A stretch of DNA of 64,000 bases, taken from assembly GCA_023430685.1 (NCBI GenBank), contig JAEYZH010000024.1, positions 1,372-65,371 on the forward strand, read 5' to 3'. Every line of letters begins with the position of its first letter. Positions within the stretch are counted from its first letter, which is position 1. Made by a program: the position numbers and the translations under genes. This document shows positions 1-64,000 of this stretch, one piece after another. This DNA comes from Pseudomonadota bacterium. Lineage in GTDB: Bacteria; Pseudomonadota; Gammaproteobacteria; Xanthomonadales; Rhodanobacteraceae. Below the pieces are notes generated by a model, which saw only the letters and a program-made list of their open reading frames with translations, ran no database searches and was not told where the DNA came from.

Positions 1-144
1 ACACCGGGTCAAGGATCCAACCGCTTCGTCGCGAGAAACCGTGCGGGAGGGGTGTAGGCCCCTGACCGGGACGCGCCATCGATGGTCGATCTTGCGGTCC
101 GCTCATCGCCAAAGATGCAACGAACGTGCTGGCGCAGCGCGATG

Positions 145-228
145 TGCCCGGACCCGGACTCGAACCGGGATGACCTTGCGGTCGAGGGATTTTAAGTCCC
201 TTGCGGCTACCGATTTCGCCATCCGGGC
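145..228 (-). tRNA. tRNA-Leu (anticodon UAA), type II with long variable arm
   Basis: Reverse complement reads GCCCGGATGGCGAAATCGGTAGCCGCAAGGGACTTAAAATCCCTCGACCGCAAGGTCATCCCGGTTCGAGTCCGGGTCCGGGCA. It has a 7-bp acceptor stem GCCCGGA/TCCGGGC, anticodon loop CTTAAAA and T-loop GGTTCGAGTCC. CCA is not encoded. Confidence 0.9.
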
Positions 229-288
229 AATGGCGCGGATGGTAACAGCCCGCCCGGCCACGCGAACGCGCGGCCGGGCCGGTCACGC

Positions 289-816
289 TCAGTCGGCCTC
301 GATCACGCCGCAAGCGATGCGCGCGCCCGAGTTGCCCGCGGGTTGGGAGGTGTAATCGTCGGGATCGGCGTGGACGACGATCGCACGGCCGATGATGTCG
401 TTCGCGGCACCGAGTGAAACCCCGGTGATGCGTGCATCGACCTTCGCGCGTCCGGATGCGTCGGCGCGCACGTTAGGGACGTCGCCCGCATGATGCGGAC
501 CGGACATCGGGTTGCCGTGCGCGTTCGACGTCGGGTTGTAGTGCCCGCCCGCGCTGCTCGCATCGAGCGCACTGCAGTCGCCCTTCTCGTGCACGTGGAA
601 GCCGTGCTCGGCGCCGGGCTTGAGGCCCTGCAGGGTGCCGGTCACGTGGACGCCGTCTGACTCCTGGCGCAGCTTCAACTCGCCACGAGCGAGCTGGCCC
701 TGGGTCGACGCGAGTGAAACATGCGCGGCGCGTGCGCTGTCATCGGCATCGCGTGCGTGGGTACCGGCACAGGCGGAAACCGCGAGTGCAAGCAGGCTGA
801 GCGGGAACATGCGCAT
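289..816 (-). CDS. sodC: Periplasmic Cu/Zn superoxide dismutase
   Basis: Motifs HGFHVHEKGDCS, GGHYNP, HHAGDVPN, GRAIVVHADPDDY and GNSGARIACGVI. Start moved from the ORF-track 897 to the ATG at 816 (MRMFPLSLLALAVSACAG signal peptide), which is preceded by GGAG. Confidence 0.93.
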   Translation of the reverse strand: MRMFPLSLLALAVSACAGTHARDADDSARAAHVSLASTQGQLARGELKLRQESDGVHVTGTLQGLKPGAEHGFHVHEKGDCSALDASSAGGHYNPTSNAHGNPMSGPHHAGDVPNVRADASGRAKVDARITGVSLGAANDIIGRAIVVHADPDDYTSQPAGNSGARIACGVIEAD

Positions 817-983
817 CGGCTGACTCCTTCGTCGTGAGGTAGGAGGACAGTGTGGCGCCCCCGGGGCTACCGCGGCTGAACTGGCCGTCCTGTTCACTCG
901 CGAGCAGGGCGACAGCCTGCAGGATGACGGTAGCGGCGGGTGATTGCGTCCGGCCCGCGTGCAAAACGAGGAGATGGATCCCG

Positions 984-1238
984 ATGACCCTGCGACACGA
1001 CGAAGTGGAATCGATGCTGGATGAACTCGAGCGCGGGCTGCTGCGCATGATCGAACGCTACGAAACGCCGGAAGCGTTCTGGCCGATCTTCGCCGGTTCG
1101 GTCGACGTGATTCTCGAAGGTTGCGAAGAAAACGACGGCGAGTACGCGCGTGGTCGTGTCGAGCGCCTGCGCGAACGCGCGGTGCAACTCGGCATGGCGC
1201 CCGACGGCAACAGCCGATCGAGCACCACGTCGGCCTGA
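984..1238 (+). CDS. Hypothetical small acidic protein (84 aa)
   Basis: ATG at 984 is preceded by AGGAG (970-974). Codon third positions are GC-rich, unlike the upstream part of track ORF 852..1238. No recognisable motif. Confidence 0.5.
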   Translation: MTLRHDEVESMLDELERGLLRMIERYETPEAFWPIFAGSVDVILEGCEENDGEYARGRVERLRERAVQLGMAPDGNSRSSTTSA

Positions 1239-1245
1239 TGAGGCA

Positions 1246-1599
1246 TCACGCCGCTGCGCGCGCACCCGCGGCGCAGCCGGCGTGGCCGCAGCCGCATCCC
1301 GAACCGGCGTCGGCGCCGCCGGCTGCGGTGCGGCAATGGTCGCTGCACCACTGCTCGCCCGCGCTCACCGTGCAGGCACACCCGCCATGCGCGCAGCGCG
1401 GCGCGCCGCCCGTTTCCGATTCGGACCTCACCGCCGGGACGAACGGTGATACCGGATCGCTGGTGGGAAAGGTTTCCTCGAGGGCTTCGTCGAGCGCGTC
1501 GCTTTCCTTCGCCTTGCGAGACGCGCGCTCATGCGGGCTTTCGTCCACGGGCGCGGCCTCGGCGGGATGCGGCGGATCCTTGCGATCTCGGGAACTCAT
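1246..1599 (-). CDS. Cys/His-rich putative metal-binding (metallothionein-like) protein with acidic disordered N-terminus
   Basis: C-terminal CAHGGCACTVSAGEQWCSDHC...GCGCGHAGC carries 8 Cys plus His. Start set at MSSRDRKD (ATG 1599), preceded by GAGGAAG. Confidence 0.55.
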   Translation of the reverse strand: MSSRDRKDPPHPAEAAPVDESPHERASRKAKESDALDEALEETFPTSDPVSPFVPAVRSESETGGAPRCAHGGCACTVSAGEQWCSDHCRTAAGGADAGSGCGCGHAGCAAGARAAA

Positions 1600-1724
1600 T
1601 GGATGGCTTCCTCGCTGGATTAGGGCTTGCATCCCATTGGAAGACGGACTCGCCCAACGCCGCCTGACTCGGGGCCCCCGAGGCAGGGCGGCGTTCAGTG
1701 CCTTCTCTCACTAGCCTCGAGCGA

Positions 1725-2282
1725 TCAGCGGTTCGGCGCTGCCGGCGAATGACCGGCACGTCGCGCCCGCAGCAGCTCTTCGGCGTAGGGACCCGCTGCG
1801 AGCAGCGCCACGCCGATTGCGAGCGCGGCGGCGTAGGCGGTCGATGGAGCCTGGTCATTCAAAACGGGATCGAATCGCGGAGCCTCGGAACCGACTCCGA
1901 AAAGCGCGACGAATTGCGGCCACTCCGCCGTCGCAAGCAGCATGAGGATGACCATCGGGCACGCCTCGAGCACGCTGTGGATCATCTGCTCGAGCACGCC
2001 GATCCTGCGACTCGACATCCCGACGCGCAGGTCGAGCCACGTGGTCGCTTCGTGCACGAGTGCTCCCGCGATCAGCAAGGCGAACACCAGCGCGTTCGCC
2101 TGCAGGTAGATCGCGGCGAGCAACGGAAGGCCCATTTCCGCCAGCAACAGCAGGTGCAGGGCCGATTCCGCCGCGCCGCTCGTGCGCTCGATCTGGCTGC
2201 GCCTGTGGCAGAGCCAGTCCGCGAAGCCCGCGAGCAACCAGGCAGGCACCACAACGTGCAACAGCAGAGCGTACTGGGGCAT
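1725..2282 (-). CDS. Integral membrane protein (about 5 hydrophobic helices), function unknown
   Basis: Starts at MPQYALLLHVVVPAWLLAGF (ATG 2282) after GGAGGAG. The 5' extension of track ORF 1725..2765 is Arg/Gly-rich and overlaps the next gene. Confidence 0.65.
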   Translation of the reverse strand: MPQYALLLHVVVPAWLLAGFADWLCHRRSQIERTSGAAESALHLLLLAEMGLPLLAAIYLQANALVFALLIAGALVHEATTWLDLRVGMSSRRIGVLEQMIHSVLEACPMVILMLLATAEWPQFVALFGVGSEAPRFDPVLNDQAPSTAYAAALAIGVALLAAGPYAEELLRARRAGHSPAAPNR

Positions 2283-2452
2283 CACGTCAGGCTCCTCCAG
2301 GCTTCGCGACCACCAGGTGGGAGACGGCGCTGAAGGCGGACGGTGCGGGCTCGCCGAGCGCGGGCAGGAAGCAGCGGTGCAACGCTCCGTTCGAACGGCG
2401 CCGCGGCCGCCTCGGCCCTTCGAGAATCCTGATGGGTGCCTCGGCGGTGACG

Positions 2453-2878
2453 TCAGGACGCGCGGCGCGAACGCGTCCTTGCCGCCTTCTTCGCGGCGGC
2501 GGAACGCTTCGCGGTATTGTGCGCGCGCGTCTGCGCAGCCTTCTTGCCGGCTGACTTCGCACTTGCGGTCGTGCGACCGGAGGACTTCGCGGTCGAGGTC
2601 TTTTTCGACGCGGATCGCCTGGTCGCCGCCTTGCGCGTGGCGGTTTTCCTCGTTCCCGACTTCTTCGCTGCCGAAGTCCTGGACGTCGACTTCTTGCGCG
2701 CGGTCTTCCTGGCCGTTGCCGCAGGACCCTTCGCACCGCCGTCCTGCTTGTTGACGGTCGCCCACGCGCGCCTGGCCGCGGTCTTCTTCGAAACGCCCTT
2801 CTTCTCGTAGCCTTCCTCGATGTGCTCGGCCTGGCGCTTCTGCTTGCTCGAGTACGAGGATTTGTCTCCGCGGGGCAT
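2453..2878 (-). CDS. Basic Lys/Ala/Thr/Arg-repeat (histone-H1/AlgP-like tail) protein with conserved N-terminal domain
   Basis: MPRGDKSSYSSKQKRQAEHIEEGYEKKGVSKKTAARRAWATVNKQ is followed by about 90 aa of K/A/T/S/R low-complexity repeats. GGAGA lies 5 nt upstream of the ATG at 2878. Confidence 0.6.
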   Translation of the reverse strand: MPRGDKSSYSSKQKRQAEHIEEGYEKKGVSKKTAARRAWATVNKQDGGAKGPAATARKTARKKSTSRTSAAKKSGTRKTATRKAATRRSASKKTSTAKSSGRTTASAKSAGKKAAQTRAHNTAKRSAAAKKAARTRSRRAS

Positions 2879-3147
2879 GCCGTTCTCCACTTCGAGCAGT
2901 TGGACCTGGCTAGACTAGGCGTGGTGCATCAACTCGGCGTGAATGGACGATGGCGCGACGCGCGCGATTCAGTCCGATGCGAGGGCTTCATGGCCGATCC
3001 ACGGCCGATGCGTAGGCGTCGCGCGAGCACACCTTGCGCACGCATTCGCGTACTCGCAACGACGTGGCGGCGAGTTCGGAAGCGACGGGATCGCAGGCGC
3101 ACGGGTCGTGCGGAGCGGCCGTGCGGGACGGCACGGCGGGGACGACA

Positions 3148-3221
3148 TGGAGGCCTGGGTCGGAATCGAACCGGCGTACGCGGATTTGCAGTCCGCTGCA
3201 TGACCACTCTGCCACCAGGCC
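3148..3221 (-). tRNA. tRNA-Cys (anticodon GCA), CCA encoded
   Basis: Reverse complement GGCCTGGTGGCAGAGTGGTCATGCAGCGGACTGCAAATCCGCGTACGCCGGTTCGATTCCGACCCAGGCCTCCA. Acceptor GGCCTGG/CCAGGCC, anticodon loop CTGCAAA. Confidence 0.93.
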
Positions 3222-3284
3222 GGTGACGATTCGCATCGCGCGCCTCGCGGCGGGCGCAATACCTGCATCTTCCGACGTCGGCCG

Positions 3285-3316
3285 GAAAAACGAAACCCCG
3301 GCATGCCGGGGTTTCG
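3285..3316 (-). terminator. Rho-independent terminator after tRNA-Gly
   Basis: An 11-bp perfect stem CGAAACCCCGG/CCGGGGTTTCG with loop CATG is followed on the minus strand by TTTTT. Confidence 0.7.
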
Positions 3317-3326
3317 TCGCAGATCC

Positions 3327-3402
<76 letters not shown>

Positions 3403-3413
3403 GTGGGACGCGC

Positions 3414-3441
3414 ATATTACGTGTTGGCGCGCGGGTGTCAA
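3414..3441 (-). promoter_or_regulatory. Sigma70-type promoter of the tRNA operon
   Basis: On the minus strand: TTGACA (3441-3436), 16-nt spacer, TAATAT (3419-3414), then the GC-rich discriminator GCGCGTCCC immediately before the tRNA-Gly 5' end. Confidence 0.6.
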
Positions 3442-3474
3442 CCCTCCCGCACAGGCCGGCGTGCGCGCGATGGC

Positions 3475-4035
3475 TCAACGCTGCTGCCGCAGGATCGGCC
3501 AGGCGGCGCGCACGTAGAGCAGACCCGACCAGATCGTGAGGCCCGCCGCGACCACGAGCAGGGCTTCGCCCACGCGGTAGAACCGCAGCTCCTCGAGGTC
3601 GTGCTGGTGCAGCAGCACGACGATCGCGAAGATCTGCATCGCGGTCTTGATCTTGCCGAGCGTCGCCACGCGCACGGTCGCGCGCTGGCCGATTTCGGCC
3701 ATCCATTCGCGCAGCGCCGAAATGCTGATCTCGCGGCCGACGATCACCGCGCTGGTCACTGCGAGCAGCGGCGTAGGGTTGCTCTGCACGAGCAGGAACA
3801 GCGTCACCGCGACCATCAGCTTGTCCGCGACCGGGTCGAGGAACGCGCCGAACGCCGAGCTCATGTTCCAGCGCCGCGCAACCCAGCCGTCGAGCCAGTC
3901 GGTCACGGCCGCGGCAATGAAGATGCCGGCGGCCGCGATGTTGGCGCCGCGGAACGGTGCATAGAACACGACCACCATCACCGGCAGCAGCGCGATGCGG
4001 AACAGGGTCAATGCGGTCGGTATCGTGATGTTCAT
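3475..4035 (-). CDS. pgsA: CDP-diacylglycerol--glycerol-3-phosphate 3-phosphatidyltransferase
   Basis: MNITIPTALTLFRIALLP..., and the CDP-alcohol phosphatidyltransferase motif DWLDGWVARRWNMSSAFGAFLDPVADK. Sits in the uvrC-pgsA-tRNA context. Confidence 0.95.
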   Translation of the reverse strand: MNITIPTALTLFRIALLPVMVVVFYAPFRGANIAAAGIFIAAAVTDWLDGWVARRWNMSSAFGAFLDPVADKLMVAVTLFLLVQSNPTPLLAVTSAVIVGREISISALREWMAEIGQRATVRVATLGKIKTAMQIFAIVVLLHQHDLEELRFYRVGEALLVVAAGLTIWSGLLYVRAAWPILRQQR

Positions 4036-4051
4036 CGAGGCAGTCGTCGCT

Positions 4052-5989
4052 TCATCCGTGGAAGGTCGCGTAGATGCGTTCGGCCAGTTCCCTGCTGATT
4101 CCTTTCACTTGCATGAGTTCCTCGATGCCGGCCTTGGACAGGCCGCCGAGGCCGCCGAAGTGCTTGAGCAGCGCCGATCGCCGGCGCGCACCGACGCCCG
4201 CGATATCCTCGAGCGTACTCGCCTCGCGTGCCTTTTCGCGACGACCGCGATGGCCGGTGATCGCGAACCGGTGCGCCTCGTCGCGCACTGCCTGCACAAG
4301 GTGCGAGGCCGGCGAGGCCGGGCCCGGGAACAGGGTGCGGCCGCTGCCGGCCACGATCAAGGTCTCGTCGCCCGCACGACGCGCCTCGCCCTTGGCGACG
4401 CCGACGATCGGCACGCCCTCGATGCCGAGTTCGTTGAGCACGTCCACGGCCTGTTGCAGCTGCGCCTTGCCGCCATCGATGAGCAGCAGGTCCGGCAGGT
4501 GGCCCCACTTCATTCCTGCCGCGGCGCCTTCGCCCTGCACGGCCGGAAGCGCGGCGATCTCGGCCTGCGCGCGCTTGAAGCGGCGCTCGAGTGCCTGGCG
4601 CATTGCCGCGTAGTCGTCCCCGGGCGTGATACCGGTGATGTTGAAGCGGCGGTACTGCGATTTTTCCGGCCCCTCCGGCCCGAACACGACGCAGGACGCA
4701 ACCGTCGCCTCGCCCATCGTGTGGCTGATGTCGAAGCACTCGATGCGCTGCGGGGTCTCGTCGAGGCCGAGCAGGTCGCGCAGCGCCTCGAACCTCAGCA
4801 GCAGGTTCTGGCGGCTCGCGAGGCGCGCGGCCAGCGCCGCATCGGCATTGCGCCGCGCGAGGTCGAGGAAACGCGCGCGCTCGGCGCGCACGCGCGACTT
4901 GATCCCGACATCGCGGCCGGCTCGCACCGACAGCGCTTCGGCGAGGGCCGCGCAATCCTCGGGCGCGGGGCTTGCCACGAGTTCCGCCGGCACCGGACGC
5001 TCGAGGTAATACTGCGCGATGAACGAGGCGAGCACCGCGGGCTCGTCGACGACGCCCGCGAGGCGAGGGAAGAAATCGCGCGAGCCGAGGCTGACGCCAT
5101 TGCGGAAGAACAGCACGCTGACGCAGGCGACGCCGCCCCTGATCGTGCATGCGATCACGTCCATGTCGGCGCTCGCGCCCTGCACGTAGTGATGCGCCTG
5201 CACGCGCTTGACCGCGCCGATCTGGTCGCGGATCCGCGCGGCCTGCTCGAATGCGAGGCGCGTGCTCGCGTCTTCCATCGCGGCGACGAGTTCGTCCATC
5301 ACGAGCCCGCCGCGCCCGTCGAGGAACATTTCCGCGTGACGCACGTTTTCCGCGTAGTCGCCGACGCTGACGAGGCCGACGCACGGCGCGGTGCAGCGCC
5401 GGATCTGGTACTGCAGGCAGGGGCGCGAGCGGTTGCGGAAGTAGCCATCCTCGCAGTTGCGGATCAGGAACAGCTTCTGGATCAGGTCGAGGCTCTCGCG
5501 CACCGCACCGGCACTCGGGAACGGCCCGAAATAGCGCCCGCTGCCGCTGCGCGCGCCGCGGTGGAACGCGAGGCGCGGGTAGGCTTCCGGGCGCGGCCGC
5601 TCCGCACTGCCCGGCGTCGCGTCGGTGTCCGCGACGACGGTGCCGCGCGGCGCACCGGTCAGGTGGATGTAGGGGTAGCTCTTGTCGTCGCGCAGCACGA
5701 TGTTGTAGCGCGGCTTGAGCGTCTTGATCAGCTGCGCCTCGAGCAGCAGCGCCTCGGCCTCCGTGCGCGTGACCGTGGTCTCCATGCGCGCGATCTGGCC
5801 GACCATCGCGGCGATGCGCGGGTCCATCTTCGGCTTGAGGAAATAGCTGCCGACGCGCTTCCTGAGATTGCGCGCCTTGCCGACGTAGAGCAGCTCGTCG
5901 CGCGCACCGAACATGCGGTACACGCCGGGCGCGCCCGTCAGGGTCTGGACGAACAGCTTGCCGTCGAACGGCAGCGGGGTTTCTTGCAT
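4052..5989 (-). CDS. uvrC: Excinuclease ABC subunit C
   Basis: 645 aa. N-terminal GIY-YIG (GVYRMFGARDELLYVGKARNLRKRVGSYF), a UvrBC-interaction region, and a C-terminal (HhH)2 (LEDIAGVGARRRSALLKHFGGLGGLSKAGIEELMQVKGIS). Confidence 0.97.
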   Translation of the reverse strand: MQETPLPFDGKLFVQTLTGAPGVYRMFGARDELLYVGKARNLRKRVGSYFLKPKMDPRIAAMVGQIARMETTVTRTEAEALLLEAQLIKTLKPRYNIVLRDDKSYPYIHLTGAPRGTVVADTDATPGSAERPRPEAYPRLAFHRGARSGSGRYFGPFPSAGAVRESLDLIQKLFLIRNCEDGYFRNRSRPCLQYQIRRCTAPCVGLVSVGDYAENVRHAEMFLDGRGGLVMDELVAAMEDASTRLAFEQAARIRDQIGAVKRVQAHHYVQGASADMDVIACTIRGGVACVSVLFFRNGVSLGSRDFFPRLAGVVDEPAVLASFIAQYYLERPVPAELVASPAPEDCAALAEALSVRAGRDVGIKSRVRAERARFLDLARRNADAALAARLASRQNLLLRFEALRDLLGLDETPQRIECFDISHTMGEATVASCVVFGPEGPEKSQYRRFNITGITPGDDYAAMRQALERRFKRAQAEIAALPAVQGEGAAAGMKWGHLPDLLLIDGGKAQLQQAVDVLNELGIEGVPIVGVAKGEARRAGDETLIVAGSGRTLFPGPASPASHLVQAVRDEAHRFAITGHRGRREKAREASTLEDIAGVGARRRSALLKHFGGLGGLSKAGIEELMQVKGISRELAERIYATFHG

Positions 5990-6032
5990 GCGCGCATGGT
6001 ACGGGACTGGCGAGCCGCGCGCGCCTTCGCGC

Positions 6033-7466
6033 TCAGGTATCGCCGATCGCGACGCGGCGCAGGCGACCGGCCGCGAGCTCGATGCACGCGATCTCGTGCA
6101 GGTTCGTGTTCGCGATCCACAACTGCCCGTCGCAGAGGCCGAGTCCGTGCGGCTCCTCGAGCCGGTACGGCATGCGCAGCGGCCGTGTCTCGCCGGTGCG
6201 CCGGTTCATCATCTTGATCGCCCCGTTGTAGCTGTCGGCGACGTGGATCACGCCGCGCGGATCGACCGCGACCGCGAGCGGATGCTGGAAGCGCACCTCG
6301 CCGCGCTGCCCGCTGGCATCGCCGAATTCGTACAGTCCCGCACCGGCGAGCGTTTCCACGCGCCCGTCGTCGATCGATACCGCGCGCAACGCATTCGCCT
6401 GGGCATCGGCGACGATCAGCTGGCGACCCGCGAGCGCGAGGCCGGCCGGCGCACCGAACGCGGCCGCGGTTCCGATCCCGTCGACGAGGCCCTGCTCGCC
6501 GCTGCCCGCGAGCGCCCACACCCTCCCCGTCGGCAGGTCGAGCCGCCACACCTGCTGCTGACCGGCGACCGAGACGAACAGGTCGTCGCCGGCCGCGAGG
6601 ACGTCGACCGGCGTGTTCAGCGCGGTCGCGCGCGCATCCGCGCCATCGGGGCGCGCGCGCCCCGCGCGGCCGGTGCCGAGCACGGTTTCGACGCTGCCGT
6701 CGGCGAGGTCGATGCGACGCACGCTGTGGTTGCCGCGGTCGGCGACGTAAAGCGAGCCGTTGTGGCGCGCGAGCCCGCGCGGATCCTCGAAGCAGGCCTG
6801 GGATGACACGCCGTCGACGTGCCCGGGGTCGCCGCTGCCGAACTGGCGCAGCACGCGCCCGTCGTGCTGGCATTCGAGCACGCGGTGATGGCCGCTGTCG
6901 GCGATGTAGAGCAGCTCCCGTTCGGGCAGCACCTTGCCCGGGAACAGCAACGTGCCGCGCGGCTCGCGGCGCTGCGCCGGCGGCGTCGGTTCGAACACGC
7001 GCAGGTCCTTCATCGCCGCTTCGTCGAGCAGTTCGGCGATGCGCGCATCGACCTGGGCCCTCGCGCCTTCTCCTGCGTACGCGGCCGCGAGGCGGCTCTC
7101 GACATCGATCAGCACGAGCGTCGGCCAGGCTTCGACCGCGTAGTCCTGCCAGACGCGGAAGTCGTCGTCGCTCGCGACCGCATGGCGCACGCCGAGCCGG
7201 TTCACCGCGCGCAGCACCGCGCCCGCATTGCGATGGTGCGGGTATTTCGGGCAATGGATGCCGATCACCGCGAGGCCGTCGTGGTAGCGGTCTTCGAGCT
7301 GGCGCAACGCCGGCACGAGGTTCCAGCAGTTGATCGAGTCCCCGCTCCAGAACCAGAGCAGCACGACGCGTCCGCGCAGCGCCGCGATGCGCGGCGGCGC
7401 ATCGGTATTGACCCAGGCGAGGTCGATCGGAAGCTCGGGAGCGGGCTTGCGCGGCGTCTGCATCAT
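6033..7466 (-). CDS. Thioredoxin-fold (redoxin) domain fused to an NHL-repeat beta-propeller protein
   Basis: The N-terminus VVLLWFWSGDSINCWNLVPALRQLEDRY...WPTLVLID is thioredoxin-like. The C-terminal half has repeated ...LYVADRGNHSVRRI / LFVSVAGQQQVWRL / IHVADSYNGAIKMM NHL-type blades. The ATGA start overlaps the upstream gene stop. Confidence 0.8.
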   Translation of the reverse strand: MMQTPRKPAPELPIDLAWVNTDAPPRIAALRGRVVLLWFWSGDSINCWNLVPALRQLEDRYHDGLAVIGIHCPKYPHHRNAGAVLRAVNRLGVRHAVASDDDFRVWQDYAVEAWPTLVLIDVESRLAAAYAGEGARAQVDARIAELLDEAAMKDLRVFEPTPPAQRREPRGTLLFPGKVLPERELLYIADSGHHRVLECQHDGRVLRQFGSGDPGHVDGVSSQACFEDPRGLARHNGSLYVADRGNHSVRRIDLADGSVETVLGTGRAGRARPDGADARATALNTPVDVLAAGDDLFVSVAGQQQVWRLDLPTGRVWALAGSGEQGLVDGIGTAAAFGAPAGLALAGRQLIVADAQANALRAVSIDDGRVETLAGAGLYEFGDASGQRGEVRFQHPLAVAVDPRGVIHVADSYNGAIKMMNRRTGETRPLRMPYRLEEPHGLGLCDGQLWIANTNLHEIACIELAAGRLRRVAIGDT

Positions 7467-7918
7467 CGTTCCTCCGGTCGCCCCGCGCGCAGCCGCGCCG
7501 CGAGCGCGGCGACGCCCGTGCGCGCAAGTTCGATCACGCGCAGGAAGTCCGCGTCGCCGCCGTAGTAGGGATCGGGCACTTCATCGTCGCCGAGGAACAG
7601 CAGCGGCCCCCGCGCGGCACGCTCGGGCACGAATCGCGCGAGGTCCTCGAGGTTGCGCCGGTCCATCGCGAGCACGAGGTCGTAGGTGTCGAAGTCCGTG
7701 CGCCGCACCTGGCGCGCTCGATGCGCGGAGAGTTCGTAGCCATGCGCCTTCGCGAACGCGATCGCGCGGCGGTCGGCACCCTGTCCGACGTGGTAGTCCT
7801 CGGTTCCTGCCGATGCGACGACGGCATCGAGCCCGGTGCGCGCGAACTCCGCGCGCGCGACTGCTTCCACCGTCGGCGAGCGGCAGATGTTCCCCATGCA
7901 GACGAACAAAATCCGCAT
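7463..7918 (-). CDS. Low-molecular-weight protein-tyrosine phosphatase
   Basis: MRILFVCMGNICRSP (CX5R P-loop) and the DVPDPYYGG general-acid loop. Start moved to the ATG at 7918, after AGGGGA. Confidence 0.9.
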   Translation of the reverse strand: MRILFVCMGNICRSPTVEAVARAEFARTGLDAVVASAGTEDYHVGQGADRRAIAFAKAHGYELSAHRARQVRRTDFDTYDLVLAMDRRNLEDLARFVPERAARGPLLFLGDDEVPDPYYGGDADFLRVIELARTGVAALAARLRAGRPEER

Positions 7919-8032
7919 ATTTCCCCTGCGAATCATGCGCTTAGGTCGCGAATTCGCCCCTCGCAACAGTGGCGAAAACGTGCTATCGCAGAGTAACAGA
8001 ATCAAATGCTTGCGCGCCGCAACCGGAGAGCT

Positions 8033-8293
8033 CTATTCGGCCGGCGTCGCGACGACGCCTTTCCACCGGCACTCGGGACACCCTGGGCCGCGACACGCAG
8101 GGCACCACGAGAACTGCCACAGGATGCGGTGCCGCTGCCGGCCGCCGCACTCGCACTCGACGCCGGGCGCGGTTTCCGTCCCAGCCATGTGCAGCCCGCA
8201 GCCGAAGATGCCGCAGCCGTCGCACACACAAGCTGGAATCGCGCGCAGCGGCGGGGTCAGGTACTCGCTGAGTGGAGGTCGGGCGCGGGCCAT
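8033..8293 (-). CDS. Small Cys-rich (zinc-ribbon-like) hypothetical protein
   Basis: 86 aa with 12 Cys (CVCDGCGIFGCG..., CECGG..., CPACRGPGCPEC). High third-position GC, but no convincing RBS. Confidence 0.35.
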   Translation of the reverse strand: MARARPPLSEYLTPPLRAIPACVCDGCGIFGCGLHMAGTETAPGVECECGGRQRHRILWQFSWCPACRGPGCPECRWKGVVATPAE

Positions 8294-8384
8294 GCGCGAA
8301 GGATATGCACGCCGACATCAGGAACTGAGACGGTCGGGACGCGGGACAGGATCCGTGGTTACAATCCATAGACAGGAGGGAGCA

Positions 8385-8750
8385 ATGCGAACGATTGCGC
8401 TTGCAGCCGCGATGGCGGCATCGATGCTGGTTTCCGGCAGCGCTGTTGCCGGAGGACTCATCGTCCACTGGCCCGGCGGCGAGGTGACGTCGTACACCGG
8501 CCACGTCGTCTACTACGATCCCGACCCGGGCGCGGACAACCTGTCCGGCGCGAGCTTCGTCGAGGATTCGGCCGCCGAGGTCTACGAGAGCGACGCGATC
8601 TTCGAGAGCCCCTTCGGGAGCGCCCCTACCGACTGGCGCTGGCGCGTCGTGAAAGAGGTCGGCGGTCATGCGACCGGCGCCGGTTACTGCGCGTCGTCCT
8701 TCGACGGGCAGCTGCTCGAGCTCACCTGTATCCCCTATCCGGATGACTAA
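8385..8750 (+). CDS. Small secreted protein (121 aa), unknown function
   Basis: AGGAGGGAGCA precedes the ATG at 8385. Signal peptide MRTIALAAAMAASMLVSGSAVAGG. The rest of track ORF 7836..8750 is an off-frame extension. Confidence 0.6.
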   Translation: MRTIALAAAMAASMLVSGSAVAGGLIVHWPGGEVTSYTGHVVYYDPDPGADNLSGASFVEDSAAEVYESDAIFESPFGSAPTDWRWRVVKEVGGHATGAGYCASSFDGQLLELTCIPYPDD

Positions 8751-8795
8751 GCTCGCAGCCTTTGGGCTCCAAGGTCGAAGCGACCACGCGATCAC

Positions 8796-9158
8796 GTGGC
8801 TATTCCGCGGCTCATAGCTCTCACCGGCAGGCTCGGAATTGCCTTGGCAACCGTCGTAGTTGTCGGAGCGCTGCTGACCATCTCGCTCCGAGGGTGCGTC
8901 GCCGATGTACGCCAAGCGTTCACCGACGACGAGGATGAGCCGGACGTGGTGGTGGACTACTGTGACAGCGATTGCGCAGCGGAGGCAGCTGGCGAACTCT
9001 TCATGAACCGCGAATACGAATCGGCCATGACCGAATGCCAACACCGGGGGCCGGCCTTCACACTTGGCTGCACCAACTTTGTTTCTGAGCTCGAGGAGCC
9101 AGAAGTCCTCGATCGGCCCACCGCTGACGAAGAAGACGCGAGGCCATATTGGCGCTGA
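8796..9158 (+). CDS. Hypothetical membrane-anchored acidic protein at the prophage edge
   Basis: GTG start and N-terminal hydrophobic segment LGIALATVVVVGALLTISL. The region is locally lower in GC than both flanks. Convergent with the giant virion gene. No motif recognised. Confidence 0.3.
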   Translation: MAIPRLIALTGRLGIALATVVVVGALLTISLRGCVADVRQAFTDDEDEPDVVVDYCDSDCAAEAAGELFMNREYESAMTECQHRGPAFTLGCTNFVSELEEPEVLDRPTADEEDARPYWR

Positions 9159-9181
9159 CGTCGAGTGCGAACCGACGCGAA

Positions 9182-12100
9182 CTAATGAGTCGCCCGCGAA
9201 CGCGCATCCACGTCTGCTGCGAGTTCTGCACGCTCCGCGTATAGCGCTTCGAGTTCGATCCGCTTCTCGCGCGCGCTGAGCTCGCGGTCGTTCGCGACCG
9301 CCTTGATCCGCTGGTTGATCTTCTGCATGCGCTTGTTCGCGCCGGCGTAGATCGGCCGCTTCGCCAGGTCCGGATGGTCTGCCAGGTCTTCCTCGCGCGC
9401 GGTGTTTCCGGTCTTGCGAGCGTGGTTGTATGCCGCGTAGGTCTCTTCGACGTCGCCGAGGACATCATAGAAGCGCGCGACATACTTGTCCGAGTTCGCG
9501 TCGGCATTCTTCACGAAGTCGCCGGCGACGAAGACATTGTCGATCTTGGTGAGATCTCGGCGCGGGTTCGACGGCAATCCCATCGCATCTCGCAACATCA
9601 GGTCCGAGACGTTCATTGCCTGCATGCCGAGCCAGCCGAAGTAGCCCCGCACGATGTGGTCGACCTTCTTGGGTGAGACGTTCGCGACGCGACCGATCGC
9701 GACCGCGCCGGCCGTCGTGGTCGGGCCCACGCGATCCTGCGCCGGCAACCGCTCGTCGCCCATCGAATCGATCGGCGCCTGGCGGAAGGTGTCGTAGTTC
9801 GCCCATGCCTCGATCAACGGCTTCACGGCCTGCGGCACCGGGTTCATCGACAGCTGGTCGCCGAGGATGTTGGCCAGCGTGTGCGCGAAGTCCTTGGCGC
9901 GATAGTCGTCGCCGCCGACCGCCAGCTCCGTCATGCGCTCGACGACGGAGCCCATCGCCCCGACCTCGAACGGCTTCGGGATGAACAGCATCTTGTCGCC
10001 GAGCTTCACGCACCAGTAGGTGTCGCGCGCCCAGTCCGGCAGCGCCTTGTAGTCGTCGTCATCGCGCTGCAGCAGGTAGCTCAGTGCCGACGCGATTGCG
10101 ACGGCGCCGGCGACGGCAGCGAACCGTGCAGGGTTTGCGGCCGCGCCCTTGCCGAGCTTGTACGTGCCTTGGATGCGCGCATTGAGAAACGGCACGACGG
10201 CCGTCAGGAAGCGCACCGAGGCCCACTTCCCGCCCATCGTGAAGTCCATCAGGTCGCGTGCCTCGTAGCTCGCTTCGAGGTGCGTCGCGCCACGCGCGCG
10301 GGCACGCTCGTAGACCGCCGATCGGTTGATGGTTTCGGAGCGGTCGCCGACGTCGTTCCACCAGTCCCACGCCGCGCGTAGCGCGTTCTTCGCGCGTTCG
10401 GGCGTACCGAGGATCTGGGCGTCGTCGATGCCCATCTCGATCAACCGGTGCGCGTTCCGCGCCTGCTGGCCATCGTTGAGGCTGCCGAACCGAATCTTCC
10501 CGCCACCAGCGAGCATGCGCGCCGCGGTGGCGGACCCCTTCTTGGTCGCCTTCCAGCCGTTCATCATGTTGCGCAGCGGGTTGAACCCGGCGTCGTCCGA
10601 CACGGCGAGGACGGAAATGCTGTCGCGCAGGAGGTTGCGAATCCGGAAGCTGGGCGAGATCGTCACACCGGTCGTGAGCGCGTGCCGGAACCAGCGCATC
10701 GCATCCATCGCGCGGCCCTTGATGCCGCCGAAGTGCAGCGCCGTCAGCGCGTCCAGCACGAGCGGGTCGTCGACCAGGTAGTGCACCTGCTGCCCATGGT
10801 CCATGACCCAGACGCTGCCCTTCTCGGCCGAACCGATCTTCCGCGCGATACCCGTGTTCTCGGCGGCCGCGAGCGCCTTCGTCGCAGCCATGTTGCGCAT
10901 GCTGCTGGTCATCAGCATCGACCAGTTCGCCAGCGTGTTGGCGAGCAGATCCCGCAGTGGGTCCTTGCCGCCCTTCAGCGCCTTGAAGGCCTGCTGCTTC
11001 ACCAGCCCTCCGCCGACGCGCGCCGGCGAGAAGTCGGGGTTGTCCTCGGCAATGCGGTAGAACGGAACGTAGAACTCGTGCTCCCACGCTTTGCGTGACG
11101 ATGGGTCGATCAGTCCGGCTTCCTCCGCGATGTCGAGCACCGCCTTCTGGTATCGGCGGAATGCCGTGTGCGCCTTCAGGTACACCGTTCCACGGTCGCG
11201 GCCGTCGGCCATCGTCCCTTGGTTGAGAGATTTCAGTTCGGCGATTTGCTTGTCGGTGAAGTGCCGTTCGCGCCCCTCGCCCTTCAGGCGCTCGGCGCGA
11301 TTTCCGGCAACCCACGCGAGGAACAGGTCGTGCTCGCCCGCGAGGTCCGACAGGATCCCGCGCAGGCCTTGGCCATCGACGTCGACATCCAGCGCGCCGT
11401 CCGACAGCTTCGGTGTGCCATACAGAAACGCCGCCTCGAGCGCGCCGTCGGTGCCGCGCGACAGGCGCGCCTGCATGTATCCGGTGAAGTCGAGGTCCTT
11501 CAGCGGCGCGAACTGGTCGACAATGCCCTGCGTGATTCGCAGGCTTGCTCGATCCATGATCTCGCGGAAGCGGTCGCGGAGGTTCGTGATCCGCGGCGAG
11601 GCGCCAATGCTGCGCAGCGCGTCGACCTGCCCCTTCGAGAGGTGCGGCGCCGGCGCCGCGAAGCTGAAGGCCGTCGAGTTGTCGCCCGGGAGACGAACCT
11701 TGCCGTCGACCACGGCACGTCGGGCTTGACGCAGCACGTGGGCGAGATCGGCATCGGTGAGCTTCGCCAGCTTCGCGAATCCGTGCTCGCGCAACCATGC
11801 CTTGATCGCACCGATGTACTCGCGGATGCGCTGGCGAACCCCCGGCGGCCCGTTCTGCGCAAGATGCGCGGCGAGCTCGTCGAGCAGAATCGCGTTCTTC
11901 TGCGCCGCGGTCAGGTCCGCGCGCCCGAGCACGCCGCTTTCGTAGACCGAGAGGTCGATGCCATGCTTCTTGGCGTAGCGCCGAATGCCATCGATGCCGC
12001 CCATGCCCGTCGCGATTCGCTCGAGCGCTGCCGGCAGATCCTTCCCGAACACCAAGCGCATGCCCTGGTGGCCCCAGGACTCGTGGAAGATCGCTCGCTC

Positions 12101-15100
12101 GATGCCGAGCTCCGTGGCAAGATCGGGATGGCTTCGAACCAGCCAGAGACGGCCGTCATGCCACGCCGCGACTACATCGCTGCCATCCGAGCCCTGCTCG
12201 CGCGCCTCGGCTTGAAGCGCTTGCGGAAGCTCCCCGAAGGATTCGACCGCTTCAACACGCGGAGCGTTCTTCCACCCGGCGGTTGTCCGTTCGACGACCG
12301 CGTCGAGATCCACTTCGCTCGCCGTCGGGACTGATTCGGCGCGCGTCGAGCGCGACAGGAATGGCCGATCGGCGACGGTGCGCTGACCGCTGCCAGCAAC
12401 CGAGGTTGCCTTGTTCCCATCGAGGTGGATGACGTCCAGCGCGCGGATATCGCCGTCGCTCAGCAAGCGCGCGATGTTGCGGCCGGCCTCGACGTTGCGC
12501 GACACCACGATGGCTGCTGCAGCATTCGCTTCCGTCACCTGCCTCATCACATGGGCGGCGCCGGTGTCGATGTCGCCGGTGCGCAACTTGGCCATCTCCG
12601 CTTCATCAAGCGGTAGGAAGCCGACGGGCCGATGTCGGTTGTCGAGCAGCAGCACGCCAGATTCTTGGCGCTCTCGCGCGTAGCGCAGAGCATCCTGCGG
12701 GTCTGTGATCGCGGCGCGATCGTTCGGCGGCACGCGCCGCAGCGCACGCTCTTGGATTGGCACGTCTACATTGCGACGGCTGGCCGTCACGCCATCGACT
12801 ACCGTGCTCCCGTCTTCGGGGCGGAACAGCGACGCCCGTCGGTTGCCGGGCGCGACGACGATCATGCCGTGCGTCTCGATGCCAGAGCCATCCATCAGGT
12901 TGCGAAGAAGGCTCGTGATGGCTTTGTCGGCGGCGCTTTGCTCGATGACGCCCGAAGGGTGGTTGTGCGCGAACCACACGTGGCGAGCGCCAGGCACCTG
13001 CGCGACAGCGCCGAACACAGTGCCGGGGGCCACGGATGAGCCGTCGATGGTTCCGACGCTATGCCGAATGACCGCCAGAGGGCGGCTGCTCGCGTCGGCG
13101 ACGACGGCGAGCATTTGCTCCTGCGGCGACTTGCGCAGCGGCGCGATGATGTGCGCGACGTCCTGCCAGCCGGAGATGCGCTCGATCCCTGCCCGGAAGG
13201 ATCCGGTCGTTACTAGGCGGGCGTTTTGCGCAAGCGTCGCAGCTTTGCGGCGGAGAGGGATGGTGCCGACGGCGGGCGAGGCGAAGAGGTCGAGCTGACC
13301 AGATACCTCGCCTCGGGCTCCCCGTCGAGCTTGTGCACGCGTCGGATCGGCAACGCTTCCACGTTCCGACTCAGGCGATAGCGGGCGGGTTTCTCCATAG
13401 GTCGCGGCGTTCTCTCGAACTTCTCCGAGATCGATTACTTCTGGCTCTCGAACGGATTCACCAGCTTCGGCTCGCTCGTCTTGAGTTCGTTCCCGGCCAT
13501 CACTGCCAGGCCGATCAGCGCCCGGTCGAGCCTCTGCAGCAGGGCGTCCCCCTGCAGTGAAGAGCGATCCGCTCGTTCGGATTCGGTTGTCGTCTGCATT
13601 GATTCGCTCCACCTCGCCGATCGCGCGGCGAGTCACGTCCTCGGCGCTCGCCGGCGACCGACCAAACATATCACCGTTCTGCGCTGCCTGTTGCTCGGCA
13701 GCCACGGCGCGCGCCGCCTCGCGCAAGCCCGTCGCCATGCGCGAAACCGACCGCGCATTCGCGCCGAACATTCGTGCCCACTGGTCGCCGGAAGTGTCGC
13801 GCGCGATCAGGTCTCCCTGAGCGAGGAACGCTTCGATGCGCTGCCCGGACTCGCGTGCGGCACGGAGTACGTCGAAGGCAGCTGCGATGCGCGACGGATA
13901 GTCACCGAGCGACCCGGTGCGATCCACCTTCGCCCACTCTGGCGCCGCACGCACGAGCGCGCTGAGCACGTTGCGGGCATCGGGGTCCGCGTCCTCTGCC
14001 ATCGCGGCGATCATCCGGTCGCTGCCGTAGGCGCGCGCGAACACGGCCGCTCGGAGGCGGTCGAAGAACGTCTTGTTGGGCCGCCCCTCGCCATCGACCA
14101 GTTTCGCCGCTTCGTTGGCGCCGAGGTTCCGGAGGAACGCGCGATAGAACGGCGAGGCCGGGTTGGTCGACAGGTCACCGGCATCCGTTACCGGCAGTTC
14201 GTCGAGATCAGGGAGCGCTCGCGCATCCGTCCGCGCCTGCTCGGTCGGAGAGAGCCCGAGGTTCGTCGAGGCATTGGACTCGGCGCCCATGTCGCCGACG
14301 TTGTGCTCGGCGTCGTAGAGCCGGATCAGCACCGGGTTGCGCTTGCCGGCGATCGCTTCCGCGCTGACGCCGTGCAGCGCGGCGTCGTCGATCAGACCCT
14401 GCCGATACGACTCGGCCGTGCCACGCTTCCAGGCGCCCTGCAGGCCGGCCACGCGCCCATTGTTGAGCGCGCGCAGTCGAGCCTTCGCGTAATGGGCGTT
14501 CGCCGTGCCGTCCGCAGAGTGCGACGCCGCGACATCGTCGGCTTCGACCACGGCATACCGGACGGGAATGCGGCGACCGGTCGACGGCATCACGACGTGG
14601 TCCTCGCGTCCGAGGTCGGCTTCCGGCACGGCGCGCGCGGACTCGGCGGCCGAAACCATCGGTGCGCCGGAGTTCGGGTCGCGCGAAAACGACAGGCGCT
14701 GCGCATCCGGCGCGCCCGCGATGCCCTGCATCTGCGCCACGCTCGCGGCGCGGGACCGGTCGCGGTTCTGGAGCGTCAGTCCGCCGTCGGCTTCCGCTGC
14801 ACGCCCTGCAGCGCCCGGGTCTGCACCAGGCAATCCGCTGACATCTCCACCACCCGACCGCGCGGCGGCTCCGGCGTTGCTTCCGTCGCTTCCGGGCGCG
14901 GGACCACCTTGTCCGGTCCGCGCCAATGTGGTTGCTGCTCGATCATTGTTGGCTCCTTGCTGTGGTTGCTGTGCACGCCACGCCTCGAAATCGCGCCGCG
15001 CCTTGTTTCGCAGGATGACGCCACCGCCACGCTGCACGAGAACACCGCCGACGCCGGCCGCCCGAAGCGCCTTGCGCACGCGTGAAACGTCGCCTGGGAT

Positions 15101-17992
15101 GAATACCCCATCACCGTCGACACGCGCCTTGGCCAGCGTCTTTGCGTGCTCCCGTGGTACAATTGCGCCGGAGGTAGGACCAATGGAACTTGATCCGCGC
15201 AACGCCGATCCGCGCTCGCTTCCGCCGGGCACCGAATGGTTCGATGACTGGGACGCCGGCTTGATCGCGCTGCTCCCGCCAGGCACCTCGCCCCGCATGC
15301 TGGCCTTCGAAGACGGTACGTCCCGTGCGATCTTCCGCGACTCGCCGCTCGGCAAGGCTGTCGGCTCCACTCGCGAACTGACGTCGCCGGTGGAAATAGA
15401 GCGCGCCATCGTTGAAGCAGGCTTCCCTGCGACAACGTCGGCCCAAGCTGCGGCGTAGATCTCCCGCATCCGGGCTACCAACTCGGCGTTTTTTGCCTGT
15501 TCCGCCGGCGTCAGCGCGCGGTCCTCTCGCGCAGCCTTTGCGCGGATTGCGCGCTGTTCCTCGTAGAGCTTGTGCCCCGCGTCCTTCGCGCGAAGCATCT
15601 CCGGCGTGTTGATCTGCAGTTCGACCGTGTGCCCGTCGACCCTGACGTTCATATTCACGTCGCGGTAACCGCCATCGATCCCGTCCACAGACGGGTCAAG
15701 CGTGTTGCGGAACTTCGTCGGCTTCCCGAACCGGCGCTCGACAGCCGCAATCACGGCCGGCACCTGGTCGAGGCGATCGACGACGAGCGTGCCGCGAACC
15801 AGATCCTTCAACTTCGTCGGGTCATAGGTGCCGTCCTCGATGTTCCGGTAATCGGACAGCGTTTTCTCGCCGGCACGCTTCACACCCTTCAGCGGCGCGA
15901 GCATCGGCCGCTTGGAGAGGCCGAGTTCGCGAGCGATTCCCGCAACGCCACGTTCGAACGCTGGGCGCGCGGCTTCCGCGCTCTCGTAGTGCGCGCGCAG
16001 ACCGCTGCGCGTGGCGTCGTCCAGATCGGCATGCGCGTCGAGCTCGGCACCCCAGTCAGCGCGCGGCGCTTCCTTCTTCGTGTTGCCGCTCGACAGCCAT
16101 TCGCGGAACTGCCGCATGTCGCCGAACCGGCTCACCGATCCGAGGCCCTGCCATCCTTCCTCGTAGTTCGCGGCGTACCCCTCGCGCGCGTCCGTCTCGG
16201 TCGGGAAGCCGATCATGACCTTGTGCTCGTCGAACTTTCCGGTCTTGGGATCGACCTGGTTCACTACGAACACGGGGAGGTCGGCGACGTCGTCGGCGTT
16301 CGCCTCGGGGCCGAGGAACGTGTCGACGTGATCCTTGTCCTTCCCGACGGTGCCGCGGATGTATCCGTAGTGGTGCTGCAGTGGCTCCCATTCTTCGCGG
16401 CGGCGCGATCCAGCTGGGTTCTCGATGCTGATGTCGAGACCACCGATGCGCATGTGCCCCTTGCGATAGTTGCCCGCCTCTTTCTGCGCCGGCGTCGGCT
16501 CAGGGAGGTCGTTCTTCGGCGAGGTCGCCGCGGCGTGCGCGGCCGCTTCGAACTGCGACTCAGCGTCCTGGCCAGCCATCCACCACGGCGGCGCGTCGTC
16601 GTCGCGCTGCTGCGCGAGGTCTGGCTGTTCCTGCGAGTTCTCGCGGCGCGAAACCGCGCGCTCGACATCCGGCGTCAGGCCCAACTCGGCCTTGCGCTGC
16701 GCGTCCGCTTCCATTGCAGCGGTGAGGCCGAAGCGTTGCGACGGCGTAGTCGCTGCGCCGGACGGCGACACCTCGATGATTTGCGCAGGCAGCGCCAGCA
16801 CGGGAGGCTGCGCGGCTTGACCTGCATTCGGTTGCTGCTGGTCGTCCCAGACGACGCCGTCTTCTTCGCCAGCACGGTTGAGGATGTCGCGCACGCGATC
16901 GCGCGGCTCGACACCGCCATTGGATGCGCGCGGCGCGCGCGCGCGCTCGGGTGCGCCAGGCAGTGGCGCTTCCGGACGCGGGCCCAGCGCGGCTCCCATG
17001 CCGGCGCCGAGCAGCGCGGATACCGGCGCTTGGCGCGGATCGAACAGCGGTCGATCGAGCTTGTCCGGCAGGGCCTCATTGACCAGCCCGACCTGAGCCG
17101 AGTCGGCGACGACGTTCGAGCCAGCGCCCTGCAGCGCGCGCGCGATCGCAGACCCTGGCGCACTGATCGGCGCGGCGTTCACCAGCGCATTTGCGCCGAA
17201 CTCGGTCGCGGCAGCCGTCAGGGCATCGCCGGAGTCGCCGCCGGCGCGCAGAACGTCGATGCCTGTACGAGCACCCATCGCTGCGCCGGGTACGAGCGAG
17301 GCCTTCGCCGAATGCTCGAGCGCACTCGCCAAGCCGCTCCGCACTGCTTCACCAGCGGTCGCTGCACCACGCATTGCGGCCGGCGCGGCGCTTACGCCGC
17401 CGGTGAGATACATGGCGCCGATGTCGGGAATCATGCGCGTACCGGCGAACGCAAGCCGCTCGCCAAGGTCCGCGTCCTGTCGCGGCTGCAACGCGGTGTC
17501 CGCGTCGAACGCGCGGTCGACCATGTTGCGCATCCAGAAGTCGGTGGCTGCGCTGTCGCCGCGCACGAAGTCTGCGGCCGCGGCAACCGGCGCTCCGGCG
17601 AGCAGGTTCGCCGTGCCAGCCGTGCCGTGCATCCACGATCGAGGTCCCCGAACCACTGGGTTGTCGACGATGGCCTCGGCGACGGGGTTGTCGAACAGAT
17701 GGGCGAACGGATCCGCCCCTTCCATCATCGAACGCAGGCCCGGCGCGCGCGGCGCGGGCGACGACGCTTGGGTGCCGTCCACAGGCTGCGGAAGCGGCAC
17801 TTCACCCGAGGCCTGCGCCGCGGTGATCGCGGTCGACATGCCGCCGGCACGCACGTTCCCGAAGTCCGGAGCGGCATCGTCCCACTGGATCGCATCAGCG
17901 GAGATTGCTGGCGCGTCGTCCCACTGGATACCGCCCGCGGCTTGCGGCGCGTCGTCCCAGACGATGCTGTTCGGGTCAAACGGGTTGGGCAT
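9182..17992 (-). CDS. Giant (2,936 aa) polyvalent virion/ejection protein: pyrophosphatase-like + RelA/SpoT-like + ParB-like + RadC/JAB modules and a large C-terminal region
   Basis: One uninterrupted ORF starting at ATG 17992 after AAGGAAGG. Motifs: NYRKGH..IENPAGSRR..YGYIRGTVGKDKDHVDTFLG (aa ~505-640); DLVRGTLVV, GYRDVNMNV, VELQINTPEM, HKLYEE (aa ~655-830); ALNNGRVAGL (aa ~1075-1230); HNHPSG..SAADK (aa ~1590-1720). It is the last gene of the virion module. Confidence 0.9.
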   Translation of the reverse strand: MPNPFDPNSIVWDDAPQAAGGIQWDDAPAISADAIQWDDAAPDFGNVRAGGMSTAITAAQASGEVPLPQPVDGTQASSPAPRAPGLRSMMEGADPFAHLFDNPVAEAIVDNPVVRGPRSWMHGTAGTANLLAGAPVAAAADFVRGDSAATDFWMRNMVDRAFDADTALQPRQDADLGERLAFAGTRMIPDIGAMYLTGGVSAAPAAMRGAATAGEAVRSGLASALEHSAKASLVPGAAMGARTGIDVLRAGGDSGDALTAAATEFGANALVNAAPISAPGSAIARALQGAGSNVVADSAQVGLVNEALPDKLDRPLFDPRQAPVSALLGAGMGAALGPRPEAPLPGAPERARAPRASNGGVEPRDRVRDILNRAGEEDGVVWDDQQQPNAGQAAQPPVLALPAQIIEVSPSGAATTPSQRFGLTAAMEADAQRKAELGLTPDVERAVSRRENSQEQPDLAQQRDDDAPPWWMAGQDAESQFEAAAHAAATSPKNDLPEPTPAQKEAGNYRKGHMRIGGLDISIENPAGSRRREEWEPLQHHYGYIRGTVGKDKDHVDTFLGPEANADDVADLPVFVVNQVDPKTGKFDEHKVMIGFPTETDAREGYAANYEEGWQGLGSVSRFGDMRQFREWLSSGNTKKEAPRADWGAELDAHADLDDATRSGLRAHYESAEAARPAFERGVAGIARELGLSKRPMLAPLKGVKRAGEKTLSDYRNIEDGTYDPTKLKDLVRGTLVVDRLDQVPAVIAAVERRFGKPTKFRNTLDPSVDGIDGGYRDVNMNVRVDGHTVELQINTPEMLRAKDAGHKLYEEQRAIRAKAAREDRALTPAEQAKNAELVARMREIYAAAWADVVAGKPASTMARSISTGDVSSRVEPTALPSGESRKIARDVPSSKASMRGEVPGGSSAIKPASQSSNHSVPGGSERGSALRGSSSIGPTSGAIVPREHAKTLAKARVDGDGVFIPGDVSRVRKALRAAGVGGVLVQRGGGVILRNKARRDFEAWRAQQPQQGANNDRAATTLARTGQGGPAPGSDGSNAGAAARSGGGDVSGLPGADPGAAGRAAEADGGLTLQNRDRSRAASVAQMQGIAGAPDAQRLSFSRDPNSGAPMVSAAESARAVPEADLGREDHVVMPSTGRRIPVRYAVVEADDVAASHSADGTANAHYAKARLRALNNGRVAGLQGAWKRGTAESYRQGLIDDAALHGVSAEAIAGKRNPVLIRLYDAEHNVGDMGAESNASTNLGLSPTEQARTDARALPDLDELPVTDAGDLSTNPASPFYRAFLRNLGANEAAKLVDGEGRPNKTFFDRLRAAVFARAYGSDRMIAAMAEDADPDARNVLSALVRAAPEWAKVDRTGSLGDYPSRIAAAFDVLRAARESGQRIEAFLAQGDLIARDTSGDQWARMFGANARSVSRMATGLREAARAVAAEQQAAQNGDMFGRSPASAEDVTRRAIGEVERINADDNRIRTSGSLFTAGGRPAAEARPGADRPGSDGRERTQDERAEAGESVREPEVIDLGEVRENAATYGETRPLSPESERGSVADPTRAQARRGARGEVSGQLDLFASPAVGTIPLRRKAATLAQNARLVTTGSFRAGIERISGWQDVAHIIAPLRKSPQEQMLAVVADASSRPLAVIRHSVGTIDGSSVAPGTVFGAVAQVPGARHVWFAHNHPSGVIEQSAADKAITSLLRNLMDGSGIETHGMIVVAPGNRRASLFRPEDGSTVVDGVTASRRNVDVPIQERALRRVPPNDRAAITDPQDALRYARERQESGVLLLDNRHRPVGFLPLDEAEMAKLRTGDIDTGAAHVMRQVTEANAAAAIVVSRNVEAGRNIARLLSDGDIRALDVIHLDGNKATSVAGSGQRTVADRPFLSRSTRAESVPTASEVDLDAVVERTTAGWKNAPRVEAVESFGELPQALQAEAREQGSDGSDVVAAWHDGRLWLVRSHPDLATELGIERAIFHESWGHQGMRLVFGKDLPAALERIATGMGGIDGIRRYAKKHGIDLSVYESGVLGRADLTAAQKNAILLDELAAHLAQNGPPGVRQRIREYIGAIKAWLREHGFAKLAKLTDADLAHVLRQARRAVVDGKVRLPGDNSTAFSFAAPAPHLSKGQVDALRSIGASPRITNLRDRFREIMDRASLRITQGIVDQFAPLKDLDFTGYMQARLSRGTDGALEAAFLYGTPKLSDGALDVDVDGQGLRGILSDLAGEHDLFLAWVAGNRAERLKGEGRERHFTDKQIAELKSLNQGTMADGRDRGTVYLKAHTAFRRYQKAVLDIAEEAGLIDPSSRKAWEHEFYVPFYRIAEDNPDFSPARVGGGLVKQQAFKALKGGKDPLRDLLANTLANWSMLMTSSMRNMAATKALAAAENTGIARKIGSAEKGSVWVMDHGQQVHYLVDDPLVLDALTALHFGGIKGRAMDAMRWFRHALTTGVTISPSFRIRNLLRDSISVLAVSDDAGFNPLRNMMNGWKATKKGSATAARMLAGGGKIRFGSLNDGQQARNAHRLIEMGIDDAQILGTPERAKNALRAAWDWWNDVGDRSETINRSAVYERARARGATHLEASYEARDLMDFTMGGKWASVRFLTAVVPFLNARIQGTYKLGKGAAANPARFAAVAGAVAIASALSYLLQRDDDDYKALPDWARDTYWCVKLGDKMLFIPKPFEVGAMGSVVERMTELAVGGDDYRAKDFAHTLANILGDQLSMNPVPQAVKPLIEAWANYDTFRQAPIDSMGDERLPAQDRVGPTTTAGAVAIGRVANVSPKKVDHIVRGYFGWLGMQAMNVSDLMLRDAMGLPSNPRRDLTKIDNVFVAGDFVKNADANSDKYVARFYDVLGDVEETYAAYNHARKTGNTAREEDLADHPDLAKRPIYAGANKRMQKINQRIKAVANDRELSAREKRIELEALYAERAELAADVDARSRATH

Positions 17993-18009
17993 CTCGCCTT
18001 CCTTGGCGG

Positions 18010-19245
18010 TTACTCGAGGGGCAGAATCGTTCCATCCTCGTACTGCGCGACGCGGCGCCCGTTCGCGGTTCCAGTGCGCACCACGCGACCGTGCGAGCCG
18101 CCAGGCGCTGGCGATGTGCCTGGCCGGGCACCACTGCGCTGTGGCTGCGCGGCGAAACGCGGTGGCGGCGCAGCTCCCTCATCGCCCCACTGCGGATCGA
18201 CGCGTCGTGGCGCCCACCAGCCCTCCGCTTCCGGATGCGCGCGGCGCATGTAGTGGGCCGTGACCTTCGCGGCATCGTCAGCGCGCGCGCCGTCCTTCAC
18301 CTGGTCGGCGTAGAACTTGGCGGCGATCTGCGCCGGGGTGCCCTCGCGCTCGCGGCCGGCCAGCGTTCCCTTTGCCGGCTGACCGGATTCGTCCATGATC
18401 GGCGCCGTGCGGCCGGTGGCGTAGTCGAACTGCTGCAGCGATCCATCGTCGCCGCGCACGAGCTCGGTGAAGTTCTTCGGGTTTTTCGCGCGCGCCGCGG
18501 CTTCTTCCTGCTGCGATCGGATGCCCTCGAAGGCAGCCTGCACGTAGATGCGCGGGTCGACCATCGTCGCCGCTGCGCGCAGCAACTGATCCTGATTCGC
18601 GAACTGGGTCACCTTGCCGCCGGCGCTCGTGATCGTGAACGAACCGTCTTCGTTCTGCGTGATTCCTGCGATGGGAGCGCCCCCGAAGGATCCGATCGTG
18701 CTGTTGTACGCTTCGGCCAGGCCGTTCCAATCGCCGGTCGCGCGGCCCTGCGCAAATCCCGCGCCGATCGCGTTCCGCGCCTTCGCAATGCCCATGTCGA
18801 GGCGCTTCTCGTCGATGCCCATGCGCTCGAGCTCGATGCGCATCGCATTGAGCGACATGCGCTGCCCGCTCTCGGCCATGCTCTGGCGCTTGGCCTGCTG
18901 GCCGAGATCGAACTCCGCATCCTCCTGCGCATACTTGGTCGGCAGGCGATCCAGTTCCATACGACCGCGCTCCGCCTGCATGCCGCGGATCGAGCGGTCG
19001 AGGCCGTACGTCTCGTCTTCGCGCTGCTCGAGGATAGGCCGACGTTTCAGCATGTGTGACCGATCCTCGAGCCCGTGCTCGAACACCGTCTCCACACGCT
19101 CGTCCGCGCGCGCCTCTCGCCCAGCCTGACGCTCGCGCTCCGCCCGCGCCTCCGCGTCCAGCGCGTTGCGGCGGTTGATTTCGTTCTGCTGGTCCCATCC
19201 ATCCATCAGGCCCTGCAGGATGCCGCCGGTCGCGAGGCCTGCCAT
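18010..19245 (-). CDS. Internal virion / ejection protein candidate (411 aa)
   Basis: Coiled-coil, charged protein positioned between another internal-protein candidate and the giant protein. The ATG at 19245 overlaps the upstream stop (TGATG), with GGAGG 6 nt upstream. Confidence 0.6.
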   Translation of the reverse strand: MAGLATGGILQGLMDGWDQQNEINRRNALDAEARAERERQAGREARADERVETVFEHGLEDRSHMLKRRPILEQREDETYGLDRSIRGMQAERGRMELDRLPTKYAQEDAEFDLGQQAKRQSMAESGQRMSLNAMRIELERMGIDEKRLDMGIAKARNAIGAGFAQGRATGDWNGLAEAYNSTIGSFGGAPIAGITQNEDGSFTITSAGGKVTQFANQDQLLRAAATMVDPRIYVQAAFEGIRSQQEEAAARAKNPKNFTELVRGDDGSLQQFDYATGRTAPIMDESGQPAKGTLAGREREGTPAQIAAKFYADQVKDGARADDAAKVTAHYMRRAHPEAEGWWAPRRVDPQWGDEGAAPPPRFAAQPQRSGARPGTSPAPGGSHGRVVRTGTANGRRVAQYEDGTILPLE

Positions 19246-19916
19246 CACACACCTCCGAACATGTTGTTGCCCGAGTACTCATTCACGAGCGAGCTGACGC
19301 CGCGGCCCATCATCTGGGCGCCGGCGGCCGCCGCTTGGGAATACTGGTCTGCCCTAGCGCCGTACATCGCCGCCTGCCCGCCGAATGCGCCGCCGAGCGC
19401 GCTGCTGCCGGCATTCATCGTGTTGAGCGCGTTCGCTTGCGCGCCGCTCGACAGGCTCGCAAAGCTGGCGAGCTTGTTAAACCGGGTGTCCTTGGCGGCC
19501 TTACGCGCCTGGTTGTTGCCGTTCACCTGCGCCATCGCGCGGCCGAGTCCATACTGGGTTTCGCTCGCGCTGAACGCACCGTCGGTCGGATTCACGCCGT
19601 AGCGCTCCATCGTCCGGCGATTGATGTCCTGCGCAGTGTCGAAGGACATGCCGACGTCTGCGGCGATCGCACCATAGTCGGGGCGCTCTTCTTCCATCGC
19701 GAGCTCGCGGAAACTGGTAAGCGCCGGCATGTAGAGCTGCTTCCAGTCCTCGTACTGCTCCTTGCCGAAGTCCAGCTGGTCCTGCGCAACCTGCGCCTGC
19801 GCATCCATCGACTGCTGCTGGCGCTTGGAGGCCTTGTCGGATGCCTTGCTTGCCTTGTTGGCGCTGTACGCGCCGGCTGCGACCGTCGCGACGGCCATCG
19901 CAGTTACTGCGGCCAT
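19245..19916 (-). CDS. Internal virion protein candidate (223 aa, Ala/Gly/Gln-rich)
   Basis: AAGGAG lies 8 nt upstream of the ATG at 19916. The N-terminus MAAVTAMAVATVAAGAYSA is hydrophobic, and composition is typical of podovirus internal core proteins. Confidence 0.55.
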   Translation of the reverse strand: MAAVTAMAVATVAAGAYSANKASKASDKASKRQQQSMDAQAQVAQDQLDFGKEQYEDWKQLYMPALTSFRELAMEEERPDYGAIAADVGMSFDTAQDINRRTMERYGVNPTDGAFSASETQYGLGRAMAQVNGNNQARKAAKDTRFNKLASFASLSSGAQANALNTMNAGSSALGGAFGGQAAMYGARADQYSQAAAAGAQMMGRGVSSLVNEYSGNNMFGGV

Positions 19917-20365
19917 TGCACCAGCTCCTTGGTGTAGCAGCTTTCGCTGAAGCGGTATCCCATCCGCTCGTAGAGGGCCGCCGCTTGGGGCGGGCTGTTC
20001 GACAGGTGCACCATCTGGATGGCCACGGCGCCAGCGGCGCGGCAGGCTGGCTCGACTGCCGAGAGCAGCGCGTGTCCCGCGCCGGACTTGCGCGCGTCAG
20101 GATCGACCCACCACACCACTTCGTGCGCAGTGCGCACCGCATGGTTGAACATGAATGGCGCGATGAACAGGCCGGCCATCCCGACCACGCGACCATCAAC
20201 CTCCGCGACCAGCATCGTGCCGGTCTCCATCATCGACCGCGTGAGCGCCGCGACTGCATCCTTCGACATCGACACGAATCTGGCATAGCTCGTGGTCGCG
20301 TAGAACGCACGCGACATCGCGACGATCGCTTCCAGATCCGCTTCGGTGGCGAGGCGGACGATCAC
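19904..20365 (-). CDS. GNAT-family N-acetyltransferase
   Basis: VIVRLATEADLEAIVAMS..., the acetyl-CoA-binding segment VWWVDPDARKSGAGHALLSAVE, and ALYERMGY. The GTG start at 20365 overlaps the upstream stop (GTGA). Confidence 0.8.
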   Translation of the reverse strand: MIVRLATEADLEAIVAMSRAFYATTSYARFVSMSKDAVAALTRSMMETGTMLVAEVDGRVVGMAGLFIAPFMFNHAVRTAHEVVWWVDPDARKSGAGHALLSAVEPACRAAGAVAIQMVHLSNSPPQAAALYERMGYRFSESCYTKELVQWPQ

Positions 20366-20637
20366 GACGCCGCAACCCCTAGAATGACGCCGAGCGCAAA
20401 CGGCGCCACGCAAGTACCGCGCTCGCTATTGGCCCGCTCGGCGGCCAACGCGCTGCGTTCCAATGCGGCAACTTCACGTCGACGCAGCAGAAGCAGTTCC
20501 CGGTCGCGACGCCACGCGGCCGCTTCATGCGGCGGCATGCCTGCCGTCACGGTAGCGACGAGCTGCTGTTCTCTCCTTGCCGCGTACTGCGCAACATCGA
20601 TCTGAGCCATCGCCGCGGCCGCTGCGATCACGAACAT
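20362..20637 (-). CDS. Small hypothetical protein (91 aa) with hydrophobic termini
   Basis: AAGGAG lies 5 nt upstream of the ATG at 20637. The long 5' extension in the ORF track is off-frame-like. Confidence 0.5.
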   Translation of the reverse strand: MFVIAAAAAMAQIDVAQYAARREQQLVATVTAGMPPHEAAAWRRDRELLLLRRREVAALERSALAAERANSERGTCVAPFALGVILGVAAS

Positions 20638-21197
20638 GGGACACTCCTTGGCGTGAAGAAGGCGACCGCCACCAGCCGGCCATTCTCCGGACAATTCCCG
20701 AATGCCGCGAAGGGATACCGGCTGTGGAACAGCGCGCTCTCGTAGATCGCGGCACGGTTGTAGCGCATGCGCGCGACGCCGCGGATCGACCAGGCGTCCG
20801 CGTTGTTCCAGTCGTGCCGCACCTGCTCGAACAGGTCCGCGTCGCCCGGATCGATCCGGTGCGCGCCGGTCGCGTGGTGGCGCCAAAATGCGGTGCCCCC
20901 GGGGCCGTCGCACAGGTAGAGCACAAGCGCATGCGTGCCCCAGCCGAGGTCCGAATGGATCGCAGCGTTCGGCATCTCGCCGTTGAAGTTCATGCGGTAG
21001 CCCATGCCGAGCATGTCGACGGGACCCATGATCGCCTCGATGCGCTCGCGCAGACCCGGCACGTCGACGAGGGAAACGCGCTTGTAGACCTCACCATCCG
21101 GGCCTGGCCAATCGATGAACTTCGAGCCGAGCGCGTGCGCCCGAACCGCGTCGGGGCTGGCGAGGAAACTGTCGTGGATAGTCAGGCCGTCGAGCAT
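20628..21197 (-). CDS. Cupin / 2OG-Fe(II)-oxygenase-like protein
   Basis: HxD...H facial-triad-like spacing: AAIHSDLGWGTHALVLYL ... RAAIYESALFHSR. 189 aa, embedded among tail and virion genes. Confidence 0.5.
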   Translation of the reverse strand: MLDGLTIHDSFLASPDAVRAHALGSKFIDWPGPDGEVYKRVSLVDVPGLRERIEAIMGPVDMLGMGYRMNFNGEMPNAAIHSDLGWGTHALVLYLCDGPGGTAFWRHHATGAHRIDPGDADLFEQVRHDWNNADAWSIRGVARMRYNRAAIYESALFHSRYPFAAFGNCPENGRLVAVAFFTPRSVPCS

Positions 21198-21259
21198 GGC
21201 TCTGAGCGCAATTTCGCGGACCTAGATGATCCGAGGACGTCCGTGCTGGTCCAAGTGAA

Positions 21260-24200
21260 TTACGCGATATGCATCGCGATCACGTTCCAACCTTGCATGA
21301 TCGAAAACTGCGCCTCAGCCATCGTTTTCATGTTGAGCCGGACGTAGTACTGGCCCGGCGTCGGCTGGACGACGCCCATGATCGTGAATGGCCAAACTTC
21401 GGGGGCGAAGTCGTCCACGACCTGCTCCTGGATCAGGTAGCCGGAAGTGTCCTCGTAGCCTGCGGCGCCGCCGCTGCCCGTCAGCGTCGCCTTGAACATG
21501 TAGCCCTTGTGATCGTTGCCGCCGCTGGACTGGGTCGCCAGCGTTCCGGAAATGATGATGAGGATGCGCGGCGCGCCGCCGCTGCGAGTCGGCTTCACGT
21601 TGATGCGGCCGCCCGAGACGGCCACCTGCACAATGCTCGAGGCGCGCGGGTTTGCGCCGCCGAATCCGGACCATCCCGAGCCAGGTCCAGCGTCGCTGGC
21701 CAGCGAAGGCAGCATCAGGCCAGAGTCGCCAAGGAACAGGTCGGTGTTGAAGCCTGCGCGCGCCTGATCGTCGCGAACCCAGAAGGCGCCGTTCGCTTCC
21801 GACCTACCCTCGCCCGCCGTGCCGTAGTTCGCGCGAGGACCGATCCACATGGCGAATCGCTGGCCCGGCTGGCCGTCTCCACCGATCGAGGCGACATTGA
21901 TGCCATCAGTCGCGATCACCGCATCGTCGCCGACGGAGAGGTTGCCGCCGACAAACAGGTTGCCCAGCCGGTCGAGCTTGAACGCTTCCTGCCCGGTCGC
22001 TGGCTTCCAGTAGCGCAGCGGGTACTGGCTGGTCACTGGATTGTTCATCTCGATGATGAAGTTCGAGATGCTGTCGTAGCTGCTGGGGTCCAATGCGCCG
22101 GTGCCGGGTGTGCCGGCGATCAGGCGCTGTCCAATGACGACGTTCGCGTTCACCACCTCGGCCTGCAGTTGGTGGATGAATGCGGTCTGCGCCGTCAACA
22201 CGTCGAAGTCGGCCTCGGTCGCGCGCACGAGCCCGTCGACCACGAGCTTGCCGCGGATCCCGACAACACCGCGCGTCGTGTCGATGACGAACGGGATATT
22301 CGGCGCCGGCATCAAGGCGTTCTTGTAGACGTTGAGGTCGCTCGCGTTCGAGAACGATCCGTTGTCCGTGCGCTTCACGCGCACCGTCGACCCGCTGACG
22401 GATACGACTTCCACTTCGAGGCCCGCCAGGCCGATGCCAGCGAGCGGGTTCGGGCTCTGCCCCTGCGGGTTGCCGTCGGTGATCGCGAAGACGGCCGTGT
22501 TCGGATGCTCGGCGTCGTCGCTCGCGCGGATGCCATGGTTCGAAGTGCCGAGCGCTATGTTTGCCTCGACGCCGGTCCCGATGCGGGAAATGCTCTGGAT
22601 CACGCCACCGGCCATGCCGGTGCCCATCACTGCGAATTGATTCGCATTGATCAGGAAGGTGCTCAGCGTCTCGAATTCGCCCTCTTCGTTCTGCGAGGTT
22701 TCCAGTCCGAGCCCGAAGCCGGCCGCGTAGACCAGGCCGTCTGAGGTGATCTCGCGCATGCGCACGGACCACATTGCTTCCACTGCGCCATCCGCGTGCT
22801 GGGCGATCTCCATCGCTTGCTGCGCCTGTACCGTTGCTTCCCCGATCGACGTCTCGAGCGCGGCCACCTCGCGCGCGATGACGCTTCCAGGCTCCGCGCT
22901 GACGAAGACGTTGTGGAACACGCTGGCGATGAGGTCGATGAAGTCGTCCGGATCGTTCCCGCCACCAGCTCCCGCAGCGCCGATCGTCACGCCCGTGACG
23001 GCAACGCCCGCGCCAAACGGGACGGAGTTGCCCGGGATGTTCAAGATGACATTCGGCCCGCCGACGCTGAATACCGTTTGGTTGCCGGCGATGCTGCTGA
23101 GCGGACCAGATGGCGCGATCAGGTTGATCGTTTGACCGGCGGAAAAGTTGCTGCCGGCCGAAGGGTTGGCGAGTGTCAGCAGGATCTGAGATGGCAGTTC
23201 CGCAGCGCGCGTGTAGGAGAAGACGGCGAACTGCTCGCCGCCGCTGTTATCCGCCGCTGCCTGCGTGATGGCAGCCTGCCAGATGTTCACCTCTTCGAGG
23301 TTCGCCGCGTTCTCTTCGGCGATGCCCGTCACGTATCCGATCCGCTGGATCAACGTCTGGCTGCCGGGCGGCTGATCGCTCACGCCGATGATGCGGATGA
23401 GCTGCTGGTTGATCTGGCCGTGCAGTGCGTCATCCAGCGAAGCGATGTAGTTCGTGACGCCGCCCGCCTGCATGATCGGGTTGAACGCCGCGGTGTCGAA
23501 GAACTGACCCACCAGTTGCCGGTAGATCGACGTGTTCTGCACGTTCGTGATGAGCTGACCTAGCACCAGCGCAGGGTCGATCGAGAGTTGTCCGCTCGCG
23601 CCGAGTAGCGGCGCGTACGGACCAGGCACGCCCGCCGTCGACACAAACCGGACCCAGTACCAGTAGGTCGTCGGGTTGAGCGCATCGCCCAGCGGATCGG
23701 CCGTGGTGTCGAGCCTCACGAGGTCCGCATCGGTGAAGATCGTTCCGGCACCGGTGCCAGCAAAGTCGGGATGTACGTTGCCCGGCCCGATCGGCCGGTT
23801 CGGCTGAGGCATGGCGCCGAGGTTGAACGTCGGCGCAATCGGATTGCCGGCGCCATCCCTGCCCGCCTCAGGCTTGCGAAAGAGCTCCGCGTAGGCGTGG
23901 TTGTGATAGTCGGGCGGGTTCCACGTGACCATCAGTCCGCTTGGCGCGATGTGATGCACCGAAACGCCTGTTGGCGCTGGCGGCGGCGTGAAGTCGTCGT
24001 CGCCGAAATCCGGATCTCCCGGGTCGAAGATCGGACTGCCGGGATCATCGCCACCACCATCGCCTGGGCCGACCACCGCAGCTCCGCCGCGCCCGACGTT
24101 GACCTTCGCGATGCCGGCGTCGCCGAGTTCGCGAAGCGTGACGAAGCGATCGAGCGGATCACCGCGACGGCCGTAGCCGACCTCAACCGACTCCTTCAGA

Positions 24201-24286
24201 GCCTTGAGCGCCAAGTCGACCTCATTCTGGCTGCGACCGATCGCAGGGATCGCCGGCACCTTGGTCTTGCGCGGGGAGCTGGTCAC
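21260..24286 (-). CDS. Large tail fibre / host-specificity protein (1,008 aa)
   Basis: The N-terminal conserved region is followed by an FN3-like segment (PPAPTGVSVHHIAPSGLMVTWNPPDYHNHAYAELF) and a long beta-rich region. The GTG start overlaps the upstream stop (GTGA). Confidence 0.75.
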   Translation of the reverse strand: MTSSPRKTKVPAIPAIGRSQNEVDLALKALKESVEVGYGRRGDPLDRFVTLRELGDAGIAKVNVGRGGAAVVGPGDGGGDDPGSPIFDPGDPDFGDDDFTPPPAPTGVSVHHIAPSGLMVTWNPPDYHNHAYAELFRKPEAGRDGAGNPIAPTFNLGAMPQPNRPIGPGNVHPDFAGTGAGTIFTDADLVRLDTTADPLGDALNPTTYWYWVRFVSTAGVPGPYAPLLGASGQLSIDPALVLGQLITNVQNTSIYRQLVGQFFDTAAFNPIMQAGGVTNYIASLDDALHGQINQQLIRIIGVSDQPPGSQTLIQRIGYVTGIAEENAANLEEVNIWQAAITQAAADNSGGEQFAVFSYTRAAELPSQILLTLANPSAGSNFSAGQTINLIAPSGPLSSIAGNQTVFSVGGPNVILNIPGNSVPFGAGVAVTGVTIGAAGAGGGNDPDDFIDLIASVFHNVFVSAEPGSVIAREVAALETSIGEATVQAQQAMEIAQHADGAVEAMWSVRMREITSDGLVYAAGFGLGLETSQNEEGEFETLSTFLINANQFAVMGTGMAGGVIQSISRIGTGVEANIALGTSNHGIRASDDAEHPNTAVFAITDGNPQGQSPNPLAGIGLAGLEVEVVSVSGSTVRVKRTDNGSFSNASDLNVYKNALMPAPNIPFVIDTTRGVVGIRGKLVVDGLVRATEADFDVLTAQTAFIHQLQAEVVNANVVIGQRLIAGTPGTGALDPSSYDSISNFIIEMNNPVTSQYPLRYWKPATGQEAFKLDRLGNLFVGGNLSVGDDAVIATDGINVASIGGDGQPGQRFAMWIGPRANYGTAGEGRSEANGAFWVRDDQARAGFNTDLFLGDSGLMLPSLASDAGPGSGWSGFGGANPRASSIVQVAVSGGRINVKPTRSGGAPRILIIISGTLATQSSGGNDHKGYMFKATLTGSGGAAGYEDTSGYLIQEQVVDDFAPEVWPFTIMGVVQPTPGQYYVRLNMKTMAEAQFSIMQGWNVIAMHIA

Positions 24287-26271
24287 TGCTCCCTCACGTC
24301 GTCCGTGTTGTCGCTGAGGACGAGGCTCTGGACATCGTGCGCGGTGTCGAGCACGACTTGGTACTCGCGCGACAAGAACCCACCGGGAAGGCGGAACGGC
24401 TCTGGCCCTGCGACGCTGATCGCGTAGCTGTCAGGAAGCGTGCCGTCGGGCTGCCCCGTCCCAGCCTGCAGGTTGCCGTAGCGCACCGTGAGAGCGACCG
24501 GATAGCCGCTCGCGAAGACTCGGCCGATCGACAGGTTCACGGCGTGCGGCAGCGTGAAAACCTTCGACACCCAGCGCGCGGTAAGCGCAGCAGGACCATC
24601 ATCGAAGCGATGGCGCGCCTGCTGCGACACGCCGGACACGAGGATGAAGTTCAGCGCATCGTCGTCCGGGTCGATCGCCGGCGCGCGTCCAAGCGTCGAC
24701 GTGTCGCTGATGTTGAGGCCGTCCCCCTTGAGCTCAACGATCAGCGTAGGCTTACCCGAGTCACGCGAGAATGCGATGTACCGCCCGTCGTGGTAGATCG
24801 CGTCCATCGTGCTGGACCAAAGCGCGGCCCACTGGCGCTTCGAGACGTGCTGCAACGTCACGACGCGCGAGCTCGCGGCAGAGATGAAGGCCAGGCCATC
24901 CGGTGTCGGGTACACGACGCCAGCGCCGACCGAGCAGACGCCACCCTTGTTGAGGCACGGCGCATCGATGTCGAGCTGCTGCAGCGATACGCTCGCCGGA
25001 TCGGTGCCACTCGCGAGGTAGGGCTTTCCTTTCGTGGCGAGCACGGCCGTCTGGCCGTACACGGCGATCCCGACGATGTCGTCCTGCGTGGTCTTCCGGT
25101 AGCTGTCCGGCCACGCGCTCGGCTGGTACGGCTCGCTGAGATAGAGCGTGTTCCCGTTGAAGCCCCCGAGGAACCCATTCGGCATCGCGAAGAGTCCGCG
25201 TAGCCCGTTCGGCGCCGGCGCCCAGAACTCGCTCGGCAGCAGTTCGCCCAGCGCAGCATCCTTCACGTCGTCCACGATCGGCTGCGTCGTACCGGTCGGC
25301 GCGATCGCGACCTCCTTGACGAAGAAGAACTCGGAGCCTGCCGTTCCCGTCTCGGTGCGGTACAACCGAATCCGGTTCACGAAGGCCGACGCCCACGCTG
25401 GCACTTGTCGATCGACGGTCACGGTGACGGTCGAGTCGTAGCGGAAGTCGGTCACGTCGCTGGGCGGGCTCGGCATGCCCTCTTCGCCCCAGTCGGTCAC
25501 GAAAGTGGACACGTAGCTGCGAGATTCGAGGTCGGAGTCCTGATAGACCCGCTTGATCGACATGCTGGTCGCCGACGTGAACGCCGTGTAGTTCGCGCCG
25601 TCGGAGTCACGAAGGTCAAACGTGCTCGCCGTGACGTTGCCGACGATGAACTCGAGGCCGATGACCTCCTTCATGCCTTCGTCGGTCGGCGCCGCGGCGA
25701 CGCGCGAGCACGCGACGCGCTGCCCCTCCTTGAACGGATGGTTCGGCGCAGTCACCGTCACCGGCGACGTCTGGCTCATGCTGGTGAGCGTGCGCGGCGG
25801 ACCGGTCGTGATCGACGCCGTCGCGCGCGACTCGACCGTCGTCGGCTTCACAGTAGGCTGCGGCACGCCGAGGCGACGGATGATGCCGGGATTGTTCGCC
25901 GTGATGGCGGCCTGCGTCGGCTGAGACGCGACGCGCGGATAGTTGTCGGCCGTCGGCGTGTTGATCGTCGAAGGATCCACGCGCGACCAGTACAGCCGCC
26001 CCAGCGAGTCCTGCGGAACAGGCGAAGCGACCGGGTCAACCTCCCATGGCGCCGGCCAAGCCAGCCAGGTCGAAGCACCTTGGAACCGGTACTTGAACAG
26101 GCGCGACACCGCGAAGCCGAGCGACGATTGCAACGACGTCGCCAGCAGCGGGCGCAGATCGGTTCCATCGAATCGGCAGTCGCGCGCGAGCGTCGCTCCG
26201 CCGGCGGCGAGCTTGCGCGGATCGATCAGCGGTGCGACGCCGCTGAACCCATCAATCCGAATGGCCGTCAC
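24283..26271 (-). CDS. Tail structural protein (about 662 aa)
   Basis: The track start at 26292 is TTG. I prefer the GTG at 26271, preceded by AGGAG 7 nt upstream. Large beta-rich protein between fibre genes, with no enzymatic motif. Confidence 0.65.
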   Translation of the reverse strand: MTAIRIDGFSGVAPLIDPRKLAAGGATLARDCRFDGTDLRPLLATSLQSSLGFAVSRLFKYRFQGASTWLAWPAPWEVDPVASPVPQDSLGRLYWSRVDPSTINTPTADNYPRVASQPTQAAITANNPGIIRRLGVPQPTVKPTTVESRATASITTGPPRTLTSMSQTSPVTVTAPNHPFKEGQRVACSRVAAAPTDEGMKEVIGLEFIVGNVTASTFDLRDSDGANYTAFTSATSMSIKRVYQDSDLESRSYVSTFVTDWGEEGMPSPPSDVTDFRYDSTVTVTVDRQVPAWASAFVNRIRLYRTETGTAGSEFFFVKEVAIAPTGTTQPIVDDVKDAALGELLPSEFWAPAPNGLRGLFAMPNGFLGGFNGNTLYLSEPYQPSAWPDSYRKTTQDDIVGIAVYGQTAVLATKGKPYLASGTDPASVSLQQLDIDAPCLNKGGVCSVGAGVVYPTPDGLAFISAASSRVVTLQHVSKRQWAALWSSTMDAIYHDGRYIAFSRDSGKPTLIVELKGDGLNISDTSTLGRAPAIDPDDDALNFILVSGVSQQARHRFDDGPAALTARWVSKVFTLPHAVNLSIGRVFASGYPVALTVRYGNLQAGTGQPDGTLPDSYAISVAGPEPFRLPGGFLSREYQVVLDTAHDVQSLVLSDNTDDVREQ

Positions 26272-26449
26272 TGGCCTGCTCCTGGGCTTCAACCGGCTTC
26301 GGCAGCATGGCTCGCAGCGTGCGGTGCGCCAGATTGATCCGGTCGAGCAACGCCTCTTGCGACGCCGGTCGATCCTTCAGCGTGGACACGTACTCGATCG
26401 CGATGTTCGCGAGAATCTTGAGGGCCGTATCCGCATTCATCGTGGTCAC
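26252..26449 (-). CDS. Small hypothetical virion-module protein (65 aa)
   Basis: The ATG at 26449 overlaps the upstream stop. Helical protein MTTMNADTALKILANIAIEYVSTLKD... Confidence 0.5.
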   Translation of the reverse strand: MTTMNADTALKILANIAIEYVSTLKDRPASQEALLDRINLAHRTLRAMLPKPVEAQEQASDGHSD

Positions 26450-27792
26450 CGCTTCACGCGCCAGCGCTGAGACGACGAGTCGTACCAGAGCGTGACGCTG
26501 TCATTGGCCGGGAGCGTGAAGTTCACGCTTCCCGGCATCGAGAATCGATTGGCAGCGGTCGAGCTCGCGTTCTCATGCGAGAGGGTCATCGCGCCGCCAG
26601 TGGTGTTGAAGAAGGTGATCTCGTTCCCACCACCGCTCGTGGCGGGAGCGATCAGCCCGGTGAACGTGGTGGCAGACCCTGTGATTCGAATGATCCGCGC
26701 GGTCGCGAGGTTGGTCGGGTTCCAGTTGTTCACGGTTCCACCGGCGCCTGCGGAACCGAAGTTGCCGAGGCGCCACTGCAGGGCTCCGGCAGCGATCTCG
26801 GTCGACGAGTCGAAGAAGACGACCCCTTGCGAAACGAGTGTGCCATTGCAGTTCAGCGTGTTCTGAAACGTCGCAGTGTTTACGACGTTCATCGCCCCGC
26901 CGACAGAGACGTTGCCGGCGAATGCCGCGTTGTAGACCGAGCCGTTGTGCGAGAGCGTGAGCACGGTGCCTGGCGCGCTGGTTCCGTCGGGAGAGACTTG
27001 GAACAGCATCGACACCTTCACGGCCGCTCCGCTGATGCTGGCGACCGTCGATACGATGCGCGCCGGCTGCGCCCAGTTGCTCGAGGCGTGGCGCGCGTAC
27101 CAGCGAATCGATCCGAGTTCGTCGTTCACCTGCACCGCGGTGTTGCCATCGATGCCGCGCCCCTTGGCCAGCGCGAAGCGCGGTCCGGCGGTACTGTTCG
27201 CGCCGACGAGCGCAGTGAACGACGCGATGGCCTCCGAGGATGAGCCCGCGAAGTAGGAGGTGTTGCCGTAGAACGCGGCGCGGACTCCGATACTGCTGTC
27301 CGACGACTCGAAGCCAGAAGCGTGCGCGCTTGAGTACGTCGAACCGAAGTTCGGAGTCCATGTGCTCTTGGCTCCGCCTGTTACGTTGAGGGCTGCTGCG
27401 ACGTTGACCGCTCCGCCCGCAATGACCTGGTCGACGGTGATGAACGGGTGCAGCAGGCCTTGGGCCGTGAGCGCCTGGTAGATCACGGCGCCAGCGGTCC
27501 ACGATTGCGCGGTCGAGCCCGCTGCGCCGCGCACGCAATGCCGCAGGCTGAACGTGCCGTCGCCGTTGTTGTCGACCGCGTCGTACAGCACGATCTCGAA
27601 CTTGGTCGGCTGCGTCAGCGAGTCGGTGAGGGTCGCGATGCCGAAGCCGCCGCTCGCAGCATCGCCAGTCGGGTTGGCGGGGTTGTTGAACGGCGCGACA
27701 GCAGCGTTGAAGGTGATCGTGTTCGCGACGGAGTTGATCGACGTCGCGAGCACCACCCGCGCGTTGTCCGCCATGGAGTATCGGCCGAGCAT
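26446..27792 (-). CDS. Tail fibre protein (448 aa)
   Basis: AAGGAGG lies 4 nt upstream of the ATG at 27792 (TGATG overlap with the upstream stop). Gly/Ser/Thr/Ala/Asn-rich beta composition. The track ORF 26446..28971 5' extension is rejected. Confidence 0.7.
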   Translation of the reverse strand: MLGRYSMADNARVVLATSINSVANTITFNAAVAPFNNPANPTGDAASGGFGIATLTDSLTQPTKFEIVLYDAVDNNGDGTFSLRHCVRGAAGSTAQSWTAGAVIYQALTAQGLLHPFITVDQVIAGGAVNVAAALNVTGGAKSTWTPNFGSTYSSAHASGFESSDSSIGVRAAFYGNTSYFAGSSSEAIASFTALVGANSTAGPRFALAKGRGIDGNTAVQVNDELGSIRWYARHASSNWAQPARIVSTVASISGAAVKVSMLFQVSPDGTSAPGTVLTLSHNGSVYNAAFAGNVSVGGAMNVVNTATFQNTLNCNGTLVSQGVVFFDSSTEIAAGALQWRLGNFGSAGAGGTVNNWNPTNLATARIIRITGSATTFTGLIAPATSGGGNEITFFNTTGGAMTLSHENASSTAANRFSMPGSVNFTLPANDSVTLWYDSSSQRWRVKR

Positions 27793-29606
27793 CAGACCTC
27801 CTTCACCTTGATCTTGAAATCGACCTCCTTCACGCGGCCGTCTTCGGTTTCGATCGTGAGGGTCAGCTTGTAGGTCACGCCGTCGATGCCGTCGGAGAGC
27901 CAGACTTTTACGCGCGAGGACCGCAGCCCGGGGTTGCTCAGTGCCGGCCCATCGTCGTCGGTCATGCGCACGACCTGGACGATGGTCAGGTCGGAGGTAT
28001 TGCCGCTGGTCGCCGACACGACCGCGCACTGCGCGGCTTCGATTTCGTCGCCCGGGATCTGCTCGAACCACGGACGGAAGTCGATGTCGTAGCCGAGCGT
28101 TTCGCCGGGTTGCTTCGTGAAGGTCTTCATGGCGCCGCTGTCGTCCGTGATGGCGAAAGACCAGTCCTCGGGCTCGATCGAGTTCGACCAGTCGTCGGGC
28201 TCGAGGACATAGGTGCGGAAGTCCGGTTCCGGGTCGTAGAGGTTGATCCAGATCGTGCCGGCGACCGTCGGCGCTCCGGCCTCCGCCTGAGCCGCGAGGA
28301 TGCGCGTACGAACCAGCGCATTCCCGTCTGCATCGACCTCGATTGTCGCGTCGGCGCGCAGCTCGCGATAAGTGAAATAGGGCGCAGGATCGACGTCGGC
28401 GCCCACCGTGGCCTCGGCCGCGAGCTTGATCGCGAGTTTGACGTCGGCGGCCGCTTCGCCCGAGATGCCGCAGACGACTTCGCCGGCCAGCGGGATCGCT
28501 TCCTTGATTGCTGGCGGCGCCGCGTCGACGTAGACCAGCGCCTCGCCGTAGAGCTTCTCGGCGTAGTTCACGTCGCCATAGGCGATCGGCGCGCCACAGA
28601 TCACGCTCGCGCTGAGGCCGCGGAAGTGCAACAACAGCGGCTCGGAAGTCGTCGCGGTCGCGAGCCCGGCCGCATACAGGAACCGCTGGCCGCGCAGGCG
28701 TGGAAGCGTGTTGACCTTCGCACCAGCGCTCGCGGTCGCCGCACCGATGCGCGCGGTGCGAAAGAGCGCGACCTGGCTGGTCGGCGCGCCAGCAACCACC
28801 GGATCCGCGAGCACCGTCACGAAGCCGCGCAGCGCGGGGAAGTTCGCGGTCGCGCCGGCGAGTTGCGGATTGCTTCGGAACTCGACGTAGCGGTTCACCT
28901 GGTTGCTGGCGACACCGCTGACCGCGATGGAGCCGGTGCCGCGCAGGAGCTTGGTCGGGTCGATGACGCACTCGGCGTCGGCCCCGAGGACGAGATCCGT
29001 GGCGAGCTCGGCATATCGGACCGGCGTTCCCTTGTCGTCGACGATCGTGTCGGGATTGCCGATGCCGCGCACCAGCACGTTCGCAACCGCGAAGGCGCGG
29101 CGATCAGCGAACATCCCGGCATCGTCCACGTCGGCGCCGCATGCCGCCGTCCCGAGCAGCCGGCGGATGCGCACGAGCTCTGGATCGTCACCGATGTCGA
29201 CGAACGCGCCGGCCGAGGCATCCGCCTCGAATAGCACGTCGTAGGGGTACATCAGCGCAGTGGCGCCAGCGGTCGCTTCCGCGGCAAGGAAGACGTCGAA
29301 CTGCGCACCAAGCAGGCTGTCGGTGAGGACGAAGGCCTGGGCGTACATGCGCCGCACGGGCGCGATGAAGTTGTCGTCGTCGGCGACCGCGCCAGCCGAG
29401 GCGTTCGATCGCAGGGCTCGTCGGCGATACAGCGCTACGGCCGGCGTTGCGCCACCCGATGCGGATGCCTGAAGCCCTCGGCGTCGATAGAGGATCGGCG
29501 GATCAACCGCCGCTCCCGCCGTCTGTGTGGCGGCGAGAGCGACGATCTTCTGGAGCTGTCCGCTGCCGTTGAGCTCTTGGGCGTTGAGCCAAAGAGCGTT
29601 GAGCAC
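27792..29606 (-). CDS. Repeat-rich tail protein with a C-terminal fibre-adaptor-like domain (604 aa)
   Basis: The N-terminal ~470 aa is built of about 20 degenerate ~21-aa repeats (A-x-A-x-x-G-A ... R-x-x-L). The C-terminal 112 aa, MKTFTKQPGETLGYDIDFRPWF...VKVWLSDGIDGVTYKLTLTIETEDGR, resembles a small phage Ig-like/adaptor family. GTG start. Confidence 0.7.
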   Translation of the reverse strand: MLNALWLNAQELNGSGQLQKIVALAATQTAGAAVDPPILYRRRGLQASASGGATPAVALYRRRALRSNASAGAVADDDNFIAPVRRMYAQAFVLTDSLLGAQFDVFLAAEATAGATALMYPYDVLFEADASAGAFVDIGDDPELVRIRRLLGTAACGADVDDAGMFADRRAFAVANVLVRGIGNPDTIVDDKGTPVRYAELATDLVLGADAECVIDPTKLLRGTGSIAVSGVASNQVNRYVEFRSNPQLAGATANFPALRGFVTVLADPVVAGAPTSQVALFRTARIGAATASAGAKVNTLPRLRGQRFLYAAGLATATTSEPLLLHFRGLSASVICGAPIAYGDVNYAEKLYGEALVYVDAAPPAIKEAIPLAGEVVCGISGEAAADVKLAIKLAAEATVGADVDPAPYFTYRELRADATIEVDADGNALVRTRILAAQAEAGAPTVAGTIWINLYDPEPDFRTYVLEPDDWSNSIEPEDWSFAITDDSGAMKTFTKQPGETLGYDIDFRPWFEQIPGDEIEAAQCAVVSATSGNTSDLTIVQVVRMTDDDGPALSNPGLRSSRVKVWLSDGIDGVTYKLTLTIETEDGRVKEVDFKIKVKEV

Positions 29607-29617
29607 GGCCTACCCCC

Positions 29618-30031
29618 TCAGTCGAACGTGATCTTCAGCGCGTTCGTCGGGAAGGACGGGACGTCCGTGGGGTCGAGCGTCTTGCTCGCCGTCAGCGGTC
29701 CGTACAGCAGCATGTTGCCGAGCGTGAGCGAGTCGAAGATCGCCCAGTGGCTGATCGTTACCGGGGAGACGCCGCCGACCGCCGGGAACACGATGGTGTT
29801 CCCGTTCTGGGTCATGCCGTTCGCATCGATCGCGGTGAACGCCGATGCCGGCGTTGCGCCGCACGACACGCGCGCGTAGTTCGTGTACGTGGTTTCCGAT
29901 CCGCCGCCTGCTTCGCCAGGATCCGACGTGAAGAGGGCCAGAAAGACCTCGCCGGGCGACGTGAACGCCGTCCCGCGCAGGATCACATCGGCCATCTTGC
30001 CCTCGAGGTAGTTGCTCAGTGCACCAGCCAT
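29618..30031 (-). CDS. Conserved phage virion protein (137 aa)
   Basis: AAGGAG lies 6 nt upstream of the ATG. SNYLEGKMADVILRGTAFTSPGEVFLALFTSDPGE...ISHWAIFDS matches a small family I recall from podophage and BPP-1-like tail regions (unverified). Confidence 0.6.
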   Translation of the reverse strand: MAGALSNYLEGKMADVILRGTAFTSPGEVFLALFTSDPGEAGGGSETTYTNYARVSCGATPASAFTAIDANGMTQNGNTIVFPAVGGVSPVTISHWAIFDSLTLGNMLLYGPLTASKTLDPTDVPSFPTNALKITFD

Positions 30032-30077
30032 CGCACGCTCCTTGTGCAGTCAGGCCCGACCATCCTTGGTCGGGCGG

Positions 30078-30707
30078 TTACGCAAACATCCGCGGCGCCG
30101 CGCGCAGCGGAACATGGCCGCCGCTGTGCTGGTTCCGCTTCGCGCGCACGATCCATTCGTGCCCGATCTCGCTCTGAACCGCCGCTTCCTTCAGGTTGTG
30201 CCATGGCATGCCAGGCGACAGCGCCATCAGGTCCGCCTTCGCGAGCGCGATCAGTCCGGGCCGGTACGCGATCGCGATGTCGTCGGGAAGCGTGGTCGCG
30301 CTCGGCAGCGGCACCAGCGTCGCGTACACCGCAATCGGACCTGTCTCGCCGACCGCCGGCGTCGGCCACAGGTGCAGGACCTGCGCGGCCGTCGACGTGC
30401 TGTAGGCGCGCGGAACACCCGGCACCGCGCTCTGCGCCAACAGCTCGCGATCGCGCACATGGAAGTCGAGCAGCGCGCCCTTGTACTTCACCCACACCGC
30501 GCGCTCGACGCGCGCTCCGCTCGGCGCGCCGATGTCGTATTCCGACTGGCCCGGCACGGCAGGCTGATCGTCCAGCACCTCCTGCCAGACATGCGACTCG
30601 CGGCACAGCGCCGCCGCAGCGCGGCGCAGCGCTCCGAGGATGACCGGATCCGGCGCAGCCGGCAGGCCCGCCCTCGCGTCCGGAAGCATGTCCTCGAAGC
30701 GCGCCAC
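30078..30707 (-). CDS. Head-tail connector/adaptor candidate (209 aa)
   Basis: Position between a head-completion-like gene and tail genes. GTG start at 30707. No motif beyond context. Confidence 0.5.
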   Translation of the reverse strand: MARFEDMLPDARAGLPAAPDPVILGALRRAAAALCRESHVWQEVLDDQPAVPGQSEYDIGAPSGARVERAVWVKYKGALLDFHVRDRELLAQSAVPGVPRAYSTSTAAQVLHLWPTPAVGETGPIAVYATLVPLPSATTLPDDIAIAYRPGLIALAKADLMALSPGMPWHNLKEAAVQSEIGHEWIVRAKRNQHSGGHVPLRAAPRMFA

Positions 30708-30711
30708 GTCG

Positions 30712-31461
30712 TCAGCCGCCCGTGCGGTTCTGGGGAGCAGCCGCCGGCGTCGGCGTCGCCAGCTGCGCGGCTGCGGCCATGAACTCCGTGGTCATCGACA
30801 CGTTCAGCGAGTTGCCGAACGCCTCGAGGTGCGCCATCGCGCGCTGCATATTGCCGGCGTAGCTCGCATCCTTCGCGTAGCAGCGCATCAGCACGAAGTC
30901 GAGCAGCGCATTCACGTACTGGTCGCTGAGCGTCAGCACGTCGGTGCCGGTGGTCGGCGAGCCATCGCCATTCGTCAGCACGGTCACCGGCAGGCCCGAG
31001 TAGACCACCTCGATGTAGGTGTTCGAAGGCGTCGGGATCGACGGGTAGACGTAGAACACCTTCGGCGCGATGTTGTCGAAGATGTAGTGCTGCACGATCG
31101 CCGAGGCGTTCGCCGAGTGCCAGTCCGGCAGTTCGTTGTCCAGCGCGACGCGCGAGCACTCGCGGATCGCGCGGCCAGGCGTGAGGCCATTCGCCCCCAT
31201 GTTGCGGACCGCGCGCAGGAAACGAATGCCCTTCGGCGTGGAGACGCCAGCCGGATCCGTACCATCCGCCATCGGGATCGACTGCTTCGATCCCGCGACC
31301 AGCTTGACCGAAGCGGTGACCGCATTCGAATCGGGGCGCAGCAGAATGATCTGCCGCTGCCCGTCATTGATGTAGTTCACCAGCTCCTGCAGGGACCAAC
31401 GGACATTGGTCGTGTCCTGCAGCGCGATCGATGCCCGCTGGATGATCTCAGTCGCCCGCAT
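30712..31461 (-). CDS. Head completion / adaptor candidate (249 aa)
   Basis: GAGGG lies 8 nt upstream of the ATG at 31461. Positioned downstream of the capsid and decoration genes. Confidence 0.5.
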   Translation of the reverse strand: MRATEIIQRASIALQDTTNVRWSLQELVNYINDGQRQIILLRPDSNAVTASVKLVAGSKQSIPMADGTDPAGVSTPKGIRFLRAVRNMGANGLTPGRAIRECSRVALDNELPDWHSANASAIVQHYIFDNIAPKVFYVYPSIPTPSNTYIEVVYSGLPVTVLTNGDGSPTTGTDVLTLSDQYVNALLDFVLMRCYAKDASYAGNMQRAMAHLEAFGNSLNVSMTTEFMAAAAQLATPTPAAAPQNRTGG

Positions 31462-31834
31462 TGCCGCCGCCCTCGGCGCCGACGGTGGCCAGCACTTCGG
31501 CCAGCTTCGCCTGCAGCGTGGTCAGGCCCGGGTTGCCCGGCAGCTTCACGCCACGCTCGGCGAGCAAGCGCTTGAGCTCGTCCTTGTCGGTGATCTCGAT
31601 CGGGTTGATCGTCGATGCGCCGCCGGCGTCGCCAGCACCGCCCGCATTGCCGCCGCCCTCGGCAGCACTCGCTTCAGCCTGCGCGCGCGACGGCTTGGCC
31701 TGCCGCGTGAAGTCCGTCGCCCCGAGTTCGACGGCCTCGGCATGGCTGATCTCGACCATGTCGGATCGGCGCGCGAGCTGCTCGGTCCAGGGCCACGCGG
31801 TGTTGCCGTCCCGCTTCTTCAACCACTTCATCAT
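31448..31834 (-). CDS. Hypothetical protein with HeH/SAP-like motif (128 aa)
   Basis: GAGGA lies upstream of the ATGATG. DKDELKRLLAERGVKLPGNPGLTTLQAKLAEV is a helix-extended-helix-like motif. AEGGGNAG occurs twice. Confidence 0.5.
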   Translation of the reverse strand: MMKWLKKRDGNTAWPWTEQLARRSDMVEISHAEAVELGATDFTRQAKPSRAQAEASAAEGGGNAGGAGDAGGASTINPIEITDKDELKRLLAERGVKLPGNPGLTTLQAKLAEVLATVGAEGGGNAGD

Positions 31835-31889
31835 CGAATCCTCGATTGGCGTGAGCCAAGGCGCGCCGAAGCGCGCCGTGGCCGAATCG

Positions 31890-32315
31890 TCACAGGCCGA
31901 ACATCAGCGCCTTGACTTCGATGACCGCGTCCGACAGCGCTTGGACGGGCGTGAGGTCGATGGTGTCCGCCGCGGCGTAGAACTTGCCGAGCGAGTAACC
32001 GGTCGGCGTGTTCGGCGTGCCCTCGGTCAGAGCCGGGGCCATTGCGCCGTGCGCGATCGTCTTCGCGTCGATGCCGTCTGCGAATCCGTCCGGGTCGACG
32101 CCGTCGCCGATGTCGAACGTGCGCGTGCTCGAGCCGGTGTCGGCCTTGATGACGCGATACGACACCTTCGCGACGAAGGTGCCGGCCGGGACGTTGAAGA
32201 TCTCGTGCGCGGCCGCCGCGAGCGGCGTCTTGGCGCAGTCGATCAGCGCCGTGACGACGACGCCGGCCTGCGCACCGTAGGGAAGAGCGGCGGTGCCGCC
32301 CGTGGTGAGGTTCAT
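31890..32315 (-). CDS. Capsid decoration / cement protein candidate (141 aa)
   Basis: Sits immediately downstream of the major capsid gene. Beta-rich, with AGGA upstream of the ATG. The call is based on context. Confidence 0.5.
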   Translation of the reverse strand: MNLTTGGTAALPYGAQAGVVVTALIDCAKTPLAAAAHEIFNVPAGTFVAKVSYRVIKADTGSSTRTFDIGDGVDPDGFADGIDAKTIAHGAMAPALTEGTPNTPTGYSLGKFYAAADTIDLTPVQALSDAVIEVKALMFGL

Positions 32316-32378
32316 GGTCCGAGTCCTTTCGTATGGCTGGGCAGGTTGCTGGGCGGCCGAAGCCGCCCAGCCGGTCGG

Positions 32379-33323
32379 TCAGAGCGTTCCCTTGGAGACG
32401 CAGTAGCTCACGAGCGCCTGCGGCTTCAGCACCTTCCAGTCCGCGACCGCCAGGCCGCGCGCCGCCGAGCCGAACGTCTGCTCGAGCACCGGGATGACCT
32501 GGTTCTGGGTGAGCTGGGCGGCGAAGCTGATCGCCGAGCGGTGCGTCGCGATGCCGTTCCAGCACTTCGTGGTGGACTGCATCTCGGTCGGGATCAGGTT
32601 GGAGTTGAAGACCTCCAGCCGGTCGATCACGCCGACGCGACCCGAACGCAGCGCGGACTTGCCGTCGCCGGTCAGCGACGCATCCTTGATGTCGCTGTTC
32701 TTCAGGCGCGCGGTCAGCCACGCGGGGACCACGCACTTGCGGTCCTCTTCCGGCACGTTCTGCTCGTCCATCACCTGCGCGATGTTGAGCAGGAACGCGA
32801 TCGGAGTGACCTGGCCGACGCCGTTGCCGACGACGACGTTCGTGGAACCGGACGCGCCGAGGTTGATGTCGCCACTGATCGCGCCGGCGGCGATACCACG
32901 GTTCGCCGGATCGGCGTCGACGTAGACGTCGCCGAGGAAGTCGCGATCCCAGTCGATCTTCAGCTGCTGGGCGGCATCGCGGGACCAGTCTTCCTGGAAG
33001 TCCAGGTCCGACTGGAACTTGTCGATGTCGTCGATGTGCACGTTCCAGTACTTCGCGCGCTCGATCGGGAACTCGACCACGTTGGGCTGCGGATTCTGGA
33101 CTTCCAGAATCTGGCCCTTCGTGTAGTTCTTGATGCGCACGTCCGGCGTCGTGCGGATGATGACCTTGTCGCCCTGCGACTTGATCTCGCCCTCGTAGTC
33201 GGTGTTGCAGATCTGGGCCATCACGCACGCGGCGTAGAACTTGACCAGGATCTTGCCCGACCAGACCTCGGGGATCAGGATGCCGGACTGCTGGGGAAAG
33301 CCGGCGGCGGCTCCGATAGACAT
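32379..33323 (-). CDS. Major capsid protein (HK97-fold type)
   Basis: 314 aa, placed after the scaffold gene and before the decoration candidate. Sequence typical of P22/BPP-1-like coat proteins (FPQQSGILIPEVWSGKILVKFY...). AAAGGA RBS. Confidence 0.8.
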   Translation of the reverse strand: MSIGAAAGFPQQSGILIPEVWSGKILVKFYAACVMAQICNTDYEGEIKSQGDKVIIRTTPDVRIKNYTKGQILEVQNPQPNVVEFPIERAKYWNVHIDDIDKFQSDLDFQEDWSRDAAQQLKIDWDRDFLGDVYVDADPANRGIAAGAISGDINLGASGSTNVVVGNGVGQVTPIAFLLNIAQVMDEQNVPEEDRKCVVPAWLTARLKNSDIKDASLTGDGKSALRSGRVGVIDRLEVFNSNLIPTEMQSTTKCWNGIATHRSAISFAAQLTQNQVIPVLEQTFGSAARGLAVADWKVLKPQALVSYCVSKGTL

Positions 33324-33374
33324 GGTGAGAATCCTTTCTCTGGGTCGGCCATCCTTGGCCGGTATGCGCTCGCG

Positions 33375-34379
33375 CTATCGAACGCGTCCTTCCTTCTGAG
33401 CCGCGGTGATCTCCGCTTCCAGCACCTTGAAATCGTCCTCGGAAATCTTCCCGATGGCCCGGCGCTTGTAGACCTCGCCGACTTCGGCCGTGGTCCAGAG
33501 ATGCTTCTCGCGATTCGGTTGCGTGCCGCCGCCCGGCGTCGGAACCTGCTGGCGTGCGAGCTTGTCGTCGACCGGCTGCGGCGCCGGCGGCTGATCGGCG
33601 GGCTTGATGCCAGCCTGCTCCTTGTAGGCGTTGAAGAACTCCGCGACGGCCGCGACGTCGCCATCCCGGAAGGCTTCCGCGATCAGTTCCTGCCGCGGTC
33701 GACGTGCGAAGCGATCGCGCTCGGCAAGGTACGCATGCCAGCGCTCGTCCGTATCGATCGACTGCCAGTCGGGAACCACTCGCGTCAGATCTGCCATGAA
33801 GGCCTGTCGCGCTGCCCTTGCTCGATCCGCCGCGACGTCCTCGGTCGCCTTGACGGCGGCCGTGGCCTGTTCGCGCACGGGCTCGATGTCCTTGCGTACG
33901 CCTGCGGCTGCGCTGTCTGCCCTGTTCGCGACGAACGCCTCGATCTCGTCGGCCACCTGGTCGCCCAGCGCCTCCCGGACTGCAGCCGGGAGTTTCGTCG
34001 CGGGCTCCGGTGCCGGAGTCGGTGTCGGAGGCGGTTGATCGGGGCTGGGAGTGCGCGCCTTGGAGAGCTCCGCCTGAAGCGCCGCGAGCCGTTCCTGTGC
34101 GTCCTTCAACTCGCGATTGAGCCTCGGGACGTCGGCGTTGTACATGCCCTGCAGCGTGAGGTACTTCGCCTTCCAGTCCGTGCGGTCCTGTCCGTCCTTC
34201 GGCGGATCCTGCTGCGTAGGCGGATCGTTCGGCGCCGGTGGATCACTCGGGTTTGGCGGTTGCGGTGGGTCCTGCGGCGGGTCGCCTGCCGGCGGGTCCT
34301 GCGTTCGGGATTTCATCGCTTCCTGAATCGCTCGCTCCGAGCGATCCGCGGCATCCTGCACCTGCTTGGGCAGCTTCAT
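33375..34379 (-). CDS. Scaffolding protein (334 aa)
   Basis: Lies between portal and capsid. Has a Pro-rich low-complexity region (DPPAGDPPQDPPQPPNPSDPPAPNDPP) followed by long coiled-coil helices. Start set at MKLPKQ (ATG 34379). Confidence 0.7.
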   Translation of the reverse strand: MKLPKQVQDAADRSERAIQEAMKSRTQDPPAGDPPQDPPQPPNPSDPPAPNDPPTQQDPPKDGQDRTDWKAKYLTLQGMYNADVPRLNRELKDAQERLAALQAELSKARTPSPDQPPPTPTPAPEPATKLPAAVREALGDQVADEIEAFVANRADSAAAGVRKDIEPVREQATAAVKATEDVAADRARAARQAFMADLTRVVPDWQSIDTDERWHAYLAERDRFARRPRQELIAEAFRDGDVAAVAEFFNAYKEQAGIKPADQPPAPQPVDDKLARQQVPTPGGGTQPNREKHLWTTAEVGEVYKRRAIGKISEDDFKVLEAEITAAQKEGRVR

Positions 34380-34424
34380 CGTCGATCCTTGAGGTCCGCG
34401 TTGCGCGGTGTCCATCGGGTGAGG

Positions 34425-34664
34425 CTATCGCCTCGCATCCTGGCGCTTTGCGAGCGCTGCGCGCGCGCCTTGCACCAGTTCCATGAGTTCGCCCGCCAGG
34501 CTCGCGCGCCCTTGCGCACGGCCGGTGAGCACCAGATCGGTCACCTGCTCCAGAGCATCCCTTGCATCTTCGCGGCGCTTCGCGATCTCGTCGAGGAAGA
34601 CTCGGAAATCGGGATCGCGCTCGAGGCGTGCGCAGGCTTGCTCCAGTGCGTGTTGACCTTCCAT
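34425..34664 (-). CDS. Small helical hypothetical protein (79 aa)
   Basis: ORF between portal and scaffold with good codon bias but no clear RBS. Confidence 0.4.
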   Translation of the reverse strand: MEGQHALEQACARLERDPDFRVFLDEIAKRREDARDALEQVTDLVLTGRAQGRASLAGELMELVQGARAALAKRQDARR

Positions 34665-34706
34665 TGCGGCGCATCGTGCAGTCGCGCCACGCGCGCGCCT
34701 AGTGAA

Positions 34707-36758
34707 TTACGCGGCTTCGCGGAACAGCGCGTGATCGACGCCGCCGGCGGGATTGCCAGCAGCGTCGACGGCGCCCGGTTGTCCGGGCTGCTGGCCAGGC
34801 GTGCCGAGCATCATGGTTGCCTGCCGCTGCTGCGCCAGCATTTCGTCCTTCGACGGCAGAATGTCGTCGGGGTTGAGGTCGAGCGCCTTGATCGTTTCGC
34901 GCAGGAGCGCCGCGCGTCCCATAGGTCCGAGGATCGGCGCATCGATCGCGTTCGCCGTAGCCTGCAGGAACTGGGTGCGGCGCAGTTGCTGCTGCTCCTT
35001 CGCGACCAGCGAAGCAGCGCCGCGCGCCTGCAGCTGCGCATCGCCCTTCACGTCGGGGTTCGGGTCGAACAGCATGATGTGCGTGTGCACGCGGTTGAGG
35101 CTGCCTTCGATCACGCGGTCGATCGCGGCGATGACCCGCTTGATCTGGCGCGAGCTCGCGGTCATCAACATCGACAGGCCGGACGCGGTGCCAGCCGCTC
35201 CCGTCGTCGGATTGACGCCCTGCTCGTAGCTCGGGATGCCGCTGTAGTTGTCGGCCAGCTGCGCGAAGTAGCCGTAGACCTTCATCAGCACGTCGACCAC
35301 CGACTGCGGATTGTGGAACCGCACCGCCGGCGACGGCGTCGTTTTGCTCGACTTCGTCTGGAAGATGCGCCACGGGTAGAGCTGAGTCACGTCCTCGCCG
35401 GACGCGAGACGATCGACCTCGACCTCGATCATCGGACCGGATGCGATGCCCATGTTGTTGCACAGTGCGCGCGCGCAGGCGTTGCAGATGTTCTGCAGGT
35501 CGCGGATGAGGCGCGGCAGGCCACGGCCCCAGAACTGGCCTTTGATCGAATCGAAGCTCGCCTTCATGTACGGCCGGCGGCGCAGCGGGTCTTCGTTGAG
35601 CACGCACCGCACGATGAACCGGCCGACCTTCAGGCAGGTAACCTCGTAGTCGGCATCGGCATCGGGAACCTGCGCCGCCTCCATGCCCCACTCGAGCAGC
35701 CATTCGCCGCGCACGGAGCCGTGGAACTCGAGCGCGTCGATCGTGCCGTCCGGCGACATCTGCCAGTTGCGCGACCGCTCCAGCTCTCGGCGCTGCTGGT
35801 CGCCGGCGATCGCCAGGTCGTACCCACTGCGCTGATATTCCTCGAGGGCCGCACGGATTTTCTGCTCGTCGTAGCCGGGGACACCGATCATCGAGAAGAG
35901 CGCCGACCGGCGCAGCGGAATGCGTTCGAACAGGTAGCCGTCGTCAATGTCGCGGCTGTCGGGCGCCGGGTAGATGTCGAGCACCGATGGCGAGTAGAAC
36001 ATCGGCACGAGCTCGTCCTCGGCCTGCGGCACCGACTTCCCGGTCTTCGGATCGGGCACCCAGGTCAGGCGGCGATTCTTGCGGATTACAGGCCCTTTGA
36101 GGATGCCGGCCGGCAGCGCGACGAGATCGGGGATCATGTCCTCCATCGCGTCGTACCACGCGCCCTCGACCAGCACGTCGTCGATGGCATCTTCCATGCG
36201 CTGCGCGCGGATCTTCGCTTCGTCGCGCATGCGCTGCTGGATCTGGTCGTAGAGCGACCGCGCGCGCTCGTACACCGCTTCTGGCGTCACGAACAGGCCC
36301 GCCTGAATCGCCTGCTCGAGTTCGATCATGGTGCGCTGGTAGATGCCGGCCTTGAGTTCCTGCGGCAGGTCATCGGGCACCGGCGTCGGCTTCACCGTGA
36401 AGGGACGCTCGCCGGCGGGCAGCAGGATGTCGCGAATCCAGCCCTCCGCGGCGCGGCACTTCACGTTGGTCAGCAGCATGTAGACCTCGCTGCCGCCCTG
36501 CTTCCTGATCTCCGCGAGCTTCGTCGGCGAGTAAATGCCCTCGCGCTGCCGCAGGTCCTCGAGCATGTCCGGCTCGATCTGCGACTCCTTCGCGGAGCGC
36601 GCAGCCTCCCAGCAGTTCGCGATGTAGCTGTCGAGACGGCTGAGCAGGTTCTGGTAGGGATCGTTACCGGGCGACGGCGCAGACGTCGGAGCGCCAGGCG
36701 CCGCGTCGCGCTTCGCCGACTGGACCTGCTTCAGGATCTCTTCGAGTAGCCCAGGCAT
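34707..36758 (-). CDS. Portal protein (683 aa)
   Basis: Size and position (first gene of the head module downstream of terL) support the call. AGGAAG lies 8 nt upstream of the ATG at 36758. Confidence 0.8.
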   Translation of the reverse strand: MPGLLEEILKQVQSAKRDAAPGAPTSAPSPGNDPYQNLLSRLDSYIANCWEAARSAKESQIEPDMLEDLRQREGIYSPTKLAEIRKQGGSEVYMLLTNVKCRAAEGWIRDILLPAGERPFTVKPTPVPDDLPQELKAGIYQRTMIELEQAIQAGLFVTPEAVYERARSLYDQIQQRMRDEAKIRAQRMEDAIDDVLVEGAWYDAMEDMIPDLVALPAGILKGPVIRKNRRLTWVPDPKTGKSVPQAEDELVPMFYSPSVLDIYPAPDSRDIDDGYLFERIPLRRSALFSMIGVPGYDEQKIRAALEEYQRSGYDLAIAGDQQRRELERSRNWQMSPDGTIDALEFHGSVRGEWLLEWGMEAAQVPDADADYEVTCLKVGRFIVRCVLNEDPLRRRPYMKASFDSIKGQFWGRGLPRLIRDLQNICNACARALCNNMGIASGPMIEVEVDRLASGEDVTQLYPWRIFQTKSSKTTPSPAVRFHNPQSVVDVLMKVYGYFAQLADNYSGIPSYEQGVNPTTGAAGTASGLSMLMTASSRQIKRVIAAIDRVIEGSLNRVHTHIMLFDPNPDVKGDAQLQARGAASLVAKEQQQLRRTQFLQATANAIDAPILGPMGRAALLRETIKALDLNPDDILPSKDEMLAQQRQATMMLGTPGQQPGQPGAVDAAGNPAGGVDHALFREAA

Positions 36759-37226
36759 TGCGTGCGCTTCCTGCTCATGTTCACTGAACTTGCTGCCGTG
36801 TCTACCCTCTCACCAGTGGGCAGAACAGTGAAGTTAATTCCGGCTCGACAGTCCACATGCCGTAAGACTTTTCCTATTTTCCTGTAAGACATTTCCTACA
36901 AGCCACCCGGCATGCCTTCAATCTCCAGCTGGAGCAATCGAGCGACACCGCGCTGCACAATGACACCGCGTGTCGCATTTGATACAGGACAATCGGCGGA
37001 GGGCGCGCTGTTCGCGCCGGGGACTCTCAGTTCTCATTGACGTCGACGCACTTTGCGTGGCCTACCACGGAGTGCCGCACGTGCCCGCCCATCCTCAACA
37101 GTCTTGAACTCGGCTGGTCGATCTTCGGCGGGCGCGATTCGACGTACTCGGACACAACTCCTTCGCCGTTCTGGCGCGCCACTGCGTGCGGCGCTCCGCT
37201 TACGCCATCTGAGAGGGGAACTCGAT

Positions 37227-38222
37227 ATGTGCAGTATTCGGATCCGGCTTTTTGTTCTATCCATGCTCATCTACGGGTGGGCAACAACCTGTCTTGGGCA
37301 AGGCGCAGAGCCTCCTCCGCAAGCATCACAAGAAGTGTGCGCATCGGAGGAGGCGGCACTGCTGGATGTTCAAAATAGATACAAACCAATCATGGATTCT
37401 TTGGAGAAACGGGGGGCTGCCATCAGCGAAGAAGGGGACGAAACCAGCCTACTGCGGGTCGATCTCGTGTGGCGGGAAGAGAGATGGGTTTTCGACCTTC
37501 CAACGGTAAGCATGAAGACGAAAGACATGAGCCTCGACTTACCCCAGTTTTCAATGCGAAGGAAAGATATGTCCTTTGACATCGTCGAAACCTTCATGGG
37601 CACCACTGATTGCGGCAAGTATCCCGAGTTCACATGCAGCGGCTTCAAGTGTAGGGTGAAGTGGTCGGTTATACGTTGCGACCTCCCGCAGACCCGCAAG
37701 AAGCGCGTACGCATCTCGCTCGACGTCCCAGAAACCCGGTGGGATACGACCCATTTCTCGATGGATATCCCGGAGATCTCCATGCACAAACAAGAATGGA
37801 CGTTCAAGCTTCCGGACAAGGTGACTGTTGAGACCCTGGATGAACAAGTCGCGGAGATCAAGCTCAAAGGAGACGCGCTGAAGAGCGAGTCCGAAGCGGT
37901 TGTGCAAGCAATGCAGAAGGAGGTGACAGAGAGGACCAGTAGCATGCTGACCTGCCGCCGTCAGGACCTTCTCTCAAAACGATCCGGCGTCGCGTCTCAG
38001 TTCGACGCCGCGATTGCACAGTTCGATACATCGATCCAGATGATCACCGCTCAAGGGGGCAATCCGCGCGCAGTCATCAATGATCAAAAGGTCAGCGTCG
38101 ACATGCTCGCGGCAAAAGACGAATTGGTCAGGAACAAGGAGCGATCGATGGCTGAGTTTGATGCCGCGTTGAAGTCATTGGATGACGCCTCCACGAAGTC
38201 GCTGCAGGCCGTAGCCGGATAG
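37227..38222 (+). CDS. Secreted repeat-containing protein (331 aa), low-GC moron on the opposite strand
   Basis: ATG at 37227 after GAGAGGGGAA. Signal peptide MCSIRIRLFVLSMLIYGWATTCLG. About 13-aa repeats FDLPTVSMKTKDMS / LDLPQFSMRRKDMS / MDIPEISMHKQEWT, and a coiled-coil C-terminal half. GC is visibly lower than the flanks. Confidence 0.75.
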   Translation: MCSIRIRLFVLSMLIYGWATTCLGQGAEPPPQASQEVCASEEAALLDVQNRYKPIMDSLEKRGAAISEEGDETSLLRVDLVWREERWVFDLPTVSMKTKDMSLDLPQFSMRRKDMSFDIVETFMGTTDCGKYPEFTCSGFKCRVKWSVIRCDLPQTRKKRVRISLDVPETRWDTTHFSMDIPEISMHKQEWTFKLPDKVTVETLDEQVAEIKLKGDALKSESEAVVQAMQKEVTERTSSMLTCRRQDLLSKRSGVASQFDAAIAQFDTSIQMITAQGGNPRAVINDQKVSVDMLAAKDELVRNKERSMAEFDAALKSLDDASTKSLQAVAG

Positions 38223-38257
38223 TTCTTTCCAACGCGTTACCCTCCATAGTGCTTTCG

Positions 38258-38282
38258 GGGCCCAAGTCCAAAGCTTGGGCCC
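38258..38282. terminator. Stem-loop between convergent genes (terminator-like, no U-tract)
   Basis: GGGCCCAAG-tccaaag-CTTGGGCCC, a 9-bp perfect stem, lies between the stop of 37227..38222 (+) and the stop of terL (-). Confidence 0.4.
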
Positions 38283-38301
38283 TCTCGTGCCGAGTGATCG
38301 C

Positions 38302-39750
38302 CTAGGTCCACCCTGCCGCGCTGCGCTGCTTCACGGTGCGCGCGACGGCCGTCGGCGCCACCACGTTGCCGGCCCACGCCGCCTGGCAGGTGTGCTGGTG
38401 CGCATCGTGCGGATGCGAGAACCGGTTCTTCTCTGGCGCTTCCTTGTAGCGCTCGTCGCCCGACACGTTGAGCTTCGCGTAGCGATAGCCACCGAGGAAT
38501 CCGCGGCGCAGGTAGGTGCACTTCGGCGACAGCAGGTATCCCGGCTGGCCGTCGATCGTCGACTTCAGGAAGCGGATCACCGCGTCCTGGCGCGCAGCTG
38601 GATCGTTGGTCGGCGCCTCCTGCGTCGGGATGCCTTCCTCAGCCTGGATGTCCATGCACGAGGTCTCTTCGCCCTGCCCCTTCGCCGCGCCGGCCGGATC
38701 GCCCCACGACAGTCCGATGGGCATGCCGACGTAGTTCGCAGCGAGGTGCGGCTTCACGATCTCGCGCGTGAAGGTGCGGATCCCCATGCCCTCGCCGGCG
38801 GCGTCGACGACAAGCTCGTCGATCACGCGGAGCTGACCCTTCGGCGTCATTTGCGCGATCACGCAGGCGGGCGTGCGGCCGTAGTCCCAGCCCAGCAGCA
38901 GCGGCAAGCCGCGCCACGGCTCGAGGATGTCCGGCGCGCAGTGGATCGAATCGACGTACTCGGGGAACACGACGCGGCCGTCGAGCACGGTGCCGTACTG
39001 GCCAAGGATGTAGACCTTGATCCACTCGTCGGTTTTGCCCGGCAGCTGACGGAGCCAGTACTCGTAGCCCAGCTCGTGGTTCTGCACGTTCTCCGCGGCA
39101 GGGTTTGGCACGTAATCGGCCGGGCCGCGCTTGATGAGCGCCGGCGGCTGCGCCCAGAACTCGAAACCCTTCGGCCGCTCTTCCTCGGCGAGTCGATACC
39201 ACCAGTGGATGTCATCCGGCGGATTGGTGTCCATGATGACGCCGGACCAGGACGCGCCGCCGTCGCGCTTCGACGGATAGCGTCCGACGCGGCCCATCGC
39301 GGCGTCGATCACCGCCTTCGGGATTTCCTTCGCCTCGTTGATCCAGACGCCGGTCAGCTCCAGGGACAGCAGCTTCTTCACGTCCTTCGGGCGGTCCAGC
39401 GCGATGAACAGTATCTCGAGGTCGATGTCGCGCAGGCGAAGGCGACCGCGGATCGGCGCGTCGTACACGATCGGGCAGATGTCGTCCGGGAACCAGTCCT
39501 GCCAGGTCTTGATCGTGGTCGACTTCAGCTCCGCGTAGGTGTTGCGCACGATCGCCCAGCGACTGCGCCGGATGCCGCCCTTTCCCGGGCGCTGCTCGGC
39601 AGCGCGCCGGAACACTTCGACGCAGCAGCCGACCGACTTGCCCGAGCCGATCGGGCCGCGAATGCCGCGCACGAAGGCATTCGACGCGTGAAACCGCGCC
39701 AGCGTCGGCGATGCCGTGTAGTCGATGTGGATGGGGGTGAGCGCGGTCAC
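38302..39750 (-). CDS. terL: Terminase large subunit
   Basis: Walker A GPIGSGKS, then ...VWINEAKE (Walker B-like) and a C-terminal nuclease region. The GTG start overlaps the terS stop (GTGA). Confidence 0.9.
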   Translation of the reverse strand: MTALTPIHIDYTASPTLARFHASNAFVRGIRGPIGSGKSVGCCVEVFRRAAEQRPGKGGIRRSRWAIVRNTYAELKSTTIKTWQDWFPDDICPIVYDAPIRGRLRLRDIDLEILFIALDRPKDVKKLLSLELTGVWINEAKEIPKAVIDAAMGRVGRYPSKRDGGASWSGVIMDTNPPDDIHWWYRLAEEERPKGFEFWAQPPALIKRGPADYVPNPAAENVQNHELGYEYWLRQLPGKTDEWIKVYILGQYGTVLDGRVVFPEYVDSIHCAPDILEPWRGLPLLLGWDYGRTPACVIAQMTPKGQLRVIDELVVDAAGEGMGIRTFTREIVKPHLAANYVGMPIGLSWGDPAGAAKGQGEETSCMDIQAEEGIPTQEAPTNDPAARQDAVIRFLKSTIDGQPGYLLSPKCTYLRRGFLGGYRYAKLNVSGDERYKEAPEKNRFSHPHDAHQHTCQAAWAGNVVAPTAVARTVKQRSAAGWT

Positions 39751-40238
39751 TTGCCGGCGAGGTTCAGCGTGATGTTCACCGGCCGATCGGGGTCATTGGA
39801 CAGCTCGACCTTCTCGCGCCACTCGTCCTTCTGGCGGTTCTTCAGCCAGAAGATGCAGGCGACCGTGTCCGGCGGGTAGATCTCGGTGTACGGCACGATC
39901 ACCGGCTCGCCTTTGTCCTGCATGATCTTCACGGCCGGGTGCCGATAGCCGCACGCACGCTCGAACAGGCTGCGTACCACGCGAGCGTCAGCTTCGGCCT
40001 TCGCGGCTTTTAGGGCCTCCGAAAACTCGGGGTGCTCCTTCTTCCACAGGTTCAGGGTCGACTCGGCGATATCGAAGATGCGAGCGAGGTCGGCATCGGT
40101 CGCACCGAGGGGTGCAATCTCCTTGGCCATCCGGATGAACTCGGGGCGAAACGACGAAGGACGGCCGCCCGTCTTCGGTGCGGCCGCCTTCTTGTTCGCC
40201 CGGGCCTTCGCCGGTGCCGGCTTCTTGCGCGACGCCAC
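39747..40238 (-). CDS. terS: Terminase small subunit
   Basis: 163 aa with a basic N-terminus and the HTH-like segment ATDADLARIFDIAESTLNLWKKEHPEF. Sits immediately upstream of terL. Confidence 0.8.
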   Translation of the reverse strand: MASRKKPAPAKARANKKAAAPKTGGRPSSFRPEFIRMAKEIAPLGATDADLARIFDIAESTLNLWKKEHPEFSEALKAAKAEADARVVRSLFERACGYRHPAVKIMQDKGEPVIVPYTEIYPPDTVACIFWLKNRQKDEWREKVELSNDPDRPVNITLNLAGK

Positions 40239-40240
40239 GG

Positions 40241-40423
40241 TTACTGGACCTTGATCGTCCCGCGGCCGCTCGAACGCATCGGTCGGCCGGCGGCTGGCAC
40301 GCGGTGAGCGCGCGGCGCGGCCGGGATTGCCGCTGCCGGCGCCGGGACGCGGGCCGGCTTCGTCGGTGCACGCGGCGCCGGGGCGGGCTTGGCCGGCATC
40401 ATGCCGGCGGGGATCTTTCGCAT
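40241..40423 (-). CDS. Small basic Pro/Ala-rich protein (60 aa)
   Basis: GGAG lies 7 nt upstream of the ATG at 40423, directly after the Rz1 stop. Third-position GC is high. Function unknown. Confidence 0.4.
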   Translation of the reverse strand: MRKIPAGMMPAKPAPAPRAPTKPARVPAPAAAIPAAPRAHRVPAAGRPMRSSGRGTIKVQ

Positions 40424-40427
40424 GGTC

Positions 40428-40691
40428 CTACTCCGTGGGTTGCCCTGCCGCCCACTGGCGGAGGGATTCGAGCCTCGACCGCAGTTCGCGGAAGCCCGCG
40501 CGCAGGTCGAGGCGGTTGACCAGCTTCGCGCCGATCGTCTCGTTCTCCGGCACCGGCTCCGCGACATCGACCAGCAGGTCCGCCGGAGGCAGGACGCGTT
40601 CAGTCCGAACGGTCGGGATGCACTCCGGCGCCGGCTCCGGTCGCGGTGGCGACACCTGGCAGGCCGACAACGAAATCAGGCACGACAACAT
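40428..40691 (-). CDS. Outer-membrane spanin (Rz1-like lipoprotein)
   Basis: MLSCLISLSAC carries a lipobox (LSAC). The mature part is Pro-rich (QVSPPRPEPAPECIP). It overlaps the 3' end of the i-spanin gene in another frame (overlapped architecture). Confidence 0.75.
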   Translation of the reverse strand: MLSCLISLSACQVSPPRPEPAPECIPTVRTERVLPPADLLVDVAEPVPENETIGAKLVNRLDLRAGFRELRSRLESLRQWAAGQPTE

Positions 40692-41055
40692 CGAGGCAGC
40701 GAGCCAGATCCGGCTCGGCCTTTCGGCGCCACAGTTCGAGGTTCCGCTTCGCATCGCTCAGCTCCTTCTGGATCACCGCGCTGCGAGCCGCGGCGTTCCG
40801 GTTCACGTCCTCGCGCAACGCGAGTTCGCGCGCGTGGTCCCTCGCGGCCGTCTCGGCGTCCGCCTTCGCCCGCTCGGTCGCGGCGCGCGCTTCGTTGAGG
40901 TCCAGCACCAGATCGGTGCGGTCCTTCTCCATGCCGGCGACCTTCGTCTGCAGGGCATCGCGGTCCCGGAAGGCGCCGGCGATCGTGTCAACGCCGTACC
41001 AGGCGCCGAGGATCGCGACGATGGCGGCGATCGCGTAGGCGGCGAGCTTCGTCAT
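40600..41055 (-). CDS. Inner-membrane spanin (Rz-like)
   Basis: N-terminal TM MTKLAAYAIAAIVAILGAWYG followed by a charged coiled coil. The ATGA start overlaps the endolysin stop. Confidence 0.8.
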   Translation of the reverse strand: MTKLAAYAIAAIVAILGAWYGVDTIAGAFRDRDALQTKVAGMEKDRTDLVLDLNEARAATERAKADAETAARDHARELALREDVNRNAAARSAVIQKELSDAKRNLELWRRKAEPDLARCLDVVVPDFVVGLPGVATATGAGAGVHPDRSD

Positions 41056-41615
41056 GTCGTGGTCACTCCTGACTGCACGTTCGAGAAATCGGCGCGCTCG
41101 TACCGGCGGCGCGCCGCGTTGAATGCTTCGATCAGCTGGCCCATGCGGTGCTCGGGCTGGCCATACCCTGCACCCGGGAAGCTGGCCCAGATGCGCTTCG
41201 CTGCGACGATGGCGGCCTGCACGTCGCCGGCGTGCACCAATGGGAGCGAACCGCACTCCCGCAGTAGCTGGACGCAGGCGATGTCTTGGCTCTCCGGGCT
41301 GAAGTCGGGGAGCGAGAGCGCCGCGGCGAGAGCAGACCAGGTGCCACGCAGGAACTGGTAGCGCCCCGCGGCCGAAGATCGAACGACCTTGTCGGTGCCG
41401 TTCGCCGGATCCGCGAACTTCACCGGCACGACTTCGTTCGGGTGCGCGTCGTAGCCGGCAATCAGGCGGAGCCGTCCCGGGCGCGATCCGACCTGCACGT
41501 TGTAGCCGTCGTCGGACTCCGCGAGCATGCGCGGGCCAATCTCGCTGAACGCGATGGTGTCGAGCATGGCGCAGACGTTGGCGCCGCCTGCGCGCGCTAC
41601 CGAGATCCTGCACAT
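41052..41615 (-). CDS. Endolysin, lambda R-type lytic transglycosylase
   Basis: Aligns by eye with lambda R: LDTIAFSEIG (catalytic Glu), AAGRYQFLRGTW, FSPESQD, IWASFPGAGYGQPEH. Start set at ATG 41615 (GGAG 6 nt upstream). The track start at 41642 is GTG. Confidence 0.88.
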   Translation of the reverse strand: MCRISVARAGGANVCAMLDTIAFSEIGPRMLAESDDGYNVQVGSRPGRLRLIAGYDAHPNEVVPVKFADPANGTDKVVRSSAAGRYQFLRGTWSALAAALSLPDFSPESQDIACVQLLRECGSLPLVHAGDVQAAIVAAKRIWASFPGAGYGQPEHRMGQLIEAFNAARRRYERADFSNVQSGVTTT

Positions 41616-41671
41616 CGTCGGCTCCGAAACGGACCGCGCCACTCCGGCGCGATCCGCGGTCCAGGCCCGGC

Positions 41672-42151
41672 TTACTGCAGCTCGGGTTCGCCGAACACGA
41701 TCTCGGCGTTCGTCGCTTCGGCGAGCACGACCTCGAGCGCGCCGGTCGCGACCACTTCGCGCACGCCTTCGCCCATGTCGGCATCGCCGGCGGCGGTGAT
41801 CAGGGTCGCGCCCGCGCCGACCGCCAGCACGAAGGCGCTGGTGGCATCGATGCGCTCGATGACCGCGACGTCGGGATTGCTCGACTCGAAGCGGACCTCG
41901 CCGTCGACCGGGGCCGGGTTGCCAGCCTGCGTGGTCGGTGCGAACTCGATGCGGACCTTCTGCTCGTTCGTGATGCGTGCCATGACGTGCTCTCCTTCCA
42001 TGAAGGTTTCAGGTGTGATGTACATCCGCAGCCGCGCGCGGCGTGGCTGTGGCTTGTTGCCGAGTGCGACGCACATGAACCACAGCGCCGCGACCGCAGC
42101 TGCGAAGCTGCCGACGAGATAGCCAGCGATGAACTCGCCGGGCGAGGTCAT
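41672..42151 (-). CDS. Membrane-anchored protein with an Ig-like (Big_2-like) domain, inside the lysis cassette
   Basis: N-terminal TM FIAGYLVGSFAAAVAALWFMCVAL. The C-terminal ~100 aa is beta-rich: VRIEFAPTTQAGNPAPVDGEVRFESSNPDVAVIE...LITAAGD. The ATGA start at 42151 overlaps the upstream stop. An alternative internal start at 41983 has AAGGAGAG. Confidence 0.55.
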   Translation of the reverse strand: MTSPGEFIAGYLVGSFAAAVAALWFMCVALGNKPQPRRARLRMYITPETFMEGEHVMARITNEQKVRIEFAPTTQAGNPAPVDGEVRFESSNPDVAVIERIDATSAFVLAVGAGATLITAAGDADMGEGVREVVATGALEVVLAEATNAEIVFGEPELQ

Positions 42152-42462
42152 TCCGGCGTGTGTCCGAGTCGGCGAATCTGGTCCTCGAGGGCGGCGACGC
42201 GCCGCGTCAGCGTCGCGACCTTGTCCTCGGCGACCATGCGCTTCTGCCGCTCGCTCTCGAAGGCCGCCCATGCCTCTTCCTGCGCCTGCTCGAGCTTGCT
42301 CACGCGAGCCGTCAGGAGCTCGATCACGTCCGTGCGCGCCGATGCCTCGGCGGCGTCGGTTCGAATGCCGAACACCATCGGGACCAGTTTCGAGATCGCG
42401 AAGATCGCAAGCGCAGGGAGCAGCCCCCACTTGCCGATTGCTTCCAGGAGTGCGGCATCCAT
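42148..42462 (-). CDS. Single-TM plus coiled-coil protein (holin/antiholin or lysis regulator candidate)
   Basis: TM WGLLPALAIFAISKLVPMVFGI, then a charged helix. TGATG overlap with the upstream gene. Confidence 0.5.
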   Translation of the reverse strand: MDAALLEAIGKWGLLPALAIFAISKLVPMVFGIRTDAAEASARTDVIELLTARVSKLEQAQEEAWAAFESERQKRMVAEDKVATLTRRVAALEDQIRRLGHTPE

Positions 42463-42884
42463 CAGGCGGTATCCCTGTCGCTCTGGGTCATGTCGGTGCG
42501 CAGGGAAACCCAGATCGATGCCGCTAGCAGCGCGACGCCGCCAGCCATGCTCGGAGACAGGTAACCGACTGAAGCGACGCTGGCAGCGACGTACATCGTC
42601 CACATGCCGCAGGTCGCCGCGTTCACCCCGCGGGTCACGCCGATGCGTGGATTCCGCGCGATGATCCGCCACGTCAGCGCGATGCCGTCCGCAACCGAGA
42701 GTGCGACCCACACCCAGCGTGGCGCAGCGCGTAGCAGGGCGACGTACAGCGGTTCGGCGAGCACTCTGTCCGGCGCGAGCGCGAACGCCGCAGCCCAGAT
42801 CAGCGCCGCCATCGCGAGCATGACCCTGACCGGCAGGGTCGAGCTGTACCTGAGCGCCGTGCGTACCGGTGTCGGAGCCTTCAC
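42462..42884 (-). CDS. Holin candidate (140 aa, 4 predicted TM helices)
   Basis: First gene of the lysis cassette downstream of Q. GTG start after GAGG. A second in-frame Met (M22) allows dual starts. Four hydrophobic segments. Confidence 0.55.
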   Translation of the reverse strand: MKAPTPVRTALRYSSTLPVRVMLAMAALIWAAAFALAPDRVLAEPLYVALLRAAPRWVWVALSVADGIALTWRIIARNPRIGVTRGVNAATCGMWTMYVAASVASVGYLSPSMAGGVALLAASIWVSLRTDMTQSDRDTA

Positions 42885-43038
42885 ATGGTTGCCTCGAAGA
42901 GCGGGCGGCCGTCCTTGGCCGATGGCGCGTCCTTGCGCTCACTTCGGCAGCTTATGGAGCGCGACTTCGGGCAATAAGTGAATTAGCGATTGAATTGTTG
43001 GATGATGCTGAACAACTGCATGGCCCGAGGTGTTCCGG

Positions 43039-43620
43039 ATGCCTCTTCAGGAAGATGAGCTGCGTACGTGTCTGGCGGCGGCCAACGAATCCTTACTCGC
43101 CATCCAGATTGCTTACGGTCGGGAGAATGCGCCCGAAGCGCGGATTCGATTTCCACGTGGGTGGATTCGAACCGCTGCTACTCTGCGGCAGACGCTCCCG
43201 AACATGGGGACACCACTTGAAAGGCGGAACGCGTCATACGCGCTTCTAGGTCTCGAGCCAATGCGATGGCTCGCCGTCAGAACGGACATTAGCAATGCAG
43301 CCCTCAGCATGATCGTGAAGCAAATGATCGCGATTCTTGGCTCACTGCTCGAATGGTTCGTACGAGTCCCAACTCGCGACAGAAGGGGCCGGCATAGCTT
43401 CAACAAGCGTTCTCAGATGCTGGTGGCGCTTGGAATATTCGACGAAGAACAGAAGGCTGAAATCGACTGGGTATGGTCCAAACGCAGTGTTGGCTTACAC
43501 CTGCACTTACCCATCGCCTTGGAACATGAAGGATATACTCGGGCCGACTGGAATCGGGCTGCCGCTGCGTATGTGAGCGCGCGGAAGTCACTCGTAGACC
43601 TCCACGGTAGTGCGCCTTAA
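43039..43620 (+). CDS. Low-GC moron: HEPN-like (Rx4H) protein, 193 aa
   Basis: ATG at 43039 is 6 nt after GAGGTG. The C-terminal LVALGIFDEEQKAEIDWVWSKRSVGLHLH resembles the helix plus Rx4-6H signature of HEPN/DUF4145-type proteins. Opposite strand to all neighbours, and its stop overlaps the Q stop (TTAA). Confidence 0.6.
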   Translation: MPLQEDELRTCLAAANESLLAIQIAYGRENAPEARIRFPRGWIRTAATLRQTLPNMGTPLERRNASYALLGLEPMRWLAVRTDISNAALSMIVKQMIAILGSLLEWFVRVPTRDRRGRHSFNKRSQMLVALGIFDEEQKAEIDWVWSKRSVGLHLHLPIALEHEGYTRADWNRAAAAYVSARKSLVDLHGSAP

Positions 43621-44078
43621 GGGGCCGCTTGGCGTCGCAGATTCGCCAGATAGGCCAATGTCGCTTGATATGCATTGTGCAGTCGGTCGCGGAAGTCATT
43701 CCGGTGGCATTCGCACTCACTCGCGCGCCAGCTCATGCTGTTGCGTCGCAACCCTGATCCCGCACACATCGGACAGATCGGTCCGACGTTCGCGACGAGG
43801 TCAATCCGACCAGTGCCGCGGCACACGGTGCACGCAGGCGCCGAGCTCATCTCGAGCAGGATTGCGCTGGCAATCCGGAAGTGCGTGCCGTTCCTGGACT
43901 TGCATCCGATCGCTCGCAGCATGCTGAGCGCCACGGCCGCGGCGTAGACATACGCGCGCCGCTCCGCAGTGTTCGCCGCGTCGTCACGCAATGGGCCATA
44001 GGCGTCCCACAGGTACGGCGTCGACAGACCTGAGCGATGCAGTTCCGCGAGATCAAGTCCAGGATCGACGGCGACCAT
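43617..44078 (-). CDS. Q: Late-gene antiterminator, lambda Q family
   Basis: CTVCRGTGRIDLVANVGPICPMCAGSGL matches the lambda Q CRDCHGTGRAVD...CGRCKGVGYSR zinc motif. Positioned directly upstream of the lysis cassette. Confidence 0.8.
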   Translation of the reverse strand: MVAVDPGLDLAELHRSGLSTPYLWDAYGPLRDDAANTAERRAYVYAAAVALSMLRAIGCKSRNGTHFRIASAILLEMSSAPACTVCRGTGRIDLVANVGPICPMCAGSGLRRNSMSWRASECECHRNDFRDRLHNAYQATLAYLANLRRQAAP

Positions 44079-44089
44079 CGAACGATGCC

Positions 44090-44602
44090 TCAGGCGGCCG
44101 CCGGCGCGGTGCCAGCGCTCTCCGTGCGGAAGCCCCAGTGCGCCAGCAGCAGCGCTTCGGCACGACCGTCATCGCGTTTGCGCGAGAGCGGTGCATCGGG
44201 GAACCGGTCAATCGCGAGCGCGCGGCTCGCCTCCTTGTCGCATCCGATCAGCGAGTACGAGCGCTTCCAAACCTGCGGGGTGACCTGCAGGACGGGAATT
44301 CGCAACGCGGCCAGCACGCCGAGCACGCAACCATGCGACTGGCCGAAGCGGAACGTGCTCGCCAACCCCTGCCGCGGCATGGATCCGACGGCCTCGACGA
44401 CGCCATGCACGTACACGCCGGAGTGCCCCGCGATCTGCTCGCGCAGATAGCTGGCGAGATACGCCGCGTTCACCGCGCGCTTTCCGGCCTTGCCGCGGCC
44501 GCACGTTGGCATGTCGATCACGTCCGCGAACACGCCATCGGCCAGCACGCCGATGGCCCCCGTGAACCCGGGATCGATTCCGATCGTCAACCTGTGCGAC
44601 AT
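44090..44602 (-). CDS. RuvC-like Holliday junction resolvase
   Basis: MSHRLTIGIDPGFTGAIGVL (first catalytic Asp), ...VEAVGSMPRQG..., and C-terminal DDGRAEALLLAHW. Start at ATG 44602 after GGAGGA. Confidence 0.8.
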   Translation of the reverse strand: MSHRLTIGIDPGFTGAIGVLADGVFADVIDMPTCGRGKAGKRAVNAAYLASYLREQIAGHSGVYVHGVVEAVGSMPRQGLASTFRFGQSHGCVLGVLAALRIPVLQVTPQVWKRSYSLIGCDKEASRALAIDRFPDAPLSRKRDDGRAEALLLAHWGFRTESAGTAPAAA

Positions 44603-44811
44603 GCATCCTCCGTGGGTGGCGAGTCCAGCCGGACCGGCCCGTCCTCGTAGTGGGTCAAGTGCCAGCGCTTGCAGATGCCGCACTGGTACGCGCTGCGCTC
44701 CAATCGGTGCGGACCGCGCGGCTTCCCGCGCTTGGTGAACTGGGTGCGCAGCAGCGCGCGGCGCGCAGCCGACGCGTTCCGATATGTCTTCTTCCCTGAC
44801 TTGCACGACAT
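44587..44811 (-). CDS. Small zinc-ribbon protein (74 aa)
   Basis: MSCKSGKKTYRNASAARRAL...RSAYQCGICKRWHLTHYE. GGGAGGG lies 9 nt upstream of the ATG at 44811. It is the C-terminal part of a longer spurious track ORF. Confidence 0.6.
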   Translation of the reverse strand: MSCKSGKKTYRNASAARRALLRTQFTKRGKPRGPHRLERSAYQCGICKRWHLTHYEDGPVRLDSPPTEDACRTG

Positions 44812-44816
44812 GCACG

Positions 44817-45491
44817 TCAGCCCTCCCGGTAGCAGGCAGGGAGCAGGTGATCGACGCGGCGCCGTTGAGCCCACGCGAGCAGCTTCTCCGGCGGCACTTC
44901 GCGCCAAGACTCGAATCCGAGTTCGGCCTTTAGGGATTCCCAGCACCAGCGCTGCAGATGCTCGATGCGCCAGCGGTCCCACGTTTCGGGCGGAGCGATG
45001 CGCGACTCGCCGTGCTGGTGCTGGAGGTTGTGCTCGCTGTCGTGCAGTGGCACGCCGCAGTACGGCGGCTTGATCCCGACGCCTGCGCCCTCGGCAACGC
45101 GGCGCAGGTGCGCGAACACGATCGGGTTCTGGTCCCCGCCATCGCGCTCGCACGCGGCGCACACCTGCTTGCGGCACCAGGCCTGATAGGCAGCGTCGGT
45201 GCCGACCGCACGCCAGACGTCAGGCGTGCGGAAGAACGACGACAGTTTCAACTCGCGCGCCTGCTCGCCGTAGCTCGGCGCAGACGTCGCGGCGGCCTGC
45301 ATTTCACCCGCAGCGGCCTGCCGCGTGATTCGCGCCACGGCGACGGGCATGTCCGGTTCGAGCCACGAAGCCAGCACGTCGCGGAACCGCGGCTCGATGT
45401 CGATCGTGAGGCGGATGCTTCCGTCCTTCAGGACCTTCGTGACTGTGGCGCTACCGATCGCTGCCTGACGGTCGTCGATCATGCGATCCAT
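44817..45491 (-). CDS. Phage protein with a CxxC ... HxxxH nuclease-like motif (DUF968-like as I recall it)
   Basis: CAACERDGGDQNPIVFAHLRRVAEGAGVGIKPPYCGVPLHDSEHNLQHQHGES. The start is either ATG 45491 or ATG 45482, the latter overlapping the upstream stop as ATGA. Confidence 0.55.
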   Translation of the reverse strand: MDRMIDDRQAAIGSATVTKVLKDGSIRLTIDIEPRFRDVLASWLEPDMPVAVARITRQAAAGEMQAAATSAPSYGEQARELKLSSFFRTPDVWRAVGTDAAYQAWCRKQVCAACERDGGDQNPIVFAHLRRVAEGAGVGIKPPYCGVPLHDSEHNLQHQHGESRIAPPETWDRWRIEHLQRWCWESLKAELGFESWREVPPEKLLAWAQRRRVDHLLPACYREG

Positions 45492-45784
45492 CCGATCTCG
45501 CGTGCGCGAGCGCGAAGGTCCTCGATGACCAGTTCCTCGGTGACCGGCGCGCGTCGGCGTACACCGCCGATGTACATTCCGACGAGCGCATCCGGGTGCA
45601 ACGCCAGCCATTCGGTCGCGGCGATCGCGTCCGCGCTCGGCGTGTAGACGGAACCATCGTGGTCGACCATGACCATGACCGGCCGCCCATTCGCGCGGTC
45701 GCAACGCGCCACGATGCTCTGCGCGAGCGCTTCGAGGCCATCGCGAACATGACCGACGAGCGACTTGCGAACGAACCCGTTCAT
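45479..45784 (-). CDS. Hypothetical early protein (101 aa)
   Basis: The ATGA start at 45784 overlaps the upstream stop. MNGFVRKSLVGHVRDGLEALAQSIV... Confidence 0.5.
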   Translation of the reverse strand: MNGFVRKSLVGHVRDGLEALAQSIVARCDRANGRPVMVMVDHDGSVYTPSADAIAATEWLALHPDALVGMYIGGVRRRAPVTEELVIEDLRARAREIGWIA

Positions 45785-45996
45785 GCCGCCACCCGGTAGC
45801 GATTGGATGGGCGGCCGCACTTGCGAGCGCGCGATGGAGCGATGTCTCGCGCAAGCTCGCCTGATTGCCGAATGGTCTCGACGTTCAACCACACTGCGTG
45901 GCTGGTGGCGGCCAGGCATCGCGCGAGTTCATCGATGGTCATCGGACCGAGCTTCAGCGCATCGACGATGCGAACACGGAGGGGCCGTGGTTTCAC
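45781..45996 (-). CDS. Small winged-helix DNA-binding protein (71 aa)
   Basis: GGAGGAA lies 5 nt upstream of the GTG at 45996 (GTGA overlap). RIVDALKLGPMTIDELARCLAATSHAVWLNVETIRQSGEL is an HTH/wHTH pattern. Confidence 0.6.
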   Translation of the reverse strand: MKPRPLRVRIVDALKLGPMTIDELARCLAATSHAVWLNVETIRQSGELARDIAPSRARKCGRPSNRYRVAA

Positions 45997-46679
45997 GCGC
46001 GTTCCTCCATGCGGAGTTCGCTGCCTGGCGCGGTCTCTGGAGCCTGATCGGCCAGTCGCAATGCCGTCGCGATCTCGGAAAGGTTCCATTCGGCGACTTC
46101 CGGCGGCGCCGGCGTGCGCTTCGTCGGCGCGGGCGCCTCGAGTTCAACCGCAGGTTCGGGCATCGAACCGCCTCGCATGACGTGCTCGCGCGCTGCGTCG
46201 TACGCTTCCCGCAGCATGCGATCAGCGCGGTCCGCGTCGGCCATCCGGTAGCGGTGCGCGTCGACGTGCGACCACACCAGCACCACGAACGGCGATCGGC
46301 GCGCGTCGCGGCGCGCAAGTTCTACGCGCACCGTCGCCAGCGACGGGATGCCGAGGCACAGCGCGCGGAATCTGGGCGCCGACGGCGGGTAGTCGCTGCC
46401 GAGCGCCAGCGTCGCCTGCAGACCGGCCGCGAGCTGCGCGCCCGTGACGCCTGCGAGTGCTGCCGCCCACGTGTCGCCGCCGATTCCGTCCGGGCGCGCA
46501 CCGTACTGGCTTAGCCAGGTGTGGCCGAACATGCCGGCCATCCGCAGCCAGAACGCATCAAGGGTCGAGGACGGTAGCCTCGCCCTCGATGTCGACGGGT
46601 TCGGTTTTGCGGCGTTCGTCGATGGCGGCTTGGACGCGCTCGACAGCGCTGAGTTTGCCGCCTGAATTGCTGGTTGCAT
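45993..46679 (-). CDS. Replication protein, lambda P-like (helicase loader candidate)
   Basis: Co-linear by eye with lambda P: FWLRMAGMFGHTWL.., TGAQLAAGLQ.., PPSAPRFRALC.., HRYRMADADRADRMLREAYDAAREHVMRGGSMPEP. ATG at 46679 after GGAGGAA. Overlaps the O-like gene by 122 nt. Confidence 0.65.
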   Translation of the reverse strand: MQPAIQAANSALSSASKPPSTNAAKPNPSTSRARLPSSTLDAFWLRMAGMFGHTWLSQYGARPDGIGGDTWAAALAGVTGAQLAAGLQATLALGSDYPPSAPRFRALCLGIPSLATVRVELARRDARRSPFVVLVWSHVDAHRYRMADADRADRMLREAYDAAREHVMRGGSMPEPAVELEAPAPTKRTPAPPEVAEWNLSEIATALRLADQAPETAPGSELRMEERA

Positions 46680-47439
46680 GACTTCCTCCGAGCGCCGGCC
46701 GCGCGGAGTCTTGCTCCTTTGCCAGCCAGCGATTCACGAAACGCAGGATTCCTGCACGCGTCTTGCGATTGGTCGGATTGGCCACGCACCAGCCGCGCAT
46801 CGAGCGCAGCGCCTGGGAAACATCGACTGCGGGGTACAGGCCGGCGAACTCACGCGCCTGTTCCTCGGTGATGGGGTATTCACTGCCATCGTTCAGCGGC
46901 AGGCTGACGATCGGCGGCGGCGGCGTCCGAGCATCGGACGGCGCAAACGGCTTTTGCTCTTTCTCTGCTTCTGCTTCTGCTTCTGCTTCTGCTTGGGTCG
47001 GATCGCTTCGGTCTTTGTCGGACGTGTCGGACTTTGTCGGACTTTGTCGGACCGCTTTTCCCTGTCGGGCGTGGCCGCTTGGACGGTTCGCACGGTCCCA
47101 TTCCCGTTGTTGCTCGCGGCGAGTCTCTTCGTCGCGCGCATTGCGGTATGCGAGGTAATTTACGATCTGCCAGCCACCTTCTGAGGCGCGCAGGCGTCGA
47201 CCTTCGTCCTCTCGCGTGCGCGAGTACGGGTCAGGCGCCGTGAGGATCGCCAGGATCTGCTCAAGCCGTTCGATCGGCACCATGCACAGGTGCGCCATCG
47301 CTGGCACTGACGCGCGTACGTAGCCCGTCCGGTTGGCCTTGGCCAACATCGCAATCCAGACGCGCAGGACATCATGAGGCTGCATCCACAGCGTGGAGTC
47401 GACGATGCCACCGTCGAGCTTGGCAAAACTAATGCTCAT
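46558..47439 (-). CDS. Replication initiator (lambda O-like role), 293 aa
   Basis: N-terminal wHTH-like domain, a low-complexity linker (SDK/AEAEAE) that encodes the iterons, and C-terminal LPLNDGSEYPITEEQAREFAGLYPAVDVSQALRSMRGWCVANPTNRKT. The ATGA start at 47439 overlaps the upstream stop. Confidence 0.7.
   Translation of the reverse strand: MSISFAKLDGGIVDSTLWMQPHDVLRVWIAMLAKANRTGYVRASVPAMAHLCMVPIERLEQILAILTAPDPYSRTREDEGRRLRASEGGWQIVNYLAYRNARDEETRREQQREWDRANRPSGHARQGKAVRQSPTKSDTSDKDRSDPTQAEAEAEAEAEKEQKPFAPSDARTPPPPIVSLPLNDGSEYPITEEQAREFAGLYPAVDVSQALRSMRGWCVANPTNRKTRAGILRFVNRWLAKEQDSARPALGGSHATSNSGGKLSAVERVQAAIDERRKTEPVDIEGEATVLDP
46965..46994. repeat. Perfect hexamer microsatellite (CTGCTT)x5
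   Basis: Read directly: ctgctt repeated five times. It encodes the (AE)n stretch of the initiator on the minus strand. Confidence 0.95.
47016..47052. repeat. Four phased direct repeats TGTCGGAC (putative ori iterons)
   Basis: TGTCGGAC occurs at 47016, 47025, 47035 and 47045 (spacing 9/10/10 bp). Degenerate copies lie at 47063 (TGTCGGGC) and upstream (ATCGGAC 46934). Confidence 0.8.
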
Positions 47440-49058
47440 GGGTTGGCCACCAAGATCGAAACCTCGACTGACGTGCCCGGAAAGCGGAACACTTCGCCCC
47501 AACGCGTCGATAGGTTCGGCAGCAGGCGGCACTTGCGCGCCGACACCGGCAGGATGGCGACCAGTCGACCATCCGGCGCGAGCATCCCCGCCGCGTGGTC
47601 GAGGTGCGCTTGCCAGCGGCCTTCCGAGAACGGCGGGTTCATCACGATGCGGTCGTAGGTGGCGCCGCGGGGAACCTTCAGGAAGTCGGCTTTGATAGCG
47701 CTGAACCCGCGCGCGCGCAGCACTGCGGCATGGAGCGCGCTGACTTCGACGCATTCCACGTTCGCACCATCAGGGAACAGCGCGGCCAGGTTGCCGGTGC
47801 CGGCGCTCGGCTCGAGCCATCGATCGCCAGCGCCTGCCCCATCGACCGCGAGCGCGACCGCCTTCTCGGCGATGTCGGCCGGCGTCGGATAGAACTGGTG
47901 CGAGACAGCATCGGGAATGCACCCGAGGCACAGGATCTCGCTGATGACCTCGCCAGGCTCGTAGTCGAAGCGCCAGCCGTCGCCATCGGGAACGCCGCCG
48001 ATCGCGGCCAGAACTTCGTCCAGACGCTTGCGCTGGGCCTTGTCCGGCTTCGTCCCGTAGCCGAGCACCAGCTTCTGGCGATCGGTGCCGGTGCAAACGT
48101 GCTCGCCGCGGCGGTCCCTGCCCCACGACTTCTCCTGCTGCAGCTCACGCAGAAGGCCCAGCACCGCGAACGGCAGCGGCTGCTGCATCATGTTGAACTC
48201 GCGCGCCTTGCGCTTCGGCGGCTCGCGGAACTGCGATGGAATCGCGGCTGGATGCAAGCTGGCCAGCACCGCGTTGAGGCGCCAGGCCATGTCCGGGTGC
48301 ACCTCGAGGTGCGCGGTGCGTACGCCGGTGTAGACGCGCATGCGCAGCGCGCCGCCGTCGAACGTGACCCACTTGCCAGCACGTTCGGTGGCGACCCGGA
48401 TGGCGCGATCGCTGTCGCACCAGTGCGGCTCGTCGCGGCCCATGAAACGCGCGATCACGCAGCGCAGATCGTTGATCGTGCCGGCTTGGCGATGGTCCGG
48501 CGAATCGCCCCACTCGCTCAGCACGTAGGGAATGATCATGCGCTTGCCGAACCCTTCCGGCTGATTCGTGACGTGGGTCCGGCTCAGCGCCCGGAATATC
48601 CCGTCGACACGCTCGGCGAAGAACTTCGCGCGGCTCGACAGCAGGAAGTCGAAGGTCGCGGCGATGTTCTCTTTCGTGAACGGCGGCGTCTTGTGGTCGC
48701 GGATCTGTTCGTTCCACTCGTCCCGACGCGCCTGCGGCATGCAGTCGTAGACGTCGGTCAGCTTCATGGCCTTCGACCACAGATCCGCGTCGAGCGCCGC
48801 GATCGCGCTGGGCTCGTCGAGCAGTTCGGTTGCGCTGATGACGCCGCCGCGGTCGCGCCTCTTCACGTATGCGGCGTCAAGGAAGTAGTTCAGCGCGGTG
48901 CGCGCGCAATCGGTGAATCCGACGATCGCCTGGATCCGCTCGAGGACGCTTTCGCGGAACGACAGCAGGTGATCTAGCGCGCCCTCGGTGGAAGGCGCGC
49001 TAAATAGTTCAGCCACAACCAGCCTGTGGTCGCCCCCGCTGGAGTGCAAATTGGTCAC
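47436..49058 (-). CDS. Orphan N6-adenine DNA methyltransferase with a large N-terminal domain of unknown function
   Basis: The C-terminal third has FYPTP, LEPSAGTGNL (motif I) and IVMNPPF (motif IV). The ~370-aa N-terminal domain is unassigned. The GTG start at 49058 overlaps the upstream stop (GTGA). Confidence 0.8.
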   Translation of the reverse strand: MTNLHSSGGDHRLVVAELFSAPSTEGALDHLLSFRESVLERIQAIVGFTDCARTALNYFLDAAYVKRRDRGGVISATELLDEPSAIAALDADLWSKAMKLTDVYDCMPQARRDEWNEQIRDHKTPPFTKENIAATFDFLLSSRAKFFAERVDGIFRALSRTHVTNQPEGFGKRMIIPYVLSEWGDSPDHRQAGTINDLRCVIARFMGRDEPHWCDSDRAIRVATERAGKWVTFDGGALRMRVYTGVRTAHLEVHPDMAWRLNAVLASLHPAAIPSQFREPPKRKAREFNMMQQPLPFAVLGLLRELQQEKSWGRDRRGEHVCTGTDRQKLVLGYGTKPDKAQRKRLDEVLAAIGGVPDGDGWRFDYEPGEVISEILCLGCIPDAVSHQFYPTPADIAEKAVALAVDGAGAGDRWLEPSAGTGNLAALFPDGANVECVEVSALHAAVLRARGFSAIKADFLKVPRGATYDRIVMNPPFSEGRWQAHLDHAAGMLAPDGRLVAILPVSARKCRLLPNLSTRWGEVFRFPGTSVEVSILVANP

Positions 49059-49297
49059 TGCACAACCTCGAACCCTGATCGGAACACGCCGTCGGTAGTC
49101 GTGTCGGTCCACTCCACCAGCATCGAGCCGCCGGAGTACTGCCAGCGAGTCAGCACGCCCGCCGACTCGAAGGGCCCCGGGTAGGCGTGCTGCACGATCA
49201 GCACCTGCGCGGTTTCACGTGGAGCGTCGGGCGCTGCTGCGAACAGCGCAGTGAGCGCGACAGCCGCCGCGGCGCGGATTGCCAGGTCACCCAACAT
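49055..49297 (-). CDS. Small secreted/periplasmic protein (80 aa)
   Basis: Signal-like MLGDLAIRAAAAVALTALFAAAPDAP. GGAGGA lies 7 nt upstream of the ATG at 49297. Confidence 0.5.
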   Translation of the reverse strand: MLGDLAIRAAAAVALTALFAAAPDAPRETAQVLIVQHAYPGPFESAGVLTRWQYSGGSMLVEWTDTTTDGVFRSGFEVVQ

Positions 49298-49502
49298 GGT
49301 CATTCCTCCGTGTTGCTTCCTTGCCTCGAAGGTGCGCATTCGCTCGAGCGACGCGCATGCGTTGCGCAATGCTGCGCAGATAGGTTTCGCATTCCTCGCG
49401 GCATTCAGCGGGAACGCGTTCGAGCGCGGCCGGCCACTCGCGAGGTGGGATGCGCGTCTGGATCTCCAGAGCGTGGTGTAGGCAGGTGGAGACGTAGGTC
49501 AT
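49287..49502 (-). CDS. Small hypothetical protein (71 aa)
   Basis: ATG at 49502 after GAGG (7 nt upstream). Codon bias is good in the first two thirds. Overlaps the next gene by 11 nt. Confidence 0.35.
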   Translation of the reverse strand: MTYVSTCLHHALEIQTRIPPREWPAALERVPAECREECETYLRSIAQRMRVARANAHLRGKEATRRNDHVG

Positions 49503-49738
49503 GGCTGCGCCTCGCTCGATCGATGCGCGATCCGTTGCCGACGGCTGCCTGGTTGCCAATCCCCACTGCGGCCGGCTCGGTGGTAGCCTGCGCCGGCAAC
49601 TCCCCATTGACCCAAGGATTGCAATGGCCACGAAGACCCCACAGCGCCCGCCATCAGGCCCCGTTCCGACGCCACGCAACGCTCCACCTCATAGAACGGT
49701 CCCTCCGCCGCCCCCGCCGAATCCGCAGAGATAGCGAC

Positions 49739-50218
49739 ATGGCGGACTGCAGATATCCGCGCACGGAGGAGGAGGTTTGCCTCGATATCGAATACTCGAG
49801 GCGCCTCCATGAGCTGCACTGCAAACTCTTTCGCCGGCTGCGGTGGCTTGCGGTGCTGGTTTCTCTCGCTGCGGGAGCGAGCGCGGTAACCGATCTCGTC
49901 CGCATGGTCCCCGGGGGCGTCCTTCTGGCTGCGGGGATCGTCACGTTCATGACGATCGTTGACGCCATTAGCCACTGGGAGGAACGTGCGGCGCAACACA
50001 ATCTTTGGCGGCGACAGTTCGCGCGGTTGGCAGCGCAGGCCGAGGGCATGTCTTACGAAGATCTGCAACGCGCGTACAAGACGTTGGATGCCGAGGTGGA
50101 CGACGTTCTCAGAATCCTCGAAACCATCGCTTACAACGATGTGGAGCGAGCCAACGAGCTGACGCACATGGTGCGCCCGGAGTCGATCACCCAACGTGCC
50201 TTGCGACTGCTGCTGTAG
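49739..50218 (+). CDS. Opposite-strand moron: 2-TM protein with flanking helices (SLATT-like topology), 159 aa
   Basis: ATG at 49739. Two adjacent hydrophobic helices, WLAVLVSLAAGASAVTDLV and GGVLLAAGIVTFMTIVDAI, lie between amphipathic helices. Convergent with the C5-methyltransferase gene, stops 5 nt apart. Confidence 0.6.
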   Translation: MADCRYPRTEEEVCLDIEYSRRLHELHCKLFRRLRWLAVLVSLAAGASAVTDLVRMVPGGVLLAAGIVTFMTIVDAISHWEERAAQHNLWRRQFARLAAQAEGMSYEDLQRAYKTLDAEVDDVLRILETIAYNDVERANELTHMVRPESITQRALRLLL

Positions 50219-50223
50219 AACGC

Positions 50224-51990
50224 TCACGCCGCGCACCTCGCGTCCACGTGCGTGTGGTCGAGGTTCGCGCGCGCGATCGCGCACAGCGGCGGCGGGCTCA
50301 CGCTGTTGCCGACCATCTTCACGGCGCGCGTGCCGGTAATCGGGCGTCCATCGGCGGTGCGGTCGATGATGTAGTCGGCCGGGAAGCCCTGCGCGCGGTA
50401 CAGCTCGGGCGGGCGCAGCATGCGCAGGCCGATGTCGACGATCACGTAGGGCGTGCCCTTGATCGTGACCGTGACCAGGGCGAGGCGATCGCGGGTGGTC
50501 ACCGTGTCGAGCGGGTCGCGGCAGTCGAGCGGCTGGCCGTTGCCGTAGTAGTTCACGAGGAACGCGGCAACGCGCAGCGCGCCGGCCTCCGCTTCGGGAC
50601 TCAGCGTGCACTCGACGACCGCGTGGTGCTCGCCACCGGCGCTGATGGTGTGCAGCGGGTCGGCGACGTCGGCGCAATGGCTGGTGCCGCGCAGCTTCGC
50701 CATGTGGGCGGTCACCAGCTGCTGCTGGCTGCCCTTCCCCACGATCGTGCTGACCGGCTCGCGCATGTCGCGTGGTCGCGAGGGGTTGCTGTTCGGGCCG
50801 CCAGCGGCCTGCTCGAGGTAGGCCATCACGATGCCGGCGCCGTTGCCGGTCGGCACGATGGTCGGCATCGGCTCGTCGGCGGCGAGAGCGCGCGGCTCCT
50901 GCCCTTCCCGCTCGCCGTACCGCGGCACCAGCGCCGCGGCGGCGAGCGCGAAATGCCCACCCTTCACGTTGGCGCATTGCGTGCGCAGTGGCTCGTCTGC
51001 CGACCAAGTCGCGCCGCGCGACGCGTTGGCGAACTCGGTCAGGAAGAATGGCTCGGCCGCATCGATCACGTACCGCTTCACGCCGCGCGCGATGCGGCGC
51101 AGCGTCGCCTCCGCGAGGGGCTTCTTGCGGGTGAAGATCGACGGGCACTCGATCGACCAGTCGATGCAGTCGGCCGCGGTGACGTAGGGCTGCGCGCGAC
51201 CCGGGCCGTGCGTCGGCTGGGGCCAGCGGATCGCCTCGCCATCGCAGCGCGCGACCATGAACAGGCGCGTGCGGCTCGTGCCGGCGCCGTGGTCGCAGGC
51301 CTTCACCTTGCGCCACTCCACGGCGTAGCCGAGGCTGCGCAGCGCCGCGACGAAGTGCCCCCACGTGCGACCCTCGTGGCGCTTGTCGGGGATCAGGTGT
51401 TGGTTATCGACCGGAACCCTCTCGCGCGCGTCGGCGACGCGATAGATCCAGTCGCCTGGCTTTGCTTCGGGGGACGGATCAGGGATCTCGTCCAGCGTCA
51501 CAACGCGACCGGTCGCGCGGTCGCGCTTCGCGATCAGCGGCCCCCACTTCAGGATTTGCTCGACGTTCTCGAGGCTGATGATGCGCGGGCGGACGGCGCC
51601 AGCCCACTTCAGCACCACCCACGAAAGCGACCGCGTTGCGCGGCTGCGCGGCTGGCCGCCCTTCGCCTGGCTGAAGTGCGTGCAGTCCGGCGATGCATGC
51701 AGCCAGCCGACATGCCGGCTTGCGCACTCGCGCCGCGGATCGGCGTGCCACACGTCCTCGCACAGGTGCCGCGCGAACGGATGGTTCGCCGCGTGCATCC
51801 CGATCGCCCACTCGTCGTGGTTGATGCAGATGTCCGGGTCGCGGCCAAGCGCCTGGCGCAGCGCCTCGCTCGCGCCGCCGCCCCCGGCGAACAGGTCGAC
51901 GACGATCTCGCCGGCGCGCAGCGCGCTGGTCAGTGCGCGCTCGGGGAAGTTAAACCCGGATTGCGGACGGGCGCGGGAACCGTCAGCCAC
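50224..51990 (-). CDS. Orphan DNA (cytosine-5) methyltransferase (588 aa)
   Basis: Motif I VVDLFAGGGGAS, motif IV HASPDCTHFSQAKGG, motif VI SLENVEQ, then RAQGFPADY and VGNSVSPP. GTG at 51990 lies 6 nt after AGGAGG. The track 5' extension to 52689 is rejected. Confidence 0.88.
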   Translation of the reverse strand: MADGSRARPQSGFNFPERALTSALRAGEIVVDLFAGGGGASEALRQALGRDPDICINHDEWAIGMHAANHPFARHLCEDVWHADPRRECASRHVGWLHASPDCTHFSQAKGGQPRSRATRSLSWVVLKWAGAVRPRIISLENVEQILKWGPLIAKRDRATGRVVTLDEIPDPSPEAKPGDWIYRVADARERVPVDNQHLIPDKRHEGRTWGHFVAALRSLGYAVEWRKVKACDHGAGTSRTRLFMVARCDGEAIRWPQPTHGPGRAQPYVTAADCIDWSIECPSIFTRKKPLAEATLRRIARGVKRYVIDAAEPFFLTEFANASRGATWSADEPLRTQCANVKGGHFALAAAALVPRYGEREGQEPRALAADEPMPTIVPTGNGAGIVMAYLEQAAGGPNSNPSRPRDMREPVSTIVGKGSQQQLVTAHMAKLRGTSHCADVADPLHTISAGGEHHAVVECTLSPEAEAGALRVAAFLVNYYGNGQPLDCRDPLDTVTTRDRLALVTVTIKGTPYVIVDIGLRMLRPPELYRAQGFPADYIIDRTADGRPITGTRAVKMVGNSVSPPPLCAIARANLDHTHVDARCAA

Positions 51991-52168
51991 GGCGTGCCTC
52001 CTGGAATGCCACGAGGCAGTCGTCACAGAAGCGCGCGCGCGCCCCATTCGGCAGCACCGCGCACGGCTCGCCGCATTCGCAGATGGTCGGCACGGGTTTG
52101 CGCACGGCGAGTGCGCGCGCGAGATCCGCGGCGATGAAGTCGGCTGCGTTGTCGGCGATGTCAGCCAT
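51983..52168 (-). CDS. Small Cys-containing (zinc-ribbon-like) protein (61 aa)
   Basis: GGGAG lies 7 nt upstream of the ATG at 52168. Contains ICECGEPC...FCDDC. Confidence 0.5.
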   Translation of the reverse strand: MADIADNAADFIAADLARALAVRKPVPTICECGEPCAVLPNGARARFCDDCLVAFQEARRG

Positions 52169-52499
52169 CGGTCGGCTCCCACGGTTCCGCGGAGCGGCCT
52201 GTCACGGCGCACTTCCGCTTCGGCATTCGGCGCACCGCGCCGGCGGTCTCGCATTCGCTGACGCGGCGGCCGAGCATGAAGCGGCAGTAGCCAGTCAGCT
52301 CGGCCAGTTCCTGCATCGTCCGACCCGGGAATGCGCGGATGGCGGCGATGGTCTGCGCTTGCTGCTGCGCGCGCGTGCCGGACGCCGTGACGTGTTCGGC
52401 CGCCTCGTGGGACGTTTCCGGATCGGTGTTGCGCGCGGCGGGCGTTTCCACGCGAATGAGCGGGCCGCGATACGCGAAGGAAAGGTCGAGCTGGTTCAT
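52161..52499 (-). CDS. Winged-helix DNA-binding protein (112 aa)
   Basis: RNTDPETSHEAAEHV...AIRAFPGRTMQELAELTGYCRFMLGRRVSECETAGAV is a pattern common in phage early regions. The ATGA start overlaps the upstream stop. Confidence 0.6.
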   Translation of the reverse strand: MNQLDLSFAYRGPLIRVETPAARNTDPETSHEAAEHVTASGTRAQQQAQTIAAIRAFPGRTMQELAELTGYCRFMLGRRVSECETAGAVRRMPKRKCAVTGRSAEPWEPTDG

Positions 52500-52912
52500 T
52501 GCGGCGCCCGCCCGAGAAGGTCGCGGATGGTGCGGCGCTCAATTTCCCGCTCGCGCTCCATCGTCTCGACCTGCTCGCGGAGTTCGCGGTTCTCGCGTTC
52601 GACGTCGCTTTCGATCCGGCGCAGGCTGCGCGGGTCATAGCCGCGGCGCAGGAGCCATGCATATAACGGCGCTTCGCAGCCGGTGGCATCCATGAGCGCG
52701 TTGAGTGCGTCTTCGTTGAGTCGCGCCTGGCCGAGTTTTGCCTTGCTCAAGACGGCGCTGTCGGCATCGATCTCGATGGCGATCGACTTGTCCTGCATGC
52801 CGCAGTTCTCGGTGCAGTAGCGCACCGCGGCGGCCTCGCTTTTCAGCTTGCGGAAGTCGGTCTCTGGGATCGCGCGTAGCGGGCGACGAACCCTCAATGG
52901 AAGGGCAGTCAC
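52496..52912 (-). CDS. CII-like / HTH regulatory protein candidate with a C-terminal coiled coil (138 aa)
   Basis: Position right after Cro and a terminator. HTH-like MQDKSIAIEIDADSAVLSKAKLGQ. GTG start. Confidence 0.45.
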   Translation of the reverse strand: MTALPLRVRRPLRAIPETDFRKLKSEAAAVRYCTENCGMQDKSIAIEIDADSAVLSKAKLGQARLNEDALNALMDATGCEAPLYAWLLRRGYDPRSLRRIESDVERENRELREQVETMEREREIERRTIRDLLGRAPQ

Positions 52913-53054
52913 AACGGGGTTCCAGAGAATTGACTGTGGTTGAAGGTCGTCTCGCGGGCAAACTGAAACCCGATGAAGACCAGCACCGACGAAAACAAAG
53001 CGGTCAGCCCAATGTGCGAGGCTGTCACTCGCACCCTGGGCGGGCTGACCGTGC

Positions 53055-53098
53055 GGAAAAGGTGCGCCCCGCGACGCAGGGGGTACGTCGCGGGGCGC
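53055..53098 (-). terminator. Rho-independent terminator between the cro-like and cII-like genes (tR1-like position)
   Basis: On the minus strand: GCGCCCCGCGACG-taccccctg-CGTCGCGGGGCGC (13-bp stem) followed by ACCTTTTCC. Confidence 0.65.
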
Positions 53099-53149
53099 GG
53101 GTCGCGCGCAGGGGAACGCGCGATGACGGGTGGGCGGTGGCCGCGCATG

Positions 53150-53392
53150 TCAGGCCGCCCTCTTCCGGCGCACCTTCGGTGGCTTGGGCTCGCCCCAGAT
53201 GTCAGGACGGAGTTCTTCGCGCGAGACCGCGCGGCTGCTCTGCTCGTAGAGGCGCCGGACCAAGCCGCCATCGAGCTTGGGCTGGGTCGAGAGCGCCTTG
53301 CGCAGGTAGCCGATCGTGGTGCCGCAACGCTTCGCGTATGCAGCTTGGTCGTCTGGCGTCAGGGTGGACAGGTAGGCGCGCAGGGTTTCCAT
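53150..53392 (-). CDS. Cro-like HTH repressor (80 aa)
   Basis: METLRAYLSTLTPDDQAAYAKRCGTTIGYLRKALS is HTH-like. It is divergent from the CI-like gene across the operator cluster. The -10 hexamer ends 6 nt before the ATG. Confidence 0.75.
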   Translation of the reverse strand: METLRAYLSTLTPDDQAAYAKRCGTTIGYLRKALSTQPKLDGGLVRRLYEQSSRAVSREELRPDIWGEPKPPKVRRKRAA

Positions 53393-53398
53393 GCGCGG

Positions 53399-53461
53399 AT
53401 ATTACCATTCGGTAATGTTCAGTCAATACCTTTTGGTCATGTACCGTCGGGTAATTGATAC
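53399..53461. promoter_or_regulatory. Divergent promoter/operator region with three TTACC-N4-GGTAA-type operators
   Basis: ATTACCattcGGTAAT (53401-53416), AATACCttttGGTCAT (53425-53440), TGTACCgtcgGGTAAT (53440-53455). The minus-strand promoter is TTGACT (53426-53421), 16 nt, TAATAT (53404-53399). Confidence 0.8.
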
Positions 53462-53468
53462 TTCACGG

Positions 53469-53966
53469 ATGACTGACCGCGACTCCCCGATCATGGCGGC
53501 GCGCCGCAAGCGGCTGCGCGAATGGATCGACGCCCAACATGGCGGCGTGCAGGCGCAGTTTCAGAAGGCGATCGGCATCAATCAGGGAGAGCTCTCCGGC
53601 TTGCTGAACAGCAAGTCGTTCGGGGAGAAGAAGGCGATGGCCATCGAGGTGGCCGCCGCCATGCCGGATGGTTACCTGACCCGACCCTTGGATCCGGCTG
53701 AGCCGGTGTCGCAGTCCGCGAGAATCGACCGCGAGAAGATGGCCGAAGCCATCGAGGTTGCGATGGCCATGAGGGGTCCGCTGACCGCGCAGAAGGTCGC
53801 GGACGCGTACGAACTGTTGGTACGACAGGCGTCGGTGGCCGTGATCAAGCCGAAAGATCAACCGCCACGCGACCCCAAGGGGCCGAAGAGTCATGGCGTT
53901 GTCGAAGGAAGAGGTACAGGAACTGGCGCGCATTCTGGACGCGCGAGCCGGGCACGGAAGAAGTGA
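53469..53966 (+). CDS. CI-like prophage repressor candidate (165 aa, HTH, no S24 peptidase domain seen)
   Basis: RLREWIDAQHGGVQAQFQKAIGINQGELSGLLNSKSFGEKKAMAIE is HTH-like. Divergent from the cro-like gene. The 3' 74 nt overlaps the next ORF, so the exact end is uncertain. Confidence 0.65.
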   Translation: MTDRDSPIMAARRKRLREWIDAQHGGVQAQFQKAIGINQGELSGLLNSKSFGEKKAMAIEVAAAMPDGYLTRPLDPAEPVSQSARIDREKMAEAIEVAMAMRGPLTAQKVADAYELLVRQASVAVIKPKDQPPRDPKGPKSHGVVEGRGTGTGAHSGRASRARKK

Positions 53967-54366
53967 GCGGCCACGTCTGAGGCTGGTCGTTCCGCCAACA
54001 TCGAAGCTGCTGGATCCGATCTTCAGGGATGCTCACATCAAGAGGATCGTCCACCTGCAGCGCGCATACCGGCTGCAATGGTTGGTCGACCAGGCGACGT
54101 TCAACGTCGCCTCACTGTCCTGCCTCGAGGATTGCGACCTGATCCGCCTGGTCAACGACATGGAGCGTGCGCGCGAGTGCATCATGGATGGCGTGTCTTT
54201 CGAGGATGCGGGTCTTGTACGATCAGCCCTCCGAGGCGCCGGCAGTTCGTCGATCGAGGACCTGCGTGACTGCAAGATGGCCGATGAAGTGCGAATGCGC
54301 GTCGATGCGCTCTTGCGCAGTGCGCCGAAGCCTTTCGAGCGCGCGCACGACGAGGCGCCTTTCTAG
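53893..54366 (+). CDS. Hypothetical cytoplasmic protein (157 aa) co-oriented downstream of the repressor
   Basis: MALSKEEVQELARILDARAG... No motif recognised. Slightly lower GC. Sits in the rexA-equivalent position. Confidence 0.5.
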   Translation: MALSKEEVQELARILDARAGHGRSERPRLRLVVPPTSKLLDPIFRDAHIKRIVHLQRAYRLQWLVDQATFNVASLSCLEDCDLIRLVNDMERARECIMDGVSFEDAGLVRSALRGAGSSSIEDLRDCKMADEVRMRVDALLRSAPKPFERAHDEAPF

Positions 54367-54384
54367 GCGGCAGAATGGTGGTGC

Positions 54385-54618
54385 ATGCGCGACGACTTGA
54401 CCCCGGGACAACTCGACGCGCTGCGCCAGCTCGGATGGCGCTCACCAGTGGAGCGCCGCGCGGCTCGGCGAAGAGTGCTCGCGCGCGAAATCGGCTTGGT
54501 GATTGCCGTCGTCGTCGGCTCTACCCTCTTCCTGAAGGCGTGTCAGTGGTCAGGCGGGCGGCCGTACGTTTCGCGCGGGGACGACAGCTACGAGTGCAAC
54601 CATCGAGGTTGCGAGTGA
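54385..54618 (+). CDS. Small single-TM protein (77 aa) ending the repressor-side operon
   Basis: TM IGLVIAVVVGSTLFL and a C-terminal Cys/His-containing tail. Its stop lies 1 nt from the convergent hydrolase stop. Confidence 0.45.
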   Translation: MRDDLTPGQLDALRQLGWRSPVERRAARRRVLAREIGLVIAVVVGSTLFLKACQWSGGRPYVSRGDDSYECNHRGCE

Positions 54619-54619
54619 A

Positions 54620-55150
54620 TCACGCTGCGGCTCTATCGCGCTCGATCAGGATGGCATCGGCTGCCGCTTCAAGGCCGTAGTTCACGCCGCGCAGGCCTGC
54701 GACGACGGTCGCCGCCCAGTCGAAATATTCCCGCTTGCGCTGGGCCGGCCAGTCCGGCGGTGCGTGCACCAAGTCGCGCAGATTCGCGATCTTGTCGGCG
54801 AGCTTTACCAGCTTCGCCTCACGTGAAAGATGCGGCGCATGCTCGACCTGCAGATCCTTCCGACGCTGCTTCGGCAACGTCTTGTCGTCGGTGACCTCGA
54901 GCACGATCGACGCAACGGCATCGTCGAACTCGGAGCACAGCTCTTCGAAGGTGGTGTCCGTGTCCTCGATCGTGTCGTGGAGCAGCGCCGCCGCAAGCAC
55001 AATCGGATCGGAAACGCCGCCCTCTTCCACCAGGATGCGGGCGACCGTTATCGGATGGTTGATGTAGGGAGAGGCTGCAGCGTCCTTGCGACGCTGGTCA
55101 CGGTGCTTGTGGGCGGCGAAGGCCGCTGCACGAAGGACGATGCTGTCCAT
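54620..55150 (-). CDS. Small alarmone hydrolase, Mesh1/SpoT-type HD domain (176 aa)
   Basis: HKHRDQRRKD..PYINHP, AALLHDTIEDTDTT, EVTDDKTLPKQRRKDLQVEHAPHLSREAKLVKLADKIANLRD. This is co-linear with my recollection of metazoan MESH1/HDDC3 and bacterial SAH. Start set at MDSIVLRAAAF (ATG 55150). Confidence 0.85.
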   Translation of the reverse strand: MDSIVLRAAAFAAHKHRDQRRKDAAASPYINHPITVARILVEEGGVSDPIVLAAALLHDTIEDTDTTFEELCSEFDDAVASIVLEVTDDKTLPKQRRKDLQVEHAPHLSREAKLVKLADKIANLRDLVHAPPDWPAQRKREYFDWAATVVAGLRGVNYGLEAAADAILIERDRAAA

Positions 55151-55308
55151 GCGGCGAATCGTAGCAGAACTGGTGCACCGCAGTCGCGGCTTATGGGCTT
55201 CCCTTGCGGGCGCGGGTGCGCTGACTTGCGGTGCGTGATCAGTGTCGCAGCGACGATCCCGTAACGGCAGCGGCATTCGCCGCGCTGCGGCGTAGGAAAT
55301 CTCCGACA

Positions 55309-55340
55309 AGAAAAAGCCCCGCTTTGGCGGGGCTCGATTT
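55309..55340 (-). terminator. Rho-independent terminator after the 2-TM/DUF4760-like gene
   Basis: AGCCCCGC-caaa-GCGGGGCT followed by TTTTT on the minus strand. Partly T-rich on the plus side as well. Confidence 0.75.
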
Positions 55341-55427
55341 CTTCAGTCTAGTTTAGCGGCCGTCAAATCCGACCAGTCTGTTCGTTGGGGGTGTGTGTCA
55401 TTTGAGAGCTCCCTTTGGGCGACTCAC

Positions 55428-56171
55428 TTAGCGGCGGAGTCGGTTGCCGAACTTATCCTTTTGGACCTGTCCTTTCGGCTTCTTCGCTTCAAGCTCTTGC
55501 GCAATCTCTTTGTCGCGCCTTTCTTGCCATGTGGATGCTAAATCTACGAGTTCAATGTACGCCTTGGCATTCGCGATCTGGAAATGCGAGATAAGCGGTC
55601 CCAGCACCTTCACAGCCCGGAGCACTCTCCCTGCTTGTAGGCAGAAAGCGTATTCCTCATCAACAAAGCCTGAATGAACGGCTGCGGCTAGCGACTCTAG
55701 ACAATCCAGGTACGCGCGTGCCGCGTCGCTCCATTTTGTGTTGTCAACAATCTGGTTGACCAGGTCGGCCGTAATGGCCTCTCCACCTGCATTGAAGTGT
55801 GCATCGATCTTGGACTCGTGCGCGACTTCTGCAAAGCGATCATTGGTTGCCCTGCTAGCGTCGGCGCTGAAATATCGATAGAACGTTTCGACGCGATTGA
55901 ACTCCAGATCGGCAATCTGCTTTGCTTTCGCCTCTGCATGCTGTCGGCGCGCTAGCAATACCGAAAGTAGGCCAGACGAAAGGATGAGCAACGACGCTGC
56001 CTTATACGCCGCATCGAAATAATCGCGTCCGTTTTGGGTCCCAAGACGCAGCCCTATCAGGAATAGAACACAAGCAAGACCCACAGTTCCACAGAATGGC
56101 AGCCACACGCGCGGGAGCGCGGCTGGCTGCACTTGATGCATTCGACTAGGGCCTGCATCCGCTTCACTCAT
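55428..56171 (-). CDS. Low-GC moron: 2-TM N-terminus plus DUF4760-like C-terminal domain (247 aa)
   Basis: GGAGG lies 9 nt upstream of the ATG at 56171. TMs WLPFCGTVGLACVLFLIGL and AASLLILSSGLLSVLLA. The C-terminal YLDCLESLAAAVHSGFVDEEYAF...YIELVDLASTWQER resembles DUF4760 as I recall it. Confidence 0.65.
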   Translation of the reverse strand: MSEADAGPSRMHQVQPAALPRVWLPFCGTVGLACVLFLIGLRLGTQNGRDYFDAAYKAASLLILSSGLLSVLLARRQHAEAKAKQIADLEFNRVETFYRYFSADASRATNDRFAEVAHESKIDAHFNAGGEAITADLVNQIVDNTKWSDAARAYLDCLESLAAAVHSGFVDEEYAFCLQAGRVLRAVKVLGPLISHFQIANAKAYIELVDLASTWQERRDKEIAQELEAKKPKGQVQKDKFGNRLRR

Positions 56172-56321
56172 TCAGCCACGCCTCCCCTGTGATTAAGTGT
56201 TTCACGGTCCACGGACGCTGTCCAACCGCGTGCCGGAGGCAGCGCGCACGCACGTATAGCCATCCCGCTAGCAATTCTCGTGCCGCATCGACAGCCCGCC
56301 TCAACGCGGGCTCAGCGCTGC

Positions 56322-56363
56322 TTTACCTTTTGGTATTGACATAGCATTACCGTTTGGTAATAT
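56322..56363 (+). promoter_or_regulatory. Second operator pair plus strong sigma70 promoter (PL-like) for the rightward early operon
   Basis: TTGACA (56336-56341), 16 nt, TAATAT (56358-56363). Operators TTTACCttttGGTATT (56322-56337) and ATTACCgtttGGTAAT (56346-56361) share the consensus seen at 53401-53455. Confidence 0.8.
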
Positions 56364-56401
56364 CTCTCCGTGGCCGATCGGGTCGGCCTTGGGAGAGAGT
56401 G

Positions 56402-57103
56402 ATGGAAGCACACTGCGTCCAGCCCACCATCCAGCTCGGACGGCGGGTCCACTACGAAGCCGGCTACGGCTGCATCGGCGGCGACGGCCTCATCGTCGCG
56501 ATCCACGGCAACCCCAACCACGCCCCGCCCGTCCGGATCGGAGCGATGCGGGTCATCCGCAAGGACGACTGCCGCGTCGACGTGATCCTGTTCGACGGCC
56601 GTCGGATGCTCAGCATCCACCAGTGCAGCATCGACGCGCCTGGCATCGGCATCAAGCTGCTCGATCGGGTCCACGGCCCCGAGCTGATCGAAGTCGCGAA
56701 GCGCAACGCCGCGAGGTACGAAGCCGACCGGGTCATCGCCGAGGCGAAGGCCGCCGAAGACTTCAAGCGGAACGAAGCCTCGCGCGTCATCGAGAACCCG
56801 CCGCTCTTCTACTGGAACGGCATCAAGGATGCGAAGGGCCAGAAGCTGCAGCCGTGCTGGTACAGCGGCGGTCAGCCGGGCGACGAAATCACCATCTACG
56901 CCCGCGACTACACGCACTTCAGCCCCACGGTGCGCGCCTGCTTCAGGGTCGAGAACAACAGCGACCTCATGACCGATTACTTCGAGCAGGATCGGATCCG
57001 GGTCATTCCCGAGCATCCGCTCTACGCGAAGGTCAGGGAAGCGCTCGAAGCGCAGAACGCGCACCGGGAAAAGATGGGCGCCAAGCGCCGGAGCGCGGCA
57101 TGA
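56402..57103 (+). CDS. Hypothetical early protein (233 aa), first gene of the rightward operon
   Basis: GGGAGAGAG lies upstream of the ATG at 56402. No motif recognised. Confidence 0.6.
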   Translation: MEAHCVQPTIQLGRRVHYEAGYGCIGGDGLIVAIHGNPNHAPPVRIGAMRVIRKDDCRVDVILFDGRRMLSIHQCSIDAPGIGIKLLDRVHGPELIEVAKRNAARYEADRVIAEAKAAEDFKRNEASRVIENPPLFYWNGIKDAKGQKLQPCWYSGGQPGDEITIYARDYTHFSPTVRACFRVENNSDLMTDYFEQDRIRVIPEHPLYAKVREALEAQNAHREKMGAKRRSAA

Positions 57104-57423
57104 CCGCCCCGGTGGATGTGCTGGCGGTGCGCGCGATCCAGTTCGCCCCGTGCGACGGTTTCGGCGACGCCGGCCGATCGGCGACGCTACTGGACGATGC
57201 TGGCGAGGTGGTCGGCACGGGCTACGGCGAGACTGACGACGAAGCCGTGATCGAGGCCCTGACGGACTTCGGCATGAGCTGGGACGACGCCTTCGACTTC
57301 GACGCGCGCGCCTTGATCGCCCACGCCCGCCGGCACGACGAGCCGCATGCAGACGACGACAGCCGCGCGGAGTTCCCCCGTGGTGAGTTCCCGCCGTGCG
57401 CCAACGTCGGGCCGCTGGCATGA
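57100..57423 (+). CDS. Small very acidic protein (107 aa)
   Basis: ATGA start-stop overlap. By eye, about a quarter of the residues are Asp/Glu (DDAGEVVGTGYGETDDEAVIEALTDFGMSWDDAFDFD). Confidence 0.55.
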   Translation: MTAPVDVLAVRAIQFAPCDGFGDAGRSATLLDDAGEVVGTGYGETDDEAVIEALTDFGMSWDDAFDFDARALIAHARRHDEPHADDDSRAEFPRGEFPPCANVGPLA

Positions 57424-57695
57424 GCGCCTTTCACTTTCATCATCGGTTTGCGATCGACGGCCGCGCACTGGTCGCGACCATTTCGGAGGTCAACGGTCGC
57501 CTTTTCGTTGACCGCATCGCTCAGGTAGTCAAGCGGCCGCGCGCATATGGCGAAGTGCAGCGCAAAATCTGGCCGAAAGAGAAGCCGAACGCGATCGCGC
57601 GCGCCGCCCTTGAAAACTTGGGCGCGGACGGGCGCGGCTCGATCGAAGATGAAAAAGCCGCCGCCCTCGCGCGCTGCAAAGGCGGTGCGGCATGA
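57420..57695 (+). CDS. Hypothetical early protein (91 aa)
   Basis: ATGA overlap with the upstream stop. MSAFHFHHRFAIDGRALVATISEVNGRLFVD... Confidence 0.5.
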   Translation: MSAFHFHHRFAIDGRALVATISEVNGRLFVDRIAQVVKRPRAYGEVQRKIWPKEKPNAIARAALENLGADGRGSIEDEKAAALARCKGGAA

Positions 57696-58042
57696 ACGCC
57701 TACGACCGCTGGCTCGTCGGCCCATACGTCGACGCGCCGGAACCGCCCGAGCCTACTGACGAGCAGCTGGAACAGGCCGTCGACGATGTCGCCGAGCGCG
57801 GCGGCGACGAGCTGCTGATCGCCATGCGCGATGACGGCTTCTACCTCGACAACCTGCGCGCAGTGATTGTCGCCCGCACGCCGGCGGCGAAAGCCCGTGC
57901 ATGCGACGCCGTGCGCCAAGCGTTCCAGCTGCTGCACGGCGATCGGATCGACACCGAGGCGCAGCGCATCGCTGCAGCCGCAATCCAGCAATCGAAAGAC
58001 GACGCGGCCGAGTACGCCGCGGAATGCGCGGAGGACTGCTGA
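57692..58042 (+). CDS. Small acidic protein (116 aa)
   Basis: ATGA overlap. Acidic helices (PEPPEPTDEQLEQAVDDVAERGGDELL...). Confidence 0.5.
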   Translation: MNAYDRWLVGPYVDAPEPPEPTDEQLEQAVDDVAERGGDELLIAMRDDGFYLDNLRAVIVARTPAAKARACDAVRQAFQLLHGDRIDTEAQRIAAAAIQQSKDDAAEYAAECAEDC

Positions 58043-58350
58043 TGAACGCTCACGTGCACTACCTGCGCCCGGCGGCGGTCGAGCACCACGTTCGCAGGGT
58101 GGTCCAGCGCATGGGCGCTGATCCCGACACGACGAAGAAGGCGGTCCAACGCGCCGCACTCGCGATTCGCACGGGAGACACGGCTCACCGGGCCATTGTG
58201 GCCGGCGTCGAAGTTGCCGCGGCCACGATGGCGATCGAGCGCCGCCGCACGCGCGCACAGAGCGAGCCGCCCTCGATTCTTCGCTGCATCGCAATCTTGG
58301 TCGCGACCATCGCGGCGCTCCTGCTGATCGCCGCGGTGACGGGCGGCTGA
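58042..58350 (+). CDS. Small protein with a C-terminal TM anchor (102 aa)
   Basis: TGATG overlap. The C-terminal ILRCIAILVATIAALLLIAAVTGG is hydrophobic. Confidence 0.5.
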   Translation: MNAHVHYLRPAAVEHHVRRVVQRMGADPDTTKKAVQRAALAIRTGDTAHRAIVAGVEVAAATMAIERRRTRAQSEPPSILRCIAILVATIAALLLIAAVTGG

Positions 58351-58351
58351 C

Positions 58352-58561
58352 ATGGAACGCATCTCGCGCATGACCGGAACACTCGCCGCATGCCCTGGCT
58401 GCGGCGGCCAGCCCAAGCACGTCGAGCGCTTCGGCTATGGCGGAACCCACTGGCTCGAATGCCCGCCCTGCGGCACCCGCACCCCGAAATTCCAGACGCT
58501 CAACGAAGCGGTCGAGGCGTGGGAACGCAGCGAAACCAAGCAACAAGGAGTAGCCGCATGA
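58352..58561 (+). CDS. Lar-family restriction-alleviation-like zinc-ribbon protein (69 aa)
   Basis: CPGCGGQPKHVERFGYGGTHWLECPPCGTRTPKFQTLNEAVEAWERSE follows the CxxC...CxxC...A..W pattern of Lar-like proteins. Confidence 0.65.
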   Translation: MERISRMTGTLAACPGCGGQPKHVERFGYGGTHWLECPPCGTRTPKFQTLNEAVEAWERSETKQQGVAA

Positions 58562-59535
58562 ATGCACAAACCATCGAGCGCGAAGTCCCCGGGATGGTCG
58601 CCGAGCAGGGCATGGTCAGCATGCTCAACCGCTCGGAGATCGAGCAACAGATCGCGACCGCACGGCGCTTCCCGCGCTCCATCAAGCGCTTCCGTGACGA
58701 GGCGCTGCAGATGGTCACGCTGAGCGAGTCGGTCGCCGAGCAGTGCATCTACGCGCTGCCGCGTGACGGCAAGACGATCGAGGGTCCGAGCGCGCGCTTC
58801 GCCGAAGTCGTCGCTTCGGCATGGGGTAACTGCCGCGCCGGCGCGCGCGTCGTTGACGACTCGGGCGAGTTCGTCACCGCGCAGGGCGTATTCCACGACC
58901 TCGAGCGCAACGTCGCGATCACGTACGAGGTGCAACGCCGCATCACGAACAAGCACGGCAAGCGCTACAACGCCGACATGATCGGCGTGACCGCGAACGC
59001 GGCGTGCTCGATCGCGCTGCGCAACGCGATCCTGAAAGGCGTCCCGAAGGCGTTCTGGGACGACATGTACGGCGCCGCGCGGCAGGTCATCATGGGCGAC
59101 ATCCAGACGCTCGCGAATCGCCGCGCATCGACGATCGCGGCCTTCCAGAAGTTCGGTGTCCTGCCAGAACAAATCATTGCGAAGCTCGATGTCGCCGGCG
59201 TCGAGGACATCACGCTCGAACACCTGGTCGTGCTCCGTGGCCTGCTGACCGCGATCAAGGAAGGCGACACCACGGTCGAGGAAACCTTCCCCGCGATTGC
59301 CGGACCGGCGCGCGGCGAGCTCGCGCCCTACCCGGCCGAGACCTTCAGCACCAATCTCCCCAAGTGGAGCGAGGCGATTAAGGCCGGCAAGAAGACGCCG
59401 CACGAGATCATCGCGATGGTGTCCAGCAAGGGCACGCTCAGCGAGCAGCAGCGCCAGGCGATCCAAGCCTGCGCGGAACTGCAGGGCGAAGCCGACACGG
59501 ACGCTACGGCGCAGGCCGAAGGCGGTGCAGCATGA
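58558..59535 (+). CDS. Single-strand annealing protein (RecT/Red-beta-like role), 325 aa
   Basis: AAGGAG RBS and ATGA overlap. Sits directly upstream of a YqaJ-type exonuclease gene. The conserved core is GPSARFAEVVASAWGN...VFHDLERNVAITYEV. Family assignment rests on context plus weak recollection. Confidence 0.6.
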   Translation: MNAQTIEREVPGMVAEQGMVSMLNRSEIEQQIATARRFPRSIKRFRDEALQMVTLSESVAEQCIYALPRDGKTIEGPSARFAEVVASAWGNCRAGARVVDDSGEFVTAQGVFHDLERNVAITYEVQRRITNKHGKRYNADMIGVTANAACSIALRNAILKGVPKAFWDDMYGAARQVIMGDIQTLANRRASTIAAFQKFGVLPEQIIAKLDVAGVEDITLEHLVVLRGLLTAIKEGDTTVEETFPAIAGPARGELAPYPAETFSTNLPKWSEAIKAGKKTPHEIIAMVSSKGTLSEQQRQAIQACAELQGEADTDATAQAEGGAA

Positions 59536-61262
59536 AGACGCTGCAACTGGTCCAAGGGGACCCGGAGTGGCACGCGCACCGCGCTGCGCACTTCAACGCC
59601 AGCGACGCGCCCGCAATGCTCGGCGTCTCGCCCTACAAGACGCGCACGCAGCTGCTGCGCGAACTCGCCACCGGCGTCGCCCGCGAGTTCAGCGACTACG
59701 TGCAGGAGCGCGTCATCGACCCGGGCCATGCGTTCGAGGCGAACGCGCGCGCCATCGCCGAGGAAATCATCGGCGAAGAGCTCTATCCCTGCACCGGCAG
59801 TGAGGGGCGGTTCTCGGCCAGCTTCGACGGCCTGACGCTCATGGGCGACATCGCCTTCGAGCACAAGTCGATGAACGCCGAGCTGCGGCAGGCGATCAAG
59901 GACGCGAACGAACGCGGTGCCGCGCTCCCAGAACCCTACCGCGTGCAGATGGAACAGCAGTGCATGGTCAGCGGCGCCGAGCGCGTGCTGTTCATGGCTT
60001 CTCGCTGGTCCGACGAAGGGAAGCTGCTCGAGGAAGCGCATTGCTGGTACACGCCGGACCCGGCGCTGCGCAAGCGCATCGTGGCGGGCTGGGCACAGTT
60101 CGAGCGCGACCTCGCCGACTACAAGCCAGAGCCCGCCGCGGCGCCTGCGCCGGTCGCGCGCCAGGTCGAGGGATTCGGCGCCCTGTCCCTCCGGATCGAA
60201 GGTCGCGTGCTGGCCTCGAACCTCGACGCATTCAAGGCAGGGGCCGAGGCGTTCATCGCGCGGCTTCCGAAGCCGGACGAACTGCAGACCGACCAGGACT
60301 TCGCCGACGCCGATGCCGCGGTGAAGGCCTGCGCCGAGGCGGAATCGCGGATCAAGGCCGCGAAGGATGCCGCGCAGGCGCAAATGGCCGACGTCGACGC
60401 GGCGTTCCGGCTCGCCGACGCAATCACGGAATCGATCCGTACTGCGCGCCTCGCGCTCGACAAGGCGGTCAAGTCCGAGAAGGAGGTGCGCAAGGCTCAG
60501 ATCGTCGACCGCGGCCGGCTGGCCGTCGTGGACCACTACGCGATCATCAACGCGACCCTCGGCAAGCATGCGATCCATCCGCCGCAGTCGCTCCAGCTGA
60601 ACATCGGCGCCGCGATCAAAGGCCTGCGCACGATCGCGAGCATTACGGATGCCGTCGACACGGCCGTCGCGTCGGCGAAGATCGAAGCCAGCCAGCGCGC
60701 AGAATGCGTGCGCGCGTGCATGGCGGTGCTGGATGCCGCGCCTGCTGCCGATCATCCGGCGCTGTTCCCGGACCGCGTGGCGCTCTGCGCCGAGAAGACC
60801 GCAGACGACCTGCGCAACCTGGTCGCCGCACGCATCGCCGAGCACGAGAAGCGCGAAGCAGCGCGGCTCGAGCAGGAGCGTGAGCGCATCCGCAAGGAAG
60901 AGGCGGAGAAGCTGGCGCGCGAGCAGGCTGGCACACAGAACACCACGAGGGCCGTTGAAGCCGAGCAGCAGTCGCCCGCTGCCGGCCGAGGCATGGGCGA
61001 CTCAACCCGGGAGCTTCGGGCGGCTGGAGAACCGGGGATTGGTATAGCGAAACCGACCTCTCCTGTCGCTCGCATCAAGCTCGGCGACATCAATGCCCGC
61101 ATCGCGCCGCTGTCGATCACCGCGGACGGACTGGCGCAACTCGGCTTCCGCGCAGTCGGCACCAGCGGTGCCGCCAAGCTCTACAGCGAATCCGACTGGC
61201 CCGCGATCTGCGCCGCACTCGCGAAGGTCATCGAGAGCGCGGCGCTCAAGGAGGCTGCGTGA
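59532..61262 (+). CDS. YqaJ/lambda-Exo-type recombination exonuclease with a ~370-aa helical C-terminal extension
   Basis: N-terminal GDPEWHAHRAAHFNASDAPAMLGVSPYKTRTQLL, and ...SFDGLTLMGDIAFEHKS (PD-(D/E)xK). The long coiled-coil C-terminus is reminiscent of DUF1351-type phage proteins. Confidence 0.75.
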   Translation: MKTLQLVQGDPEWHAHRAAHFNASDAPAMLGVSPYKTRTQLLRELATGVAREFSDYVQERVIDPGHAFEANARAIAEEIIGEELYPCTGSEGRFSASFDGLTLMGDIAFEHKSMNAELRQAIKDANERGAALPEPYRVQMEQQCMVSGAERVLFMASRWSDEGKLLEEAHCWYTPDPALRKRIVAGWAQFERDLADYKPEPAAAPAPVARQVEGFGALSLRIEGRVLASNLDAFKAGAEAFIARLPKPDELQTDQDFADADAAVKACAEAESRIKAAKDAAQAQMADVDAAFRLADAITESIRTARLALDKAVKSEKEVRKAQIVDRGRLAVVDHYAIINATLGKHAIHPPQSLQLNIGAAIKGLRTIASITDAVDTAVASAKIEASQRAECVRACMAVLDAAPAADHPALFPDRVALCAEKTADDLRNLVAARIAEHEKREAARLEQERERIRKEEAEKLAREQAGTQNTTRAVEAEQQSPAAGRGMGDSTRELRAAGEPGIGIAKPTSPVARIKLGDINARIAPLSITADGLAQLGFRAVGTSGAAKLYSESDWPAICAALAKVIESAALKEAA

Positions 61263-61840
61263 TGCGCGCCCTTTTCCTGGACACGGAAACGACCGGTATG
61301 CCGGACTTCGGCGCGCCGTCCGAATCGCCGCAACAGCCGCACATCGTCCAACTGGCAGCCGCGCTGGTCGACGTCGACATGCGCAGGACGATCGCCAGCG
61401 TCGATTTGGTCGTGAAGCCGGAGGGATGGGAGATCCCGGCCGAGGTCACCGCGATCCACGGAATCACGACGGAGCACGCCGCCGACGTCGGAGTTCCCGA
61501 AACCTTGGCGATCGAGGCGCTACTCGCGCTCTGGCGCTCTGCGCAGGTCCGCATCGGCCACAACGAATCCTTCGACGCGCGCATCGTGCGCATCGGCCTG
61601 AAGCGATTCCAGGACGACGTGATTGCCGATGCGTGGAAGGCATTCCCGGCCGAATGCACGATGCGGCAGGCTCGGCCGATCTGCGCGTTGCCGAAGAGCA
61701 AGGCGCCGACTCTTGCCGAGGCGCACGCCATTCTGTGCGGCTCGCCGCTTCATGGAGCGCATTCCGCGCTCGGCGACATGCTCGGCTGCATGGCCGTCTA
61801 CTGGGCTCTGCGCGATCGCGAAGCAATGGCGGTGGCGTGA
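61259..61840 (+). CDS. DnaQ-like DEDDh 3'-5' exonuclease
   Basis: ExoI FLDTETTG, ExoII IGHNESFDARI, ExoIII HSALGDMLG. Confidence 0.88.
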   Translation: MMRALFLDTETTGMPDFGAPSESPQQPHIVQLAAALVDVDMRRTIASVDLVVKPEGWEIPAEVTAIHGITTEHAADVGVPETLAIEALLALWRSAQVRIGHNESFDARIVRIGLKRFQDDVIADAWKAFPAECTMRQARPICALPKSKAPTLAEAHAILCGSPLHGAHSALGDMLGCMAVYWALRDREAMAVA

Positions 61841-62352
61841 TGGCGAACAACGGCCACCAGCCGGGCATGATCCTGAAGCCGCTGATCGCATTCGGGCGCA
61901 CGCCGAGCGACTGCTGGACTTGGCTCGGGAACCACGACGCTGCCGGCGTTCCGACGAAGACCTATCTCGGCCAGCACATGCCGGCGCGCCGCTGGCTCTG
62001 GATGCAGCTTTTCGGCCCCGTTCCGGACGGTCTCGTCATCACGACGATGCCAGTGTGCGGCAACAAGGCGTGCATGAATCCGCAGCACTTCCGCGCCTGT
62101 CATCAAGCGCATGCGAATCGCGCAAGCGTGCAAACGGTGCTGATGCCCGCCGACGTGATCGAAATCCGTCGCGCGAAGAAAGATCGCGGCCCGAACACCG
62201 CGCGCGTGCTCGCCGAGAAGATCGGATGCAGTCAGCAGGCGATCCGCGACATCTGGCGTGGTCGCTCATGGGGCGCGCCGAACCCGAATTACGGACCCCG
62301 AATTCCCCCTGGCAGCCCTGCGCCAGAAGCCGCGGCGCCTCCCCCGTCGTAG
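61840..62352 (+). CDS. HNH endonuclease (homing-type) with a C-terminal HTH-like segment
   Basis: CWTWLGNHDAAGVP...PDGLVITTMPVCGNKACMNPQHF is an HNH_3-like pattern. TGATG overlap with the upstream stop. Confidence 0.7.
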   Translation: MANNGHQPGMILKPLIAFGRTPSDCWTWLGNHDAAGVPTKTYLGQHMPARRWLWMQLFGPVPDGLVITTMPVCGNKACMNPQHFRACHQAHANRASVQTVLMPADVIEIRRAKKDRGPNTARVLAEKIGCSQQAIRDIWRGRSWGAPNPNYGPRIPPGSPAPEAAAPPPS

Positions 62353-62431
62353 CTGGACCCGGCCCGTCGTCGCCGCGGGTACGCAGGGCAAGGCGGCACC
62401 AATTCGATTCCCAGGCCAAAGGAGGCCGAAC

Positions 62432-62797
62432 GTGAGCAACAGCAACAAGACCAACTTCGCCGAGATGATCGGCGAACTCAACGCCGGCGTGTTCTCCGAA
62501 CAGGTGAACCAGGCGATCAGCGATGTCGCGCTCGGCGTCGTGACGCAGGGCAAGCCCGGCGAAGTCATCATCAAGCTGTCGCTGAAGCAGATCGGCGAAG
62601 GCCAGCAGGTGAGCATCAAGCACAAGCTGAGCTACGTGAAGCCGACCCATCGCGGAAAGCTCACCGAAGAATCCTCGTCCGACACGCCGATGCACGTCGG
62701 CCACGGCGGCGTCGTGTCCCTGTTCCCGAACAAGCAGACCAGCATGGAGCTCGGCGCGGGCGCCGCGACCGGCCGCACGGACGGCGTGCGCGGGTAG
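62432..62797 (+). CDS. Hypothetical protein (121 aa)
   Basis: AAGGAGG lies 6 nt upstream of the GTG at 62432. No motif recognised. Confidence 0.55.
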   Translation: MSNSNKTNFAEMIGELNAGVFSEQVNQAISDVALGVVTQGKPGEVIIKLSLKQIGEGQQVSIKHKLSYVKPTHRGKLTEESSSDTPMHVGHGGVVSLFPNKQTSMELGAGAATGRTDGVRG

Positions 62798-62843
62798 TTC
62801 CGATCGCGCTGCTGCACAACTCCCTTCCCACTGAGGTTTCCCC

Positions 62844-63704
62844 ATGTTCAACGAAGAAGCACTGGATCTCTTGCAGAGGACCGCCGTGCGCGCGAGCGGC
62901 GTTGTCGCCGTCGACACCCACAAGCCGCAGCTTGCAGTTCCCGAAGGCGTCGTCCTCAAGGACATCGAGCACCTGCAGGCCGGCCGGTCGCGTTTCCGCG
63001 GTCAGTACCAGACGAGCATGCTGGCGGAGTTCAACTCCTACACGAGCAAGCGGCACAGCGACGCGAGCGGTCTTGCTCCGGCGCCGGCTGGCACCGGCTC
63101 GACGAGCGTGTTCGTCAATGCCGATGGCGCCTCGGCCACGGCGTTTTTCAATCTCGGCGCGCCGACCAACCCGGGCCACGGCGACGACATCGCAGTCCTG
63201 ACGCTGCGCAGCACGGCCGCGCACGCCGCGCTCATGGCCATCATCGGCAAGCAGATGAAGCAGCGCCAGCTGGCCGAATTCCTCGAGGACTGGCACGACA
63301 TCGTGTTGCCGGTCTATCCCGTCGACGATCCGAATGCTCCCGTCCCCTCGCTCAGTGCCGCGATCGCCGCGATCCGCGACATCACGATCTCGGCGAAGGC
63401 CGAGCAGTCATCGGTCCAGGGCGATCTGAGCGCCGGCCGTACCGCGATCGAGGAGATCGAGGCGCGCAGCCGCAAGGTGCTGCCGACCGGCTTCACCTTC
63501 GCCACCGAACCTTACGAGGGCTTCCTCCAGCGCACGTTCAATCTGCGCCTGGCTGTGCTGCCGCAGGAGAAGGATCCGCTCCTGACCCTGCGCATCGTCG
63601 GCCATGCCGACGTGCAGGAGAAGATCGCCAAGGAGTTCGAGCAGAAGGTCCGCGACGGCGTGCCGACCGGCGTCAACGTCTATCGCGGCACGTTCGCGCC
63701 CTGA
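62844..63704 (+). CDS. YfdQ/DUF2303-like prophage protein (286 aa)
   Basis: Length and motifs (NPGHGDDIAVLTL..., LAEFLEDWHD...) match my recollection of the CPS-53 YfdQ family. Unverified. Confidence 0.55.
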   Translation: MFNEEALDLLQRTAVRASGVVAVDTHKPQLAVPEGVVLKDIEHLQAGRSRFRGQYQTSMLAEFNSYTSKRHSDASGLAPAPAGTGSTSVFVNADGASATAFFNLGAPTNPGHGDDIAVLTLRSTAAHAALMAIIGKQMKQRQLAEFLEDWHDIVLPVYPVDDPNAPVPSLSAAIAAIRDITISAKAEQSSVQGDLSAGRTAIEEIEARSRKVLPTGFTFATEPYEGFLQRTFNLRLAVLPQEKDPLLTLRIVGHADVQEKIAKEFEQKVRDGVPTGVNVYRGTFAP

Positions 63705-64000
63705 TCCGGGCTGATCGATGTCGTACTTCATCCGTTACGAGTTGCCGCCGCTCCTGCTGGTGACCCCTGGCTGGTGCTGGATTCGTAACGAGATTCCGAA
63801 TTGGGGCCGGCCTCGCGGCACCGGCGTCCATATGCCCCGGCAGCGTGCCGGGCCTCGCAACGCGACATTCCCGCCGGCGAATGCGCGGCGGCGCCGAGAA
63901 GAGGACTCGGTATGCCGCCGCGGAGTGACCGGATGAACGAAGCAAGGTGATGGCCGAGTGCGCGGCCGTGAGGCGCACCAGGCGGCTGGAAGGCCGCCAC

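Follow-up and report, generated by a model that had tools for sequence, protein, structure and literature searches.

Single HEPN proteins acting in abortive infection are represented on prophages by HepS (STM14_3211) of the Salmonella prophage Gifsy-1, a solo protein without partner which is latent by default, forms a tetramer, responds to a tail-tip trigger and cleaves the anticodon of tRNA (PMC13043305). RAZR combines a zinc finger with a DUF4145 RNase (PMC13017515), and DUF4145 proteins occur in operons with restriction-modification genes, the type I operon being where latent HEPN nucleases guarded by the restriction system are classically found (PMC3710099). Anti-phage activity has also been described for Esos, a single HEPN-like cassette of the chromosomal integron of Vibrio cholerae (bioRxiv 10.1101/2024.07.02.601686).

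The locus analyzed here lies in a 64,000-nucleotide stretch of DNA from a member of the Rhodanobacteraceae, hereafter called the window, in which a single accessory gene, or moron, is found between a Q-like regulatory gene and the holin of a prophage (table 1). In Stx phages the Q-to-lysis slot is occupied by stx, which is read in the same direction as Q and the lysis genes, and in Gifsy-1 (NC_010392) by gogA, which is read against Q and holin. We consider it rather probable that the gene in the window encodes a divergent DUF4145-related HEPN RNase, carried on a foreign single-gene cassette of 635 bp, which would serve as a latent abortive-infection effector protecting the lysogen.

Table 1. 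Coordinates of the features discussed in the text, numbered from the first nucleotide of the window
Feature	Position	Strand	Evidence
Holin gene opening the lysis cassette, 140 aa, GTG start	42462..42884	-	phrog_28727, E 8.6e-14
Leader upstream of holin, 106 nt	42885..42990	-	About 70% identical to the Q tail plus 66-nt spacer of L016
Inserted low-GC cassette, 635 bp (48-nt upstream region, ORF and 5 nt)	42991..43625		Breaks in homology to L016; GC 0.564
Solo HEPN-like (DUF4145-related) gene, 193 aa, only gene of the insert	43039..43620	+	ORF with Shine-Dalgarno sequence; 338 clusters of relatives; AF2 pLDDT 96.2; top 17 Foldseek matches all HEPN
Ex3[KR] codons, E105-W-F-V-R109, in helix 86-112 (HEPN helix 2)	43351..43365	+	Conservation of E105; helix assignment; motif definition in PMC3710099
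Rx4H codons, R149-S-V-G-L-H154, end of helix 136-153 and start of the next loop	43483..43500	+	Invariance in 111 relatives; alignment to HepT RNiaVH; helix position as in PMC3710099
TTAA of both convergent stop codons, within the right end of the insert	43617..43620		Sequence; last two Q codons and stop (43617-43625) beyond the homology break
Q-like zinc-finger protein gene, 153 aa, C-terminus shortened by the insertion	43617..44078	-	phrog_127 'Q-like', E 9e-4; homologue with about 21 further residues

The HEPN-like gene and its predicted fold

The plus-strand reading frame agrees in coordinates and sequence with its description in an earlier, sequence-only reading of the same DNA, and the C-terminal peptide quoted there corresponds to residues 128-156. 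Translation is assigned to start at ATG 43039, with a GAGG Shine-Dalgarno sequence 8 nt on its 5' side, in agreement with public gene calls and with the homologues, which all open with MPL; an in-frame GTG at 43030 is an unlikely start, since it falls within the spacer between the Shine-Dalgarno sequence and the ATG. The stop codon TAA occupies 43618-43620, and the TAA of the Q-like gene is the reverse complement of 43617-43619, so that the two convergent stop codons overlap in TTAA, as the sequence-only reading had stated and as can be read directly from the sequence. The low GC content which it ascribed to the gene is likewise borne out (GC 0.564, GC3 0.593). The ORF is a real gene rather than a chance reading frame, because its relatives form 338 clusters of mostly about 190 residues and its structure model reaches a pLDDT of 96.

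The AF2 model of the protein (pLDDT 96.2, pTM 0.90) has four main helices, at residues 59-81, 86-112, 136-153 and 168-189, arranged in an all-alpha up-down bundle of the HEPN type. When this model was compared with the PDB by Foldseek, the structure search which the sequence-only reading had proposed, HEPN proteins accounted for all of the top 17 matches, led by YutE (1ylm, E 6.8e-3), 1wwp, the HEPN toxin 7ae2/7ae8 and HepT (6m6u/7bxo), with the HEPN domains of Sacsin, AF0298, TM0613 and HI0074 following lower down. The E-values are modest, none being at or below 1e-3, and the TM-score normalised by target length reaches 0.69 among the HepT chains listed. A profile of the family searched against PDB sequences also found HepT toxins as its best matches, with the R..H pair aligned onto their catalytic RNxxxH (RNiaVH). 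The HEPN fold suggested earlier for this gene is thus upheld by both model and profile, with a motif of the Rx4H form. A fold search of BFVD with the window protein returned nothing informative, and the protein has no match in Pfam, PHROGs, PADLOC or NCBIfam.

An alignment of 111 diverse relatives, which share 20-43% identity with the window protein, has only three invariant columns, namely P39, R149 and H154, with E105 of the Ex3[KR] motif nearly invariant. The family motif reads W..R[N/C/S]xxH, the polar residue directly after the arginine being typical of HEPN proteins (PMC3710099). The spacing is Rx3H in about 107 of the 111 relatives, one residue below the canonical Rx4-6H, and Rx4H in the window protein (R149-SVGL-H154); if the proteins are active, their near-universal Rx3H would widen the accepted HEPN active-site motif. 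The 58 residues preceding the bundle form an N-terminal extension that is conserved in the family, with the motif IRFPRGxIRTA and the invariant P39.

DUF4145, the family guessed in the sequence-only reading, proves to be the nearest curated one. Its Pfam model is matched by 15 of the 111 relatives, one of which (P0148) exceeds the gathering score over the region containing R..H (24.8 vs 23.1 bits) with the 14 others below it, and Pfam HepT-like is matched weakly by four. The window protein itself gives no match to DUF4145 (PF13643) at E ≤ 1 and does not reach its gathering score of 23.1 bits; on these comparisons it appears to be related to DUF4145 rather than a member of it, by a transitive link through its relatives. 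Profile and model together support the conclusion that the gene encodes a stand-alone, all-helical protein of the HEPN superfamily, a divergent relative of DUF4145. This protein is most likely a metal-independent RNase, with R149 and H154 as its predicted active site; in the HEPN superfamily such activity comes from a composite site to which both subunits of a dimer contribute.

Junctions of the insert and the question of antisense transcription

The single related phage, L016, lacks the HEPN-like gene; homology to it, in DNA as in protein, breaks off near 43625 and is taken up again near 42990, leaving clean boundaries. Its GC3 of 0.59 also sets it apart from the holin, resolvase and endolysin genes, whose values are 0.83-0.85. 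The gene, which is intact, is therefore foreign in origin, a moron that separates the Q-like gene from the holin and is oriented against both, as had been claimed for it. By comparison with L016, the 635-bp cassette replaced the last 21 or so codons of the Q-like gene, in reverse orientation to phage transcription; the locus thus shows, at base-pair resolution, how recombination into the 3' end of a regulatory phage gene can give rise to a moron. The insert itself provides the two final Q codons and the stop (43617-43625), and the TTAA overlap is therefore a by-product of the recombination junction and not a designed feature. An imperfect inverted repeat of 22 nt (42930-42951 and 43564-43585) was considered as a candidate for the cassette ends and rejected: the comparison with L016 sets the limits of the insert near 42990 and 43625, and one of the two arms falls within the conserved leader.

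In L016 the Q-like gene is separated from the first lysis gene by 66 nt, and the 106-nt leader of the window is in part a relic of the 3' end of Q and in part a true intergenic leader. The holin that follows it precedes a second membrane/coiled-coil protein and then the endolysin. Since the holins of the window and L016 are unrelated, their lysis cassettes are mosaic.

The Q label is based on the phrog_127 match over the zinc-finger half of the protein (E 9e-4) and on its position after a RuvC-like resolvase, which argue weakly for a true antiterminator; the label is thus weaker than the sequence-only reading implied. Among 5.8 billion proteins its sole homologue is P0165 (184 aa, 59% identity), and it has no match among PDB sequences, in 50,697 phage records or in IMG/VR. 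BLASTN and TBLASTN searches of the same 50,697 phage records with the region, the gene and the Q-like protein found nothing but a short endolysin match in Burkholderia phage BcepC6B.

Promoter and terminator scans covering consensus-type signals were applied to the locus. With standard settings they returned, for the Q-to-holin region, no promoter and one terminator-like site that lies inside the ORF. When the promoter scan was relaxed to 8 or more matches out of 12, it still gave no sigma-70-like site on either strand, in this region or in that of L016, and no intrinsic terminator was found flanking the HEPN-like gene or between the convergent genes on either strand. Within the leader (42885-42990) there is no promoter, terminator, Rfam family or significant fold, the predicted RNA fold being no better than those of shuffled sequences; the only Rfam match obtained was a chance miRNA match. 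The PR'/qut elements which the sequence-only reading expected in this interval were thus not found by the promoter scans, and its statement that the late transcript must start inside the gene or cross it is too strong, since the conserved leader before the holin could hold a promoter.

These data bear on the full model of that reading, in which an Abi nuclease is controlled by the convergent overlap: upon induction, strong transcription from Q to the lysis genes would run antisense through the gene and silence it, sparing the prophage's own lytic cycle, and in the lysogen the moron transcript may damp Q. We regard this model as rather unlikely. Co-transcription of Q and the lysis genes is plausible from the 66-nt gap of L016, in which no promoter was found, and such a transcript would cross 635 nt antisense to the gene in the window, with no terminator between the convergent genes on either strand; the leader, however, could contain a late promoter that depends on an activator, and late transcripts would then never cross the gene. 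A second phage-like element (L019) also carries its copy on the strand opposite to its neighbours, but this orientation is common among morons generally, gogA of Gifsy-1 lying in the same way between Q and holin. The origin of the overlap at a junction, and the self-immunity that HepS achieves without transcriptional control, weigh further against the model.

As a working self-immunity switch, the overlap would let induction silence the nuclease gene by antisense, and terminator-less transcription of the nuclease in the lysogen would run antisense into the Q-like gene and help to keep the late genes silent; such a switch we hold to be unlikely. If true, it would constitute a transcription-interference answer to the spread of a prophage that carries an Abi gene, different from the trigger-variant answer of HepS. 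Whether a prophage can be protected by antisense transcription against the abortive-infection gene that it carries is a question for which this locus is naturally suited.

Genomic contexts of the relatives and proposed role

At E ≤ 1e-3 the relatives form 338 clusters (clustering at 50% identity), nearly all of about 190 residues, which define an unannotated family of solo HEPN proteins. PADLOC models searched against the 111 aligned relatives gave no consistent match, even at a lenient E of 0.5, and searches of two phage collections (the 50,697 phage records by BLASTN/TBLASTN, and IMG/VR) yielded no relative. In a Pseudoxanthomonas integron (L013) the relative is the first cassette, next to an integrase (TIGR02249, 481 bits) and attC repeats with the core GTTAGAC/GTTAGGC, and the relatives at L023/L024 and L020/L021 are attC-flanked too. 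One relative is the cargo of a Tn7-like element, one lies directly 3' of a restriction-modification gene of the MmeI type, some are placed after hsdMSR and one after SNF2, methylase and ResIII genes. In the type I system at L040/L041 the relative is flanked by hsdS and hsdR, and a pair of NTP_transf_2 (MNT) and PF05168 HEPN genes lies between hsdM and hsdS, one gene upstream of it. The phage-like element L019 has its copy between genes for a tape-measure protein and for replication, in reverse orientation to these neighbours. The family therefore moves among integrons, transposons, restriction-modification operons and prophages. The copy in the window has no attC site, the Q-like homology resuming 5 nt after the stop and leaving no room for one.

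Among the loci on contigs long enough for their neighbours to be read, the convergent overlap with a Q-like gene is confined to the window, and all relatives other than the window and L019 copies share their strand with at least the nearest neighbour. An all-against-all BLASTP comparison of 20 neighbouring proteins from eight loci found no match between any of them, and two conserved downstream genes occur in one subclade only. No MNT gene lies adjacent to the HEPN-like gene in the window or beside any relative examined. The relatives thus behave as mobile units that bring no family-wide partner with them.

From these contexts we infer a latent abortive-infection RNase of the HepS/RAZR/PrrC kind. 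The defence role of Abi type proposed in the sequence-only reading agrees with the restriction-modification, integron and transposon surroundings, which suggest such a role. In the course of events that we favour, a compact 635-bp single-gene cassette recombined into the 3' end of the Q-like gene, opposite to phage transcription. The gene is assumed to be expressed in the lysogen, the promoter scans having found no promoter for it, and its product would stay catalytically latent; latency is proposed because there is no antitoxin gene. A component of a superinfecting phage would then trigger the protein, which may cleave tRNA or mRNA and so abort the infection, protecting the lysogen population and hence the prophage. 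As a possible new anti-phage system consisting of one gene, the family is a good candidate and cheap to test.

That the gene instead encodes an addiction or stabilisation toxin is quite unlikely in our estimate. Such an RNase would be constitutively toxic, restrained by proteolysis or by an RNA antitoxin that has escaped recognition, and would ensure that the genome retains the cassette, the integron array or the prophage. HEPN RNases are common toxins of toxin-antitoxin systems, HepT toxins are the closest structural matches of the window protein, and stabilising toxin-antitoxin cassettes are a known component of integron arrays (PMC3710099). On the other side, neither an MNT gene nor any other partner is adjacent in the window or conserved across the family, and at L040/L041 hsdS stands between the relative and the MNT and HEPN pair. 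The non-coding DNA around the relatives is wholly different between loci and there is therefore no conserved RNA antitoxin, in line with the lack of an Rfam match; moreover, the cassettes are too compact, with 48 nt upstream of the gene in the window.

A function in the phage's own biology, or a catalytically inert protein (for instance a factor in RNA processing or regulation, an anti-defence protein, or a HEPN domain that binds a nucleotide or ligand but is no nuclease), would suit the many HEPN domains that are non-catalytic substrate-binding modules (PMC3710099), the strongly conserved N-terminal extension and the non-canonical Rx3H spacing of most members, but is highly improbable in view of the invariance of R and H, the loss of which marks non-catalytic HEPN families, of the absence of the gene from L016 and of relatives from the phage collections searched, and of the placement of most relatives in cellular mobile elements and restriction-modification operons.

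Comparison with known systems

The abortive-infection effector that we favour has its nearest functional counterpart in HepS, with which the window protein shares its small size (below 250 residues), the Rx4H motif, the situation as an accessory gene on a lambdoid-type prophage and the lack of a partner or inhibitor gene, being encoded by a single-gene insert with no neighbour conserved across the family. The expected logic, namely latency by default, triggering by an incoming phage and cleavage of RNA, would also be the same, as predicted by analogy. The two proteins differ in that no sequence relationship is apparent between them and in the conserved 58-residue N-terminal extension of the window family. 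No HepS-like chain appears among the PDB profile matches (E ≤ 10) or the top 50 Foldseek matches, and the R100..H105 of HepS was found in none of four candidate ORFs translated from the Gifsy-1 LT2 record.

The DUF4145 branch, including RAZR/PD-T7-4, is the nearest curated family, and like DUF4145 proteins several relatives of the window protein occur in restriction-modification operons. RAZR has R146 and H154 as its pair, whereas R and H are three residues apart in about 107 of the 111 relatives and four in the window protein, which also has neither a zinc finger nor any other fused domain. The family gave no consistent match to any PADLOC model, whether or not one for PD-T7-4 is among them. 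The HepT/DUF86 toxins (5yep, 6m6u, 7bxo, 7ae8, 1ylm) are the best structural and profile matches, with the region of helices 3 and 4 and the R..H pair aligned; they have an adjacent MNT antitoxin gene, which is lacking here, and the window protein is about 50 residues longer at its N-terminus.

According to published descriptions (PMC3710099), the position of the PrrC/RloC-type anticodon nucleases is equivalent to that of the distant family members found inside or directly after hsdM-hsdS-hsdR, whereas the window protein has no ABC-ATPase N-domain and its gene is not beside any restriction system. The HEPN proteins of integron cassettes (the 3jrt family, PMC3710099, and Esos, compared here by description only) resemble those relatives that are bona fide integron cassettes, but differ from the window copy by its lack of an attC site; 3jrt itself is not among the PDB profile matches or the top 50 Foldseek matches. 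The lambdoid morons gogA and stx occupy the same Q-to-lysis slot and are likewise single accessory genes of foreign base composition. The insertion in the window differs from them in having cut into the Q-like coding sequence and in its cargo, a predicted nuclease and not a virulence effector. Most likely, then, the system at this locus is of a kind already known, and the family that represents it here is an uncharacterised one.

The plus-strand gene and its insertion boundaries

The prophage genes surrounding the HEPN-like ORF all lie on the minus strand (see table below), in a window with an overall GC of 0.666. The ORF itself has GC 0.564 and GC3 0.593, versus GC3 of 0.83-0.85 in its neighbours, and begins with an ATG preceded by GAGG 8 nt upstream. 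Its TAA stop (43618-43620) shares the tetranucleotide TTAA (43617-43620) with the stop of the minus-strand zinc-finger gene. Coordinates, sequence and GC/GC3 thus bear out the sequence-only reading, which had described a low-GC plus-strand gene with a stop overlapping that of Q. The name Q is weaker than claimed there, its only support being a match of the zinc-finger half of the protein to phrog_127 ('anti-termination protein Q-like', E 9e-4) together with gene position. This Q-like protein is almost an orphan, having one homologue among 5.8 billion sequences, P0165 (184 aa, 59% identity), encoded at 8001-8555 of L016, a related 31-kb phage contig without the HEPN-like gene. In L016 only 66 nt, with nothing between, separate the Q-like gene from the next gene, the start of the lysis cassette; a lambda-style PR'/qut/tR' arrangement would hardly fit into this gap, so the zinc-finger protein may be something other than a classical Q antiterminator.

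Prophage features around the HEPN-like ORF (window coordinates)
Feature	Position	Strand	Match
RuvC-like resolvase	44090-44602	-	phrog_1770, E 1.6e-29
Zinc-finger (Q-like) protein, 153 aa	43617-44078	-	
HEPN-like ORF, 193 aa, between zinc-finger gene and holin	43039-43620	+	
Holin	42462-42884	-	phrog_28727, E 8.6e-14
Second small membrane/coiled-coil protein	42148-42462	-	
Endolysin	41052-41642	-	phrog_90, E 1.4e-41
Terminase and portal genes	farther along the prophage	-	

Comparison with L016 delimits the insertion. DNA homology stops at ~43625 and restarts at ~42990, continuing as far as the holin start at ~70% identity, and the similarity of the Q-like protein to P0165 ends at residue 151 of 153 and P0165 has 21 further residues. 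On the basis of these breaks, the foreign segment very probably spans 42991-43625 (635 bp), a single-gene insertion made of 48 nt before the ATG, the ORF and 5 nt past its stop, which would have replaced ~27 nt of ancestral sequence and removed the C-terminal tail of the Q-like protein. The last two codons and stop of the window Q-like gene (GCC CCT TAA, 43625-43617) are the reverse strand of the insert, so the shared TTAA is a by-product of the recombination site. The remaining 106 nt (42885-42990) belong to the phage itself, in part a relic of the Q tail and in part the true 66-nt leader.

Two further low-GC islands occur in the window. One (36701-38300, minimum 0.51) holds a plus-strand ORF of 217 aa (37569-38222) that is rich in charged and coiled-coil-like sequence and is flanked by the portal (34707-36758) and large terminase (38302-39750) genes, both on the minus strand; this ORF has no Pfam match and looks like another opposite-strand moron. 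The other (55251-56200, minimum 0.52) holds a minus-strand ORF of 247 aa (55428-56171) with a hydrophobic N-terminal segment and a DUF4760 domain (32.6 bits vs. a cut-off of 25), which adjoins an HD_4-domain protein (54620-55309) and may be another accessory or defence-type gene. A plus-strand ORF of 159 aa (49739-50218), which the public assembly annotates as a gene, lies within the otherwise minus-strand early region and shows a weak hemerythrin-like match (E 0.05) and nothing else.

An unannotated family with HEPN features

The window protein has no match in Pfam, PHROGs, PADLOC or NCBIfam. A word-indexed search retrieved 13 relatives, all unnamed (43-53% identity). Among 1.84 billion cluster representatives, a profile search picked out 338 clusters at E<=1e-3, of which 60 reach E<=1e-30; almost all of the proteins are ~190 aa long and align over their full length. 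The gene is therefore real, and its many relatives make up a family that has so far escaped annotation. On two soil metagenome contigs (L030, 830-1108, and L031, 1323-1601) the family gene is broken after 92 codons and tblastn similarity extends beyond the break to residue 186; these copies are probably frameshifted pseudogenes.

The proposal that the C-terminus carries a HEPN signature is upheld by conservation, structure, PDB profile and Pfam, four independent lines that agree in identifying a HEPN protein. When 111 full-length relatives, which share 20-43% identity with the window protein, are aligned, P39, R149 and H154 alone are invariant, and the family motif is W[LV]W..R[N/C/S/G]xxH[LIV]. 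The AlphaFold2 model constructed with this alignment (pLDDT 96.2, pTM 0.90) was compared with the PDB by Foldseek, in which the top 17 matches are all HEPN proteins, including YutE 1ylm (E 6.8e-3), 1wwp, 1ufb, the Aphanizomenon HEPN toxin (7ae2/7ae6/7ae8/7ae9) and Shewanella HepT (6m6u/7bxo), with TM-scores (target-length normalised) of up to 0.69 among the listed HepT chains. None of the E-values reaches 1e-3; further HEPN domains occur among the lower matches (2hsb, sacsin 3o10, HI0074 1jog, TM0613 1o3u), and a shallower structure model gives an identical ranking. The family profile, when run against PDB sequences, has HepT toxins as its best matches (5yep_B and 6m6u_B, E 0.25), placing family 'lwdiRnk-iH' on HepT 'mvgLRNiaVH'. 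As to Pfam, DUF4145 is matched by 15 of the 111 relatives and HepT-like by four; one relative, P0148, exceeds the DUF4145 gathering score (24.8 vs. 23.1 bits, residues 110-171), the window protein being linked to this domain solely via its relatives. We consider the HEPN fold and homology of the window protein to be very probable.

The model shows features by which Anantharaman et al. (2013; PMC3710099) define HEPN: R..H spans the junction between helix 3 (136-153) and the loop leading to helix 4, the residue after R is polar, and the Ex3[KR] of helix 2 corresponds to E105-x3-R109, in which E105 is nearly invariant. The spacing is Rx3H in ~107 of the 111 relatives, one residue below the canonical HEPN range (Rx4-6H); the window protein has a one-residue insertion producing RSVGLH, namely Rx4H. 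Residues 1-58 (window 43039-43212) form an N-terminal extension specific to the family, modelled as a helix (5-26) that leads into the conserved loop IRFPRGxIRTA containing P39. Beyond the active site, no stretch of the protein is more strongly conserved than [A]R[IV]RFPRG[FW]IRTA in this extension, which may act as a sensor, a lid or a dimer contact.

Genomic settings of the relatives

In each of the three isolate or MAG genomes that carry the HEPN-like gene, its GC is below that of the DNA around it. In Pseudoxanthomonas sp. J31 (L013, NZ_AZNZ01000002.1, 6833-9060) the gene is the first cassette beside an integron integrase (TIGR02249, 481 bits; cut-off 265), and the attC repeats there terminate in GTTAGAC/GTTAGGC. 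This chromosomal integron contains a divergent array of small low-GC ORFs with nearly identical attC repeats (…AAGCCGACGCCGCTTCGCGGCGCGGCTTAACTCAGGTGTTAG[A/G]C) between them, and its HEPN-like cassette begins immediately after the attI-side GTT. Copies flanked by attC are also found at loci L023/L024 and L020/L021, and probably at L025.

Elsewhere, the gene belongs to the cargo of a Tn7-like element that encodes TniQ, an AAA protein and an rve transposase, or adjoins an IS91 transposase. In restriction-modification operons it comes immediately after the gene for an MmeI-type enzyme, is flanked by hsdS and hsdR in a type I system also carrying an MNT and HEPN pair, follows hsdM-hsdS-hsdR-DUF6161 in two further operons, or follows SNF2, N6_N4 methylase and ResIII genes. 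A second phage-like contig has it on the opposite strand to the tape-measure and AAA_25 replication genes on either side of it; several additional contexts are neutral. At L040 (213-8647; also L041 and L042) the MNT and HEPN (PF05168) pair is situated between hsdM and hsdS, and the family member overlaps the end of hsdS and is followed by DUF2283 genes before hsdR, a type I restriction-modification operon with two different HEPN genes. In one subclade (L035, 8001-11862; L036, 8001-11956; L038, 8001-11849) the gene precedes two conserved genes without assigned function (~640 and 433 aa, with 28-93% identity from one locus to another). This trio travels together and follows differing restriction-modification systems, and hence is a candidate three-gene defence module.

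The distribution matches the description of DUF4145 as 'in operon with R-M' (PMC3710099), and constitutes association evidence for defence rather than proof. An addiction toxin with a hidden antitoxin is disfavoured, since the family as a whole has neither a conserved partner gene nor a conserved non-coding element beside it; the 20 neighbouring proteins compared, taken from eight of the first loci retrieved, show no similarity to one another. The invariant R and H likewise speak against a phage-serving or non-catalytic HEPN protein.

Late transcription, function and known systems

The sequence-only reading also held that the late transcript must start inside or cross the gene, which is too strong, for the retained leader could hold the promoter. 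Searches revealed no sigma-70-like promoter on either strand of the region in the window or L016, even at relaxed stringency, no intrinsic terminator between the two convergent genes, no Rfam family in the region and no significant fold of the leader RNA (42885-42990). Given the short L016 spacing, co-transcription of the Q-like and lysis genes is plausible, and in the window would entail 635 nt read antisense to the nuclease gene. Equally possible is an activator-dependent promoter in the retained leader, from which late transcripts would never cross the HEPN-like gene. A self-immunity switch, with antisense shut-off of the nuclease gene, is a hypothesis that we consider unlikely.

In the likeliest mechanism, proposed by analogy with HepS and RAZR, the window protein would be made in the lysogen as a latent RNase that a component of a superinfecting phage activates, whereupon it would cleave RNA and abort the infection; a defence or abortive-infection role of this kind is, on balance, moderately probable. 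RAZR combines a zinc finger with a DUF4145 RNase and is activated by phage ring proteins (PMC13017515).

New here are an uncharacterised family missed by the curated libraries, the N-terminal extension and variant Rx3H motif of this family, the unusual variety of vehicles that carry it, and an insertion reconstructed at the base-pair level. Opposite-strand morons between Q and lysis genes are already known and not unusual in this slot: in Gifsy-1 (NC_010392), an annotated architectural precedent, gogA (31917-32603, plus strand) is opposite to both Q (34349-35026, minus) and the holin (31312-31641, minus), like the window moron. Also known are solo HEPN defence genes on prophages (HepS) and in integron cassettes, namely Esos of a Vibrio cholerae chromosomal integron (bioRxiv 10.1101/2024.07.02.601686), while the position of the relatives in restriction-modification operons mirrors that of PrrC, itself a latent HEPN nuclease.

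Follow-up and report, generated by a model that had tools for sequence, protein, structure and literature searches.

A Mesh1-type alarmone hydrolase gene in the immunity region of a temperate phage that also encodes a Tas1-like synthetase module

Temperate phages are already known to carry virion-associated (p)ppApp synthetases together with hydrolase immunity, in the form of the Apk2-IapK/Tis1-Aph1 systems, which are MuF polymorphic toxin modules found in Bacteroides caccae, Streptococcus pneumoniae, Mannheimia and Pasteurella (PMC10083569, PMC12226406). According to the Apk2 authors, it is unknown why temperate phages carry such toxins in their virions (PMC12226406). The sections of Iyer et al. 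2017 (PMC5512222) that deal with phage polyvalent proteins describe RelA/SpoT and InPase domains within them, and predict that these proteins are packaged and injected. A toxSAS-SAH pair has been described as FaRel-ATfaRel, and PbcSpo (PVP-SE1) and PaSpo (SSU5) are stand-alone phage SAHs (PMC7229694). [quoted passage not shown] A preliminary description of the DNA studied here was not aware of any described system with a split virion-synthetase/immunity-region-hydrolase layout, a claim of novelty that is too strong given the published Apk2-IapK/Tis1-Aph1 systems (PMC10083569, PMC12226406), and its idea that the hydrolase disarms toxSAS is also not new, since phage SAHs acting against toxSAS have been published (PMC7229694).

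The stretch of DNA that we analysed in full, referred to as the window, is 64,000 nucleotides long. Phage genes run contiguously from 9.2 to 64 kb and adjoin host tRNA and uvrC genes, with the host genes (UvrC and others) beginning left of ~8 kb, and a CI/Cro-type switch is present; judged from this gene content, the element is a temperate phage or prophage. The gene under study is:

54620–55150, minus strand: Mesh1/SAHMex-type small alarmone hydrolase gene, 176 aa, recognised by HD_4, its human MESH1 match and its motifs

The encoded protein is single-domain, matches the hydrolase end of the NCBIfam spoT_relA model, and scored 68.4 bits with Pfam HD_4 (cut-off 27.2) over aa 8–143 of 176, and 33.1 bits with HD. 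The ORF contains, in order, the motifs MDSIVLRAAAFAAHKHRDQRRKD, PYINHP, LLHDTIEDT, EVTDDK and KLVKLADKIANLRD. It had been described beforehand as a Mesh1/SpoT-type enzyme, motif for motif, and this is borne out, as all catalytic motifs are intact and the best solved structure was human MESH1/HDDC3 (3nr1), with an E value of 1.8e-57 and 100/165 identical residues (61%). Drosophila Mesh1 (3nqw) matched with E 4e-46, whereas matches to other classes were much weaker (long RSH enzymes, E at least 1e-18; PaSAH 6yvc, 1.6e-8; Aph1 7smg, 2e-5), and by these comparisons the hydrolase is nearer to Mesh1 than to the PaSAH/Aph1 subfamilies. The metal-binding/catalytic residues H32, H58-D59, E62-D63, D119 and N123 are invariant in our hydrolase alignment (A3) and align to MESH1, where we take the counterparts to be H35, H61-D62, E65-D66 and D122. 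Furthermore, F11, D88-D89, L92-P93, K98, Q101, S109, W134 and Y142 show, when read by eye only, a SAHMex-like pattern at a near-constant offset from the signature residues F21, D98, D99, L102, P103, K108, Q111, S119, W145 and Y153 of that family (PMC10083569).

The features that surround the hydrolase gene in the immunity region are:

53150–53392, minus strand: Cro/YdaS-like HTH gene that starts the leftward early operon (phrog_35 transcriptional repressor HTH region, E 2e-10)
53398–53460, no strand: left operator cluster, overlapping a leftward promoter (TACC-N4-GGTA at 53403 and 53442, with an imperfect copy at 53427)
53469–53966, plus strand: CI-like repressor candidate, 165 aa, transcribed away from the cro-like gene with the operators in between
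53893–54366, plus strand: phrog_27415 protein in the repressor operon (PHROGs E 1.4e-30)
54385–54618, plus strand: predicted membrane protein of 77 aa, convergent with the hydrolase gene with abutting stop codons; the same ORF is kept in L012 (6205–6438), where it again abuts the hydrolase gene
55428–56171, minus strand: low-GC moron, DUF4760 membrane protein, 247 aa (Pfam DUF4760 E 1.1e-7; GC 57% vs ~66%)
56322–56365, no strand: right operator cluster, overlapping a rightward promoter (TACC-N4-GGTA at 56324 and 56348; TTGACA-16-TAATAT at 56336–56363)

Exact TACC-N4-GGTA sites occur four times in the 64 kb, against 0.03 expected, and all of them fall at 53403/53442 and 56324/56348. They are embedded in 33-nt inverted arms (53398–53430 and 56332–56364), and an outward sigma-70-like promoter overlaps each cluster (53426 to 53399 on the minus strand; 56336–56363 on the plus strand). 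The hydrolase gene therefore lies between two operator clusters, as the preliminary description had proposed, and we likewise found it to be convergent with the repressor operon, which runs on the plus strand through the CI-like gene, the phrog_27415 gene and the 77-aa ORF, the stop codon of the last abutting that of the hydrolase gene. The CI-like candidate weakly matched the phage repressor CI (7nkv, E 0.048), with no match in Pfam or PHROGs, and PADLOC detected no known defence protein among ten proteins of the immunity region and morons. The interval that separates the hydrolase gene from the DUF4760 gene contains:

55158–55166, minus strand: extended -10-like element TGCTACGAT, with 7 nt between it and the start codon of the hydrolase gene
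55175–55234, no strand: inverted repeat GCACCGCAGTC ... GACTTGCGGTGC ahead of the hydrolase gene, conserved in both arms in L012
55305–55335, minus strand: intrinsic terminator after the DUF4760 gene, with a stem of 9 pairs (7 GC), a loop of 4 and then TTTCTTGTCG

The terminator stem reads from 55335 to 55314 on the minus strand and is followed by TTTTCTT, so that the hydrolase gene is separated from the upstream moron and has its own transcription-unit boundaries, again as previously described. Over the ~100 nt upstream of the hydrolase gene, conservation between the related phage contig L012 and the window is ~90%, and the -10-like element is present in L012 as TGCTACTAT at equal spacing. 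This element was missed by a stringent promoter scan. There is no Shine-Dalgarno sequence before the hydrolase ATG and, with the -10-like element only 7 nt away, the mRNA is possibly leaderless. We also considered whether this upstream region forms a riboswitch or another RNA element, and rejected the idea, given no match in Rfam and a fold z-score of only -1.3.

The contig L012 (20.7 kb, without virion genes) encodes a protein (P0002) that is 80% identical to the window hydrolase, and there the position, upstream region and 77-aa neighbour of the gene are kept although the repressor genes differ and the DUF4760 gene is missing, which suggests selection in phage. Apart from this, the nearest relatives are cell-type Mesh1-like proteins with 60–72% identity, of which there are >8000 at E<1e-20, whereas identity to the phage clades that are linked to a synthetase was 42–52%. 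In a neighbour-joining (NJ) tree the window hydrolase nests inside the cell-type clade, among proteins with 65–72% identity to it, and 80 metagenome loci of these cell-type relatives contained no phage neighbours and no synthetase module. One 72%-identical hydrolase is encoded in an integrase/primase island of Ralstonia pseudosolanacearum, beside PAAR/Tae4 genes. The window protein thus appears, from its relatives, to represent an independent capture of a cell-type Mesh1/SAHMex enzyme and, as it falls outside the synthetase-linked phage clades, it could be an unrelated moron.

At the other end of the prophage lies the gene for a giant polyvalent protein, with these features:

9182–17992, minus strand: giant polyvalent virion-module protein, 2936 aa, the outermost gene at the left prophage end (Pfam InPase, ddrB-ParB, RadC and LPD38)
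9545–10060, minus strand: LPD38 domain, aa 2645–2816, a hallmark of phage-type polyvalent proteins (PF18857, 131.4 bits)
15413–16075, minus strand: Tas1/Apk-like (p)ppApp-synthetase-type module, aa 640–860 (phmmer and family profile matches to Tas1)
16094–16489, minus strand: InPase domain, aa 502–633, directly N-terminal to the synthetase module (PF18823, 150.3 bits)

The giant gene is downstream of the tail-fibre and internal-virion-protein genes and closes that operon; from this gene position only, we infer that the virion contains the protein and carries it into the cell together with the DNA. The hydrolase gene and the giant gene are ~36.6 kb apart in different transcription units, an arrangement that speaks against an antidote role. 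An alarmone-synthetase-type module had been placed in the giant protein in the earlier account, and its matches to Tas1 demonstrate one at about that place (15413–16075). As a single sequence the module matched Tas1 (6ox6) with a phmmer E value of 1.6e-9, and a profile of its family, which has 1603 representatives, gave E 1.7e-28 for Tas1 compared with 4e-5 for SaSAS (8vx3) and 4e-4 for RelA, so that by profile comparison the module is nearer to the (p)ppApp than to the (p)ppGpp synthetases. Residues K68, R72, K76, D96, R99, R143, E157, Q159 and Y176 (module numbering) are invariant, and the synthetase motifs K68/R72/K76, D96-x-x-R99, G141-Y142-R143, E157-x-Q159 and H173-x-x-Y176 vary little or not at all across 30 members and align to Tas1. 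The window module scored 13.1 bits (E 0.12) with Pfam RelA_SpoT (PF04607), below the cut-off of 27, whereas its homologues in phage PHB04 (gp034, 30.6 bits) and contig L081 (35.3 bits) pass, which makes its homology to RelA_SpoT transitive. Going by its sequence, the module might conceivably catalyse tRNA pyrophosphorylation or (p)ppGpp synthesis. Pfam revealed no MuF domain in the giant protein, in which the module is internal (aa 640–860 of 2936), and the top 150 module-bearing proteins contained no fused hydrolase domain. Relatives of the giant protein share its C-terminal half. Over its last 686 aa it shows 56% identity to its counterpart in Achromobacter phage CF418P1, which by this protein is the nearest cultured relative and has neither the module nor any hydrolase, an absence of both that accords with an antidote role.

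Hydrolase matches were present in 48 of 50,697 phage records (~0.1%) and the synthetase module was far rarer (~1–2 phage records), so that chance co-occurrence of the two is unlikely. Bordetella phage vB_BbrM_PHB04 was the only cultured phage with a clear module match (E 2e-11; 33% identity to the window module, tblastn E 6.5e-15), and was the best phage match for the hydrolase as well (52% identity). There the portal gene is followed by gp034, whose C-terminus carries a RelA_SpoT domain, and then by a 69-aa ORF and the hydrolase (gp034-gp033-gp032). In IMG/VR, at least 27 contigs carried a synthetase, often a small ORF, and then a hydrolase. Of the best 80 loci with a Mesh1-like hydrolase, 10 had a module-bearing protein just upstream on the same strand, and the triad of synthetase, small ORF and hydrolase was detected on 12 further contigs. 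The triads (L065, L069, L074, L080, L081, L250-L259, L262 and L268) are contiguous and co-oriented, and the three synthetase carriers that were checked are portal fusions. Among 31 genomic module loci, six had an HD hydrolase-like ORF at most ~0.3 kb downstream, and one carrier was a CdiA toxin (L147). To our knowledge, none of the PHB04 or triad modules has been characterised. Nonetheless, with relatives of both families adjacent in PHB04 and in many uncultured phage contigs, a functional link between hydrolase and module in the window is plausible from gene neighbourhood.

The locus scans used narrower alignments, as the 30-sequence module alignment was too diverse. With tblastn and HMM searches we found no homologue in the window of the small inter-gene ORF or of an IapK-like immunity protein. 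The module-bearing polyvalent-protein relatives L134-L136 and L138 had no hydrolase within the short flanks available, and IMG/VR contigs with the giant-protein module and those with a hydrolase did not overlap among the matches listed (best 80 hydrolase loci per list, short flanks); like the missing small ORF, these absences count against an antidote role. The closest relatives of the giant protein (P0125, P0158 and P0130) are on contigs of 12–18 kb that end before any immunity region. IMG/VR scans with the single window sequences returned no module relative and only hydrolases of at most 61% identity, a word-index protein search gave one weak module relative and nothing with the module profile A1, and megablast of the 50–60 kb region against cultured phages gave only a 93-nt methylase match.

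On balance, we regard it as an even proposition that the hydrolase acts as an enzymatic antidote, or immunity protein, to the Tas1-like pyrophosphokinase module of its own phage. This reading starts from what is established at the level of sequence, namely what the two domains are, how the genes are arranged and that the two families are repeatedly linked in other phages, and from these we infer the enzymatic activities, packaging and injection, timing of expression and the protective roles as follows. The 2936-aa polyvalent protein would be synthesised late, packaged and delivered with the DNA, whereupon its module (aa 640–860) would move pyrophosphate from ATP onto the 3'-OH of ATP/ADP to form (p)ppApp, so that ATP would be depleted and the cell would stall. 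The hydrolase, an enzyme of Mesh1 type, would then strip the 3'-pyrophosphate and restore ATP/ADP. As its gene lies in the immunity region and has a conserved promoter-like element of its own and no repressor operator, it is probably made both in the lysogen and during infection. A lysogen would in this way be shielded from the synthetase of superinfecting kin and from other (p)ppApp toxins, a producing cell would be shielded while the giant protein accumulates, and a newly infected cell would be shielded as the injected pulse is ended. Protection by the hydrolase alone may be only partial, given that hydrolase turnover is <1000 per min compared with 180,000 per min for Apk1 (PMC12691689).

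A narrower version, which we consider possible but rather doubtful, is that the hydrolase confers enzymatic superinfection immunity independently of the repressor. A promoter of its own in the immunity region, possibly leaderless, would drive it constitutively in the lysogen, where it would destroy the (p)ppApp made by the few injected synthetases of kin and by any other (p)ppApp toxin. In this lineage, the acquisition of a Mesh1/SAHMex gene from a host would have freed immunity from its linkage to the toxin gene. The three hypotheses of the preliminary description, namely defence against superinfecting siblings, protection of the producing cell and disarming of host toxSAS, would look the same in the sequence.

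The hydrolase could instead act independently of the phage synthetase, in counter-defence or host takeover that permits phage replication, and such a role has been proposed for phage SAHs, which, like human MESH1, neutralise all five toxSAS classes (PMC7229694). Its targets would then be (p)ppGpp, (p)ppApp or tRNA 3'-pyrophosphate arising from toxSAS abortive infection of the host (CapRel, FaRel or PhRel types) or from the stringent response. Many phages carry SAHs without the module (48 phage records against ~1–2 with it), and no module occurs within 10 kb of most of the best 80+80 hydrolase loci in IMG/VR. We nevertheless judge this unlikely, because a counter-defence gene is expected in the early lytic operon and the window gene is flanked by the operators and runs towards the repressor operon, and because it would leave unexplained why Mesh1-like hydrolases are so strongly and repeatedly linked to this synthetase family. 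Lysogenic conversion, whereby the prophage hydrolase would guard its host from the (p)ppApp-synthetase toxins of competitors (T6SS Tas1/Apk1, CDI) and not from phage proteins, involves the same biochemistry as the antidote reading, and the two are compatible. Pointing towards it are the homology of the module to the T6SS effector Tas1, against which PaSAH partly protects (PMC10083569), the use of the same domain as the C-terminal toxin of CdiA (L147) with a hydrolase-like ORF downstream, the PAAR/Tae4 neighbours of the Ralstonia enzyme, and the position of the gene beside the DUF4760 moron in a presumably lysogen-expressed region. However, it does not account for the rare module in the very same prophage, and we hold it to be distinctly unlikely as an account in its own right.

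The enzyme might also be a captured host housekeeping moron with a general metabolic effect, on basal (p)ppGpp or as an NADPH phosphatase like metazoan MESH1, unrelated to any toxin. The abundance of cell-type relatives, the nesting of the hydrolase among them in the NJ tree and the 80 metagenome loci lacking phage neighbours or module are all in keeping with this. However, a second phage, whose hydrolase is 80% identical, retains the gene's position, its upstream region and its neighbour, which suggests selection in the phage, and co-residence with a Tas1-like module would have to be a coincidence despite the scarcity of hydrolases in phage records, so that we find this very unlikely.

If an antidote is indeed kept apart from its toxin in the lysogeny control region, protection of the producing cell and protection of the lysogen could naturally be addressed as separate questions, and the layout would permit a test of whether injected synthetases serve host takeover, rival exclusion or both. 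The loci examined here show that Mesh1/SAHMex-like hydrolases, and not only Aph1, are regular downstream partners of Tas1-like domains on portal-fused or portal-adjacent phage proteins, including that of PHB04, a partnership not reported in the papers cited here. This partnership suggests a biological role for the bacterial SAHMex family and, were superinfection immunity the correct reading, a shield against (p)ppApp toxins would be the first physiological role for this widespread family.

When compared with known systems, the window resembles Apk2-IapK-Aph1 in being a temperate phage with a head- or virion-associated carrier of a Tas1-like (p)ppApp synthetase domain and in encoding an HD-domain hydrolase, which by analogy could regenerate ATP from pppApp and provide 'universal' enzymatic immunity. 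However, Apk2 has a MuF N-terminus (SPP1 gp7) and a C-terminal toxin, whereas the window has an internal module in a polyvalent protein of 2936 aa; no counterpart of the IapK/Tis1 binding immunity was found; the hydrolase is Mesh1/SAHMex-type and not Aph1-type (7smg E 2e-5 vs 1.8e-57 for MESH1); and it is encoded ~36.6 kb away, beyond structural and early genes, in place of directly downstream. PHB04 and the triads share the same synthetase family and the same Mesh1-like hydrolase family (49–52% identity), and in PHB04 the synthetase carrier adjoins the portal gene. Their three genes are contiguous and co-oriented with a conserved ~70-aa ORF between, whereas the window genes are split and the small ORF is absent, and their hydrolases belong to another clade than the cell-type clade of the window enzyme.

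The polyvalent proteins in the relevant sections of Iyer et al. (PMC5512222) likewise combine InPase, a RelA/SpoT-type NTase, ddrB-ParB and LPD38 in one virion-module giant, and those sections link the RelA/SpoT domain to no hydrolase gene at another genomic site. FaRel-ATfaRel is analogous to the proposed pair in that the product of the toxin would be degraded with no protein contact, but it is a bicistronic, cytoplasmic TA toxin system, whereas the window has separate transcription units ~36.6 kb apart and a virion-protein domain. Stand-alone phage SAHs are broadly cross-neutralising, although PbcSpo/PaSpo belong to another subfamily than the Mesh1-like window hydrolase. Tas1(Apk1) of Pseudomonas aeruginosa is the closest solved relative of the module, from which toxicity by (p)ppApp synthesis and ATP depletion would be expected; Tas1-Tis1 is delivered by a T6SS, whereas delivery by a phage virion is proposed here, with no PAAR domain and no Tis1 homologue. 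Pairing of a toxin with an enzymatic antidote is therefore already known in phages and the window layout is an unusual split, in which the features that appear to be new are a polyvalent protein as the synthetase carrier, a separately acquired hydrolase of the cell-type Mesh1/SAHMex kind, and the unlinked genes, with the hydrolase in the immunity region.

The ORF at 54620-55150 (-) encodes a 176-aa protein and has a GC3 of 0.78, as is usual for genuine genes in this 67% GC window. Using Pfam we matched it to HD_4 with 68.4 bits (cut-off 27.2) and also to HD, and the NCBIfam RelA/SpoT model aligned to it at the hydrolase end of the model. Among all PDB sequences the top match was human MESH1/HDDC3 (3nr1, E 1.8e-57; 100 of 165 aligned positions identical, 61%), followed by Drosophila Mesh1 (E 4e-46) and the long RSH enzymes (~1e-18), with PaSAH (6yvc, 1.6e-8) and Aph1 (7smg, 2e-5) far below MESH1. 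The metal-binding/catalytic residues H32, H58-D59, E62-D63, D119 and N123 were invariant when the protein was aligned with its phage and cellular relatives. This confirms the preliminary description of a Mesh1-type hydrolase at this locus, with every motif listed there.

The 2936-aa giant protein (9182-17992, -) contains Pfam InPase, ddrB-ParB, RadC and LPD38 domains, which mark it as a phage-type polyvalent protein as defined by Iyer et al. 2017 (PMC5512222). Its residues 640-860 gave no significant match to Pfam RelA_SpoT (13.1 bits) and matched, with E 1.6e-9, the toxin domain of the T6SS effector Tas1, a (p)ppApp synthetase. An exhaustive HMMER search recovered 1603 cluster representatives of this module family at E<=1e-3 and 625 at E<=1e-10, the module being set in giants of 2000-3800 aa with a common LPD38 C-terminal half, in proteins of 600-900 aa, or in solo proteins of 190-300 aa. 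A 30-member profile retrieved Tas1 with E 1.7e-28, then SaSAS (4e-5) and RelA (4e-4), and the basic ATP-binding residues, catalytic Asp, GYR motif and ExQ motif were invariant across the 30-member alignment. Because of the profile match to Tas1 and these invariant motifs, the module is best described as a Tas1/Apk-like pyrophosphokinase, with (p)ppApp as its predicted product; the Tas1 matches bear out the earlier proposal of an alarmone-synthetase-type module inside the giant protein. An InPase domain (16094-16489, -) lies directly N-terminal to the module, and the same order in the database proteins P0158, P0167 and P0207 (the last a 422-aa two-domain protein) hints at a functional couple. 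The RadC-like JAB domain of the giant protein (12827-13174, -) is also present in 7 of 150 relatives.

We assessed linkage of the two families in other phages and genomes. In 50,697 cultured phage records a clear module relative was found only in Bordetella phage PHB04 (two records, one genome), with one extra weak match (E 2e-4) from a family-consensus search. PHB04 is also the top phage match of the hydrolase (52% identity), and in this phage gp034, the gene after the portal, has a C-terminal RelA_SpoT domain (30.6 bits), with a 69-aa ORF and the hydrolase gp032 next in order. Among the 80 top-scoring Mesh1-like hydrolase loci in IMG/VR, 10 had a module-bearing protein encoded just upstream on the same strand, and a scan from PHB04-clade hydrolases gave at least 12 further contigs with the synthetase, small ORF and hydrolase in that order. 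A second IMG/VR group has the module fused to the portal C-terminus. Loci of both groups, PHB04 included, were:

L025 3207-5525, L072 228-2510, L076 4782-7061: portal (Pfam Phage_portal_3) with C-terminal Tas1-like module; Mesh1-like hydrolase 2-3 kb downstream
PHB04 gp033 (L001 5564-5773), L065, L069, L074, L079: ~70-aa ORF between synthetase and Mesh1-like hydrolase genes
L080, L081, L250-L259, L262, L268: further ~70-aa ORFs, always between synthetase-bearing and hydrolase genes

The ~70-aa middle ORF, conserved in seven loci of the first IMG/VR set with the consensus M.YIENEGALF...VW...G.F.PY.G, is by analogy probably a binding immunity protein like IapK/Tis1 and appears undescribed so far. 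In species-representative genomes an HD hydrolase-like ORF lay at most ~0.3 kb downstream at 6 of 31 module loci, one carrier being a CdiA contact-dependent inhibition toxin, and L053/L163 showed a MuF-module protein of the canonical type accompanied by an Aph1-like hydrolase. Achromobacter phage CF418P1 encodes the nearest cultured relative of the giant protein, 56% identical across the C-terminal 686 aa; this protein carries InPase and LPD38 and lacks the synthetase module, and no hydrolase was found anywhere in the 58-kb genome of the phage. The adjacencies in PHB04, IMG/VR and genomes, and the lack of both in CF418P1, indicate that the two families are genetically coupled far beyond chance, in the layout of a polymorphic toxin and its enzymatic immunity protein. 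The co-occurrence in related phages, on which the preliminary description had made its pairing depend, is thus positive at the family level.

In Pseudomonas sp. PIC25 (L147) the module is the C-terminal toxin of a 3006-aa CdiA with a TPS domain and haemagglutinin repeats (1556-10573), and an HD hydrolase-like ORF (10766-11215) directly follows at the place expected for the CdiI immunity gene. Two ~87-kb IMG/VR contigs of isolate genomes, L261 (=L070) and L262, have near-identical PHB04-clade hydrolases, with the synthetase and small ORF upstream in L262 only; in L261 the toxin may have been lost or disrupted and the hydrolase retained.

Within the window, host DNA occupies the left 8 kb, where UvrC has a Dokdonella sp. 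MAG protein as cluster-mate at >=90% identity, and phage genes take up everything from 9.2 kb onwards:

Left host part: three tRNA genes
Left host part, after the tRNA genes: UvrC, thioredoxin/NHL protein and low-molecular-weight phosphatase genes
Phage part: giant gene, tail fibre, internal virion protein, major head protein, portal and large terminase
Phage part: two DNA methyltransferase genes
Phage part: rightward operon of RecE-like exonuclease, RNase T-like exonuclease and HNH endonuclease
53469-53966, +, between the operator clusters: CI-like gene (a phage CI structure matched weakly, E 0.048)
Between the operator clusters, +: phrog_27415 gene
Between the operator clusters, -: hydrolase gene and low-GC DUF4760 gene
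54385-54618, +, between the operator clusters: 77-aa membrane-protein ORF (6205-6438 in the related phage contig L012)
55428-56171, -: the DUF4760 gene named above, for a membrane protein of 247 aa (GC 57% vs 66%; own terminator)

The operator motif TACC-N4-GGTA occurs at exactly four sites in the 64 kb (53403, 53442, 56324 and 56348) against 0.03 expected, all within one pair of 33-nt inverted arms, and a predicted outward-facing sigma-70-like promoter overlaps each cluster. The 64-kb motif search gave no operator near the hydrolase gene, and the terminator scan found an intrinsic terminator (stem 55335-55314 plus T-run) dividing it from the DUF4760 gene and none between it and the convergent repressor operon. 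Two operator clusters, a convergent repressor operon and an upstream terminator had been described at the outset, and the scans agree with this layout. The DUF4760 gene, inserted into the immunity region beside the hydrolase gene and missing from L012, has no PADLOC or PHROG match and looks like a moron. The 77-aa ORF, whose product is hydrophobic in the middle and has the motif CxHRGCE at the C-terminal side, converges on the hydrolase gene with abutting stop codons, a pairing kept in L012, and may be functionally tied to it.

A 236-aa ORF of low GC (56%) on the opposite strand (37512-38222, +), located between the genes for the portal and the large terminase, has no PHROGs or PADLOC match and is probably another moron. 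Host genes start ~1.2 kb past the giant gene (7918-9182), and no integrase was seen at this prophage end in the window; in the relative L134 an integrase follows the giant gene (13323-14189). Presumably the opposite prophage end, beyond the 64 kb, holds the integrase and the attachment site.

In the protein database the exact hydrolase occurs only on contigs of this same phage, with one relative, P0002, 80% identical. Its gene is on L012 (20.7 kb), flanked as in the window by the RecE/YqaJ operon on one side and the repressor side on the other, where the genes differ. The 100 nt 5' of the two hydrolase genes are ~90% identical and include, 7 nt ahead of the start codon, an extended -10-like TGCTACnAT, whereas a ribosome-binding site is lacking in both phages; a promoter of its own and perhaps a leaderless mRNA are thus predicted for the gene. 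The conserved stretch also holds an 11-12 nt inverted repeat, GCACCGCAGTC / GACTTGCGGTGC (55175-55185 and 55223-55234), distinct from the TACC-N4-GGTA operators, which could be a site for another regulator; no Rfam family or significant RNA fold was detected upstream of the hydrolase. A -10-like hexamer stands 6-7 nt ahead of the start codon of both the CI-like gene (in 53457-53469) and the hydrolase gene (in 55150-55166), neither of which has a Shine-Dalgarno sequence; by eye these starts resemble the leaderless cI mRNA of lambda PRM. Its position between the operators, the lack of an operator of its own and the conserved promoter-like element suggest that the hydrolase is expressed in the lysogen.

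Several observations stand against a direct pairing in this phage. The module and hydrolase genes are 36.6 kb apart, and no homologue of the small immunity ORF was found in the window. Module-carrying polyvalent-protein relatives showed no hydrolase within their short contigs or 10-kb flanks. The window hydrolase and P0002 fall outside the synthetase-linked phage clades (42-52% identity) and the former nests, at 60-72% identity, among abundant cell-type Mesh1-like proteins (>8000 at E<1e-20), a placement with which an NJ tree without support values agrees; at 80 metagenome loci these cell-type relatives had neither module nor phage neighbours, and a 72%-identical relative is on a Ralstonia pseudosolanacearum integrase/primase island. 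This nesting indicates that the phage lineage captured a host-type hydrolase gene, which is compatible with convergent recruitment as an antidote and also with an unrelated moron. The Ralstonia islands (L014-L016) also contain a resolvase; one variant has a MuF_C protein and another adjoins PAAR/Tae4 T6SS genes.

We regard as the most probable reading, at about even odds, that the hydrolase serves the Tas1-like module of this phage as an enzymatic immunity partner. A pool in the lysogen could then cope with the few synthetase molecules from a superinfecting virion, the producing cell would also be helped, and in a newly infected cell the hydrolase could end the synthetase pulse. Human Mesh1 cut Apk1 killing ~100-fold, although hydrolase turnover is far slower than that of Apk1 (PMC12691689). 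All toxSAS tested were neutralised by human MESH1 and stand-alone phage SAHs; SAHs were noted in 90 prophage regions, and a counter-defence role was proposed (PMC7229694). Among the rivals, a counter-defence or alarmone-manipulating role independent of the module seems unlikely, lysogenic conversion against competitors' (p)ppApp toxins quite unlikely, and a metabolic moron, which the host-type origin would fit, improbable. These readings share a common biochemistry and are not fully exclusive.

The original observation thus stands and its interpretation is supported in part, whereas its claim of novelty goes too far. Temperate-phage MuF polymorphic toxins carry a C-terminal (p)ppApp synthetase, Apk2, followed by an IapK/Tis1-like binding immunity protein and Aph1, a hydrolase that restores ATP and gives cross-protection from diverse synthetases (PMC10083569, PMC12226406). 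In 2017 RelA/SpoT and InPase domains were described in phage polyvalent proteins, which were predicted to be packaged and injected (PMC5512222). SAHMex, a bacterial Mesh1-like (p)ppApp-specific enzyme, represents a separate (p)ppApp hydrolase family whose role was called unknown (PMC10083569); as a by-product, our survey shows Mesh1/SAHMex-like hydrolases to be regular partners of Tas1-like domains on portal-fused and portal-adjacent phage proteins, in the cultured phage PHB04 among others. The pairing in the window is not a new kind of system. It differs from Apk2-IapK-Aph1 in its carrier, a polyvalent protein with an internal module, in its hydrolase, which is cell-type and Mesh1/SAHMex-like and not Aph1, in its immunity, as a binding immunity protein was not found here, and in its split layout, the hydrolase gene lying in the region that controls lysogeny.
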